Shown: positions 1 to 64,000 of the stretch, one piece after another
Numbering within the stretch: the stretch's first letter is position 1
Layout: each line of letters opens with the position of its first letter
The notes under the pieces: generated by a model
Database searches by the model: none
What the model was told of the DNA's origin: nothing
Seen by the model: the letters and a program-made list of their open reading frames with translations, nothing else
Source: Yuukianura sp. NJ FZ-2021
Taxonomy: Eukaryota
Assembly (NCBI GenBank): GCA_046563655.1
Contig: CM102284.1
Coordinates: 3,286,001-3,350,000 of the forward strand
Length of the DNA: 64,000 nucleotides
Reading direction: 5' to 3'
Program-made: the position numbers and the translations under genes

Positions 1-1191
1 TGCGGGGCAGCCAACGACGAGTTCGCGATTGTTGCTAATTCGTTCAGATTCAATTCGCAAGTATACAGCGACAAAATCTTTTTTGCAATGATTGACTTTG
101 ATGAAGCTGGGGCCATCTTCCAATCGGTATTCTTGTTTTAAATAGTTAACATATCATATCCTCGCATCATATTTCTACATTACTTAAAACAAATCTATTG
201 TTTTTTTTAAGATGAAGCTGTACACTGCTCCCGTGTTTATCCACTTTCCAGCGAAGGGGAAGCCTTTGAACCAAGACAAGATGGACATTCAACGGTTTGG
301 AGTAGAAGCTGAAGCCATTGCTCGCTGGATTGCTGACCGAACTGACGTTCAAGTAAGGCGTTGACGAATTGGTTCTTTACGTGAAACAAATTATATCGCA
401 CGGGCACATAATGATGGATTCTTGTGTTGCAGATTCGAATCTTTAGGCCGCCAAGTTACTCTGGCACAATGGCGCTAATCATCGTTACTGTTTTGGTTGG
501 AGGTCTTCTTTATCTCAAGAGAAACAATCTGGAATTTCTGTACAACCGACCGGCATGGGGAATTGCATCTTTGGTATGAGTTTTAACATCCTATTTACAA
601 TTTAAGATGCGGATCTCTCTTTATCTTAACGTTTCTTAATTTTTTTTTCAGTTCATCGTTTTTTGCTTCACGTCTGGTCAAATGTGGAACTCTATCAGGT
701 ATTTCAGTTCGCAGTTTTAGCAAAAACGTTAACTGAATTCGAGTATCACTTGTTCAGATCTTTCATTTCCTAATTTCATTTCACTAAATCTAACGTTAAA
801 TTGAAACTTGATTGTTTTTAGAACACCGCCAGTCGTAAGCCGAACACAAAATGGTGGGATTTCCTACATTCACCGTTCCTCTCAAGGTCAATTGGTCATT
901 GAAACTTACATCGTGTTTCTCTTGAGTAAGTAAAGCCATTCCAGATTCCAATATCACTACTATAGATAGTAATATTGCCACTTGATTATAATCTTCTTCT
1001 CCTTCACAGATGCAGCTATTACGCTCGGCATGATTCTGCTAATCCACGCTGGGAAAGGAAAGGGTGACATCCGGAAGCGGCGAATCATGGTCATCGTCGG
1101 ACTCGCTCTTTTTGCAATCATGTTTGGCATGCTTCTGTCCATCTTCAAGAGCAAAGCCTCTGGCTACCCATATTCCTTCATTATCAACTAA
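1..1191 (+). CDS. MAGT1: Oligosaccharyltransferase OST3/OST6-family subunit (MAGT1/TUSC3-like), 5'-truncated by the window edge; exons 1-126, 212-352, 433-573, 652-698, 822-925, 1010-1191
   Basis: Spliced translation gives ...[94 protein letters not shown], which are family hallmarks. All introns are GT-AG with consistent phase. MAGT1 vs TUSC3 cannot be distinguished. Confidence 0.92.
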
Positions 1192-1383
1192 TTACTTACT
1201 ACAGTCCAGCTTACCATCATACTTATTCTTACGAATAAAACATCACCCACATTTTTAGAATAGTTAATTCCTTTTCCTTGTTTTTAAAGAAAAAGAAGTG
1301 ATTTGTGATGTTTAAATTGCGACATTTAATTATTGAATTGTACTTATTACATTATGTTACAGTTGGAACCATTTGTTTAGATC

Positions 1384-2774
1384 TTAGTAAATGTATGGGA
1401 TAATTGCCTTTCGGTTCTTCGGATACTCAGGAAACTTTCGTTTGTACCACAAATGGTTCATCCCACCAGCAGTAACCTTTGAACGAAAAATCAGCATGTA
1501 AATCATTTTATTTACATTTTACTTTACTAGTTGTGACTCACGACTTCTGACTTTGTGTGACTCTATTCGTGACATGATTTTCATTGAAATTCGATTCTTA
1601 CCTGATTTGCAAAAACCCAAAACAAAACTGCGAGCCAGCAGGAGTTCTGAAAAGACAGCATGAGGGCAAAGGATATGTAGATTAGGATTTCAGCAAAATA
1701 GTTCGGGCACGAAACGAGTTCAAAGAGGCCTCCGCGTGGGATTTGGTGATTGCGAGTGACGACCTTGTCACCTGAATAAATTAGAACAAAATTAGTTTAA
1801 ATTGTTCCGAGTTTTGACAAGCTACAACAGAAATTGCACAACAGGAATATGAATTAGTACCTTTCTTCCGTAAATTGGCGAAAATCACATGAGCTTTGTT
1901 TTGTTGAATGTTTCCATACAGGAATAAGACGATTCCCATCCACTGCGCAACTCCAAAATCGTTCCAGTTCCAAGTCCAAGTGGACATCACTACATAACGT
2001 CACATCCAAACCAAAGGTAAATATCATCACTAAATGTAAAAATTATGAATTTAGTTAGAAATCTTTACCGTTTGCGCTCTTGGACTCTCCAGTAAATCCT
2101 GGATTGTTAGCGATTAAGCTGAGTGCCGATCCAGTGTAATGCACGAAAGCTACGACGTAGTGTATTATGTTCATTTTCGTATCCCCGTACACGCTCACAT
2201 ATTTTGATTCGTACAAACGCCGAGTAACATGGAACAGGAACAGAAACGACACTAGAAGTGCAGTTGAATGAGGGATCACTGAAAACAGCACAAAGAAAAG
2301 ACATACAAGTTAAAACCGCAACTTGTTGCATACGAATTTCTTTTCTTTCAACTTACCAAATGTGTTTTGAGAAGTTGGCACCAGATAATGCACAATGCTG
2401 GACAGCCATCCGTAAATACTGGATTGGTTTGGATCCGACCCGCGGACATAGAGATTCACGAGAGTGAGGAAAATGCCGGACTGCGCGATGGCAATGTAGA
2501 GGTAAAAGTGGGCGAACCAGCTACAAAATTCAAAAAATTGTTAATTTCAAGTAGAAGTTCTTGATAAAAAGATGGAGATGTTTCACCTTTTTGGAACCTC
2601 GATCGATCGTACAAACGCAGGCTTTTCCTTGGACGGAGCATTGGCTTTGCCGTAGCGACCTAACTGGAGTATCACAGCCGGAACGGTAATAATTCCATGC
2701 TCAAAAAGACCAAGCAAGGAAATGAATATGCCAAGAACTACGTACAAAACTATGATCACATTGATTTCGGACAT
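1384..2774 (-). CDS. SRD5A3: Polyprenol/polyprenal reductase (steroid 5-alpha-reductase 3 family), multi-exon
   Basis: Motifs include LGRYGK..EVPKR, HVTRRLYESKYVSVY..KMNIIHY, QQNKAHVIFANLRK, HQIPRGGLFELVSCPNYFAEILIY and C-terminal HLWYKRKFPEYPKNRKAIIPYIY*. Confidence 0.92.
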
Positions 2775-3340
2775 GTTTGAACACAATAAAGCACAGCCCG
2801 TATAGGAAACCAAGAAAGATTAAAATTACTTAATAAAATTCTTATTTATGAATCTCAGGCACAATTCATATGAAAAAATACAAAAACGAACTTTGCGCTA
2901 TACAGTCCACAAGGGCGAGTTGAGTATTTTAGATTAAGATTAGTAAATCAAAAACTGAAGTGGAAGAAACAACAATAGCAAAGTTGTGAACTATGAAGTA
3001 TGAACTATGTTCTGACCGTTCAAAGGTAGATGCCAACAACCAAGAAACTTCTAGAAAACGCCAAAAGCTTGCGGATGCGCTCAACGTTAATTTCTGTAAG
3101 GAATTACCGATCTATTTTTAGATTTCGTATTGACGGACAGTTGACTACTGCGATATGGAACGTAGCGCCTGATGCAAAACTCTATGTGCTGCTTGATCCG
3201 AATGACTTTGCTGAGGAAAATTCAAAAATCAGTGAGACATTTTAATTTCGTTCAGCGTATTCATTTGTTTCGATAAAACATGTAGATTTAAGATGAAAGG
3301 AATCATAGAGTTGTTGTTTGACAACCTTTATAGGTCGATA

Positions 3341-3747
3341 TTATTCATCACACTCGTAGTCCGCAGGATTCTTACGCTTGGACTTCTTGTTTATTGCATT
3401 TGCTTGAGTGTAAACCAGGAAGAACAATGCAGCGACTGAAAATAAACAAATAAGCGGTATTTAGACCTTAAGGAATCTACGTCGATTGGCATTAGCATCA
3501 TCCGAGCGAACTGGATCTATAAATGTCGATCGTGTTTCGTGTGTCAGAAATTGGCAATTGATGAAGGATGACTATTTAGTGACTTACATGGAACGGTGAT
3601 AAAAACGCTTTCCCTGAAGCGTCTGAAGGTATTTGGGACCCCCTTGGAAAGTATTCCAGCCAACGCCCTTTGCTCGTAGGGAGAAATTGAGTAAGTGATG
3701 AGTCCCCGAATCTTCACACCCAAATTTCCGAATGCCAAATGACCCAT
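3341..3747 (-). CDS. UQCRQ: Cytochrome b-c1 complex subunit 8 (QCR8); exons 3747-3588 and 3435-3341
   Basis: MGHLAFGNLGVKIRGLITYSISPYEQRALAGILSKGVPNTFRRFRESV..KSKRKNPADYECDE* matches the UQCRQ pattern. Confidence 0.93.
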
Positions 3748-5045
3748 GACCACCAGGATTCGTCGTCCAATCGACGATTTTCGTTCAATGTCGTAACTCA
3801 CGACTCGTAAGACCGGAGTCGATGACAGAATGTTGAAGAGAAGTGAATCTGAATGACGAAAATATGTAAAACAACACCAAACACTGGAAAAATAAATAAC
3901 AAAAATTACAAAGACGAGAGAGAACAAAACTCAAAGCATAGAACAAAGGATTCAAAAAATTTGGAGTATTTGGTAGCGCGCCAGACCATACCATCCCTTG
4001 GCTATTCGTTGCCAGCCAGCGGGTTGGAGTAAGGTTGAACAATAGTAATTGTTACCACATGGCATAGCTACTTTGCGGCTTTAATCGGTGAACGATGAAG
4101 TGCCTTCACTATGTGGGGATGCTTAGTTTCGTTGCCATTTTAGGTTGGGTTTAGTTACGTTAGAGCGTTCACAAAAGATGCCATTTAAGGTCATGATGAT
4201 GATGGCTACATTTTGAGGTTATTTTTCTATTGTTGTTAATACTTAACCGAAAACCGACAATTTAGTTTCCACCAGAGATGGTGCGCAACGCAGGTTACAA
4301 TAAATGCTAAGTATCAATGGCGTCTGCGAAAGTGAAAGCACAACTTTCTAACTATTCGATAGGGACTCCGGCCTTTATTTACATTCACCATTAATTAAAT
4401 TGCAATGAATGAATAATTAAAAATTTCAAAGATTTCCCATTTTTGTATCATATCTGAAATATCATCTCACATATTAGTTTAAGTTTGGATGATTATTTTT
4501 TAAGAAGATTGAAGATGACATAAGGAGTTTCCTGGCGGAAGAGACCTTGAAGATAGAACTGGTTCCTTCCAGTTTCAAATTGAAACTTCCAATTCCAGTT
4601 CCGCATCCGCTTCCTTTATGGCAAACCAGTTTCAGTTTCTTCCTCTAATGGAGATGAATCAGACTCAACTTCCCTAACTTACTTTGGAAAATCATCAAAA
4701 TATGAAATCAAAAGTCAATTGACCATTGGAATTTTTTATTAATCAGACAATAGTTCATGAGCCTTTGGAATAAAAATTAATTTTGGAAATTCTAGAAATG
4801 ACGAAGGACTTATCCACCATGACTTTTGAACGTGTTTTAGCAATACTACTGCTACTTTATTATTCTAAATTACTAATAATTGGTAAAGCTCTACCCAGAT
4901 GTGATTACCAGTACATGCAAGTGGCAAGTTATCCATCACATTCATCACACCTCGTTGTTTTTTTGTGACACAAAGCCTCGTAGTGAGTGCAATGGCTTTA
5001 AACAATAAATTAGTTTATGCTTGACCTAGAAGGTGAACGGTTAGC

Positions 5046-5210
5046 TATAAAAGTGAGTGTAAGTGGGTGAATGTTTCTCCAGTGCGTAAGTGGGCGTTTG
5101 GCAGGGAAGCTGGAGTGCCGTGTGTCAGTCATGTTAGGCCAGAGGTCAACTAAGACCAAAGACTACAGTTGATTCATTCCAGTGACAAACACAAACGATA
5201 TACCGGCACG
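5046..5210 (+). promoter_or_regulatory. Candidate TATA box (TATAAAA 5046-5052) and non-coding first exon of the DH44 gene
   Basis: TATAAAA lies about 30 bp upstream of a CCAGT Inr-like sequence. A G|GTAATC donor follows at 5210/5211. The DH44 coding exon begins right after an acceptor AG (6179-6180), so an upstream non-coding exon is expected. Confidence 0.45.
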
Positions 5211-6185
5211 GTAATCAAAAATAATTTTGCAACATTTTGCATTAAACTAAACTTCAAGAAACGCATAGTCAATTGAACTACACAAGGGTAAACACCTCTC
5301 TCACAACTTTAGAATTTACACCAATAAGCTTATAAAGTAGTCAAATGTTGACATTCCGGCGTGGGTTAACATTCTAATCACAGACATTACAAACTTACAA
5401 GCAGACATTTAAAAAAATTACATTCCAACTTATTTAGATTACAATTTCGATTTCAGTTAAAAATCGCTCGCCAAACTCCAAAATTACGCTCAAACATTTT
5501 TTCACTTTTATTTTCTCTCAGAAGTTTGTTTTTACTTTTCTTGGAATACAAAACGCTCGCCAAAAAACTTTTAGAAAACAATGGTCAATTAGCATTATGA
5601 CATTGAGAGGCTAAAGTTAACTTTTGATTATGGTTTTAGTAAAAAACAGTAACTTTGGAGTGGTTCAGACTTTGAGAGGGTAATAAAACTTTGACATGCG
5701 GATAACTTCGTTAAAAGTTCAAGTGAGTTGGCATGTTGGCAACTGAAGAGTTGGCCTTCCCTCCACTTCAGTGGAAAATTCTAAATGACCATTCTGAAAA
5801 AAAAAATTGCGATATTTTGTCCAATTTAAGCTCAAGTTCAGTAACTTGACATCTTTAAAGCAGCTGAATCTGCTGTATTTAGAATCCGTTTAAACTTTTT
5901 GTACACTTTTACTACTTCACAATTTGCTTTTGACTTGTTTAACTTTTGCTGATTTGTTAAATGGCGTGAGCGGAACGTGACACAGTCCAAAGTTGCCCAA
6001 CAACTGAATCTGTCTGTTGCATCTTTCCTTAAAAATGTTTTGTAAGTGACATCGCAGTCACTTAAGAGTACAACTTATTAAAATGCGATAAGCTTAAACT
6101 GACAGTTTACGATGCACGATGACACAAAGCGGGCGTTTGAAACAAAAGGTTATTCAGATTTGTTTTAATGTCTTTGATAGGAACG

Positions 6186-6866
6186 ATGCCAAGCGACTCT
6201 CACTCTGCAGCTACTACTAGCCTAAGCCTAGTCAGTGAAGCTTATCATGGCGGGGAGTGCCGACACAGTAGGCCAGCAACCTGTCACTCCGCCGGCTCCA
6301 GCACTCCTGTGCTCCAGAACCTCATGAAGTCCCGACGTGCCGGATGCCAGACCGGGTCAAGGTCGAGGTCAAAATCCCCCTCGGTCACCACTGCGACACT
6401 GTTTCTGTTGGCGTTGCTGGCGCTGGACTTATCACGGGTGTCGTGTATGCCAATTCTAGCGACACAAACAGAATTCCCCTCCAGTGACGCTTCAGTGTCC
6501 AAACAATATCATCACCACCATCGTCACCATCATAGACACCACCTTCATCGTGAAAGACACAAAAACCACCACAAACACCTCCAATTCGAGAGCGTCGAGG
6601 TAAGAATGCTCAACAGTTCTATTTTTCTGCTATACGTGATCGAAATGACGTAACTCCTACATTGTATACACTATCTTGTCACAAACATTTTAAAGCAAAT
6701 ACTTCTATTTTTGCAGATACTTGACACAAGTGGTTCGCTCTCAATAGTTACTCCACTGGATGTCCTGAGACAGAACATGATCTTGGAGATTCAGCGCAAA
6801 CGCCTCCGTGAAGCCAAAGACAAGCAGGTCAAAATCAACTCAGAATTCCTGGAACGAATTGGATAG
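6186..6866 (+). CDS. Dh44: CRF-like diuretic hormone (DH44) precursor; exons 6186-6599 and 6717-6866
   Basis: The last exon encodes ILDTSGSLSIVTPLDVLRQNMILEIQRKRLREAKDKQVKINSEFLERIG*. This has the SLSIVxPLDVLRQ...N..FL..IG signature and a terminal Gly for amidation. The hydrophobic segment TATLFLLALLALDLSRVSC is signal-peptide-like. The start codon is uncertain (6186 or 6323). Confidence 0.88.
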
Positions 6867-7827
6867 GCTCTCTCTCATAGTTAGGCGCTCCCGTTCGTTC
6901 GTTCCAGCGATGTCCAAACACACGCTCCTAACTTATTTCCAACGAAAATATCGCAAGAAATCGAATAAAGGCAACGACCACAATTTCCAGCCTCTTTTCT
7001 ATGACCACCGTTTCTAAAATCTAGAGCTTAGAGCTTTATATATTGCATCAAGCGTATAACTTTAATTATTTCGCCTGAATTAAAATAATTCCTAGCATAG
7101 GAAACTCATCTCATCCATGAGACTGATCTTCAAATAAAATATTACAATTTCTAAATGAATCGTATTATTGACATAATTCTGAATCAATTTATACAATAAC
7201 TTACACTTTTTGTAGAAGCTAGTTTTCCATTGTGATTAACGTGTTGCTGTTTTAGGCGTCTTTGACGAACAATAATACAATGCATTCGGAAAATAAAACT
7301 ATGGGGGTGGGGGTTTAGTTTTATCGTTAGGTAATTGTCATTAAAAGTAAGTTAATCAATGGTTTCGAAAGAAATTTTTTTAGCTACTATTAGTGATCGT
7401 TTCGCTATAAATTAATGATAGCAGCAGGAAAACTTCGATTAGGTTGAACTTACTAAATTACGTTTACATGTTATTGAGCAGTGTTGCTGGATATCCACTT
7501 ATTTTGACATTTCATACATGGCTGTGCATCCACTGCTGGAAGAAATGGACGAAATAGATGAATCCAAAGGGGCGGAGCTTGCCCTCGGGGTTGGAATTAT
7601 TTAAATACAAAAAGCTGAAACAATGAAAACATATAGTACAAAAACGTAAAACGGAGTACATTATCGTTTTAAAACAAAGTTTAATTATTTAATTTTAACG
7701 GCAAAAGAAAAGCTTTTGATATTATTTTATAATTTTAAATTTCAATTTCGCTCTAAATTTTTGATTTCTTCCATCCATTAATAGTTTCGTCCATTCGAGG
7801 CGCATTTCTTAGAGTGGATTAATTTTC

Positions 7828-10289
7828 TTAACTTTCGCTTCGAGGTAAATAGACGTTCCGTTTCAGACATGAGATACGACAGTCAAGGCACTCCGATTTT
7901 GTAGTATAAATAGAACCACAAAAGCAGCGATGACATTGGTTTTGATGTTCCTCCCGGGTCATACTAAATTCTGTGTATGGTAAAAGACAGTTGCGACAAA
8001 ATTTACAATGGAACAACTTATGGGCTTCAAAGTCGGCAACATTCTCCATGTTTTTGCTGCAAGAATTGCAGAAATTACACCCCGGATACTTTTGGCCACG
8101 TTCTCTGTCTGAAAAGAGATGCCGAACTTTTCCCCCTGGCTGGAAAGAGAAAGCCAACCGTTAAAACTGCTGGTGACGAATTGTTCATCATCATCTTCAT
8201 CATAGATAACTTACCGTAAAACAATGTTGGAAGCAGACGCACGACGAACAGCGTAAGGCGTGAGAGTCTCCTGAGGATACCCATAATGTTCGATAACACC
8301 CACAGCGTTGATCTATGCGTGTTGTAGGATCATGCTCCAACACGTGCTGGGCGAATTCCTCGGGAGTGAACTTTATGGGAACCGGAACAGCAGTGCGGAG
8401 ATTGTGCGACTCCTCATCGCCCTGGGCATAACATATCCCGCAATGGTAGACTCCCACTTCGATTGATGTCGTAGTTAATAAATACTTAGGGAAGGACACT
8501 GGCCACCGAGAAAGAGGAGGAAAAACAGTATTTTAGCTCCGGACATTAAATTGAGAGTGTTTGACCCTTACTCTTAGCTTGGGACTGTGGAATTCTCAAG
8601 GTGACCGCGCTACCGGAACTGTCCTTCCATCGACTTACTACGCGGCTTTCCCCGCATTTTCTCAATTTCTCTTCGAATCTAGCAATTTCTTCGGGAAAAT
8701 CCGTTTCATTGCAGTCCAGAATAAAGCTACTGTAAATATAAACGTTATCTGTTATCATCCCTATTTACAAATAAGCAAATAATCCCATACCCTGTCACAA
8801 AATAACGTAAGCCAGTATGGTCGCGACTTAAAGTTAGGCCTTCACTGCCGAATACACCTCGCCCATTCAGTAACTATAGAGAGTTAGAACAAAATGGTCG
8901 TTGTAATTTTTCGGTTTTTGGAGTTTGTCATAAGTTCAGTGCATACCATTTGTTTGAGACGAGGATCCTCTAAATGTTCAATTAGACATTTGCTAGTCTT
9001 GGACATCGAACTTGCTGTCTCGGGTATAGCCTGCTTACACTGGGCAACATGGAAATCGATATTGTCGCTGTTAGGTTCGTTTAAATTCTGTAACGCAATA
9101 CATAATGTCGTTATTGAGCTTTCACATCCATATAGAGTGGATGAAAATCCAACCTCAGCGTCATATATTCGGGATAGCATCGGGTAGATCGGCCCCAGCA
9201 GTTTTATATAATCGAGAAATTCGTCATGATATGCATTTCTCATATTTAATATTGGATCCTTCCAAATAGCACGAAGACACCAAATTGCTAATGTCCGTTG
9301 AGGAATTATCTCATATTCAAGGATCCACTGGAATCATCAACGTATGTGAGGAGAGGATGATGATTAATATAAAACTTCATAGAATCAATAAACCTGGTAA
9401 CTTACATTAAAACAATGCACTGTGTCCGACGGCTCACGTGTCGCTGACGAGTCGGAAAATGGTTCACTCATCCAATGACAAAGTAGATTTAATAAATAAC
9501 TAATTTCATCGGGTGTTGATGTTACGCTCTTGAAAAACGCGACAATACAGCTGTCGCTTAACTACATCAAACGTGACAGAAACGATAAGAAAAAATGGTT
9601 CCATGCCATTGCATCAATTGAGTTGTGTCAACGACAATTGTATCGATTAAATTGTGTCAATTTGAATTGCAGCAACGAGCCAATTGTGTCAACAAGCAAA
9701 TTGTGTGAACTAGCGAATTGTGTCAACTACAGAATTGCATCAACCATAGAATTGCATCATTCTTCCTCCGAGGTTCATCTTCTGGGTTGCCAGCGACGAT
9801 TTGGATCATCCACATCTCAGTAAGGCTTAGCATCAAGGATGTGCTAGTTGACAAAACTCATCAGTTGACACAATTTCCCAGTTGATGCAATTCGCCAGTT
9901 GACACAATTGGCTCGTTGGTCGTTGATACAATTCAAATTGACACAATGCAATTGATACAATTGTCGTTGACACAATTCAGTTGATCCAATTGCGTGCACC
10001 CGGAAAAATAACTTGGTGATTTTCTGTTATTATAACTTACCTCTCGTCGCCAGTTGTTGGCACGCAATGTCAACTTTAAGGCAGCAAAAAAAGTACCACA
10101 GAGTTCACTTGTTAACTTGCGCTTGGTGCAATATTCCAGGATTATATCGAATTTCCAAGGGGTACGAGCACGTTTGGCTATCACTCGATCTCGTCTCCAC
10201 ATAAGAAACACATTCTCCACCGTTCGGCGTATATGAGCAAGGGCATCTGAATGTGTATTTTCATTCGATAGAATTTCATTGGATGACAT
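7828..10289 (-). CDS. Uncharacterised ~540-aa protein with C-terminal Cys/His zinc fingers; 7 exons: 10289-10041, 9561-9406, 9327-8947, 8873-8791, 8729-8572, 8498-8215, 8139-7828
   Basis: Five separate track ORFs plus two short exons join in frame through six canonical GT-AG introns (1623 nt, no internal stop). It contains a canonical C2H2 motif (CNSC-x12-HKLFH), a C2HC motif (CRNC-x13-HQNQC) and CGIC...HVLEH. Confidence 0.75.
9597..10001. mobile_element. Non-autonomous foldback/MITE-like element with modular TIRs, inserted in intron 1 of the Zn-finger gene
   Basis: Starts GGTTCCATGCCATTG and ends CAATTGCGTGCACCC. The arms are inverted arrays of AATTGTGTCAAC-like sub-repeats (e.g. CAACGAGCCAATTGTGTCAAC vs GTTGACACAATTGGCTCGTTG). 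The flanks AGAAAAAAT/GGAAAAATA resemble a degenerate TSD. Confidence 0.8.
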
Positions 10290-10927
10290 CCTGAGAGACG
10301 TTACAATATTTATTTTCTCATACTAGTCCATATCGTTTAATTGTTGTCACTTTGTCATAGCAGTTAGTCCCACCAAATCCAAAGAGGGTATCCGGTGTCA
10401 CTACACTTAACAGTATTAACCCAGTTTAACGAATTAGATGAACTTAAGTAAGCAGTTTCCAGGTAACTTTCTCCCTCTTCACAAAATTTGATTTCTCGCA
10501 GAAAAGAAAACCCCACAGAAAAATGTTTGCCAGGACTGATAAACTATACGCATGAGGCGTGAGAGCAACAACCTTGGTTGCATCAATGGAACTGATTAAC
10601 TTCGGAAGAAGCGTATCTTTATCTTACGCATTGGACACACCACCATGGTATACACTAAAAGTTTAGGTTTAGCTTCGGCATTAAGGAGTAAGAAGTAGCG
10701 TAGTTGCCAAACTTCAAACTTAACACAAACCATCATGCTACGTATAGGGTAATATAGCGTTGACAAAACATCAGAGAAAACTAACGCCACACCGAACCAC
10801 GAAAAGCGACGGAGTTGACTTTTGTGGCTTTTGGAGGGACTCTTTCACCTGACAAACTCACTTCGGAGAGGACGGTACTAAGACCAGAACACACTTCGGA
10901 AGAGGCGGTACTACTTCTTCCGGACAC

Positions 10928-11682
10928 AGTGGATTCTCTAAATAAGGGAAAAAATCACGATTGGAGGATTGGTAGTAGGCGCCTCCCCCAGTACCGTAAG
11001 ATTTCTGGTAAACGGTCAGTTATATGGAATTTAAGGCTAGGAACACCATTCTAATGAAAATTTCCTGTTTCCAAGTTCAGAGTATATAATTAATATTAAT
11101 ATATATAATATTCATATATTAATGCTAATTATATGTGATATCTATATACGTATCAATACTATATGGTATATTATATGCAAATTACGTTGTGAATGTCACC
11201 CTTATTAAACAGGTTATATAATATAATATATTATATACAGCGCGCAGTTGCGCAGTTTGTGCGCAGTTGCGCAGTTTGTGCGCAGTTGCGCAGTTTGTGC
11301 GCAGTTGCGCAGTTTGTGCGCAGTTGCGCAGTTTGTGCGCAGTTGCGCAGTTTGTGCGCAGTTGCGCAGTTTGTGCGCAGTTGCGCAGTTTGTGCGCAGT
11401 TGCGCAGTTTGTGCGCACTTGCGCAGTTTGTGCGCAGATATATATATATATATAGCATAACTATATAAATATTATATATATTAATATTAGTTAATTTCAT
11501 TTAATTATCTAATTACTTTTGTTTCGCACCAAAAAAAAATTAACCAAAAAAAACAATCGTAAAAAATAAGCCGATAAACTAAAACATACGTTCCCTCCAA
11601 AATTAAAACTTTACGGTACCGCGACTTCGAGTGAAAGTGAGAAAGAGGAGAAGCTCCTGTCCCTTAATTTAGAGAATCCACT
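10928..11682. repeat. Concentric inverted repeats (10928-10949/11660-11682; 10991-11004/11606-11619; AT-rich ~11086-11135/~11445-11497), probably nested MITE termini
   Basis: Three arm pairs can be read directly: AGTGGATTCTCTAAATAAGGGA vs TCCCTTAATTTAGAGAATCCACT; GTACCGTAA vs TTACGGTAC; TAATATTAATATATATAATATT vs AATATTATATATATTAATATTA. Confidence 0.75.
11242..11436. repeat. Tandem minisatellite, ~10 copies of 19-bp GCGCAGTTGCGCAGTTTGT
   Basis: Near-perfect array with one visible substitution near 11418. Each unit holds two TGCGCA palindromes. The array is flanked by (TA)n-rich DNA. Confidence 0.97.
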
Positions 11683-11930
11683 ACTTACTAACTTATTGTC
11701 CCCCACTTTTTGTCAACAAGGAAATATCAGTGGCTTTAGGTTCCTATTAGGAAATACATTAATTAACTATTTAAACCGATTTTGCTTAATTGATTCGGCT
11801 ATTAGAACTTATTTTAGCATGATTTGCGGTTGTTTTTGATTTCTTTTCGATCTTTTTTATCAAAATGCATACCCCGCGGGCAAAGCTCTGCCCCTTTGGA
11901 TGTCTTCCATTTCTTGCACCGGATATCCGG

Positions 11931-12198
11931 TTGGATTATACTCATCTTAGAAAACAGAAAAATTTCGAGAGGGTCAATGACATCTCCAGACAACCGAAAA
12001 AATGACTTCAGCAAGTTGTTGGGCTTGATGAAGGGATCATTTTTGTCCTCTGACATACGACCGTGTCCTTCCGTTGAGGTTATAGGTCAATTGGAAAGTT
12101 AGTTCGGTCATTTTTTCATTCATTTTTTCGGAGTCTGGAGATGTCATTGACCCATCTCCTCGAAATTTTTAACATGTACCCACATGGGTATAATCCAA
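11931..12198. mobile_element. MITE-like element with ~75-95 bp imperfect TIRs
   Basis: TTGGATTATAC..AAAAATTTCGAG..GGGTCAATGACATCTCCAGAC..CCGAAAAAATGA is mirrored by TCATTTTTTCGG.AGTCTGGAGATGTCATTGACCC..CTCGAAATTTTT..GTATAATCCAA. Confidence 0.75.
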
Positions 12199-13079
12199 TC
12201 CAACCCATTACAGCACAGCATGTTAGTGGAGAAAGTGATGCACTTCTTAAGTTTTCTCTTTGCAGAGGGAGGGAATTGGAATTTTGGCTCCAACTTAAAA
12301 TGCTTTAGATAAGGAAAGGGAACGGGGGGATTCCAGCAGTGCCTTATTTAGACTATAACTAGAGCCGTAGACGCAACAGGGAGGTCACCATACCTTTATT
12401 ACCCTTCCACCCGCCGGTCATATTCTCTGACGTTGAAGAGGATCCCACCCAATCCGATCTCCCGTACTCCCGGTTAGCCCTCGTCAGCCTCAGTGGGTCC
12501 GAATTATCCGAAAACGCATCTCCGAACATCCAAGACGAAGACCATCTCCATTCACTTCAGCATCTCGTCTTCTCGTCAAAAACAACCGCGGCACCCGCCT
12601 TCCCATCATCATCCTATCCACCCGGCAGCGGCACGCATCAAGATCAAACACCAAGAGAGACGGACGAAAGAAAGGAACGAACAGCGACGGAGGGAGCAAC
12701 GGAAACGTGACGACGGCTTTGTCGTCCTATTCCTCGCCCTTTATTGTTAGAGGCTAAGCTGACTAGAAGACAGGAGAGAGAGAGACAGAGAGCACTGACT
12801 GAATCCAGTGACCCTTGAGTGATAATCCATCCTCTGACTGTTACATTGAAGTCATCCAAACGAGGTAAAGCTTAAGTAAGTAACCTTGACTCTTTTGGAG
12901 GCGCTGACACCCATTCTGGACTTATGTTTAATAACGGTTTTACTTTTTGTTCAAAGATTCAGCTAAGTTTTCGGAAGGAGATCCAGTCCAGTTCCTAGAC
13001 TATACAACTACGAGAAGATTACCTGTATTAGAGTGGATGTTTGTTTAATACCGGGGATTGAGGCAGAATTCAATTCAAA

Positions 13080-14879
13080 ATGATGAACCGATTCGAACAC
13101 CTTGAGAAAATTGGGGAGGGCACTTACGGAGTCGTCTACAAAGCCAAAGATATGCATCATTCTAATCGAATCGTTGCTCTGAAGAAGATTCGTCTGGAGT
13201 CGTAAGTTTTGTAAACTAGCTGTACCTTGTTACAATTACAAGTCAAGGGAGGAACTACTATAATAATTTGGCGTTTGTCAAACTTTGTGCGGCATTATCT
13301 GGACAAGACAGTACTACTTCAATTTATTCAAACGAGTGACCACTGACCTATGCACACTTACATTTAAGTGGGTAGGGAGCCGTCTCTGTGAATGTAGTGA
13401 TTCCAATTCTATATCACAGCCCCGGTTACCCTATCTACTTAGATTGGAAAACATCGAGGAGATTCAAAGTGGTTGATTTCAGGGTAACCTTTATCGTGTT
13501 GTGTGGTATTTGATAGTGAACTATTTGTATTTAAGGCATGTCGGTAGTGCTGCTGCTAAACAGTTAGGACGTAGAAGGTAATGAATCCCACTGATCTGCC
13601 TTTTCCGTTTGTTCCAGGGAGGCCGAAGGAATTCCAAGCACTGCCGTGAGAGAGATATCTCTTTTGCGTGAACTGGATCATCCAAATATTGTAAAGATGC
13701 TGGATGTGATTCACTCAGACAAAAAACTGTACATGGTGTTCGAGTACATGGAGATGGACCTAAAGAAGTAATTTTGGGCCATCTTGATGATGATGATGAT
13801 GACCTCGGAATTAGAATGATTAGACTTTGATTCTCATTCGATAGGTACATCGACACCCAGCAGACTCATGGACTAGCCATTCCTCAAATCAAGTCATACG
13901 TAAGCCTTTCTGCAGAAGCAGAACACACTTTGCTTTTTGGTTTAGTAATTGCTTCTGGTACCACTATCTAAATTCGTTTTGGTTTCCACGTTACAGCTGT
14001 ATCAAATTCTGAGAGCACTCATATATTGTCATACTCATCGAATATTGCATAGAGATTTAAAGGTATGTCATAAAGAAAGTCACACTGTCTTTGTCTTTTC
14101 CAACTTCTTAGCAAATCGGTTAAACATAACGTGTGTCATTTTTTATAGCCGCAAAATCTTCTCCTGGATTCCAAAGGAAACCTGAAACTTGCTGATTTTG
14201 GTCTTGCCAGAACCTTCTCTATACCCATGAGAGCCTATACTCACGAAGTTGTGACACTTTGGTACAGAGCTCCAGAAGTCCTGCTGGGAACAAAGTATTA
14301 CACGACCACAGTCGACCTCTGGAGTGTTGGCTGCATATTGTCAGAAATGGTAACTTCATTACCAGTATAATGTTACGAAATGAAAACTCACGATTTAGGT
14401 TATGACCTACGACCATGACCATCGGTCACATGGACATGATGAGTTCGGGCGTCTGATAATAAGTTTTATTTTTTGTAACTTGCAGCTCACGAGCAAGCCT
14501 CTTTTTCCTGGCGACTCAGAGATTGACCAGTTGTTTCGAATTTTCCGCACTCTTGGAACTCCGGACAACAGTATCTGGCCAGGGGTGTGTCAACTTCCAG
14601 ATTTCAAGGCTTGTTTCCCTCGGTGGGCTCCACAGAACCTTCGCATATTATTTCCAATCCTTGGAGTTTATCCGGATGCTTTTGATCTTCTGAAGGTATG
14701 TCTCTAAAACGGTTGAATTGGATAAGGTACATGTTTCAGATTACGTACTTTGTACATCACTTGATTTCATTTTGGTGTTTAACTTTCAGTGCCTCCTCAC
14801 CTACAACCCGTCAACAAGAATTCCATCAACGGAAGCTTTAAAACATCGATTCCTGGCCGACGTGAAGTTTCATACGTAA
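13080..14879 (+). CDS. CDK2: Cyclin-dependent kinase 2 (cdc2c-like), 7 coding exons
   Basis: Motifs include [76 protein letters not shown] and [21 protein letters not shown]. The [13 protein letters not shown] segment is CDK2-like. Confidence 0.92.
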
Positions 14880-15639
14880 ACGTTCCAATTTCATTCCTTT
14901 AGTCACATCCAAATGGGGTTTCAGAAAGTATTCAGTTAAGCCTTAATTTCTCTCTCATAGGATGTTTTTTTTAGATACTACACTTATTAGTTACAATTTT
15001 ACTGCTAGTTTTGCAGCGCTACAATAGGACAGGATCACAGGAAATTCAATTTCCTCACGTACTAATACTTTTTCAAGTGTAATTTTCTGTGATCCACTCA
15101 TCACACTTATTCAACACATTCAACTATTTTTTCAGATTATCAATTTCAACTTCCACGGAATTTAAATGGTAGCCTTGTAACTTTTTTCCTTGTGGAAGTA
15201 CTTTTGGCGCACAATTAACCTTTTGGGCTAGTTAAAGTAAATGACTGGATTCATTATACGCTATAACTACTACTACCTCGAATAAAATACAAACGACGGG
15301 ATTTTCAATATTCCTAAACTAACATGGTGGCCTTCAGCATCTCTTTTTATAACTAAATAGCGTGTAGATTCAGATTCCAGACGAAATGAAATCTCAAACC
15401 TAATAACTACGACTGTCATAGATTTTTCAGGAAAAGGGTGTTGCTACTATAGGAACAACACATTTTGTTCCAGGAAATTGTTTAGTGGATTCAGCAAGGG
15501 ACATTTAGCTCGCAGCCCACTGCTATGCTGCGGAGCAGTAGCTGAAATAAGGGCGCATCGCCTCGCTGGAAGACTAAAATCAGCAGTGCTGTCAGAATTG
15601 AAAGGGTTTTTTCTGGACGTTGGACATTGCAACTTCAAA

Positions 15640-17238
15640 ATGGACACTGCTTGTGTGGACGTTAACAACAATGAGAGTGGACGCGTATGCATTGAAATTC
15701 TTATGCGATATTAGTATTCACAGTTAATTTTGTAGTTTAATAAAAAATATTGCTTTTTTAGGTTGGTCTTAGGCTCGCCAGGGCTGAAATGGACCTAACT
15801 GCTGAGCTAAAGCGACTCAACATGAGCAATCGACCACCGACTCCAGGCGCTCCTTTGAAGCGATCTGGCAAGATCACCAATTTCACTTCCAAAATCAATT
15901 TTGATGAAATGGTCCTTGGAGGTTCGCAATTTAATGGAAAACACAATTACTAATTGATTATTGATAATTAACTGATGAATGGTACTGAATTTCTTATTTA
16001 ATAGTTGACTCTGCCACCGACGCCAATGGGAATACCGAACCACTTCTTGCGACGCTGACCTCCAAGCAACGAAGTCCGTCTTCCATTATGCAAAACCTAG
16101 AATCAATTCCACCGACAGCTTTCATTATGGCTTCTCATCACCATGCCAAGTCGAGGTCACGCACCAAATGGTCAACTGATTCCTACACCGAGAAATCAAT
16201 GCTTGATCCGGTTTTCCAACTGGTTCGGTCAGAAGGTCATACTCACAGCCACAGCAAAGGAACATTGAAGCCATACTGGGATAAAGATGTGGAGGGTATG
16301 CCTAGTTTGAGCGACAAGTCTAAGGGAGATGGCGCACCCCGCTCCTTACCAACTGCTGCAATTCCCGGAATGTCTGGCCTGGAAAGTCTGCGAACTACTA
16401 TAAAGGCAATCGGAGATTCATCCATGCGGACAGGGACGCTCAAAACAACAGAAACTCCCGGCGTAAGAGTCACCGCCACGGACCCAGAAGCCGCTGACGC
16501 GTCAACCCGGAATCAATCGGTGGATCAAGACTACGACAGCTACTACGGAAGCGTCGCCTTTAGCACTACTGACGAGGACAATACTTACATGAGTAAGAGC
16601 ATGGCGGATAATAGTTACGTGGCAACTAGTGACAATCCGGACGCGAAGGTCAGTCCTGTCGAGGAGAATGGTAATGAAAAGACATCTGAAAAGACATCCC
16701 CATCCGGCACTTCCAAGTCGAAGTCAGCCTCAAGTTCTTCTAATAGTGGATCCAAAACCGGTTCAGTAAGAACGCTTACTTCAATTCTTAATTTATTTTA
16801 CCTCTCATTACCTAATCTTGTTGTTTCGATTATGATTTTTAGAACAAAAGTTCCGGTTCTGGGTCAAGTGGAAGTGGAAGTGACAAAGGTTCGGGAAGTT
16901 CAACTGGAAGCTACTCCAAATCCCAGAAGTCGTCCAACGCCCCAGAGCAAGAGCAAGACGACGTCGTTGAAGTGGATCCTGACTGTGAAGGGAAGAAGGG
17001 TGCCATCATGTTCAAAGTCCCTGGACGACTCACGCATAAAACCACAATCAAGGTTTCGCATTTTCCACAGAATGGAACTGGATTCAACGTTGGGAACATG
17101 CAGGAACAAACTTTCTCAAATTGTCAACCAGGCGATCCAAGAAGTGCTGCGATGCAACAACAAATGATGGCTTACCAACAGTATTGTGGCAGAGGAATGT
17201 ATTGCATGCCTTACGGGTGCTATCCATACAGTTGCTAA
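15640..17238 (+). CDS. Uncharacterised Ser/Thr/Gly-rich, probably disordered protein; 4 exons (~15640-15684, 15761-15921, 16005-16765, 16843-17238)
   Basis: The long ORF 16088-16765 joins in phase to upstream exons (MDTACVDVNNNESGR|VGLRLARAEMDL..) and to a final exon ending YQQYCGRGMYCMPYGCYPYSC*. I recognised no domain. The start codon is uncertain. Confidence 0.6.
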
Positions 17239-17666
17239 AAAATATCCAGCAGTCGACTAAATTCAAAGTTAAAGTATACAGTTGCCTAAATTAAATTTTT
17301 CGTTTTAAACTGCATTCATATGCTTATGAGCTGGGGAAATCCAGGAACTTGGGCTGCTTTTCCCGTAACTTGGTTCCCACGGGGAAAGTAGGAAGTAGAA
17401 AATGAATTTAGTGAAAGGAAGACGGAAATCCGCCTGCTCTTCATCTTGGCTAAACTGAAGTTCTATTTTCTATTCAACACAGGAACAAAAAAACGGGTAG
17501 ACAGAAGGGCTTGGGGAAAGCGGAGAAAGGAGATTTAGAAAGGTATTTCTTGCGCAAATCAATATTTGTCAATTCCACTCTCCACTTTCCAGTTACTCAG
17601 TTTAAGCAGAACCAAGAAGTGGACCTATGAGGACTTCAAGTACACTTTTGTAAGCAACGAATCAGC

Positions 17667-19671
17667 ATGGACACAGGGGACACCTACAGGTCAGTGTTCA
17701 GGTCATTCCTAAATCATTAGTTCATGAAATCTTTTTAACTTTACTCTTTTTTTTGTAGATGCTGCCTCCCTGCGAAGTCCACAAAATCTGACCTTGGGAT
17801 CTGGTCAGTACTGAAAAGTTGCGTGGGGAAGGATCTGTCCAAGATTACGATGCCCATTCAGTTCAACGAACCACTGTCCTTTCTACAACGACTTGCGGAG
17901 TCACTGGAATACAGTCATCTCCTGGACATGGACACTTCAAGCGAAGTGGAGAGAATGGAGGTACTCAATCCAAACTCAACTTAATCAATTTTCACTGAAT
18001 AACACTAATTTGCAATTTTGAAATTCCAGATTGTTTCGGCTTTTGCAATTTCCAATCTTGCGAGCAACTGGAATCGTTTGGGCAAACCGTTCAACCCACT
18101 CCTAGGCGAAACTTACGAATTACAAAGAAATGGCATCAGGTATGTCCGTTTCCAAAACTTTTTTTTTGCTCAAATACGATTGAATTGAGAGCTGAACAAA
18201 GCGTTTGAGAGTGTAGTGGGGGCAAAGCTATCAAATCGCACATTATTCTGAATTGTTGCAGGTTCCTTTGTGAGCAAGTTTCTCATCATCCTCCGATCTC
18301 TGCTTTTCATGCAGAATCTGCAACGTTTGTCTTCCAAGGCTGGATATACCCGAAACTAAAGCTAGGAGCAAAGTCAATCGAAGTACATCCCAAGGGAAAT
18401 GTCCGTCTTTATCTAAAACGGTACTTATTATTCACCTCAGGAACTCAATTCGCTTGGAATTGCAAATTGAGTGTTGCACATTTTGAATTTTTAGTTACAA
18501 AGAGACATACACTTGGGGAAACGTCAACTGCTCAGTCCATAATGTGATCGTGGGTAAGTTATGGATTGAGCATCATGGACACATGAACATTCACTGCATC
18601 GAAAGCGGATTATCTCTCAACCTACATTTCAAAGCCGCTGGATGGTTCAACAGCCAACTACATCGCGTTGAGGGATTCATTCTGGACAGCAAGTAATGCG
18701 GCCATCTTAGATTTGACCTTTAGCATTTCTTTCTCCACATCATAAAATTCAGTATAATTTTTTTGAGATTCTAGAATAATTGTTTGTTTTTCTCATTTTA
18801 GTAAGCAAAAAGTCCGGTTTGTGTACGGTAAATGGACAGAGGCCCTGAAATCTACGGACATTGAGTCCTACGAGGAATTCGACAGTAGTAGCAGCGATCA
18901 CAAGGCGAAGTAAATTCTCACTACTAAATTATTCAGCGTTCAATTGAGTATGTAGCAATGATTTCTTTCACTTGTGTATGTATGTTTTAGGATGCTTGGA
19001 GAAAGTTCAAGTGAACCGAACTGCTCCCTGGGGAAAAAGTCTCCCAGTGTAAGTCCTAAACCAGGCAAAAAAATGTTCCAGAAACTCAACTCTTTATCGC
19101 TCCGTTCTTTCAGCACAAGCGCAGAGGTAAGGCTCAATTCCATTCTGGACAAACACATTTCAAAACTTTTTTTTTCAATTTGGAAATGTAGCCCAAAGAC
19201 GAACTTTCTCCGGAAGCCCAGGATGATCAACCGAGGTCAGAGGAGGAGATGATAGACATTCCAAATTCCAGGACTCTTTGGGAAGTGCGTGAACGGCCTG
19301 AATTTTCCGCAGACGTAAGTATTTTTACGTTTGAATCCAATTAACAATTCAAAAGTGACTGGAGTAACTCATGGATTTTTGATTTGCAGTACTATAATTT
19401 CACTTCCTTCACGATGACTCTGAATCAAATTCTTCCAAATATGGTTCTCTGCCCGACGGATTCCAGACTCCGGCCGGACATTCGGAAAATGGAGGAAGGC
19501 GATTTGGAAGGAGCTGGAAGCGAGAAGCAGCGATTGGAAGATCAGCAAAGGAAAGTACTCAAGAGCAAGGTGGAAATCAATCCGAGGTGGTTCGAGAAAC
19601 ACGGAGCCGACTGGACATTCACAGGGGACTACTGGAACTGTTCCAAATCCCATATCACGTCTATATTCTAA
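17667..19671 (+). CDS. Oxysterol-binding protein-related protein, short ORD-only form (ORP1/ORP2-like)
   Basis: Motifs include [44 protein letters not shown], the family signature [23 protein letters not shown] and [24 protein letters not shown]. Confidence 0.92.
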
Positions 19672-20152
19672 AACCTATACAAGATACAAATCAAAGGAAC
19701 TAAAGGTTGTTCTGGATATCGTCCGAGATTAAGAAGCTTCTGTTGTAGATTCGCCTACTGTTACCTACTTAGGAACATTAGACAATAGAACGGTGATATC
19801 AGTAACTTTAGTAGAAGCAAAAGCTAGAACTCCAGAATTGTAATTGTCTACGGTATAATTTACGCTAACCGCTTTTACACTGATGAGAGTAATACTTTAG
19901 AAAAACTTAGGACCCCACCAAACTATTTTTGTGCTCTACAACTGCTAGTATTACCCCGCACTGAAAGAAATCTGAAGAGATTCCGAAGGAATAAAAGTGG
20001 AAATGGCAAAACGTTGAATGGGTTCGTTAGGACTTGTGCTGCATTGATTTAAGATTCCAAAAACGTCCACATTTATTCCCACTCGAAGAACTGCAGGATT
20101 GGACACACAAGGTCATTGATATCCATAGGAATTTTAAGAAAAAGAGACTTGT

Positions 20153-20817
<665 letters not shown>

Positions 20818-22203
20818 GTCTTTAACACTGGAAACATAAAACAATTGAATTAACGTCAAATGGCATATCCGAAATCCGAAAACTGGGTGATTTTTATGAG
20901 ACAAGTTACAATCCGATGTAATCGCTTTAAACTATTCGTTTACCGTATAGGTCAGTCCCCTGTTTTCCTTACCTTTAGAATTGTTGTGGAACTGGACAGT
21001 TGTTTGTCGCTTGACCCTGCCTTGATTGATTGACCTGCTGTATCAGCTAAAGGCGCTCCTCGAACATGGGATAATGGGAAACAGAAAGACCGGAGCGAGA
21101 TGGTGCAGTGAGAGCAGCGCCGTGAAAACTCGTGGAACTAAAATTGGAGAGTGAGGAAGAGGTGCATCTGAATTGAAAGGACGAATGTACATAATGCAGG
21201 TTTTGCCTCCTCGTCCTCCTGCGTCTCTTATTTTCCCGTTGACTTGAGCTTTAATTAGCATCATTGTAATCGTACGGTGAAGACACACTGCGGGTACAAT
21301 GAGAGCTGTATTGAACATCGTATAGCGACCTATGTTGACGCTTGACGTTAAGGTCTTTAGATTAGTAAAACTTGACTTAATTTAGTCGCCACCACGCCGT
21401 AGCCATCTCTTTCTTGTAGCAACAAAAGATGACTTCAATCTTCAATGCTTTACGGTTCGATTTACGGACGTGAAAGCTTACGTCAACCAATATCCCGGCG
21501 TTTTTTTTTTTCGCAAAGCATTTTAGTGGTTTTGAACTTTATCAGTATCAATCAAATTATTAATTTGATATTAATTAGTATTTAATAGTCGATCCATATT
21601 ATATTATTTAGATCGACTTGGATTAGTCCAGCAGGTCAATCAATTGGATAGGTTCGAAATAAACCCCTGCCTGTTCTAAAGAATACCGCCGTCACAACTA
21701 CAGCATCGAAAAATGGTGGAATTTTATATCTGTTTAACTTCCAATTTTCTAAATTACAAATTAGTATTTAACACATTTTAATCTATAGTAAACTGAAAAC
21801 AGAAGAGAGCCAAATCAATTCTAAAATAATTCCCTAATTCATAATTTTTATATTCAACCAACATTAGCTAATAATTACTACTCGCTTTGTGCTAAATAGT
21901 AAATGAAAAGTACCAATAAGAACTCCCCAGGAAATACTGGGTTACCATAATTTTGAGAATTCAATCCAACTTAAGAATTAGTAATTAATATTGTGAGATT
22001 TAGTGAGAATATGTTCTCATCTGTCGTAAGAACGTACAAGTTAATGTAGAAAAACTGTGCTACAGGTGTACTGAATATCATGAAATCTTATTCCAAACAA
22101 CAAATCACACACAGAATTAAATTAACTTATTGGATTTTCGTTAGTCGCCTGACTGCACTGAGATTATTTGACATGGGGAATTTTAAAGTCAATTTTTGAG
22201 AGC

Positions 22204-25200
22204 TCAGCCTTGAAACAGTTTTCCCGTGAAGATAACTGCTAAGATGGCAATTAGACAGCTCCACATCACAAGTTCCGGACGAAATTCTTGTACGTTGACA
22301 CGAATGGTGTTGAGCGCTTTAGCGAGATTTGTGTTCCAGAGAGCCTTTGGTTGAACGTCGACGTCCAAATAGCCAAGTTTACGAACAAATTCCACAAGGG
22401 GCTCATGGTCAACTGAGAATGTCGGCATGTATTCTGTACCCTTGTCCCGCGACCACCAATTCTTCGGAGCACTGAAACGAGATTCATGTCGTATTAAGGT
22501 AAGCATTAGTTACAAAAGTGCTGTAATTTTCATGGGATTTGATTTCCCGAAAGGTTGTGACGAATTTACAGTTCCTTTTAAACTTACCTGGAGGCCTTTG
22601 TGTACGTGTAATGATAAAGATAAGCTCGAATGTATTTTGGTGGTTTTGATGGATTAGTCGCAACGTCCAGCAGTTGTTGTACACTCTTTTCCCCTAGAAT
22701 TAATTCATAGGTTTATTTTTGAATTTTTTAAATATTTTAACTTTGAAGAATGGACGCTCACCTTGAAGGAGACGATAGGCAAGAGACACTAGCCAGGGAT
22801 TCTCATGGTATGTACCAAGAGCAGCAAACCAAAGTTGCCAGTCCAATCGTGGTTGATGTGGAACTGAAAAATCGTAATTTATTTGGACTTTAACTCTCTA
22901 TATTAGAATCAGAATTGGTATAAGGTGGAATAGAACTCACGGACAAAAGTCGGCGCAGCAGAAAGTTGTCCTGGTTTGTACATAAAGTTATATTCATTCC
23001 ATGGTCCGTTCAAATTATTTGAGTACTCCAGTATCACTTCCGGGCGCCCCTTCTCAGTCCCCGTCATTCGTCGAAACAGTCCATAAGAAGAGCTGATATG
23101 AAAGTCGCTCAAGTTTCCGTGAAGTTGTTTGAGAGGTGCCCACAAAGCGCTGTTCGACTCCTACAGAAAAGTTTAGAACGCAAAAGAAACTTTTTTTAAA
23201 ACAATTTATCAATTATGTTACAAACAGTCCTATAGTTACCCTGTGAAGAGACGAAAAAGGCACAAGCGTCACACCAAGGACAGCAGCACACAAAGCTCCG
23301 TAGAAGAGAGAGGAGAGAACGGACGTGAACTTGCTCCAGCATCCCTTCACATCAACCAGAGAAATGACCAAGGATTGACACAGCGTTGAAGTAAAGGTCA
23401 AGACACCCAGGCCAAGGGCATACGGCATTATGAAGGCGATGAACCAGTCGAATTCTGCTCGGTTGAATCCTGTAAGAGATAAATGGTTATACAATAAGTT
23501 AAGGAAATGTATATATTTGGCAATTGAATGTTAATGTTCTGCTTGCTACTTTGGCTTCGGATTGAGATCTATGACGTACCAACTTTAGAATCGACGACGG
23601 TAAAATCATTGTTGAACTTCAATCCAAACTTGAGTGCCGTAAAGTACAGACTTGCCAGGATGAGAACCCAGGAGAAACTGCTGGCGAGAAGTTTCGACAA
23701 TGAGAACTTGGGTTGATCTTTGGCTGGCACTAAAATTGGATTCGCAAATATTTTCAACAATTCAAGTAAAATATGAGAAGCATTTTTTATCTGAAAAACT
23801 GAAAATGTGAAGCATTTTTCATACCAAAGAACTCGGCATCCAAGAGACCTACGCAGAGAACAATTGTTAGCAGGTTGAAGAAGTTGTAGTTTCCAGTAAG
23901 AATTATTGCCACTTGGAACAAGACCTAAAAACAACAAATCCTTGTTTCAATGAACTTCAAAACACAACCTCGGAAAGACTACTCAATCATTGGATACTTG
24001 CCTGTGTCCAGAATGCAAACCGCCGGATGAACTTAGATGGGGCAAAGAAAGCAAATGGCACAAGTATTTCCACATAATAGGTCCCAACGACGAGTAGACG
24101 CAGAATCCAATGTGGCAAGTGATGCATGAAGTAGGCCAAAGGCGTTGGGAGACACTGACTCTCAAAATGGTAGTTCAGAGCTGGATGAAAATAGAATTTC
24201 AGTTTAGTTCCTGATTTTGCATTTGCACAGAAGAAAATAGTAACACTTCATCAAACCTGTGAGACCCCACCATGTCGGACATCCACTCATGAGCTTGACA
24301 ACGCCGGACGAAAACATGAGTCGAAAGAGGAGCCACTTGACCATCCACATAGACGTGATATCCCTGGGTTTAGACGCACGAGACGATTTGATTGGGAACC
24401 ATGGAGCCGCCAAGATGCCCAAAATTCCAGTTTCCAGGAGCAGAATATCCCATTGAAACCTATACAGGCGATTCGTGATAAACACTCTTTTCGGTAGCGA
24501 ATATTAAAAGATTTCCGGTTCGAAGATTTCCAATTACTAATTGGGTCTTACCATAGAAATACCCCGCTGACTCGATAGATGGCAAAGTATAGACCCCATA
24601 AGAACATCATTACAGGAGCCACACAGCAGCTGACACACATCGACCTGAGAATTGAACCTGCATTTTAGCTGAGATTGACGTTACAGGAATTCTGAACGGC
24701 ATTGCCAACTTACAGTAATGCAGAAACGACAACTCCTGTCAGGGCAAAGAATTCCATCGTATGTTCAGAACTAAGGCCGAGTTCGGGTGCCACTACGCAA
24801 ATAATGCTTTTGGTATCCTTCAAGCATTCCAATGGTGTCCGGCTATTCAACTTTAAAGTGGCCTTTACAGGTGTAACGCCATTCGTACCGTATAGTCCTG
24901 TAATGTCATGTTTTTTTTTTTAAACACATCACTCATTCAAAGAACGCCTCTTACAGATTAGTTTTTCTTTACCTTCAATTTGTAGATAGATAGACAGAAA
25001 GGCGATAAAATAAACGATGGACAGTCCCCGGAGAAATAAATCCCGGACTTGGCCACCTCCAGGGTTCAGACTGGCACTTGCAGTTTTCACAGCAGCGGTT
25101 TTCTCTTGCTTCCGTTTTTCTTTTTCTAACACAAACGATGACGATTAATATTAAGGTGAATCAAATGCACTGGGAATACAAATAAGTTAAAGTTGAATGC

Positions 25201-25316
25201 AACTAAAACTCACCAGACCCATTCTGCTTCGATTTCTTCCCGGAACTCCCCTTGTTTTGCTGATGCTTCGCTTCTTCCTGCTGCACCGATTTCAGCGCTA
25301 CCTTCTTGCCCTTCAT
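22204..25316 (-). CDS. LMF2: Lipase maturation factor 2, multi-exon
   Basis: Motifs include [95 protein letters not shown] and [15 protein letters not shown]. The long C-terminus with a TM segment fits LMF2. Confidence 0.9.
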
Positions 25317-26555
25317 GATTCCGCTCTACTAATAACACCCTGTAACATCAAACATAACTTTAAAGGTTTGTATCAAGGACTTCTTTGAGGTGACCAACCT
25401 TCTTATTAATATTGTTAAACTTACCACAAATGTCACCTCTGTTTTGATTAATCTTAATTAGGAATTCGGCAACCACTGCTGCTATGCTAACTGCTTCTCA
25501 ATTATCCACTTGCTTACGGAAGATGTCAAGTCCAAGTCAAAGTCTAATTCGATGAAGCCGGTTCAATTGTCGGATCGAACTCCCTCGCCTCTTGAACAGT
25601 TGGCAGTTGTTATTTCCTTGGGCTTTAGTAGCCTCCTCTCCACCTTGCCTCGGACTGTGATGATGATGATTATGGCAAATGCAATGGGGCTGATTCTGGA
25701 TCTCTCCTCTTCTTTCCTTCTTTCTTCTTACGTGTCTCTTGCTTTGCGTCCGCTAAACTTTAGCTCCACGGGACAGTCCACCCGACTGCGATTGTCGGTT
25801 TCAACCTCACAAAATAAGAAATTGAAAGAGTAGGTTCTGCTTCTGCGGCATCTACAAGTACAAAAGACAGGTTTATCCACAAATTAGACATGGAAACTAA
25901 TATGTAGCTTCACTATTATTAGATTTCGAACAATGCGTACTAAACGACAAAATTGGAACCTGAGACGGACAATAAGAGCATCTCGACGTTGGCGACTTTT
26001 AGACACTTGACCTTTAGAAGAATCTAAATCTAAAAGTTTGATATTGGATTAACTTACTTCGTTAGATCTTGGTTTTGAGAATTGAACTTTTTAATTGATC
26101 GTCTCTATTGACAAACCTGGACAATCCACAACTGGAGAAAAGAATGCTCTGGATATCATATGCCGGCGAAAATGAAATGACACTATAATCAGTGATCAGT
26201 GGTCACTGATAAAAGTTAAGCCCGTAACTGATGCTATGCGAACGCAACTCCCTCCCAGATTTTGGATTTGTTTGTGTTTGTTTGAATTTGAATCTGAAGC
26301 TTCGCGCTTTTTTTTTCAAACTTCCTGAGATTGACGCGTGACTCGGGGTGAATGACCTCGCTGCGCGTATGCGCACTTCCTCTTTCGTTTTGTTCTTTGT
26401 CTTCAACGTACAGAAATTTCTTTGGTCAGTAAGCAAGTAGACGTTGTCGCGGAAGGATCTCTCCAGTCTCCACTAAATTCGATCTTCATCTTTTCTAATT
26501 CGAAATTCTAATTTCATTTGTTTTCTGTCGCAAATTTGACCTTTTCTAAATCCAT

Positions 26556-28671
26556 AATGCGTGAAATTGTGCACATCCAGGCTGGACAATGTGGAAACCA
26601 GATTGGTTCCAAGGTAATCCAAAGTTTATTAGAGATTTGTGTTATTTTTGAAGAAATTTCCGAGGATTTCTGTTTTTCCAGTTCTGGGAAATGATTTCGG
26701 AAGAGCACGGACTGGATTGCAGCGGAATTTACTCGGGAGATTCTGATCTTCAACTGGAACGGGCCAATGTCTACTACAATGAAGCCACGGGTAAACTGTC
26801 GCTTCTTATCGTTTTATATGCTTTTGAACCATATTTGAAGTATAAACTTATGATTATGTTCTATTTTATAGCCGGGAAGTACGTTCCGAGAGCCATTCTG
26901 ATTGACCTGGAACCTGGAACGATGGAATCCGTGAAATCTGGAGTCCTGGGTGACCTGTTCCGGCCAGACAACTTTGTGTTTGGTCAGAGTGGAGCTGGAA
27001 ACAACTGGGCCAAAGGTCATTACACCGAGGGAGCGGAGTTGGTGGATCAAATCCTGGATGTTGTCCACCGAGAAGCGGAATCGTGTGACTGCCTCCAAGG
27101 ATTCCAAATGGTCCACTCTCTTGGTGGTGGTACTGGATCTGGTCAGTGGATTTACAATTTTTAGCTTGAAAAAAAGTTATGTTTGTTTAAAATTTGGTTT
27201 GATTTGACCTTTAGGTCTAGGAACCTTGTTGATGTCCAAAATTCGTGACGAGTTCCCGGATCGAATCATCACAACATTCAGCATCGTTCCATCTCCGAAG
27301 GTAAGAGGAGAGAGTTTGTCCAGTGTGAATGTGCTTTGAGTTTAACGTTATTTGCAGCGCTGTGTGAGCTTTCAACCTGGCTGTGTCAGCCAGGTTGAAT
27401 GACCTTCAGGTCAATGTATTCAGTAGCTTTGCCTTAGCCTTCGGAAGTTAAGTCCAGCATGTCTTTGCAATAGTTTTTAAATGTTATCTCCAGCATGTCT
27501 TTGCAATAGTTTTTAAATGTTATGTTCAGCCTCCAGCATGTTTTTGCTTTGGTTATCGGTTGCAGTAGAAGCTATGGAGATACCAATTTTGCTTCAGCAG
27601 TATTTTATTACAGTAATTTTTTCACTGCTTTTAGACCACTTTGCTTTACTTTTTACACTCGACTTTCATTTTATATACAGAATTCAATAATCCATTCAGT
27701 TGCTTTATTTTTCCGGACAAACTCTCTCCTCTTGTATTTTTAATTTTCAGGTGTCGAACACTGTGGTGGAGCCGTACAATGCTCTTCTCACCATTCATCA
27801 ACTCCTGGAAAATTCTGATGAAGTGTTCTGTATCGACAATGAAGCTCTGTACGACATTTGCTTCCGGACTCTGAAGTTGGCAGTTCCAGCTTATGGCGAC
27901 CTCAATCACTTGGTGTCTTGCACCATGTCAGGAGTTACGACGTGTCTCCGATTCCCGGGTCAGCTCAACGCCGATCTCCGGAAACTGGCTGTCAACATGG
28001 TGCCATTCCCACGCCTTCACTTCTTCACTCCTGGATTTGCACCATTGACTTCTCGGGACAACGTCCAATTTGAAGCGACAACAGTCACTGAACTGATCCA
28101 GCAGGCTTTCGATGGAAGAAACATGATGACAGCATGTAATCCACAACACGGCAGATATCTTACTGCTGCAGCAGTCTTCCGAGGACGCGTTTCCATGAAG
28201 GAAGTGGAAGAACAAATGCAGGCAGTTCAGAACAAGAACTCTAATTACTTCGTCGAATGGATTCCAAACAACGTCAAGACTGCTGTGAGTTGTCTTAATA
28301 TTTCTGAATAGCTTTAAAATCAACTGTGAAATGCTTAATTGATTGTTTTGAATTTGGTGTCGCAGGTCTGCGATGTGGCCCCCAAAGGAGTCAACATGTC
28401 CGCCACTTTCATCGGCAACACGACTGCAATTCAGGAGTTGTTCAAACGTATGTCCGAGCAGTTCTCGTCCATGTTCCGTCGGAAGGCGTTTCTGCACTGG
28501 TACACTGCGGAAGGCATGGACGAAACGGAGTTTATTGACGCAGAGGCTAACATCAATGACCTCGTGTCAGAGTACCAGCAGTATCAAGAGATTGGAATCG
28601 AAGGATCCTCGGAACAAGTGGCACTGGATGAAGAAGTTGTTGAAGAACCTGTGTTGCTGCCTGAAGCCTAA
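26556..28671 (+). CDS. Beta-tubulin, divergent isotype, 6 coding exons
   Basis: Motifs include [70 protein letters not shown] and [12 protein letters not shown], followed by an acidic tail. Confidence 0.96.
27453..27547. repeat. Intronic 36-bp direct tandem duplication plus a partial third copy
   Basis: TCCAGCATGTCTTTGCAATAGTTTTTAAATGTTAT occurs twice, followed by CTCCAGCATGTTTTTGC. Confidence 0.85.
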
Positions 28672-29859
28672 ATTTCAAATATTAATCTTACATTACCCAA
28701 AGTATTCTAAAAGTACCTGAACAGTATTCAAAATTTATGCATTTCAAAATTTTAAGACTGGAGAGAACCTCAATGTCAGTAAATCCAAATTGCTCAAATC
28801 ACTCTTAATTCATATTCATTCATATAATACAGATAATTCATATTTTCATTTCGATTTTTGGCTTATTTTCCAACTCCTCAACGGTACATTTGTTTAAAAA
28901 TAAAGTTCCATATTGGAGCAATGCTTTCAATTTCTAAACTACTTTGAAATTGTGCGTTTTATGCAATATGTTTTAATCAAATTTATCAAAATGCCTGAGA
29001 ATCGGGCATTTTCGTAAAGTTGAACTGATTGACGCTGTAAAGTTCACAATTTTTTAAAAAGCAACTTAAGTGTTGCAACTTAATTAAGTAAACATTAACC
29101 TCCAGAAATTACGTTTTATTTTAGTTTTTAAACTTAACAAAACAACAGTACATGACAGACACTTTCAACAGTATTTGAGATTGTTAATTATAAATGCTCA
29201 CTTATTTCTGTCTTTTTCAAAAATCTGACGAGTGATGCTTACTTGGAATGACACTAATATTCTTCAGTCTTTACTTTTTAAATTGTCAATTGAAATTGTT
29301 TGGAAAGTGAAAGCCATTCTACCTGATAGGAAGTTTAAATACAACTAATTATAAAAGTGCGTGTAGCTGTAACTGTTTACTGTTCTAGATATCAGGATTT
29401 CTGTACAAATAAATAATTCCCAAATTGAGAATGAAATACTTAAATTCTATTTATCCATATAAATGCATAAGTACAAATAAGTACCAACTAATAGATAAAT
29501 ATGCTTTAGATTATTTGTTACTAAAAACAAGTTCATTGGCTAGAAGTCTCAATTTTGTAACTGTCTTCCTCTTAAAAAATAAATGCATGTAACAATTAAA
29601 GCTACGGACATTAAAATTTAAACCTCCTGCAATCAACCGGAAATTAAAGGACTATGAGTCTGAAGTTTTGCTTAAATGGGAGTTAAAACGTAAAGTCTTT
29701 GAACACAATCGAAAGCTGCCTAAATCCTATTCAATATGTAACAAAAACTTTGTTAAGTAAACAGTGAGCAGTTTTTCTGCTCATTGAAAAATTGAGCATT
29801 GTTGAGTAAGAAGTGGAATCACAAGGAGCCTTTTGACTTTTAGTTAGACCAAGAATTGT

Positions 29860-32800
29860 TCAGCGCTTGGACGACCTCGGTCTGCTCGTTCTCTCGTCAT
29901 CGCTGTCCGGATTACTGTACATGTCCGCTAATTTGTTAAATCGCGGTCCAAGGGAAGGCAGAAAGTCGAAGTCAATGTCCTCATCGTCAGTTCCTGAAGC
30001 CAGAGACGACAAGGAGCCAATAGACGTTCCGTCACCTTCATAGGCGTAGTTTCTAACGTCGTCGTATGGAGGAAGATGCGGATCTTTGTCTACTCTATCT
30101 TTGCTTCCTTGCAGGAACGGTCCAATGTCGGGTTCAGGGTCATGACCTGGATTTTTAAAATTGTCTTAATAGATTTCTTAAGAAAAATTTTAAAAATGTT
30201 TTTTTACCATTAGGAAGCAGAGTGCCATCTAGTGGACGTTTGTCATTTGGCGTCCGAGTGTAGGGAACATGCCCGGGTTTCATGAGAACCGAAAGATCAT
30301 ATCCAGCATGGTCACCCTCCCCGCCACCTTCGTCTGAATAGTTGATTATGTTTTCCCGAACATCGTCTCCAGGTTCACCTTTGACCTGTTCGTAGAGTCG
30401 CTTTCTCCGGTAGAACAGGACGAAAATGAGCAACAGGAGGAGAATGAGTAAGCATACGATGAGGATTATGATAAAGTTGAAACCGATGGCCACAGTGGCA
30501 AATTGTACGCCACCGACTAGAGGAATGTCACAGTTCGTCACGTTCCCTTTGGCGTAGCTTGGTTCACCGAGATCAAAGTACTGAAAAAATATTAGACCAA
30601 GTTAGGTTTAGCTTAGAGTTGATTAGGCTACGCACCTCTCCGTTAAGAGTGAGATTCGAAATGCATCCATGGAAGCCTTTGGTGGAAGGCACATAGTCCC
30701 AATTTTTGTACTCTTGAATCGTTCTCGGGTCAAACGAAATTCCACCGAGCTGAAATGGTCCATTGACGTTAAGAGAAGAGTGACTTCCGACCTTTTGACC
30801 TTTGGTGAAACATGACTCTGCTTTGTCATGGCAAGTGTCAATTGTCATGGCCACTTCGGCAGGATTCCAGGTCAAGGTCACGAGGTGTTCCTTTCCATCG
30901 GAAAGACTCGGAGAGTGAGATAGGTTGAGACGACGAACTCCAGAACCGTAGTCTAGGAGCAGCACTGGTCGCCCATTTTTGAGTTCAAGAGACACAAAAT
31001 CTACAAGTGAATCAAGTTTTTCAAAAAATGAATTTTTCAAAAATGGAAAACATTTCTGTGAATAATTTTCGCTTATTTTACCGGTAACGTTGTTGCTTGT
31101 TCTATGAGTTGGACCGTTGTAGAAAATGACGCCATCGGGTGAAAGTGTGCTGAAAGTCAACTGAAGAAACGTATCAGCACAGACGCTGATTGGCGGATAC
31201 CAAGCGTATCCTGTTCCGTGAAACGAAATTTCTGTGGCTTCGCATCGGCTTCCATCAAATCCAGCCCGACACTCACATCTGAATTTTAAACATAGATTAA
31301 AAATTTTGTAAATTTTGAAATTAATGTTGAATTTAGCTTAATCTACTTGAATCCTTCAATATTCGGTCCTCTGTGACATATTCCATCATGAGCGCAAGGA
31401 TTTGGTTCGCATGAAGTTGGTTTCGACTCAGACTTGCATTTGCATTCTGCCGAAATGTACGCCGTGATTCCAAGAAACGTGCTTGTGTTGGTCACAATTC
31501 GATAAGTGGCTGGACTTTTAGTAAGTTCATTGAAACAACTATTTTCGCAAAATAAATTTTCCTGGATGCATTCGTCCACTCCAACCATATCGATTTCAAC
31601 TCCCAACAATTTCTCGAGCTAAAAATTCAAAAAGTTTAATTTTGCACAAAGTTTTTTTTTTTTCAAAAAGACGTTCATACTTTGTCCTTCTCCGGTGCTA
31701 TTAGTCCTTCCATCTTCTCTGCATGGTAAATTGGAGAACCGTGGGCCGTAAACCTTACGTCAACCACATTTTTGTCACTGACTGAATCCGGATTGAGGAC
31801 GGTGAAGACATCAACATTTTGTTCCGGGAGATTCAAAATTCTTGCAATCTCACTGCGCAGAATCTCCAGTTTGCTTTTTCCACCGCCTTCCGGTTTTGTC
31901 ACAAATTCCTCTTGTGTGATGCCCCGGAATCGGATGGATCCTGATTTGTCAATGGCTTCGTCCGTAATTTCTTTTACGACAACCGTCACAGTGGCTCGAG
32001 CCTCTTCGTTCCGATAGTTGTCCGTGACCTTGAAGGAGAGTTTATGGGTGCCCTCTGCAACAGAAGGACGCATGCTGATTCCACCATCGGCGTAGTTCAG
32101 AACAAAGTCAGCGTGGGATGGACCGTCCCATTCAAAGTTTTTATCATTTAAGTCCCAGTCATCCAGGTCATTGACAAACACTCTTCCAATGGAAAACAAG
32201 TTCTTCTCTTGGTACTTGTAAATGACAATCTGACTCTCTCCGTCTCCCATTGGGTTATCGTTTAGGTCACCTTAGAATGAAGAAGACAAGTAGTTTATAC
32301 AAAATACATACAGTATCGTATTGAATTTATCATGAAAATAGTACACCTATAGTACATCTATAAGCATTTGAAAGCTTACCGATGATCACCGTCAAGATGC
32401 TTGTGCCCCTTTGCGGGTCACTGCCTGAGTCCTCGATTTCTATCGGAATTTTGTACATTTTTCGAGTTTCACGATCCAAGTTTTCGCGAACTGCCCTTAG
32501 AGCATTTCCTAGAAGTTATAAGAAAAAAACTGAAATCTTTCCAAACTTGTGACTTTGAAACCAAATAAAGTTGTTTTCATAGGAGTAACTTTTTTGTTGC
32601 AGAAATTACGCAGCAATGGCTGTTCTTACCGACAATTTGAAAAGTGCTGAGCGTTTCTTCGTCAGCGTCTGGAGAAATTGTGAATTTAAATGGATAGCCG
32701 TTTTGGTCATCATCATTGTCAAGAGCTGTCAAGTACGTTACAGTTCCCGTTCCTTGATTTTCATTCCAGACGACAGGATTTGTCTAAAACAAAAGGATCA

Positions 32801-35800
32801 TGTACAAATCACTACAACAAACTTTTCAAAAAAGAAAAAAAATGAAGTGTTAATTTGAGTATACCGAGTTCAAAACCGGAAAATTGTCATTAACATCCGT
32901 TAGATTAACTATGAGCTCCAGAATTGTGTAATGTTTGGTTGAAGTGTTTCCGTATTCATCGTAGGCTACAATGTACGCTTGGTAAAATGGGACGCCATAC
33001 GGTGGATCTCGATCCAATTTCTGGAAAAAAACAACAGAAAAGTTCAACTTTGTGTTAACTTTCTACAAAAACTGTAAATGTTGACCTCTGACCTGCTTGA
33101 CTCGAACACATCCCGTAATTGCGTCAACAGAGAAAAAGTCGCGGGCTTTCACATCCACTACATAGTAAATTCCTTGAGGCGCAGACCTGTCGGCAATGTC
33201 CGGATCATGTGCAGATACATTAAAAATGCAATAGTCCGGAATAGTTTCTTCTTGGATTGTCACAGTTTTTTCAATTTCTTCAAATGCTGGTGGATTGTCG
33301 TTGATATTTGACACTAGAATTGTCACTGTCGTAAAGTCTTCGTGAAAAGAATCGGAGGCCTTGACTCTAAGCTGGTACCGTTTTACAGTTTCATGGTCCA
33401 GTGGCTTTTCAATTGAAATGACCCCACGTTCCGATGTCGTTTTCATGCTAAATTGACCTTCCGGATCGCCATCTTCAATTGTATAGGTGATTTCGGACTC
33501 TGAAAACATTACCAAGTAGTAGTCATTGCAAATGCATCAGATATTTTTCAACTATCAGCAAAAACTGTCGCCCAGTATCGATAGATTGTTCAAACCGGTA
33601 TCTGGATCGGTAGCTTGGACTTCGAGAACCATTGTTCCAGTATCGGCATTTTCTGGAATCTCAGCCTTGTACCCCCCTCTCGGTTGGATAAAACGAGGCG
33701 CGTTGTCATTTCGATCAGCAATTTCAATTTTGATTTGTTCTCTACCTAAAATCCAAAGTAATTTGAAAGTTTTAAATCAAAAATGAAAATGTTCAAAGTA
33801 TTTTTTAAAATCAAGATTATTTTGAACAAATTACGCTCATTTGGAAGCCCCAGTGGATTTGGTTTAATAATTGCAGAAGGTGCGCCGTCTCTAGCAAATA
33901 CTTCTAGCTGGAACACGTCTTGTGACTCACGGTCAAACGGCCTGCGTGTTTTTATTTCGCCTGTCATAGAATCTATGCTGAAGTCATCTACGTAATCCGA
34001 TCCCAGGGAGTAACTAACCTGTAAACACAAGTATCAGTTTTCAGTTAACCTTGGGCAAACTTAAATTACATAAACTGAAGTTACATAAACTTGAAAACCG
34101 TACCAAATTATTTGGAGAAGTTCCGTCCCTATCAATAGCTAGAACGCGTATGACTGCTGTACCCGGCGGGGCGTTTTCTGGCACGCTTGCTTGTTTCACG
34201 TCTGAGAAAAAGGGCCGTTCGTCGTTCTCGTCTTCTACGTCTATCCTAAGTACAGTTGTGGCAGCGAGACCATGTTTATTCTAAAAAAAAATGCATAATT
34301 CATTTCAAAATTTTGAAACCAATCAGCAAATCTGCAAAATTTTGAAACCAATGTTATGAAATCCAGAAACTCACTGAGACACGGACAGTAAGAAAGTAGA
34401 GATTGACTAATTCGTAGTCCAAAGGTTTTTCTACTCGGATGAAAACTTTGTTCCCGGTTGGTTCGGAAGTAAAAATGGAGTCTTTGTTTGTTGCCTGTGT
34501 TTGGCCATTCAGAAGCTCAAAAAATACTAATGAACTATTGGCAATGCCAGAAGTAGCTTCCAGCTCTGCTATTGGACTGAGGCGATCATGACTTAGTTCC
34601 TTGATTGTAATTGGTTCAGAATATTCTCGCACAAAAGTCGGTGGCTTTTGGTTTGGTTCGATCACTCGAATAGAAAGATTCGTTCTGGAACTTTGGGGAG
34701 GATCACCGTTGTCCGACGCCACAGCAACAACGGTGTACATCCGTTCGGCGTCTCTGGAATCGGGAAATCTGTGACGCAGACGCACTTCGCCAGTGTCGGA
34801 CGTAACTTCAAAAAATGCGGAATCATGAGTTGAAGTGTGGTTGTCAAAGGAGTATCGAACTCTGCCGTTGTTTCCGTCGTCAATGTCTGTAGCCGAAATG
34901 CGCATGACGATTGCTCCTGCAGCAACGTCTCTAGGAACGGATTCACGGTACTCCTGCAAAACCCAAAAAGTAAACTAACACCTAATACCCGAATGTCACT
35001 CAAAGATATTTGACTAGTAACACGATCGAATTTAGAAGTAGATTTACCTTACGATTACCGTAAGCCTTATTACGTATGCAGCACAGAAAAAAAATGAATA
35101 GTTTACTTTTGCGGAATCAAAATTTTTTTCAACTTCCACGCCATTCTGTACTAATTTTTATGGAATTTGCAGGATCCAAAGAATTTTTTTTAGTTTTGGC
35201 GTGGCAATCTTGCAATGTTTGTGAATTTCATAATTTTGAATTTTGACTTACGAATTTATCAAACATTGGGCGGTTGTCGTTGACATCGCGAATGGTGACC
35301 TTAAGGTTACAGACGTCGTCGAGTTGAGGTCGTCCATTGTCAGTTGCTCGGACGGAAACGTAGGCAACTTTCTCCCGCGTCGGTTCGTCACGGTCAAAAA
35401 TCTGAACGGGAAAATTATTTATTATATTATATGTATAATATTTAAATATTATTATAGAAGTTAATAAATTCTTTAAAAAGTTGGTACAGTAAGGACAAAG
35501 AATTTGTCACTTGCCTTATTGGTTCTTAGCCACCCTGTTTGGCTGTCCACTGCGAAGAAATCTGTTGTCTCTACAATGGAGTACGTGACCTTACCCCCAG
35601 CATTTTCAGGGTCAAGGTCAATCGCCCGAACCTACAAGGTCATTGAACTTTTAGTACATCTGTGACAAGCATATGTGAGTGTGTGATTTACCTGGATCAC
35701 AGACGTATTGATGGGCTGATTCTCATAAACTTCGGGATTGTACGTCTTGCATAATGTGAAGTTTGGTTTGTGTACGTTGTCTACTACAACTGATTGAAGG

Positions 35801-38800
35801 CTGACAGAACTGCGGGCGTCATCAGTCTACAAAATAGTAACATAGCAACAGAAAATCAGAAAAAGAGGGGGAAATGGTTTTTGCCAAAAGTGCTTTCTCC
35901 CTTCCACAAAAAACGCACATGAGGGAAAGTAAGTAAGGCAGAACGAATTATGTCATCACAGTGACAGCTTTCGCAGAAGTGTGCGTAGGGCGTTTTTTGT
36001 CACATGGGGTGACAGGGATAGGCATGAGGGTTCCAAACGTCAACTTAGGATCTATCGTATCCACTTCCGCATAATGATGGTTGATCAGTAGGGGATGAAG
36101 AGAGGGTTTCGCCTTTCAATTGAAAATATACGCGGGAGACGACGAAATGTCGGACCCCATACGTCTACACCGCATGATATGACGAAGGATGGACATTTTT
36201 GCCACTTTACCGGGAAGTGAAAGTGAAGAATGTCCACTTAATTTAGAAATATGGATCTACGACTACGTATTACTAAGATGGATGGAGTAACGATGAAAAC
36301 TCTCAAGTGACAAAAAAAATCAATCGATGAACTAAAAAACTCTGCAGTATAAAATGGAACCTTGTCAGTTCGATATGTTTTTTAGCTTTACTGTTGAGTC
36401 TCAAACCTCAAAATTCGTAACGTTTTACTCAAAAACGCAAAAGATGAGCACCATTTACAAAGTGCCTCATCCATTTTAAATATTTCTAAAAACTTCGTAA
36501 AATGTCATAACAAATGTTTACCTGAGGAAAGTAATTTGAGTATAACCTGATACTGGCAGGGACAAGAGAAAGTTTACACAAAAGACAGCGTTGGTATAAA
36601 ATTTCTCCCGAATCGATACGAATTAAGTGACATGAATTATAAATAAACTACGGTATTTTTAGTCTATAGCAAGCATGGAGTTCTTATAAGGATGACTTTT
36701 GTTCTAAACATTTCAAATTGTCAATTACGAAAGCTGGGAGTTGAAAAAATGACAACAAGCCCACCCAGAATTTGTCAAACTTTGACACTGCTTAAGTTTA
36801 AAGTGCTAACAGAGTGATTTAGTTCAAACAGAGACTTAAAGCGTTAAATTTTGAATCTCCTGTACAAAGCTACATCGACAAAAAAAAAACTAAAGTGTCA
36901 AATTTCAAGACTTTCTTCACACATCGGAATTTGAAATTCAGCTTGAACTGCAATTTTCAGTAAACATTTAGTTTTGTACTCCAAGAAAAAACGGTAACTA
37001 AGCTTGAAGTGTCAAATTTTCGGTTTAGCTTGCAAAATTACTTTTCGTGGGAAACCGTTTTTTTTTCTTCTATTTTTTTTTCATAAAACTTAAAATCTCG
37101 TATTTCAATTTAGGATTTAATGACTCCGCAAGTGGAATCCTGAACAAAAAGCTGCCAATAATACTCAAAAGATTTTCGAAGCATACTGTATTTATTTTTT
37201 GCTACAGTAAAAGCAACAGGAACTACGACAAAGGAAGGGGCGTAACGCAGAGCAGCAGTCAATTTACGCGTGGGTGCAGAAAATACAGAAGAGCGAAGCC
37301 GGCCAACGACTGACCACGAATGTTTCATTTCCGTTTTGAACTCGTGCGTTTCCCACCATCACGATCACCACCATAATTAACTTTAAAATTGAGCTTATTT
37401 CCAATTACAGAACCTAACTGACTTATATTAACTTAGTTAATTTAGTTTAGTTAAGTCTCAAATTACCTCGTGTGGCTCTGTTATTGTGTTGGAACCCCAA
37501 GGGTTGATGCTTTCTCCTTGAGATTCTCTGTGCACCCTGCGCAGTAGGTCTCCATGCCTATGTCGATGCGTTCCTCCCCCGTCTACGACAAAAACGAAAG
37601 AAGTCAACAAGAATCGAAAAATCGAACTTTTTAATAATACGGTTTTGGCATAAAAATTGTGTGTGCTGACCGCATGTTGTGGGAGGTTTAATTATATACA
37701 CAGAGTTTTAATTCAAACTTTGTATCGCTAATGCGTTCGATCCGAACTCCAAAACCAACGTTAACATTACAGATGTAAATATGTCATTTTTTTTATTCAT
37801 TAAGAATGTTTAATAAGAAAGAGCTGATGAACACAAACTGATGTCGAAGTGATATAACAAGTTGTACAATGTGAAAATTTCAGTCGACTTTCAAATTCAT
37901 TGAAAGAACTGAATTGGATCAACTAGAATTGTATCAACGCTCAATTGTGTCAACAGCTACTTCCATCAACGAAATTAACCTAAGCTCAGTCAAGCATTTC
38001 AAACGTTGACATAATTAGCCGTTGAGAGAATTCTGGTTGACTCAATTCCGTTGATGCAATTGCAGTTGATACAATTCAATTTAGACAATGAAAGCACGAA
38101 CCCTTTATGACAACATAAAAATTTTTCTTTCCTCCGCATTTCTTTCTCTGAAACTGGAACTTCGATAACTCTCTGGATCTGATTTGGTTTCTCACTGATT
38201 TTGAATGTTACAGCCATAAAGATCTGGGTTTATGACTTGGAAAATTTGTTTAACAGAGAAAGTACTATACTCCTTGCCAAAAAATTCCCAGTTCTCCAGT
38301 TATCAAGTACAAAACTTATGACGGTGCGGTGTGATCAAATTATTAAAATAATTTATATATATAATTCAAATGCATGCGTAATTCTCATGATTGACTAAAC
38401 TCACGTTCATTTTATTAATCAGAAACAAACAACTTTCGAACTTAATTTAACGTTAAATCTTCCAGTCAACTTCACCCCCCAAAAAGATTAAGTTTCTTGC
38501 TCAGCTTGAAAGTAAAGGAAGAGTCGTTCTATTCGGCAGGATTTGTGACTTTAGAAGCCAAAATCATTATTTTATTCCCCTTGTTCCATGGGGAATAAAT
38601 TTCCCCTCCCGGGAAATTTTGTAAGAGAAATTTAATGTCTCAATCCACATGATCCACCGACCAAAGAGTGCATCAAAACCCCCAAAACCAGAAAAATACA
38701 ACGATCAATATCCATCAAAGAAACGCTCATTTAATCCATCTTCCGCTTTCTGCCTTTTTTTTCGTATTTCTTTTTTTTTCAAAATACGCATTTTTATATC

Positions 38801-41800
38801 GAACAATCACGCATGATGCGTACTAATACTGTATTTTCTCGTATATAATACGCTCTCGCGTATAATATACATTCCCACAACCCCGTAAAATACACGGCTT
38901 ACACAAATTTTGTATGTTAATTTTTTTTTTGAATCTTTACCTATTACCATAGGTTTTGTGGGAAATACAACCGGATTTTCACTTAATCCTGACAGATATT
39001 ATATTTGTACACAACGACTATCATTCGTTTTTTTAATGATGACTATCATTTGACCCGTATTCACTATATTTGAAACCGGAGTTAAGCAATTCGGTTTCAT
39101 TTTGTTTAAAACATTTTTCTGAATCATCATGGCCAACTATTTTTCTTTCCAATTTTCAAAAAAAAAATCAGTAGCTTTCCAATTCTCCGGAAAAACACAT
39201 ATAATACGCGTATTGTTTGCGAGGAAATACGGTATCAACCCTTTCAAAATTTTCAGATTGTTTTATATTTTCGTCTACAATGTAATATTTCCCTTTGATA
39301 CATTTTATCGCCAACTTTTACATTTTTCTTAATTTTCTTCTGGAACTGATTTGACTTGACTTTGACTATCATGCGTTCTATAAAAAACAACTTTTGATCA
39401 AGGATTTTTGCTCATGGTTCTTGAGCACATCAAATGTAAAGAGTACAAGATTTGTTAAAACAGCAAATGAAAAAAAGTTGATGAAAATAAACAAGTTTGG
39501 ACCACTTTGTGGCCTTAAGAGTCTTTTAAAGTCTTAAGTAGGAGTGGACAAGGGATGAGATGAAAATTGTCCGTTATAGCAGAGATTAAAGTCTAATCGG
39601 AATGGAGGATCACTGTCGTAATCCTGTCCAGAACTGGATCCAATCCATATAAACTTCAACGCATCTGACATCTGTCCTGGGTCTGAGTTCATGTTTTTCA
39701 TTTTAATGCTTCAGCCAAAACGAAATGACAAGGAAATATTCGCGGCAATGATACGACACTTTTTTTGGCGGCAAAGCTCAAGGATCTATACGTACCTCTT
39801 CTTGGCTTGTTAAGTTTGTGTAGCAAATAATGCAATACAAACATTGCACAAAATACATAGAAAAATGTATACAGTATATTTTCCTTTGTTTGCTTTGTTT
39901 TCTCTTTGTCTTAAATTCATCTGTATCACATGCAAAAAGAAAGTTGATTTTTTTAGAAAAAGCAAACATAAAAAATGGAAAGTTTTTCTAAAAGATAATT
40001 TTGGAACGTGTGAAATGCAAGTCCGTTCGATTTTCGTAGTACATTTTTGTCCACTTTTTCGGCTTTCGAAAGCGTTCATGTATAAAATGAAGTGTTATCC
40101 AAAATTCGTGCTTTCGCACTTTGGCGGCAGCATGAACAGAGGGAAAAGAAGTCAACAAAGCGAAAGAAAATTTGAAAAAGTCTGAGGAAAACCGGAACCG
40201 AAAAAAGTAATTGTGTGATACGGGTATTATTACTTGAATCTCCATTTCCTTCCTCTTCCCCTTGCAACACTTTCACGCTTTTTTTAGGTTTACTAACCAC
40301 AACAGCACGCTTTTTCAAAAAGAAAAAAAAAAGATCAAAGGCTGCTCGCTCAATCTTTGTCTTACCGAAGCCGCAACGCACTCCAAACACGCACCGAAAC
40401 TAAGTGTTAAGGCTTTAGATTTTAGGAAAAAGTTGGCGTTTTTTTTACTTTTAGGCTTTTTGTTAGTGGTTTCTGTTGTGGTAATCAGCGATTTGAAAAG
40501 CTTTCTAAAGTTCCATTTGAGTCTGAAATGTATCGAGGTATTTATTCAGAAAAGTATGCTTTTTCAAACCTAATCGAGATTTCTATCCGACAGCTTTAGA
40601 AACCATAAAGCCAAACACGCACGGAAAAACAAACCATTCAATTGACTCGTTTCCTTTTGGAGTGCTTACGAGTAGCAGCGGGTAGAGTACAAATTGTAAT
40701 TAAGCCAAATTTTGAAGTTACTTTGGGTTTCATAGTACCAAAATTATGGTAATAATGTAAATGCAACATTAATGTCCAAAAATGTAATCCCTACAATCAT
40801 GTAATTGTGCATCAAAAAAATCCATACTTCCCTAATGATACACCACACGTGAATAAAATACTGTAAAGAATACGTCGAGAATACATTAACTTTTGTAGTC
40901 GTTGCAAACATTGCTATGAAAACTAAAAGAAAATGGTTGCAGAATGTGTAAAATTTTAATTCTGAATTCTGAAATAGGTACCACTGACTTGGCTAATGCC
41001 CTGAGATGCAAAACATTTTGAACTACAAATTTTGATACTTTTCCTTGTTTGTTTTATACTTAAAGAACAGTAATTTGCCGACAAAAGCGTTTTGCAAAAA
41101 AATGCTTGAATATGAATTTCAATTTTTGAAGTTTAGTTAGAAGTTTATCTGAAAAGTTTACATTTTCCCCATTTTTGAGTAGGAATGTAAACTTGTTTAG
41201 AATTGAATGTTAGCATTTTATCATTTTGCTTTTAGACAAATATGGTAAGTAGTTTTCAAAAACCAGGTTTTTGTGTGTTTTTAATGAATTTTTCCGCCGC
41301 CGTATCATTTCCTCGAGGGAAAAATTTTGTAATATAAAAGGTGCATCATGAGAAGCAAGTCAACATTTTTCCTGTATCTTCTAAGCCATGTGTAAGCCTC
41401 AGGACCAATTTGTCCTTGCCATTTTGAGTTAAACGAACATTCAACTTTGGCCCATCATGGTGAGAAGGTGAGACAGCACAAAAAAAAACACATAGACAAA
41501 CACAAAATGAAAACGAAAACCATTTTGGCACGTTTCTTCCACCGCTAAGCGTTCCCTTGTCATAAATTCAGCGTAATTAAGGTTAATACCACGTCTTCCG
41601 CTTCTCTCCGTTCCCGTTTTAATCAAATCTTGTTTTCTCACTTTCTAACGCTCCTGTTTTTTCAAAAATGGACACAAGAAAGTTGGTTTTTAAAAAACTT
41701 CCTTTTCCTTATTCTTTTTCAAATGAAATCATCAAAAAGACAGAGCGAGGGACGCGTTTTTAAAAAAAAACGCGAAATCGAGGGTAATCACCCCATATTT

Positions 41801-43416
41801 CTCAAAAATTTAGCCATTATTCTTTATTATTGTGACTCGGAGGGTTCCACCCTCCTCGTCCAGATTGTGGGAAAATGAACACCGAAAGCGGTGTTTTTTT
41901 TTTCAAAAAATAAAGTTTCCTTGTTCGTATTTTAAAGCAAAGTAAAAGTAATTTATCCTCCAGCGAAGTAACAATCTCTTCTTTATTGCAGTAATCACAA
42001 TTCACAAATGCTCAATTTTAAAAGTGGAACTGGAACGGAGGAAAATGAGGATTTGGAACACAAAAAAGAGTTAAAACAACACTTGAAACTTGAATTTGAA
42101 TCTATTCACATGAAAATTGACACTTGAAATACAAATACTTGAGGGGAAAAAATCAATTTCCATAAACTTTTTACCATCAGTCAAAGTATCCAATTTACTA
42201 AACAAAGTCTTGTAGAAGAGGCGTTGTTTTTGTTATAAAAAATGTATGAAACCACAACTGTTCTTTTTATTTAAAAAATAGATAAAAAAAAAACATAAAA
42301 TAATCTCTGGAGATTTTCAGCTTTTATGCATCACTGCTGCTGGAAAATGTCATTACGCTTGGGTAGTGTTAATAACAAAAGAACATCAGCAACGTGCGGA
42401 ATCTCTTGTACAACAAGAATTTCATAATTTTAAATTTTGAAACCTCACAAGTACTTTACAGTCGTCGTCGAAAGTTGTTTCCGCCAACTAAAATCTTTCC
42501 AGCAACTCGCTTGTTTCAGACTGTAATTTAAGTTTTGAAAAGCTTCTTATGAATTTTGAACTCTTTCTGAAACGAAGAAGAATTCTTTTCTATTTAAATA
42601 CCATGCACAGCGAAACAAAAATTTGCGAAAGATTCTCAAAACAGCTATAATTTTGTTTTTGATGCTAAAATTCACACGCGGAATTTTAATTTCAGCGCAT
42701 TCAAAATTGGAAACTAAAGTTTCAAAAACGGGGGTAAGCAAGAGACTGAAAAATTTCAAATGCTTCCCAGTTATGGCTTTTTCCGATTGTTTTTCAAAAC
42801 TAAAATCGAAAAATACAAGATTTCCGATAAAAACAAACATTTTGTTTTGAAAATTTGGAGAAATAAGGTTGAAAAAATTCTGAAGAAAGAGTGGATATGC
42901 ATTTCCCGTGTACTATCGATGTGCCAAGTCCTTAACAAGGCTTCGCATGCATAATTAATGTCTGACAAATGGTAGTGTGCCTGCTATATTTCTACCAAAT
43001 CTCTCTTTAACATCTCCGTACAAAACGCTGTATTGAATCTGCTTTTGTTGCTTACTGGAGTATCTACCTCACTTAGAAGAAAAAAATACTGCAAGATCAC
43101 ATTACGCAAACATGAACTGAACAGTCAGAGCACCTTCTACTAACCATTCCACACACGTAAGATCAATTTAACAAAAAAGTCACATCATTCACTGCCACTT
43201 GTTCTCCCCAGAGACTTTTGTACCTCTCAGGACGAGCAGTCACAGAGGTGAACACACTTTCAATTTGAATTTTCAAAAAAAAAAGAAGCGAAATTTCTAA
43301 ATTCAAAAAAGTTGTAACTTACGTAAAGTTGGTAGATCGGGGACAGCAAGGCAACAGGTGAGAAAGGCCGCCGTAACCGCAAGAACCGCAGAGAGCATTG
43401 TACGGTGCAAACGCAT
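29860..43416 (-). CDS. shg: Type-IV classical cadherin (DE-cadherin/shotgun-like): signal peptide, prodomain, cadherin repeats, non-chordate domain, EGF, LamG, TM, catenin-binding tail
   Basis: Cadherin motifs include LDYE, DVNDNFP, DRE and NINDNPPAF. There is one EGF (CEPNPCAHDGIC) and one LamG domain. The tail has DVRENIINYSDEGGGEGD and PYDDVRNYAYEGDG..GSLSSLAS..GPRFNKLADMY. Exon 1 (43416-43323, MRLHRTMLSAVLAVTAAFLTCCLA) splices in phase to an exon at ~37582-37467 carrying an RVHR furin-like site. Confidence 0.9.
37896..38103. mobile_element. Degenerate copy of the modular-TIR foldback/MITE family, in cadherin intron 1
   Basis: Inverted arrays AATTG(G/T)ATCAAC / GTTGA(T/C)(A/G)CAATT resemble those at 9597-10001. 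The right end CAATGAAAGCACGAACCC resembles the family terminus. Confidence 0.6.
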
Positions 43417-45282
43417 ACTTTGGTAAATTGAACAACAGTAATTGACGTTGAAAAGTGTAACGCGGCGGCAAATGGGCGGAGTTATGCGTACAACGGCAGC
43501 TTTGTTTCAACACAAAAGAATTTCAGTTTCTACTTTTCCAGTCTATTGACCTGTCCATGACAATTGGATTGGTGGGAGGAGTAGAAGTGGGACTAGTGGG
43601 TGTACAATGCACCTTGAAACCAACATTCTTAAGTACTGAGCAAACAACTTTACTTCCTCCAAATTGTAAATTTGTAATGAAAATTCTTGAACTAAAAATT
43701 GCAAAGAAGCACTATGACCTTAAGAATACTAGGAAAGTGAGGAATTGAAAACAGGAATTGCGCGAGGTAGACCTTCGCCCCTCGCCGTCTGCCGAAACAC
43801 TGCCTGGAAACCTCATGGAAACAACTCTCTTGTGTGATGTCATGGATTCAGAAATGGATACAAGTCCAGAGACGCAACGCACAGCATTAACTGACTCAGA
43901 GATCAACTTCAAGGACTCACTTTTGAGACAAGAGGGTTGCAAAGTTGCAATTAATACTCAAGAAATCTACTACTAACGATAAGTTTTATGATGATGTAAT
44001 TGTGACCAACAACCCCTAAGAAGATGCAATGCAAGTAGGATGTTATAGTGCGAATTCACGTTTTTTGCAAGTTAATGTTAGTTTTAGTACGAATCTTTTT
44101 TTGTTTAAGTTATCCTTCTTTGCAATTATGAGAGAACAATTCCACCATGATATGAGAAACACTTCGCTCGAAAATTTGCTCTAAAAACTCAATTTCCGCG
44201 TCAATAAAACTTGACCCAAAAAGTACACCTTCGCATTGAAGGTGTTTAGTTTAGAATTTGGTTTTCGCTAATAAATTAGGCTTCGTACTAAAGTTTAAAG
44301 TTCCACATGCATTTTTTTCCTAAAACTAAAAACTCTTCGAATTTGAAAATTATTGATTCATTGATCTCTAATAATAAACTATTTAGTACTTTAGATCTGT
44401 TTCTGTACTACTCAAGCCTAATCTAACCTAACAAAATTCCTAACCTAACATTTCATTATTTTTTTGTTAATATGTATGCCCTTGATCGGAAAACTTTAGT
44501 CAACAAGAACTTTTTTTTTTAATTATAAATCAAAATCAATATGCTTCGCTTGTTCAAAATTTGGAACACAAATATTTGGGCTTTTCCTTCACTTCTACAT
44601 AAGGTATGATTTGCTTCAGAGTCGATTTTTTGACCTTACGAAATTGAAATATTCGGAATCAGAGTTTGAAACAAAATTTTAAAAAAATACAACCGAAAAC
44701 AATAATCTGGCAAATGTATTGTTAGTTTTTTTTTTAGAAACCGTTATTCCGGAATTTGATTAGTTTTTGACCCAATTTATCTATTTAACAAATTGGCCTC
44801 TTCAACCAATTGGTTTTGAACCAATTAATTGCGTGATCTCATCTAAAGCACCCCGACTTTTCAAACATGAAGCATATTACGACTTTCCAAATTTTGAATT
44901 TTCGGAAAAGTCACATCTGCTGTAATTTAATTTCTATGTAATGTTAGAATTGATTCCGATGAAAGTTGTGAAGCTACTGCTGAATTTAATGTTATTGCTT
45001 CAGCTACCTACACAAATAACAAATTGGTAAAATTCCTAAAAAGTAAATCTAGAGCAAAAAAGAGATTCTTATGACAGGTAGGCCATTTAGACGTTTGAGA
45101 ATAAAGATATGTCTCCGCAGTAGCATATTTAAGTTAAAAGGACGAATTTTAACGTTTAACAATTATATAAATAACAATAGAATTGACAAATTTACAAGTG
45201 CAGTATAGGACAATTAGCAGACAATTTGCAAAGAAATTGCGGTAAGAAGTAATACTGCTCAGTTGTTTTCATCAGTGGCGAA

Positions 45283-45854
45283 CTAATCTTCATTTTCTTG
45301 TAGGTAAGCCAATTCCGCTGGCGTTAGGGGTTTTGTCACACAGAAGCTCGTACAAATCCTTTAAAGAATTGAAAAGATTTAATGTAAATTAAAATAATTT
45401 AATTAATTAATTAAATTTAATTAAGTTTACCTTTGGAGTACGTAAATAATAATTGGGCAATAGACAATTAAAGTGAATAGCCAGACCCAGTGCCCTAAAC
45501 TCGATCCGTATCGTTTGAACACAATGAGCCAGAATGGGGTGACGAATCCAATGAATATCATAATATTGAATTTGGTTTGTAAACGATTGATCTTCTTTCC
45601 TATCCGCTCCATGTCCTTGTCAGCATCGCGATCTCTAAAATTGACCCAAAAATATAAATTCTGTTAGTTTTCTTAAATTGTTGCTTAATTCTATAATAAT
45701 TATAGAATGTTATATTATATTATATTTGCCTATTTTAATAAATATGCAAGTATTACGCTTCACTTGGTGGGGGTAGTTCCATTTCCAGTACAACTGGAGA
45801 AGGAGCATTGTCTCCACTGTTGATGTCTTTGACAGTGTCTGTGGAATTGGACAT
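45283..45854 (-). CDS. Uncharacterised 125-aa protein with two predicted TM helices; exons 45854-45757, 45634-45431, 45358-45283
   Basis: Three exons join in phase through GT-AG introns: MSNSTDTVKD..DMERIGKKINRLQTKFNIMIFIGFVTPFWLIVFKRYGSSLGHWVWLFTLIVYCPIIIYVLQRICTSFCVTKPLTPAELAYLQENED*. Confidence 0.65.
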
Positions 45855-48800
45855 GTCGGACAGACTGACAATCGGATTACTTGAATATAGTTCGTGTTGT
45901 GAGTAAGTTACATAGTGACGACCCTGGTTACCCTTTAAGCACTGTTTCACTCTCGCTTCGTGTTAAGCCTGGTTACTCTCCTAACCAAAACTATTAAGCT
46001 AAATGATCTAAACTCTTTTTAAATGTGCGTTTCAAACCTTACATCCTGTCACAACTTTCACTTTTTGATGCAGCAGGAGACTAACAGCATAAAATCCATT
46101 CCACAAATTTATCAATTCCAGGAATTTGGCAATAACACAAAAGTACAAACTGTGAGCAAAATGCACTTTAATGGAATTTCAATTTCCATTACACTTTCCC
46201 CCTTGACCTTTAGCTTTAGTTCATTTTTCGAAAAAATGTATATAGCATTTTGTAAAGAACAAAGACCGTGGTTGAACCTGGATGTAATTTGGATTTAATT
46301 TAATTTTTTACAGTGTTTTGTACAAATCCTTTTGTAGATTTTGTATTTTTGGACCGTGGGAATTGCACTGTTTTGTTGCTACTCTAAAGAGCAACCTTTT
46401 GCATGACCCAGGAAGCGATGACTATAGAACCCTCTTCCGGTTATGATCGTGCTACAGGCCGAATCTGATGATGATACAAGGAAAAAATATAATACGGACA
46501 ACGCAACTCCACCACTTCGTGGAAAAAATTTCGATGAATTTAAAATCTTTCCAAATTTAGTATGAGGTCATTAAAACAAGTTATAGGCGGCCTTTACTTT
46601 TTTTTTGAAAACGCCGATTCATTCAAGGATATTGAATTTTAATTTCTCGAAATTCGATGAAAGTTTGAACTTACAATTAGAAAGTCTGAATTTTGTCGTA
46701 TGTGGTAAAAAGGTCTGGTACGAACATTTTCGAGTGAAAGTCGATAGATGGAGGTTCATTTCGTGAGGAAACACTGCAACTTGAATGAATTTTTAGAAAG
46801 TTCAAACTTTCGAAAGACTATTTAAAAGTCTTTCACTGCATTTTTACGTTATATCTTGTCAAGCTATAAGTTAGTAAATAGGAGAAATTCAACTTTAAGA
46901 AGTGGGTTTAAGAAGTTAAGGTTCATATCAAAATTCCGATTGGATTGTAAGGAAATTCTAAGTCTTCCTCATGGTCAGTGGGTTGTAATCTGATTTGTTC
47001 AGTTTCCGTTCTTTCCATGTTGCCCATCCGAGGAGAATGTTAATTCGGTTGGCAATTGGTTGATGAAATGCTCTACCATCAACCCAAGCATCTCTCAAAT
47101 CCACCTCAAATGTCAATGACGCGTTTCACAGTGTTGGATCACGTCAAATAGTGTCGTTCATAATCAAGCTATTCGATTCCACCGAGAACAAATTTGATTC
47201 CAGCCACTCTCATGAGATCTCTGTCACCCTGGGATTCTCTGCGGTGCAGTTTCTGCTCGGCACAAACTGAACGATATCCGGTAGTTCGATCAATTCGGCA
47301 ACAACCGAAAACATTCGCAGCACGTGAGGACTTTTGCCATTGTTTCGGGATTGCTGACATTCAATGATTGAATCCTTAAGTATAGTGGAGTATGAAAAGT
47401 AGCCTGCGTTGGCAAAGGCTCCTAGGTTTTGAATACTTCCTTTACAGATTGAGTGAGATTATGTACCGTATTTAAAAGTGTAAAAATTGTATGTAGAGGC
47501 TATATTTTAACCTTCCTTTTATTTTATAATTTCTTGAACAACACAATAAAAATAAAATTGATTTTGCGCAAAAAGAAAAGTTATTCATGCCAATTGGATT
47601 TCAGAATAACCATTAGAGTTAACTATTTCTGAGAATTCTTTTTCTAGAACACATAATCTTCGCTTTCATTCGTATTCCTTTATGTTACGCTAAAACTACT
47701 ACTAGTTCAGCATCTGTACCAAAGTCAACTCAATGTCAAAATAGGAGAAAAAAGAAGTAAAAGGGAAAAGAAGTGGAAAATAAAACATGCAAACTGTTAA
47801 TTGAGTTCTGTGTTCCTGACGCACGGATTTCCTGCTCGCCTTTTTCCTTCCTTCATGTGAAAGTGCACAGAGAAAGTTGATTTTGGGGCAGTTCCACGCG
47901 CCAGAAAGCATGCACTCTCTGCCTGTCGTGATTTTTAAAGTTACGACTTTCAATAATTATGTCATGAAAAAAATAGAACTTTTACTTCGAATTCGACCAA
48001 ACGGAACAAAATTTAGTGCCCGCTGAACTTTAATCGTCCTCCAATTAAAATTCAATCAAAAACTTCGATTGACCTATGGGTTATTTTCAAAGGAAAATTC
48101 GTTTTCCAAAATTCCTTTTCATTACTTTATGTAATTTCTCATCGTTTTTCGTTGTGACTCTGCTTGGCCCACGAAGTATTATTATTCCTTAACAGTCAAA
48201 TGTAGTTCGTATGTTGTACAATATTTAATCTATTTCGGGCTTTTAGCGAAAGAATTCACACCGAAATGCGAACTGTTTTTAATGTGTAGGCCAAGTAATT
48301 CCTGTGTTTTAATTGATGCTGTTTGCAAAAAGCAGCATTGCGAGCCATGTTTGCGTCAAAGTTAAACTTCGCAAAGCTTAGTTTATGCCCCGCCAACGTC
48401 AATATTTGGATTGTCGTTTCATGATTAACGCCAACTTTCACTTTTGGATTTGCCATTTCCTACAACTCAGCAAGCTGTGTTATGCTTTCGCATATTTAAT
48501 GAGCATACCAATACAAGTTAATCACCTACTGCTTCTCTACTTTAAAGGAAATTATAGACCTCTAATTAATTGGAAATACAACAACTTGATGCTACCCTGT
48601 TGACGGGTATGAGAGTCCAGAAAATAATATGCTTTCTCCATATGCAAACATGTTTTTTCCCCATGCGCACAAAATTTTCTCTTTTTTCGCCTTTCTCCAA
48701 GCTCCACAGCAAGTTTATATGGCGTAAATTTCGTGGCCGGTTCCCTTACTTGGATCAAATCCTTCGACGGGAGTGAAAGCACTTCCTTCCACGGCTTATT

Positions 48801-51800
48801 CGCACGTGGTCCAGCATCACAGCCCTACAACATCCAAATCTTTTTAATTCTACAAAGACTGTTTCTTCTTGTGAGGTCAAAGGTCACTGTTCCATGTTCC
48901 TCTAAATTACTAAAGTTAAGGTAAGGAAATTTTAGTCGCTAGAATCTTAATTTTACAATTTAAATGTAAATCTGCACATACAGTAGCATCAGTGGAGCTT
49001 CAGTTGCAAAAGAAATCCATTACTAAACCTTTCAGCACAAGAGAGATCTTCGTAATTTATGACTTGGATTCTTACCTTCTATGTGCAAGCAAATCCTTAG
49101 TTTTTTTGGTACTAAGGTGTTCATCTTGGAGCTAAAAACGTTGTTTTGGCAGAGGGTCAGAATGATAACAGGAGCACTTTGGCTGATTTAGGTTATGTTG
49201 GGTTAGTCTAACCTTACCTAACATAATTTTGGCCAACTAAAACTTGCTCATAGGAGTAGCATGCTTGATATTTGCGAGAAAAAGCATTAACAATATAATG
49301 AAAAGAAGTTTTAGTAACAGGTCAAAGGTCAAATGCCAACAAGTGAAAATAAAGAAAGTGGAGCATGCGTAATGACAACTTGAAAAAAAAAGGCGGGTTG
49401 TTTGAAAAATAGGAAATCGGTTGACATCCATTGATTGTGAAACGAAAAAGGACGTTCCGTTTTTTCTTTTTGTTTGTTTCCGTCTGTTTCTTTGCTATTT
49501 TCCATTTCGAAGTCCCATTATTACACCTGTATTTCCATCAAAGTTGCATGAGCACTTTCTCCATCCTTCCACTTCCAACTCAAAACATAACTCCGCTTTC
49601 AGCGCTCCACTTTCTCTTTTCGTCATATTCTTTACTCAAGCTCCCTACTTATGACAGTGCAACATGTTGACAGACACACAGTTTCAGAGAACCGCTAAAA
49701 CTTAAACATGACTGTCACGGTGGGACATTGGCCAAATACACAGTTTCCCCAAAGACTATGTCACCCACAAATGCAAACTCTGCAGTGACACACCCCGTAT
49801 TCCAATCGACCAAGTTCATTTGGATGGTGGGGAGTCATGGAAGAGAAGGCAAGGTTGATAAACAAATAAATACTTTCTCTTTAACAGGTTAGGCAATAAC
49901 TCCAGTTTTGAATTTTTTAGCAAAATTTTCGAAAATGAATTCACCCAAGTTCATTCTTGCTAATTTCAATTCGAAGAAAGTACAGAAGCAGAAAATAAAA
50001 ATTGTTATGAAAATTCAAACAAATCTGTCAATTGAAACTGGTTTTTTTAACTCGATCCTAAGCAAATTGGTTTCATATTTTGTTTCTTTGGGGACTTTTT
50101 TCAAAAATCGACTTATTGCCTATCCTGTTGAAGAAAAACACCTTAAAGAGAGGGTTGTACAATTTACGTAATCAAAAAATGCTGGAGGGGGGAGGAGGTT
50201 GCAGACGAACTGCACATTAACGTCTGGCGACACGCTACAGCCTTTTTGCGGTAAATTGTTATTTGTGCCAATTTGGTAAACGCGTAGAGTCAATTTCTTA
50301 AGATAAGTTGATTAGAAACTTGTTTCATCAAAATAGCACTCCTTTTCTTCTTATTTTTTTAAATTCGTTTTCCATGGAATGGCGAAATCAAATTTTTTGG
50401 AAAACTAAGTAGCGGTAACCTGAAACTCCTTTTTTTTTGTTTGAAATGATTGACTTTGATAATAAGAAAAAACGTTCATCATTATCCTTTGTTCTCTAAG
50501 TTCTCGTAACATTATTATAGTCGGGGGCGAGAGATTGAAGTTGAAACTCGTTTCGAAATTCACTAAAACCTAAAAATATTTTTAAAACTTTCTCATTTCA
50601 CTTTTGATCTTTTCAGACACATCTTCAAAACTATCATTTTTTTTCAAAATGAAGGAAAAGAGAAAAGAGGATAGTTAGATCCGTCTTTCATTTCAATTGA
50701 AATTGAATGTCATTAGCCATTTGTCGAGCTCAGCTTTCACTTTTCTTTTCTCTGAATCTTCTTCTGCTGAGCTTCTTTTCCAAAAAAGCACAAGCTTCGA
50801 AGTTCGAAAAAAAGAAAGAAAAATCTTGTCTGTCTACTACGTTACCTTTTGCTTTTTCGAAAAAGAAAGTTTTCAAGAGATTTGGAAGGATTGAAAAGTG
50901 AAAGTTTTCGGAGTGAGTCTCATAATGATACTTTCCTGTGCTCTGCTACTGTTCAGATGGAAAGACTATTAGCTTTTGTGATTCATATATTTTCATGTTC
51001 ATTTCCTAGGACATGAACTACCAGCTCTGACTTTTACTCTGAGCCCCTTCCAGAACCGTAAACATAATAAACTTGCGCTTTTTTCTTTCTAGAACACACG
51101 ATTTGCTCAAATTACAACGCGCAAACGCTCTTCTGTTCCATCCAATTGAAATGGCTTCTGCTCTAAAACTCCCTAATTTGAAACTTCCCGAAATTGATCA
51201 TTAGGAAACTGCTGAAGGAGTTTAAGGGAAATGATGAAAAAAGTGAAAGTTTTTTGAAATTTTGGCGGAATTTGTTTGAAATGAGGTTTGACATGGCATG
51301 AGGCTCTTTGAACCCTGGAAGTCCTTACTAGAGGTTCCCTTGGGACATGCTGGGTGAGCCTTTGGTGTTGATGGAGTCTCGTAATGCTTGGAGTGGAGTG
51401 GGTCCTAGTTGAACTCATTTCATAACTTAGGTTAGGTTGGGCTGCCGCCATACTTAAGTCTCCTGAGTGTGTGTGTAATGATGACGGGAGGAAATGATGA
51501 CTTTTACTATGATCAACACAGTGGAAGCGATGGGCAGAAGAGCTCATCTTCATCACTTTATTTTGAGCTTTCAGTTCGCTCAGGGGAAAAGTGGGTGAGT
51601 TCAGAGCTGGGCATGTTTTTGAACTCAGTAGACACTAGACAGAGTTGAGCTTTCTCTCGTCAAAGACTTTTCAAGAGGAAAAAGAGCTTGTGAGGATGGA
51701 GCTTTCTCTAATCCCATCATGATCTGCTCCTCTAATTGCATTATGACTCCCGAGATTCAAAATTCCGCGTGCCTAGCACTCCTGCTTAGCCATTTTAAGT

Positions 51801-54745
51801 TATGAGTCCTGTATACGCCGGGGAGTCCCACTAAACTTAGACGAATTTTGAAATTTTGAACAAAAGTATTTCACCTTTTGACCTCTCTTTTAATTCTCGG
51901 CCTCATTTGTAACAAAACCTCGTTTGTTAAGAACTTTACCAAATGTTGAATTTGATCTAATTTGGAGCTTTGAAATAATACTAGCCTTGCCATTTCAGGG
52001 TATCCAGTAACTTTTGAAATTTGTTGCAAAATTTCCATTTTGCGCGTGTTGTGGTCTCCTGGTCTTTAGCTTTCGCAACTCCCTAATGAAAGGGGAACCA
52101 GAGACTTTTGTTGTTCGTAATGAAGTTAAGGACGGTCTGTTTTTAGAATTTGAGAAAGAAGGCGTCTTTCGTCATGTGCGAGAGTTGGAAAGTCACGTTG
52201 AATTTTGCCCCATCATCATCAGGAACCTAGCAGCACACGGAGGAGTCCAAAGTTCAACTTGTCATCAAGAAATCAAGTTTTAAAGTTTGACAGTTAGTCA
52301 AAAAGTCCCGCCACTCACCGCCCGCGCTCTTTCCATCCTGCAGTAGCTCCATTACAAAATCTTAGGAAATCACAATTATGAAGCCACCGCCTCCACTAAT
52401 CCCAGCCAAATTCAATTAGTTGCCCAGCTCTGTGCCCTGCTCAAAAGAAAAGAAACTTTCTCTGGCCTCCGAATGAAAGTAGGAGATTAAGCCTAACCTC
52501 TTTCCTCCAACTTTTAAATCTCCTTTCTTGTGGCAGAACTGTAACAGTTTAGAAGCAAACTTCAAATTTGAATTTCCTTCTCAACTTTCAAAGAATGCTT
52601 GATTGGAGAAAATGGTGGGAGAGAGTCCGCTGGAAGATTTTTTGGGTTGAATAGAGGGAAATTAGATTTGAATGAGAAGAAGGGCGGGATGATTAATTCC
52701 CTTCCCCACTTTCTCTCCGTTAGCTCCTGGTGTCAAATTCAATTTCCTTTTCTTTTTCTAAAAAAAAGAAGAAAGTCAGAACCTTAATTTTGCCCAGCTG
52801 CGTCGAATGTGCCCAACTCTAAATGGCAAAAATTTAAAATGCAAAGGTTGCCGGGATTAGTGAGGAAAGGGAATGCCAATAAGGAGAATGTTACACCACA
52901 GGAGTTCTTATCGCCTCCACTCCAGTCAGAACTAGAAAAAAGAGAGGGCTGCTTTGACTTTCACTGCTCAAAAACAAGGGCGGGAGAAAGTAATCAAATT
53001 TCAGTTTGACTTGACTTTCAAAGTCTCCACATTCAGTGAAAGTTACAGAGTTGGGCATCGGCGTTACAGAGATACCAAGACAAAAAAATCTGAGAAAAAA
53101 ACTCAAAGGACTTTTGAAATCGTTTGAGACTTTGAGAAAGCAAATAAGAAAACTAGAATGGAGAGAACAAGGGAAAATCAGAAGAGAAAACTCGATTAGC
53201 ATAAATCGGCCTGCTTTTTTCAAGTTTTACAAAAGTAGTGCTAGAGTAAGTGCAACCGCCTGCCGTGCTACTTACTTGGGACGGTTCAGATTATTTTTTC
53301 AAATGTTACTTTTTAGCCAATTTGACCATTTTTTAACCAATGTCGCGAGGTCAATCCGGTTGCTGTTTAGAAAATTTTTGCCACAGGTCACCTTCCAAAG
53401 TGAAAAGTTTGAGTTATTTGAACCTTGATCAGTTTTTGTTTCCACTTTGGTTTTACAAATTGAACTTTTTTTCTGGAAGAAGAATCTTGCTGTTATTTGG
53501 ACAGCAAAAGAGTTTTGTTAATTTCATGCTTTCCTGAGTTTCTTGAAGATTCATGGTCCAGCTAAACGGGTTGTTTTTCCTTTCTTTTTGGAAAGAAACT
53601 AAACATGTCTTTAGGTTTTATAAAACTATCCGAAAGCTCTCCTTCTCTCTCCGTCTTAACCCCAACATGAACAACTTTCTGGAGAAGCTTCTGTTTTATT
53701 TATCTCCCTCCTAAAAGGTAACAAAATGCTTTGCCACAAGGAAGCAAACGACTTTTCGAAAAACTTTTACTTTTACAACTTTTCCATCAAAGTTTTTTTC
53801 GAAAAACAAAATTTAGAACAAGGGTTTTCCCTTTTCTCTTCAAGTTGAACAACCAAACTCAACTTGTGGGTGAAATTAAAAACTGCTCATCCGAATCCTC
53901 TCAATCATTCACTACCTCTTTTCTGTTTAGTTGAAAATGGAAGGTGAGTTAGAAACAATAATCGTGAAATTAAGAACAATTAAGAGGATTTTAAGAAAAT
54001 GAAATTTGGAAAGTTTATGCAAAATTTGAAGTTATAGCCAGAGGGAAAGTTGGTTGTTGGCTCATAAATTCCTTAGCCATTTGCCCATGGCCAGGTCGAC
54101 GCTACGAAAATAAATCATTCGGATTTTCGGTTTTTCAAGTAACTTTCCTTTTCCATTTTCGGAAGTTAGTTGGGAGAAAGGCGCGGTTTGAATAAACGAA
54201 TAAGGAGGAGAAAATTCTTGTTGGAAAGTTAAATTGGAGGCAATTCCGAATAAGATCCCTTCAGCCGAAATTTTCTAAAGTTTCTTTGGGGACTTCTTTT
54301 TGGAAGGGGGCGGGGGACCCTTGCGGGCGGGGGAAAAGGTCGGTGGGACCCTGCGTTGAGAAGTGCATACTAATGACGACCCATGGATTTTCTCCTTCCA
54401 GTTTGTAAATAGTTTTTCCTCATCTTCTCCCTTTATTCAGCTCAACTTAGAAAGTAAAAGTGACTCTCTTCGGAATTTCTAATGAGCCACTTACGATTTC
54501 ACACAAATAAATCTTTTTATATACTTTCTTCCGTCAACTCCATATTTTGAGCCTAGGCGAAGGCGCAGAGGGAATTGTTAGCGTCTTTGGTCCTCAACTT
54601 TCTCTTGACATCGCATAATATTGACTTGGCTCAATTCTTGGAATCAAGAATTATTTCATAAAACTAGAAATATTTGAAATTTGTCAAATCTAAACCAATA
54701 TTGCCAAATCTTTTGTTGATTTTAGAACTGAGCAGATTTGGAGTC

Positions 54746-55701
54746 ATGGAGGCTTATCAAAAGTACGAGGGACATCCCGAAAATTACGTCATCAATTCCC
54801 CAGGGGGCAATTATGCCTACGGGGGTGGCGGCGTTGGTCCTGGGCTGAAGTCACGCCACAACTATGTCAAGTATGAATCTTACGACGGCGAGGTGAACGG
54901 GGGAGACTGGGGGGCCTACGATATGCATCCATCGACACACTCCCCTCGACCTGACCTCACTTTGACCAATCACAGTCACCATGGTCACGGCCAAAACCGA
55001 GGTCCTACTGCCTCGTACCACCACACCGCCCCCAACAACCATTATAGAACTATTGACCCTGACATGAGAACCCCACCTCCTCCCCAGTATGTTTCTCCCT
55101 CCCCAGCTCCTTTTCGGGCCCATTTTGGAAATAATTTAAACCTAAGTGGTGACCCTAGTGGAACGAACTATAGTACCTCCCAGGTCAAGTGCCCCGCAAG
55201 ACTCACCCCAGTGATTCGAGAACTACATGAAAAATTCAACGGGGCAGAGCCTGACAGCAGTCGAACGGACGGTAGTGGTGGGTTTGGCCTTGAAGTGGGG
55301 GAGCGAGTGGGGCATCCATATTTGGTCCCACCAGGAGGTCAGATGAATCCGTCCAGTGAAGTCATAGTTGAGCCACTACGGCCCACCAGAGACAATGACC
55401 GTGGGAACGACGGTTTCAACTTTTGGCTCCAAGGACGGATATCCTACTTGATTCTAATTCTGATTCTACTTCTCGTTGTCTTCCTATCCTTCTCAGCAGT
55501 TCTCATCTACTACAAATGTAAGCAGAATCAATTAGTTTTAAAAATTAATTAATCGGTTCAATTGAATTATTAAACTGGACTCTTTGAAATTGAAAATTAA
55601 GTTTATTGAAAATTAATTATTAATTTTCGTATTGATTCAGATCCTGAATACACTGCAGCAAGTGGTAGCAGCGGTTCCTTTGACCTCGTTTCTTCTTCAG
55701 G
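54746..55701 (+). CDS. 5' coding exons (54746-55517, 55641-55701) of a probable type II single-pass membrane protein; ectodomain exons not identified in the window
   Basis: A ~230-aa Gly/Pro/His/Tyr-rich N-terminus without a signal peptide is followed by the TM segment ISYLILILILLLVVFLSFSAVLIYY. A phase-1 splice leads to the short exon YPEYTAASGSSGSFDLVSSS and then a long intron. Confidence 0.7.
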
Positions 55702-56690
55702 TACAAACTTTCATTTCATTACCTTGATTTTTAATACTTGGAAGCTGTAGAAACTGGTTTTTTAGCGAAGTTTTGTAGAAAAGTCAATGATTTTGAAAAA
55801 TTCACCGTAACTTGCAACATTTGCTTTATAGTGGTACTAAAATTTTAGGCCAAACCATGCCAAACTTTGAAAATCCAAAATGAATGTAGGTTAGTAGAAA
55901 ACAAAAGGAACGCGGATGAGGAAACAGGGAAAGTTAAACAATAGAATTCGCGTATCAAACCACCTTTTGTTCTTTCGCTCAAAAAACTAGAATTTGACAT
56001 TTACATTTTTCAAGTTTCATGAGGCTAACCGGCTCACCCGTAATTCTATGGGGATTGTAACTTGGAGAAAGCAACGTTTTTTTTTGAAATGTTCAGTTTT
56101 GGATTCGGTTCATTTCCTTCTATAATTTTATATCAAATTCAAAACGACAAAAGCTGAAAGTGTTCAAAAACTTTGTCAATTCGTATAAATCAGGCAAAGT
56201 TCTAAGGAACACAATTTTCATTTCCACTTTCTCTCTGCATCTCAACCCTTTCATTGTTATTAAAAGTTTTTCAAAATTATGACAACGTTTTCAATTTCCG
56301 TTACTTTTGGCAGAAAGTGTTTGAAAACCGGAAAGGGGAAAGCATTCGAAGCTTTCTCCGGAGCTTTTTCCTCTCTCCATCCGCCGTCTTAACTTTCTCC
56401 TTTCTGAGTCCTACTGCGACAATCTTACTGTTATGAGTTTCTGAAGGATTTATTGCTAAAGCCAAAAGTTGATTTTTTTTTCTTATTCGGAACTTTTTTC
56501 CCTATTATTGAATTCGGCTCTTACACAAAAACGAAAATCTGCTCATTTCTCTTTTGTTTCATATTTGAAACTTCACTTTTCTCCCGGAACTTTGGAAATA
56601 TTACAATCCAAGTCGTCAAAACCAAAAAGCAGCTGGAGACCGAAGCGTCCTCTTTATGAGTTTTAGGTTTAGGCACCATTACATTGCGTT

Positions 56691-58269
56691 GGTTCCATGC
56701 CATTGTTTCAAATGAAATGTTTCAAATCGAATTGTTTCAAATGAATTGTTTCAAATCGAATTGTTTCAAAAGGTAAATTGTTTCAAAAGGTAAATTGTTT
56801 CAAACAGAATTGTTTCTAAAAAAATTGTTTCAAATGGCCAATTGTTTCAAACGGTAAATTGTTTCAAACAGAATTGCTTCTAAAAAAAAATGTTTCAAAT
56901 GACCAATTGCTTCTAAAGGTAAATTGTTTCAAAAAAAAATTGCTTCTAAAAAAAAAAGTTGTTTCTAATGCCAATTGGTTCTAAAGGGAAGGTGGTTTAA
57001 AAAATATTTATTTAACAAAAAAAACTTTTAGATGAATCTTCTGCAGCCAAGCGAAGTCAAGTATTAAGGTAGAATAAGAGAGCATTCGTCTAACATATGC
57101 TTGATGGCGAGGTTGGTTTAGGCCCCCTCTCATTTAAGCCGTGCTGATGCAGACAAGCGTTCGAGGCTATGTGTCTCGGGAAAAATTTTTGTCTCACAAT
57201 TTAGAAAAACAAAACTACATTTCTAAAAAAACATGTTTGAAATTCAAAATTTTTAAAAATTAAACGGGTTTAGAATAATATCGGATATAATTTTTTTAAA
57301 AATGCTTTCAAACCTTAAAAAATCGAAGCGGTTCATGAGATATTGAAAAATAAAGAAAAATTGTTTTTTTTTTTTTAGTATGGGGGGGGGGGGGGGGGGG
57401 CGAGGTGCAATAGGAAAAAAATTGAGAAGGAAGAAGAGAGGGTGTGAGATCCTAACAATAACAACACTCAAAAAACAAAGTGGTGGACTACTGAAACATG
57501 GTTCGATGTTTACTCGGCACAGTAAACACGGTACCGAAACGGTACTGAGAATAAAAAATTTTTTTTTGTCTTTTTTTGTACATGCTAATTTACCATGAAT
57601 GTGCATGTTATTACAATTACAACATTGGGTTTTATGTTTAAAATATTTTCTTTGTTAATTTTGATTCGTTGACTGATAGTTTTAGTTTTGAATTAGTTTG
57701 GTATGTTATTACTTGCTTAAGTTTATAGGTTAGTACTTATTGCGTAATTAGGTAATTTGAAATTAGTTTTAGGAATTGAATTTGAATTTAAGTTGAATTG
57801 GATTTGTTCGTTTCGCGCTTGCGTACTTCTGATAGCCATTGTTGCTCATGTCTTTGTTGTCACATTTTTTGGATAATGGTATTTGATTTTGTTAAAATAA
57901 ACATTTTTGGAACAAACGCCAAGTTGTAAACTAGTTCGTTAATTTGGAATTATTCTAAAAAACAATTTCCCTTTAGAAGCAATTTGGGTTTAGTAGAAAC
58001 AACTTTTGTTTTTAGAAGCAATTTTTTTTGAAACAATTTACCTTTAGAAGCAATTGGTCATTTGAAACAATTTTTTTTAGAAGCAATTCTGTTTGAAACA
58101 ATTTACCGTTTGAAACAATTGGCCATTTGAAACAATTTTTTTAGAAACAATTCTGTTTGAAACAATTTACCTTTTGAAACAATTTACCTTTTGAAACAAT
58201 TCGATTTGAAACAATTCATTTGAAACAATTCGATTTGAAACATTTCATTTGAAACAATGGCGTGCTCCC
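56691..58269. mobile_element. 1579-bp non-autonomous foldback/Mutator-like element with ~290-bp modular TIRs and a perfect 9-bp TSD (CATTGCGTT)
   Basis: CATTGCGTT occurs at 56682-56690 and 58270-58278. The termini are GGTTCCATGCCATTG and CAATGGCGTGCTCCC. The near-identical inverted arms are built of AATTGTTTC(A/T)AA sub-repeats. No transposase ORF is visible inside. Confidence 0.92.
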
Positions 58270-61200
58270 CATTGCGTTATGGTAGAAGTGCATATCATCA
58301 GATCACGCACCAATCAGAATCGCCGTTTAGTCATTAAAATTTTGGTTGATGATTTAAATTTACTGGACGTAGATGGTCTAATATGGTCCGTGAACCAAAG
58401 GGATCTAGGGAGACCGAGAATGATTAATTATGAAGTTGTAAAACAAGAGGAAAAAGCCTTTGTCTGACAGAACAATCCGAAATGGAACCCCCAACCACTT
58501 CATTAATCTTAATGCAAAAACGAAAGCCTGGACAAGGGCGTTTTCTAGTTCCTGGAAGCCAGCTTTTAGAAACTGACTTTTTCCAGAAATGGCAATCTCA
58601 AAATCCTTCTGTCCCGGAGAAATGTCATTGAAGAAAACATTTTTCAAGTGATCCCACCAAAGACAAACGGATCTACGAAATTTAGACGCGGAGAAAGTTG
58701 GCTTTAAATTCCAAGTCCGTTTCCCTCTGGCGTCCAGGATAAGGACGGAATTGGCTACATCGTCCTCTGCGGTCTTTAGGTTTATGATTGGGCCCTCAGG
58801 TAGAAGGAGTCTTGCTCGTTAACATTGTTAAATAATCCTAACATAAACCTAACCTAACCACACACTCACACACAACTAACCCAAAAGTCTAGCTGTGCGG
58901 TTGCATCGAAATGAGATTCTATCATCCTTCGTCTATTAAAGTCTTCAATATTACATAAACTTTGGTGAATGTTATCAAAGGAGGATCAGAAGAGAAAGTT
59001 TGGAGCTTTCCCTCCAGTCCTCCTTTTGCTTTTTCTGTATATCAAATTCAAGTCCCCAATCGAATAAGAGGCGGAAATTGGGAAAACTGTCTTTATCTTT
59101 CAAGTTTCCTAGAACCACTAGAACTGCGGTGGAGTACTTGGAAGGAGAACGACTAACATGATACAAGGAACACTAGAACTTTCTAGTGCACGACATGCCT
59201 CCAAGCGTTTTGGCAAAGTGATGCGACAGGAGATTAGACTTCTACCACCAAAAACTCAGGAGCTACGACCCCCAAACTTTCTTCGTCTAAATCCACAACT
59301 TGTGGAGCCACTTTTCAGAACAAACTTCGAGTTAAGCTTTTTTTTTTAACGAAATTTTTACTTTTTTCAAAAACAGTAGTTATTGTTCAAACGTTGGCTT
59401 TGGAAATTCAGTATGGATTGGCTGGAATACATTAACTTTTACTAGGAATTGGTAAAATTTTTACTAAAAATGAAACAGTTAATCTAAAACGTATAATAAC
59501 CATTAGCTGCGCAAATGAAATCTTTCTACTTTCTGACTATTTGGTGTGGAGTAGGTTTTACTTTTAATGTCTGCTGTTCAAGTTCTTGGAGACGTCCTTG
59601 TAGCCTGGAGTTTTCGTTAGTTGAAAGCGGAAGTTGAGAATGGTCGGTTGAACATAGAATGTAGATCTGTATCAGCCTAGTTACTACAAGGACTTCAAGT
59701 GACTTCTCCAGAATGGCATGAGTCCATTCCAGGGAAATTAAACATAATGGAATGGAAAGAGACTCCCACTCAAAATACACACCGAATAGTCCGAATCCAC
59801 CACCGTTGCCACTGGTGGCTACACTCAACCAATTCCTTGAATTTTTAAACTGACTAGGAAATTAAATTGGAAATTAAAGCGAACTTCCTAGAATGTTGCT
59901 TTTCCTCAATTACTTATGCAGGTCAAAGGTCACATTGAGCAAGGTCAGTTCCATCGTTAACAAATTCCTTGGCTTAAAATGTCGAATGACAAAGACTTTG
60001 AGTAGTATCACAAAAAATTAAGCTTTTTTACAAGTTTGAACATTCAATTGCATTTTGAAAACCAAAAATCAATAAAACAAAAATAGCTATTTATCATGAT
60101 AATGAATACCACAAAAGAAAGCAAAAAAAAAGGCCGCTGTTTATACTTTTTCTTTTTGAGAATGCGATGTTTAATGGAAATGAAGTTTGATATTGAATTA
60201 ATTCGTGCCTCAATGTCTGAGTTAAGAAAGGCAAAACGAGAAAGGAGAAAGCGATGATGTTGCTCTTCTTTTTGAGAAAGTTTGAAAATGTGAGTTAATT
60301 TCAGGCAGAGTGAAGTTTTGTTCATGCCAAAGTCCTATGCTCTGCCTCTGTTTTCCTTTGTTGGTGAAAGTGAAAGTTCCTTGACGCGTGTCTCATTAAG
60401 TTGATTGGTGCTTTTCTGAAATTTGAAACTTAAGGAACTGAGGCCCCCTTTTCCCGCTGATCGACGTTGAGATAAGACGAAACAAGAAAGTTTAAATAGA
60501 CTCCCGCTTCTTCTGCACTTATCTTCTCTTCACTCTCACTCACTTTCTCCAGGTAGCAACACATCCCTTCCCACACTAATGATCCCACTTTCACTTGTCT
60601 CACAAGCACACTCGCTGGACCAGATTAAAAGTCTTCCAAATCCCGCCAACTTCAAAACCAGCTTCGTAGATAAAGGTTTTCACAGTTAAGACAAATTTAC
60701 CCACCCTCCTTTAGCTTCCGGGCGTTTTCTCAAAGTTGGACGTTAAACCATCAAATATACTTTCAACCAACTGCCATTTCAAGAAGCTTCGACTTTCAAA
60801 TTTTTTTGAAGCTCCGAAAATTAATAATTTTTAAGCATAATATTTTTGCTTGAGGCAAGTTCGGTTCGAAGGGTGATCATGATTCTAATGCATTAGATTC
60901 AGTTTTTGACCATAATTTTTATGTCGTAGAATGATGATTAAATTAAATGCAACATTGTTACACCTAGATTTTCTTGTGGTCTGATTGGGTTAACGTAACA
61001 TGTTAAGTCAGTACACTGATAGAGTACATATGAGTTCAATTGTTGAGACTTTTTGTAAACTGGACTTGGTTTGTATAGGATTTGAGGTGCGGAGATTGCT
61101 TTCTTTTGAAGTGGAAATGCAATTTATAAAAGAAAAACGAAGGGCTAAGTGAAAGTTCGGGCCTTTTTGTAGAAAAGAAGAAATCGGAAATGTGATTAAT

Positions 61201-64000
61201 TCATGAATTTTTTAAGCGACCTAATTTTCCATTCTAAAAAGAATAAAGGGACACAAGGACCGTGCCTCCAGGAGGAGTACGGACAAGGCGCTTCTGATTC
61301 TGATTTATTGACTCAACTTTCTCTTTGAACTTGTTCAACTAAAGTTCCCATTTTTTCTACCAAATTTTCAAAATTCAAAAAAAGAGTAGTACAAAGAATA
61401 AAGAAAGCAGCAAAAATGAAAACATGCAGCCTTTTTGTAAGCCAATTTTTGTTCCAAAGGGATGATTTATAAGGATAATGTTCTTAAAAAAGGACTTTGT
61501 TCACAACATTTTGTTTTGAGCAAGGAAAAGCGCTTTTTGGCATCACTTTCTTTCTCAAGAGCACGAATTTGGAACTTTTCAAAGTTTAGTGCAGAGTGCA
61601 GACCCATTATTGTAATTGTATAATTATCTTGCCTCGTTTTGTGTAACTACGTTCAAAAGTGTTTTGGAGTGATAAAGTTTTTGCCAGGAGCTACGAAGGA
61701 AAACTATGTGACATATTTTCGGATCCAAGTTCTTAACTGTATTTCCCGTTTGATTCGTCTTTCGCTTTGTTTTTAAGTCCTTCTTGTCTCTCCGTCTGTT
61801 CTTTAATAAGACGAGATTTCTCAGGGGAAAGTTGTTTGTTTCGGAGGGAGTAACTATGGCCGGAGAAGAAAGTTGCGAAGCCACTGTCTTTCTCAGCCCA
61901 AAGCAGCAGCTTCTTGCCCTCTGCTCCAAATTGGTTTTTCTTTGTTCCATTTTTATCTCATTCTCAGAAATAATAGGAATTACAAACATTACTGTGTCTG
62001 GGGAGGCAGGATCCCAAACCGCAGATGAATTTCTCCAAAAGATCAACACTTTTCACTTTCACTTCCAACCACAAAAATCCTCCCTCACAATTTATTAGCA
62101 CAGTCTCGACTCCAGCATCAAAAGCAACACTTTTCTCCTCCCACAGTTCAAACACAACAAAAGTCGTCTATCATGTTGACTTTTTTCAAAGAAATGGATA
62201 AATTTTTCAAACTAAAATCATCAGCGTCTGTCAGAAAACATTTATTTCTTTTTTGTCCGAAAGACGGCTTCAGTTTCTATTTTTTACTTAATGACATTAG
62301 CGTAAATTTTGATATACTACATCAGTTTAATGTCAGTCGTATAATTATGGCAGTAACGCATTCTAACCAAAGTTAACGTTGTAAACATAACTGACTTGAC
62401 GGATGAAATTGTGCGACTGTTTAAAATTCAAACTGATTCTTTGCAGTTTGTATAAATGTCACTTATAACTGATTCCAGCGTTGCGAAATTAACCAATGCA
62501 AAATTCTGTTTATTACTAAGAATTTGCGTAGGTTGCGATTTTCAGCACTCGGCACGACTGTAGGTTTTTTAGGTTAGTTTCTATGTGGTGGTCTACATTT
62601 GGCCCATTTGCATAGATTTGGAAAGTAAGACTTTGAAGTGTTTGTGCTAATTCGCGGTTTTGGTATAATTTTAAGCACTTTTGAAAGTATTCCTCTTTGT
62701 ACTTAACTCTCATCAGGATCCAACTTTTGGTTGAACTTTAAGTTGTTTGGAAAGTAGAGAAAGTCAGAGCGGACTGGCAGAGGGAATTGGGAAGAAGTGG
62801 CGAGAGGAAGCAATTTCTGAGTGTCTGGATAATTAGTGGGAGGCGGATGAAAGGGAAAGTTCTGGTTTAAAGCCTAAGTGCTTCCTCTTATGAGAGATAC
62901 TTTCACCCACTTTCTTCCACCCACAATCTAATTCCCCAGTATTACCCAGGGATCCAATTACATAACACATAGAGGTCATGCCACAAAGCTCCACCATTCC
63001 TCTCCTGACATCCTAGCACAATTTCAAAACACAGTTCTACTGGGAATAATTAAGGAAATGGAGGTGACACATTAAGACGCTCTTATTAGTTACTCCCTCC
63101 AGCTAACTGTTATGTTGTAAAGGCACTTAAGACTCCAAACAAACAAATGCACTAGAAACACTAAAGTGTTCAATAAATTTTCAAAAGTTTTGCAGAAAAC
63201 AAAATCAGTTTCAAAATGTCGGAATTCCTTAACTTTCCTTTTACGTTATACTGTAACTTATTGAATTTACTTAATTTTCAAAAGGTTATTTACAATCATA
63301 GTTGATGGTAAATGAAGTGGAGTAGGAACGCGTTTTTGTTGTACGTTTCCACTTGTTCTGTCACTTCAAATTTTAGAAAGCAGTTTCCAAAAAAGTAAAG
63401 TTGATGAGAAGAGAATTTGGGTGTGGAATGTTGCCCGCTTCCTTTTCTTTCGTGTGCAACTCTGTTTTACTTTTAATGTGAAAGTTTTAAGGGAGAAAAC
63501 TCAAAGGAATTTCAGAATAGGAATTTTTCTCGTTACGCTTTTCTTTTCTCTTTTTGGAATTTTTTAAAATAAAGATGCTTTTGAAGCCTTTGAGCTTCCT
63601 GTGCTCGTGTAGAAAGTTTCAGGAAGGTATGAATGTTGTCGCCATATTGAGAGGGGGCGGAGGTGGGTGTATTTTGGTGACTACAGGCGTAACATGTGTT
63701 TATTTGGTTGCCCAGGTGAAGAAGTGTGTTGTGTGTCTCCTTTCCGTTCGGTGGGATCTTTGCATAGGTAATAATAGGGATTGCTTAATGTAACGTAATG
63801 GAATCCCATCTCTCTCCCTTCGTCGAGCTTGGCGTGGCCCTTAAGCCCCCAGGATTTCTGATACATTTCATGCCCACCTCTGTTCCTCTCGCTTCTGTCT
63901 CCCTTTTGCTTTTCCCGGGAAAAAGTACATTTGAAAAGGAAGTGAAAGTCCCCGAAGGAAATGCTAAGCAGATCACATACACTTTCACTTCCATTTTTAT

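Follow-up and report, generated by a model that had tools for sequence, protein, structure and literature searches.

The 4.44-kb interval that lies between a DH44-like gene and a CDK2-like gene, and that is bounded by two inverted-repeat arms, is most probably an ordinary, young gene of a springtail-like animal with transposon relics on either side. The particular history that we favour, in which a resident, lineage-specific gene is bordered by remnants of a single MITE-like repeat, has in our judgement an even chance of being correct. As it stands, the window (the whole 64-kb stretch of DNA that was analysed) holds an intact gene that has no relatives in the searched databases and that lies amid at least four small palindromic repeats, a result that is useful as annotation and not surprising in a MITE-rich genome. 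The features on which the argument is built are as follows.

6654..6863, plus strand: left neighbour, CRF-family (DH44-like) exon (E 6.8e-8)
7489..7632, plus strand: left arm, from alignments and shuffles, with a period-9 repeat at 7537-7555
7828..10289, minus strand: orphan gene of 7 exons and 540 aa, from the spliced reading frame
9597..10001, no strand: foldback or MITE-like palindrome in intron 1, from repeat searches
10928..11682, no strand: 22-nt inverted repeat pair around the array unit (10928-10949 vs 11682-11660)
11087..11493, no strand: AT-rich inverted repeat enclosing the 19-nt array (11087-11143 vs 11493-11436)
11830..11928, minus strand: right arm, matching the left arm in reverse complement, from alignments and shuffles
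11929..12205, no strand: separate MITE with inverted ends, abutting the right arm
13595..14367, plus strand: right neighbour, CDK2-like protein-kinase exons, with CDK2 as the best solved relative

The orphan gene and its protein

The spliced reading frame of the gene runs through seven exons (10289-10041, 9561-9406, 9327-8947, 8873-8791, 8729-8572, 8498-8215 and 8139-7828, with the stop at 7830-7828) and six introns of 479, 78, 73, 61, 73 and 75 nt, all of them GT-AG and phase-consistent. The intact frame is 1623 nt (540 aa plus stop); in the control for the spliced-ORF search, 30 shuffles gave 330 ± 105 nt with a maximum of 567, and the opposite strand gave 471 nt. This 540-aa model, in which intron 5 is 73 nt, supersedes one of 513 aa in which that intron was 154 nt. 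Together with the gene, 1.5 kb of upstream region is enclosed, and no second gene-like frame was found inside the interval, the best spliced frames having lengths of 285-453 nt on the upstream side of the gene and 90-213 nt on the downstream side. By tblastn, the 64-kb window holds no second copy of the gene. Four DNA sequencing runs, all of a single sample and study, contain the window (shares 0.87-0.42), and no RNA run was among those listed, a lack that counts neither for nor against expression. The sequence-only reading had described an intact, multi-exon gene of 540 aa, the only spliced gene in its cassette, placed between DH44 and CDK2, and each of these points was recovered here, the placement by the CRF exon and by the kinase exons (E 1.2e-32 against CDK2). 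The orphan gene converges tail to tail on the DH44-like gene and diverges head to head from the CDK2-like gene. Judged by eye, the ATG is immediately preceded by a good acceptor and a GTAAGT occurs near 11690, two sites with which a 5' non-coding exon close to the right arm would be possible.

To look for relatives of the protein, Pfam was scanned exon by exon with the peptides of both gene models (6 + 5 peptides, 2 common to both sets), and none of the 9 distinct exon peptides matched a family at the curated cut-off; the best E values were 0.2 and 0.54, in a scan whose sensitivity is lowered by the division into separate exons, so that domains spanning exons may have been missed. The same scan of exon peptides held no DDE, THAP, SWIM, Rep, helicase, recombinase or other transposase-linked domain, in agreement with the earlier statement that no transposase, Rep/helicase or recombinase motif is recognisable, and the transposase that marks an autonomous class II (TIR) DNA transposon was thus absent from the exon peptides in Pfam. 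The label 'Zn-finger' fared differently. The last third of the protein is, as judged by eye, rich in Cys and His and C2H2/C2HC-like, with C-x2-C...H-x3-H/C spacing, and of the 32 Cys counted in the 513-aa model, 20 fall within residues 335-501. No Pfam finger family was matched by exons 6 and 7 at E up to 10, the zf-C2H2 profile match that characterises C2H2 zinc-finger proteins was absent, and the label, which no profile supports, goes back to the Cys/His spacing alone. Membership of the orphan protein in any finger family, as read from its sequence, is therefore unproven.

Searches beyond Pfam agreed with this picture. Among PDB sequences nothing was significant, the best match being SNAI1 (E 0.21), and viral contigs held no relative of the protein. 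For exon 7, word-indexed searches returned no relatives, and the ESM Atlas gave language-model neighbours at 0.85-0.87 with zf-C2H2 annotated on part of their members (30% of members in the first cluster, score 0.87), which is a weak lead. For exon 3, the Atlas scored 0.94 to unnamed bacterial clusters, a recognition below the useful level; the word-indexed search found no relative, and an exhaustive HMMER search of 1.84 billion representatives found no real one. The single HMMER match of exon 3, P0001, is a surface protein from a Gram-positive bacterium and has 9 GA modules; the match was repeat-driven and was set aside. Single-sequence AlphaFold2 models reached a mean pLDDT of 45 (exon 3) and 52 (exon 7), too poor for a fold search, and at this low confidence the modelled parts look helical.

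Inverted-repeat arms and neighbouring repeats

The two arms lie about 4.3 kb apart in inverted orientation. With one long gap allowed, 7489-7632 aligns to 11928-11830 with 79 of 89 ungapped columns identical and a score of 68.6, compared with 20.9 ± 3.9 and a maximum of 35.4 in 300 shuffles; a gapped local alignment (7537-7629 vs 11918-11834) scored 60, compared with 21 ± 2.6 and a maximum of 29 in 200 shuffles. When the arms were searched one by one with blastn through all 64 kb, 7551-7591 matched 11913-11871 (43 nt, 86%, E 3.5e-7), each arm matched only its partner, and no further copy was found elsewhere in the window; in the search of the window against itself the pair was recovered at E 1.6e-4. 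The arm identity of 86-89% is comparable to that of the ends of neighbouring MITEs (79-84%). Both arms end in the 8-nt palindrome GGATATCC (7489-7496 on the left, 11921-11928 on the right), followed in the left arm by a 38-nt insert (7497-7534) that the right arm does not have. A 9-nt subrepeat is present in about three copies in the left arm, from 7537, and as two units in the right arm; beyond it are a GC-rich core (7562-7594 and 11868-11901) and then, in each arm, an AT-rich tail. The indels between the arms measure 38 nt, 8 nt and less. By eye, a GC-box-like run and small palindromes can be seen in the core.

The arm pair thus has the form of the terminal inverted repeats of a class II (TIR) DNA transposon, and its build, with a terminal palindrome and subterminal 9-nt subrepeats, looks like that of working transposon ends. 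No local partner that would complete a small MITE was found for the right arm; for the left arm, the best local match was a partial third copy at 7711-7819, which is marginal (score 46.2, shuffle maximum 44). No duplicated flank was found past the ~100-bp arms. Several other leads on the arms were dropped. The 19-nt core pattern had 4 matches in metagenome contigs, where similarity ends at 19-21 nt, and 4 in prokaryote genome contigs, which are bacterial MAGs, and these were treated as chance. An origin of the arms from a tRNA or SINE was rejected, tRNA being absent from the window; the only Rfam match was a sub-threshold miRNA, located inside the 19-nt array. As nested ends, ATCCACT/AGTGGATT (7-8 nt) was not significant; the 8-mer AGTGGATT matched the window 6 times with 2.8 expected, and 6 matches were reached in 10 of 100 shuffles.

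At the likely ends of the block, a search for a target-site duplication (TSD) of 8-10 nt with up to 2 mismatches gave 0 matches, whereas at least one match was found by the same rule in 51% of 300 displaced controls. The sole exact 8-nt repeat at the ends is the palindrome GGATATCC, part of the inverted repeat itself, and exact repeats of at least 8 nt were reached by 14 of the 300 controls. Nor was a TSD found beyond the MITE that abuts the right arm. For the 4.4-kb block, the TSD of a class II (TIR) DNA transposon was absent at lengths of 4-11 nt, a length of 2-3 nt being beyond recognition. Mutator elements carry a 9-10-bp TSD, and the duplication of this length that a Pack-MULE or Pack-type element would have was likewise absent.

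Three further small and independent palindromic elements lie in the surrounding 5 kb. The intron-1 foldback, to which the sequence-only reading had not referred, takes up 405 nt of that 479-nt intron, its arms are made of 14-17-nt subrepeats, and related stretches lie at 56690-56816 and 37899-37953. Upstream of the gene, the AT-rich inverted repeat (84%, E 2e-9) surrounds a direct array at 11242-11437 (19 nt x 10.3 copies, 98% matches), and the 22-nt pair around the array unit scored 39, compared with 18.9 ± 2.4 and a maximum of 27 in shuffles. The third is the MITE abutting the right arm, whose ends (11931-12005 vs 12198-12120) are 79% identical. Foldback-like elements in the window are found at 9597-10001 and 56696-58264, and the outer arms are unrelated in sequence to this foldback family. 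All other inverted-repeat pairs in the window are the two ends of one compact element, bar three distant matches tens of kb away, two of them in the intron-1 foldback family and one inside the foldback-like element at 56.7-58.3 kb. These results bear out much of what had been read from the letters: degenerate arms of ~100 bp with a shared GC-rich core, a separate MITE at the right end, and no visible TSD. The 'palindromic minisatellite' holds in part, in that the array is real and direct and the palindrome belongs to the AT-rich inverted repeat around it.

Weighing the origin of the interval

We propose that a resident protein-coding locus, restricted to its lineage, occupies the interval in the repeat-rich gap between DH44 and CDK2, and that the arms are copies, old and by now diverged, of a single short repeat built like cut-and-paste transposon or MITE ends. 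They are most likely leftovers flanking the gene, either solo ends or the ends of decayed small elements. With three other small palindromic elements within 5 kb, repeats bearing inverted repeats are dense here, and worn arms beside an intact 1623-nt frame fit a gene that selection has maintained while the repeats on its two sides decayed. The resident-gene reading is further favoured by the absence of a TSD at the likely ends, of a Pfam family among the exon peptides, of a protein relative in the searched databases and of a second copy in the window. Transposon proteins usually have many relatives, and a protein without them, being unusual for one borne by a transposon, counts against a mobile element. 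We therefore infer a host gene, and arms that are relics and not functioning ends; any role of the arms in moving or regulating the gene is putative at most. Against relics stand the exact count of two arm copies in 64 kb, near each other and inverted, for which we estimate a chance of ~7% with random placement (2 x 4.4/64 x 0.5) and which speaks for a shared origin of the pair; their build like working transposon ends together with the want of a clear local MITE partner; and the fact that nearly all other inverted-repeat pairs in the window end one compact element.

A common origin could mean that the whole block is one old DNA transposon of ~4.4 kb, now immobile, with the arms as its terminal inverted repeats and the gene either as cargo (a Pack-type capture of a whole gene) or as the element's own protein of an unfamiliar kind. 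The sequence-only reading had leaned this way, suggesting a cargo-carrying or non-canonical DNA element or its domesticated remnant, and among the tests of that proposal the inverted repeat alone came out in its favour. The highly non-random inverted repeat, the enclosure of exactly one transcription unit by the only copies in the window, the terminal palindrome and 9-nt subrepeats that resemble transposase-binding ends, and an arm identity similar to that of the neighbouring MITE ends all speak for it, as do a size and arm length near the ranges that the available extract on arthropod MULEs gives (below). We nevertheless consider it unlikely, given that a TSD of 4-11 nt, any DDE, THAP, SWIM or other transposase-linked domain (Pfam, exon peptides), relatives of the protein in the searched databases and a second copy within the 64-kb window are all wanting, that the modelled parts are predicted, at low confidence, to be helical, and that a gene that is complete, has 6 introns and comes with a 1.5-kb upstream region differs from the fragments described as usual for Pack-type elements in the extract cited below. 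Put as a non-autonomous cut-and-paste element that carries an intact orphan gene and its promoter as cargo, or an unrecognised element-encoded DNA-binding protein, the same idea is improbable. If true, it would represent transduction of a whole gene by a TIR element in a hexapod and would inform the questions of how orphan genes are dispersed and how new genes come to lie between conserved neighbours; if mobility of the block were demonstrated, it would be a rare case in animals of a TIR element with a whole working gene.

Two near, inverted copies with neither a TSD nor other copies in the window would also be accounted for by a local rearrangement, in which, for example, template switching during repair, or an inversion that broke within a repeat, placed a second and inverted copy of a short repeat a few kb from the first, and the block never transposed. 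Inversions in Drosophila buzzatii are reportedly mediated by Galileo, and ectopic events between foldback-type repeats, which are said to be well known, lend this route a precedent; on the other side, there is no duplicated flank past the arms and no mark of an inversion breakpoint in the window, and we give it a low probability. That the arms are functional for the gene, as convergent binding sites bounding the locus or as a long 5'-3' RNA duplex affecting the message, is very improbable. Read on the sense strand of the gene they could pair at -71 kcal/mol, compared with -31 ± 4 for 200 shuffles, but this energy just restates their complementarity. Also on the side of a function are the acceptor and GTAAGT, which would permit a 5' non-coding exon near the right arm, and the GC-box-like run and small palindromes of the core; the duplex version requires both arms to be transcribed. 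The resident gene among relics remains the reading that we prefer.

Comparison with known systems

MITEs are non-coding and under about 0.8 kb. The interval is coding and 4.44 kb long, and the arms by themselves could be MITE relics. They share with MITEs and solo terminal repeats their shortness and degeneracy, the subterminal repeats and AT-rich inner part, and a setting in which several more small palindromic elements occur nearby; unlike MITEs, they are separated by 4.3 kb with a whole gene in between, and have no TSD and no clear local partner. Compared with Pack-MULEs and Pack-type elements, as far as the available extracts describe them, long inverted ends surround host-like DNA without a transposase and the size is in the MULE range: arthropod MULEs are mostly 2.5-5.0 kb with TIRs typically of 20-95 bp in one extract (PMC13359780), and Pack-type elements usually hold gene fragments and are mostly 1-2 kb in the other (PMC6431247). 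Here, in contrast, no captured fragment is enclosed, the interval carrying one complete 7-exon gene with its introns and upstream region, and the 9-10-bp TSD of Pack-MULEs is missing.

Host DNA mobilised between inverted repeat elements is described, in the same extract, for Ising's Transposing Element of Drosophila melanogaster (PMC6431247). Foldback-like elements are found in this window too, but the arms here are single short repeats and the distance is 4 kb, not hundreds of kb. The gene itself resembles the orphan Cys/His-rich genes of arthropods, which are likewise intact, multi-exon and free of detectable relatives and have the C-x2-C...H-x3-H/C spacing, and it differs from them in the absence of a zinc-finger profile match.

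The paired arms and their surroundings

The interval, a ~4.44-kb block at 7489-11928, is bounded by a left arm (7489-7632) and a right arm (11830-11928). When either arm was compared with the whole 64-kb window using a 7-nt word, the sole match was the other arm, over 43 nt (7551-7591 vs 11913-11871; 86%, E 3.5e-7). Gapped local alignment paired 7537-7629 with 11918-11834 at a score of 60, compared to 21 +/- 2.6 (maximum 29) in 200 shuffles. With one long gap permitted, the alignment spanned 7489-7632 vs 11928-11830, where 79 of 89 ungapped columns were identical and 38 of the 63 gap columns formed a single left-arm insert; the score of 68.6, relative to 20.9 +/- 3.9 (maximum 35.4) in 300 shuffles, bears out the inverted repeat described in a sequence-only reading of the window. 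From outer to inner, each arm carries an 8-nt terminal palindrome, GGATATCC (7489-7496 and 11921-11928), then 9-nt subrepeat units (two in the right arm, three in the left; TRF period 9 at 7537-7555), a GC-rich core and an AT-rich tail. This architecture is that of a cut-and-paste transposon end. The 38-nt insert is bordered by a 7-nt direct repeat, ATCCACT (7493-7499 and 7528-7534), which suggests a small duplication or insertion postdating arm formation.

The same reading had correctly named DH44 and CDK2 as the flanking genes:

6654-6863, + strand: CRF-family (DH44-like) exon (Pfam E 6.8e-8, translation)
13595-14367, + strand: protein-kinase exons (closest solved structures CDK2, E 1.2e-32, then CDK1, 1.9e-30)
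1-4100 and 17700-20600: conserved-gene exons around the locus (Pfam-supported)

The kinase exons include a PSTAIRE-like motif. Exons in the two outer blocks belong to OST3/OST6, a steroid 5-alpha-reductase-like protein, UcrQ, an oxysterol-binding protein and ribosomal protein S11. Ordinary conserved-gene exons thus lie on both sides, and the surroundings are normal gene-dense euchromatin.

The enclosed orphan gene and its protein

Seven minus-strand open segments within the interval connect via GT-AG introns with consistent phases. A dynamic-programming search for the longest spliced ATG-to-stop frame (GTAWG donors, AG acceptors, introns of 55-500 nt) returned 1623 nt, i.e., the previously proposed protein of 540 aa plus stop:

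10289-10041, 9561-9406, 9327-8947, 8873-8791, 8729-8572, 8498-8215, 8139-7828, - strand: orphan gene exons (spliced-ORF search)

A hand-built 513-aa model, in which intron 5 was longer, is superseded by this one. Applied to 30 shuffled versions of the region, the search yielded 330 +/- 105 nt (maximum 567), and the opposite strand gave 471 nt. The remainder of the interval gave frames of just 285-453 nt on the upstream side of the gene and 90-213 nt on the downstream side, and no second gene-like frame was found there. Since all of these frames are short, exactly one gene-like unit is enclosed, as had been claimed. A good splice acceptor lies directly before the start codon (10291, minus strand), and a GTAAGT lies ~1.4 kb upstream of it (about 11687-11692, minus strand). 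On sequence grounds, this pair would permit a predicted 5' non-coding exon near the right arm, with the whole upstream tandem-array unit in a 5' UTR intron.

Pfam searches with nine distinct exon peptides from both gene models (E up to 1 or 10) gave no family at the curated cut-off, and two sub-threshold matches were at chance level (E 0.2 and 0.54); protein tools were run on single exons, from which exon-spanning domains may escape detection. With no family at the cut-off, there is no transposase, Rep, helicase or recombinase, in agreement with the earlier reading, and no zinc-finger family either. The 'Zn-finger' label given to the protein is therefore a reasonable guess from Cys/His spacing. 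Residues 335-501 of the 513-aa model hold 20 of its 32 cysteines, spaced C-x2-C ... H-x3-H/C by eye in the 540-aa model. Word-indexed protein searches with exons 3 and 7 found no relatives, and a scan of viral contigs found nothing. Exhaustive HMMER comparison of the largest exon (127 aa) with 1.84 billion representatives gave one match, a 1226-aa bacterial surface protein with nine GA modules and an LPXTG anchor, which was rejected as repeat-driven. PDB sequence searches returned only SNAI1, for exon 7 (E 0.21), and ESM-Atlas neighbours of exons 3 and 7 were weak leads only. Single-sequence AlphaFold2 predicted exons 3 and 7 to be all-helical at low confidence (pLDDT 45 and 52).

Small palindromic elements in and beside the interval

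The following elements were resolved:

11242-11437, upstream of the gene: direct array, 19 nt x 10.3 (98% matches)
11087-11143 vs 11493-11436: AT-rich inverted repeat around the array (84%, E 2e-9)
10928-10949 vs 11682-11660: 22-nt inverted pair enclosing the array unit (score 39 vs shuffle maximum 27)
11931-12005 vs 12198-12120: separate MITE (79%), beginning directly after the right arm
9597-10001: foldback/MITE-like palindrome with 14-17-nt subrepeats, in intron 1
56696-58264: larger foldback-like element, ~1.57 kb (arms 318 nt, 94% identity)

The array unit (11087-11493), situated 0.8-1.2 kb or so ahead of the ATG, is a near-perfect minisatellite within an AT-rich inverted repeat of 58 nt and looks MITE-like, its centre being occupied by the tandem array. 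The sequence-only reading was right to place a minisatellite upstream and a MITE at the right end; the array itself is direct, and the palindrome is the AT-rich repeat enclosing it. Five introns of the orphan gene measure 61-78 nt, whereas intron 1 (9562-10040) reaches 479 nt owing to the palindrome, which occupies 405 nt; the intron would be an ordinary short one enlarged by insertion, with a predicted long hairpin in the pre-mRNA. Relatives of this foldback lie at 37899-37953 and 56690-56816, the latter similar to 9596-9724 (72%, E 1e-11). The larger element, related to it, has arms of 15-17-nt and 64-nt subrepeats and a centre of about 940 bp. Self-comparison of the window also gave two short self-complementary stretches, 35417-35469 and 45381-45433 (54 nt, 81%). 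With the array unit, the 22-nt pair, the abutting MITE, the intron-1 foldback and the larger element, small palindromic repeats are dense here.

Mobility and origin of the interval

Exact direct repeats of 4-10 nt were sought at every pair of ends in 7485-7545 and 11908-11935. None exceeded the 8-nt GGATATCC, which belongs to the inverted repeat and is separated from the left core by 40 nt; of 300 displaced controls, 14 gave at least 8 nt. Target-site duplications of 8-10 nt with up to two mismatches were absent at the likely ends (at least one in 51% of 300 controls), and beyond the abutting MITE only 5-mers were found, so the failure of the earlier reading to identify a duplication was upheld. 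The window holds no further arm copies and, by tblastn, no second copy of the gene. The 19-nt core sequence had four matches in metagenome contigs and four in prokaryote genome contigs; these were treated as chance, since similarity at the metagenome loci ends at 19-21 nt and the genome matches are in bacterial MAGs.

We give even odds to a resident orphan gene lying between relics of one MITE-like repeat. As worn arms surround an intact 1.6-kb frame, the gene would be a selected host gene and the arms decaying repeats. Several observations favour a common origin of the two arms: they are the sole two copies in 64 kb, inverted and 4.3 kb apart, and by our own estimate two randomly placed copies would be this near and inverted only ~7% of the time. 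No convincing partner lies close to either arm. Three matches to distant stretches, tens of kb off, aside (two belong to the intron-1 foldback family and one falls inside the 56.7-58.3 kb element), all remaining inverted pairs of the window are the two ends of a single compact element. A local inverted duplication or rearrangement is improbable. The arms' predicted pairing energy is -71 kcal/mol vs -31 +/- 4 in 200 shuffles, and we regard a function of the arms as a paired site or an RNA duplex as very improbable; the rest of the probability is assigned to no reading.

That the interval is one old gene-carrying element is unlikely. Against it are the absent target-site duplication and catalytic domain, a protein without relatives in the searches, and a look-elsewhere effect, the locus having been chosen from a very large scan. 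On present evidence, the mobile-element interpretation first offered is the less likely one. The locus is ordinary and well described, with a modest chance of something rarer.

The content of the interval is also unlike known Pack-type elements, which for the most part contain gene fragments and measure 1-2 kb (PMC6431247). According to the same source, Ising's Transposing Element is a composite mobilised between flanking foldback elements, a class to which the outer arms of this interval do not belong. TIR transposons differ in the target-site duplication and transposase, both tested and both lacking here. Most arthropod MULEs measure 2.5-5.0 kb; their TIRs are typically 20-95 bp, and they encode DDE plus zinc-finger transposases (PMC13359780). 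The interval has no MULE domain, but its size and arm length are near theirs, and its arms are built like MITE or TIR ends.
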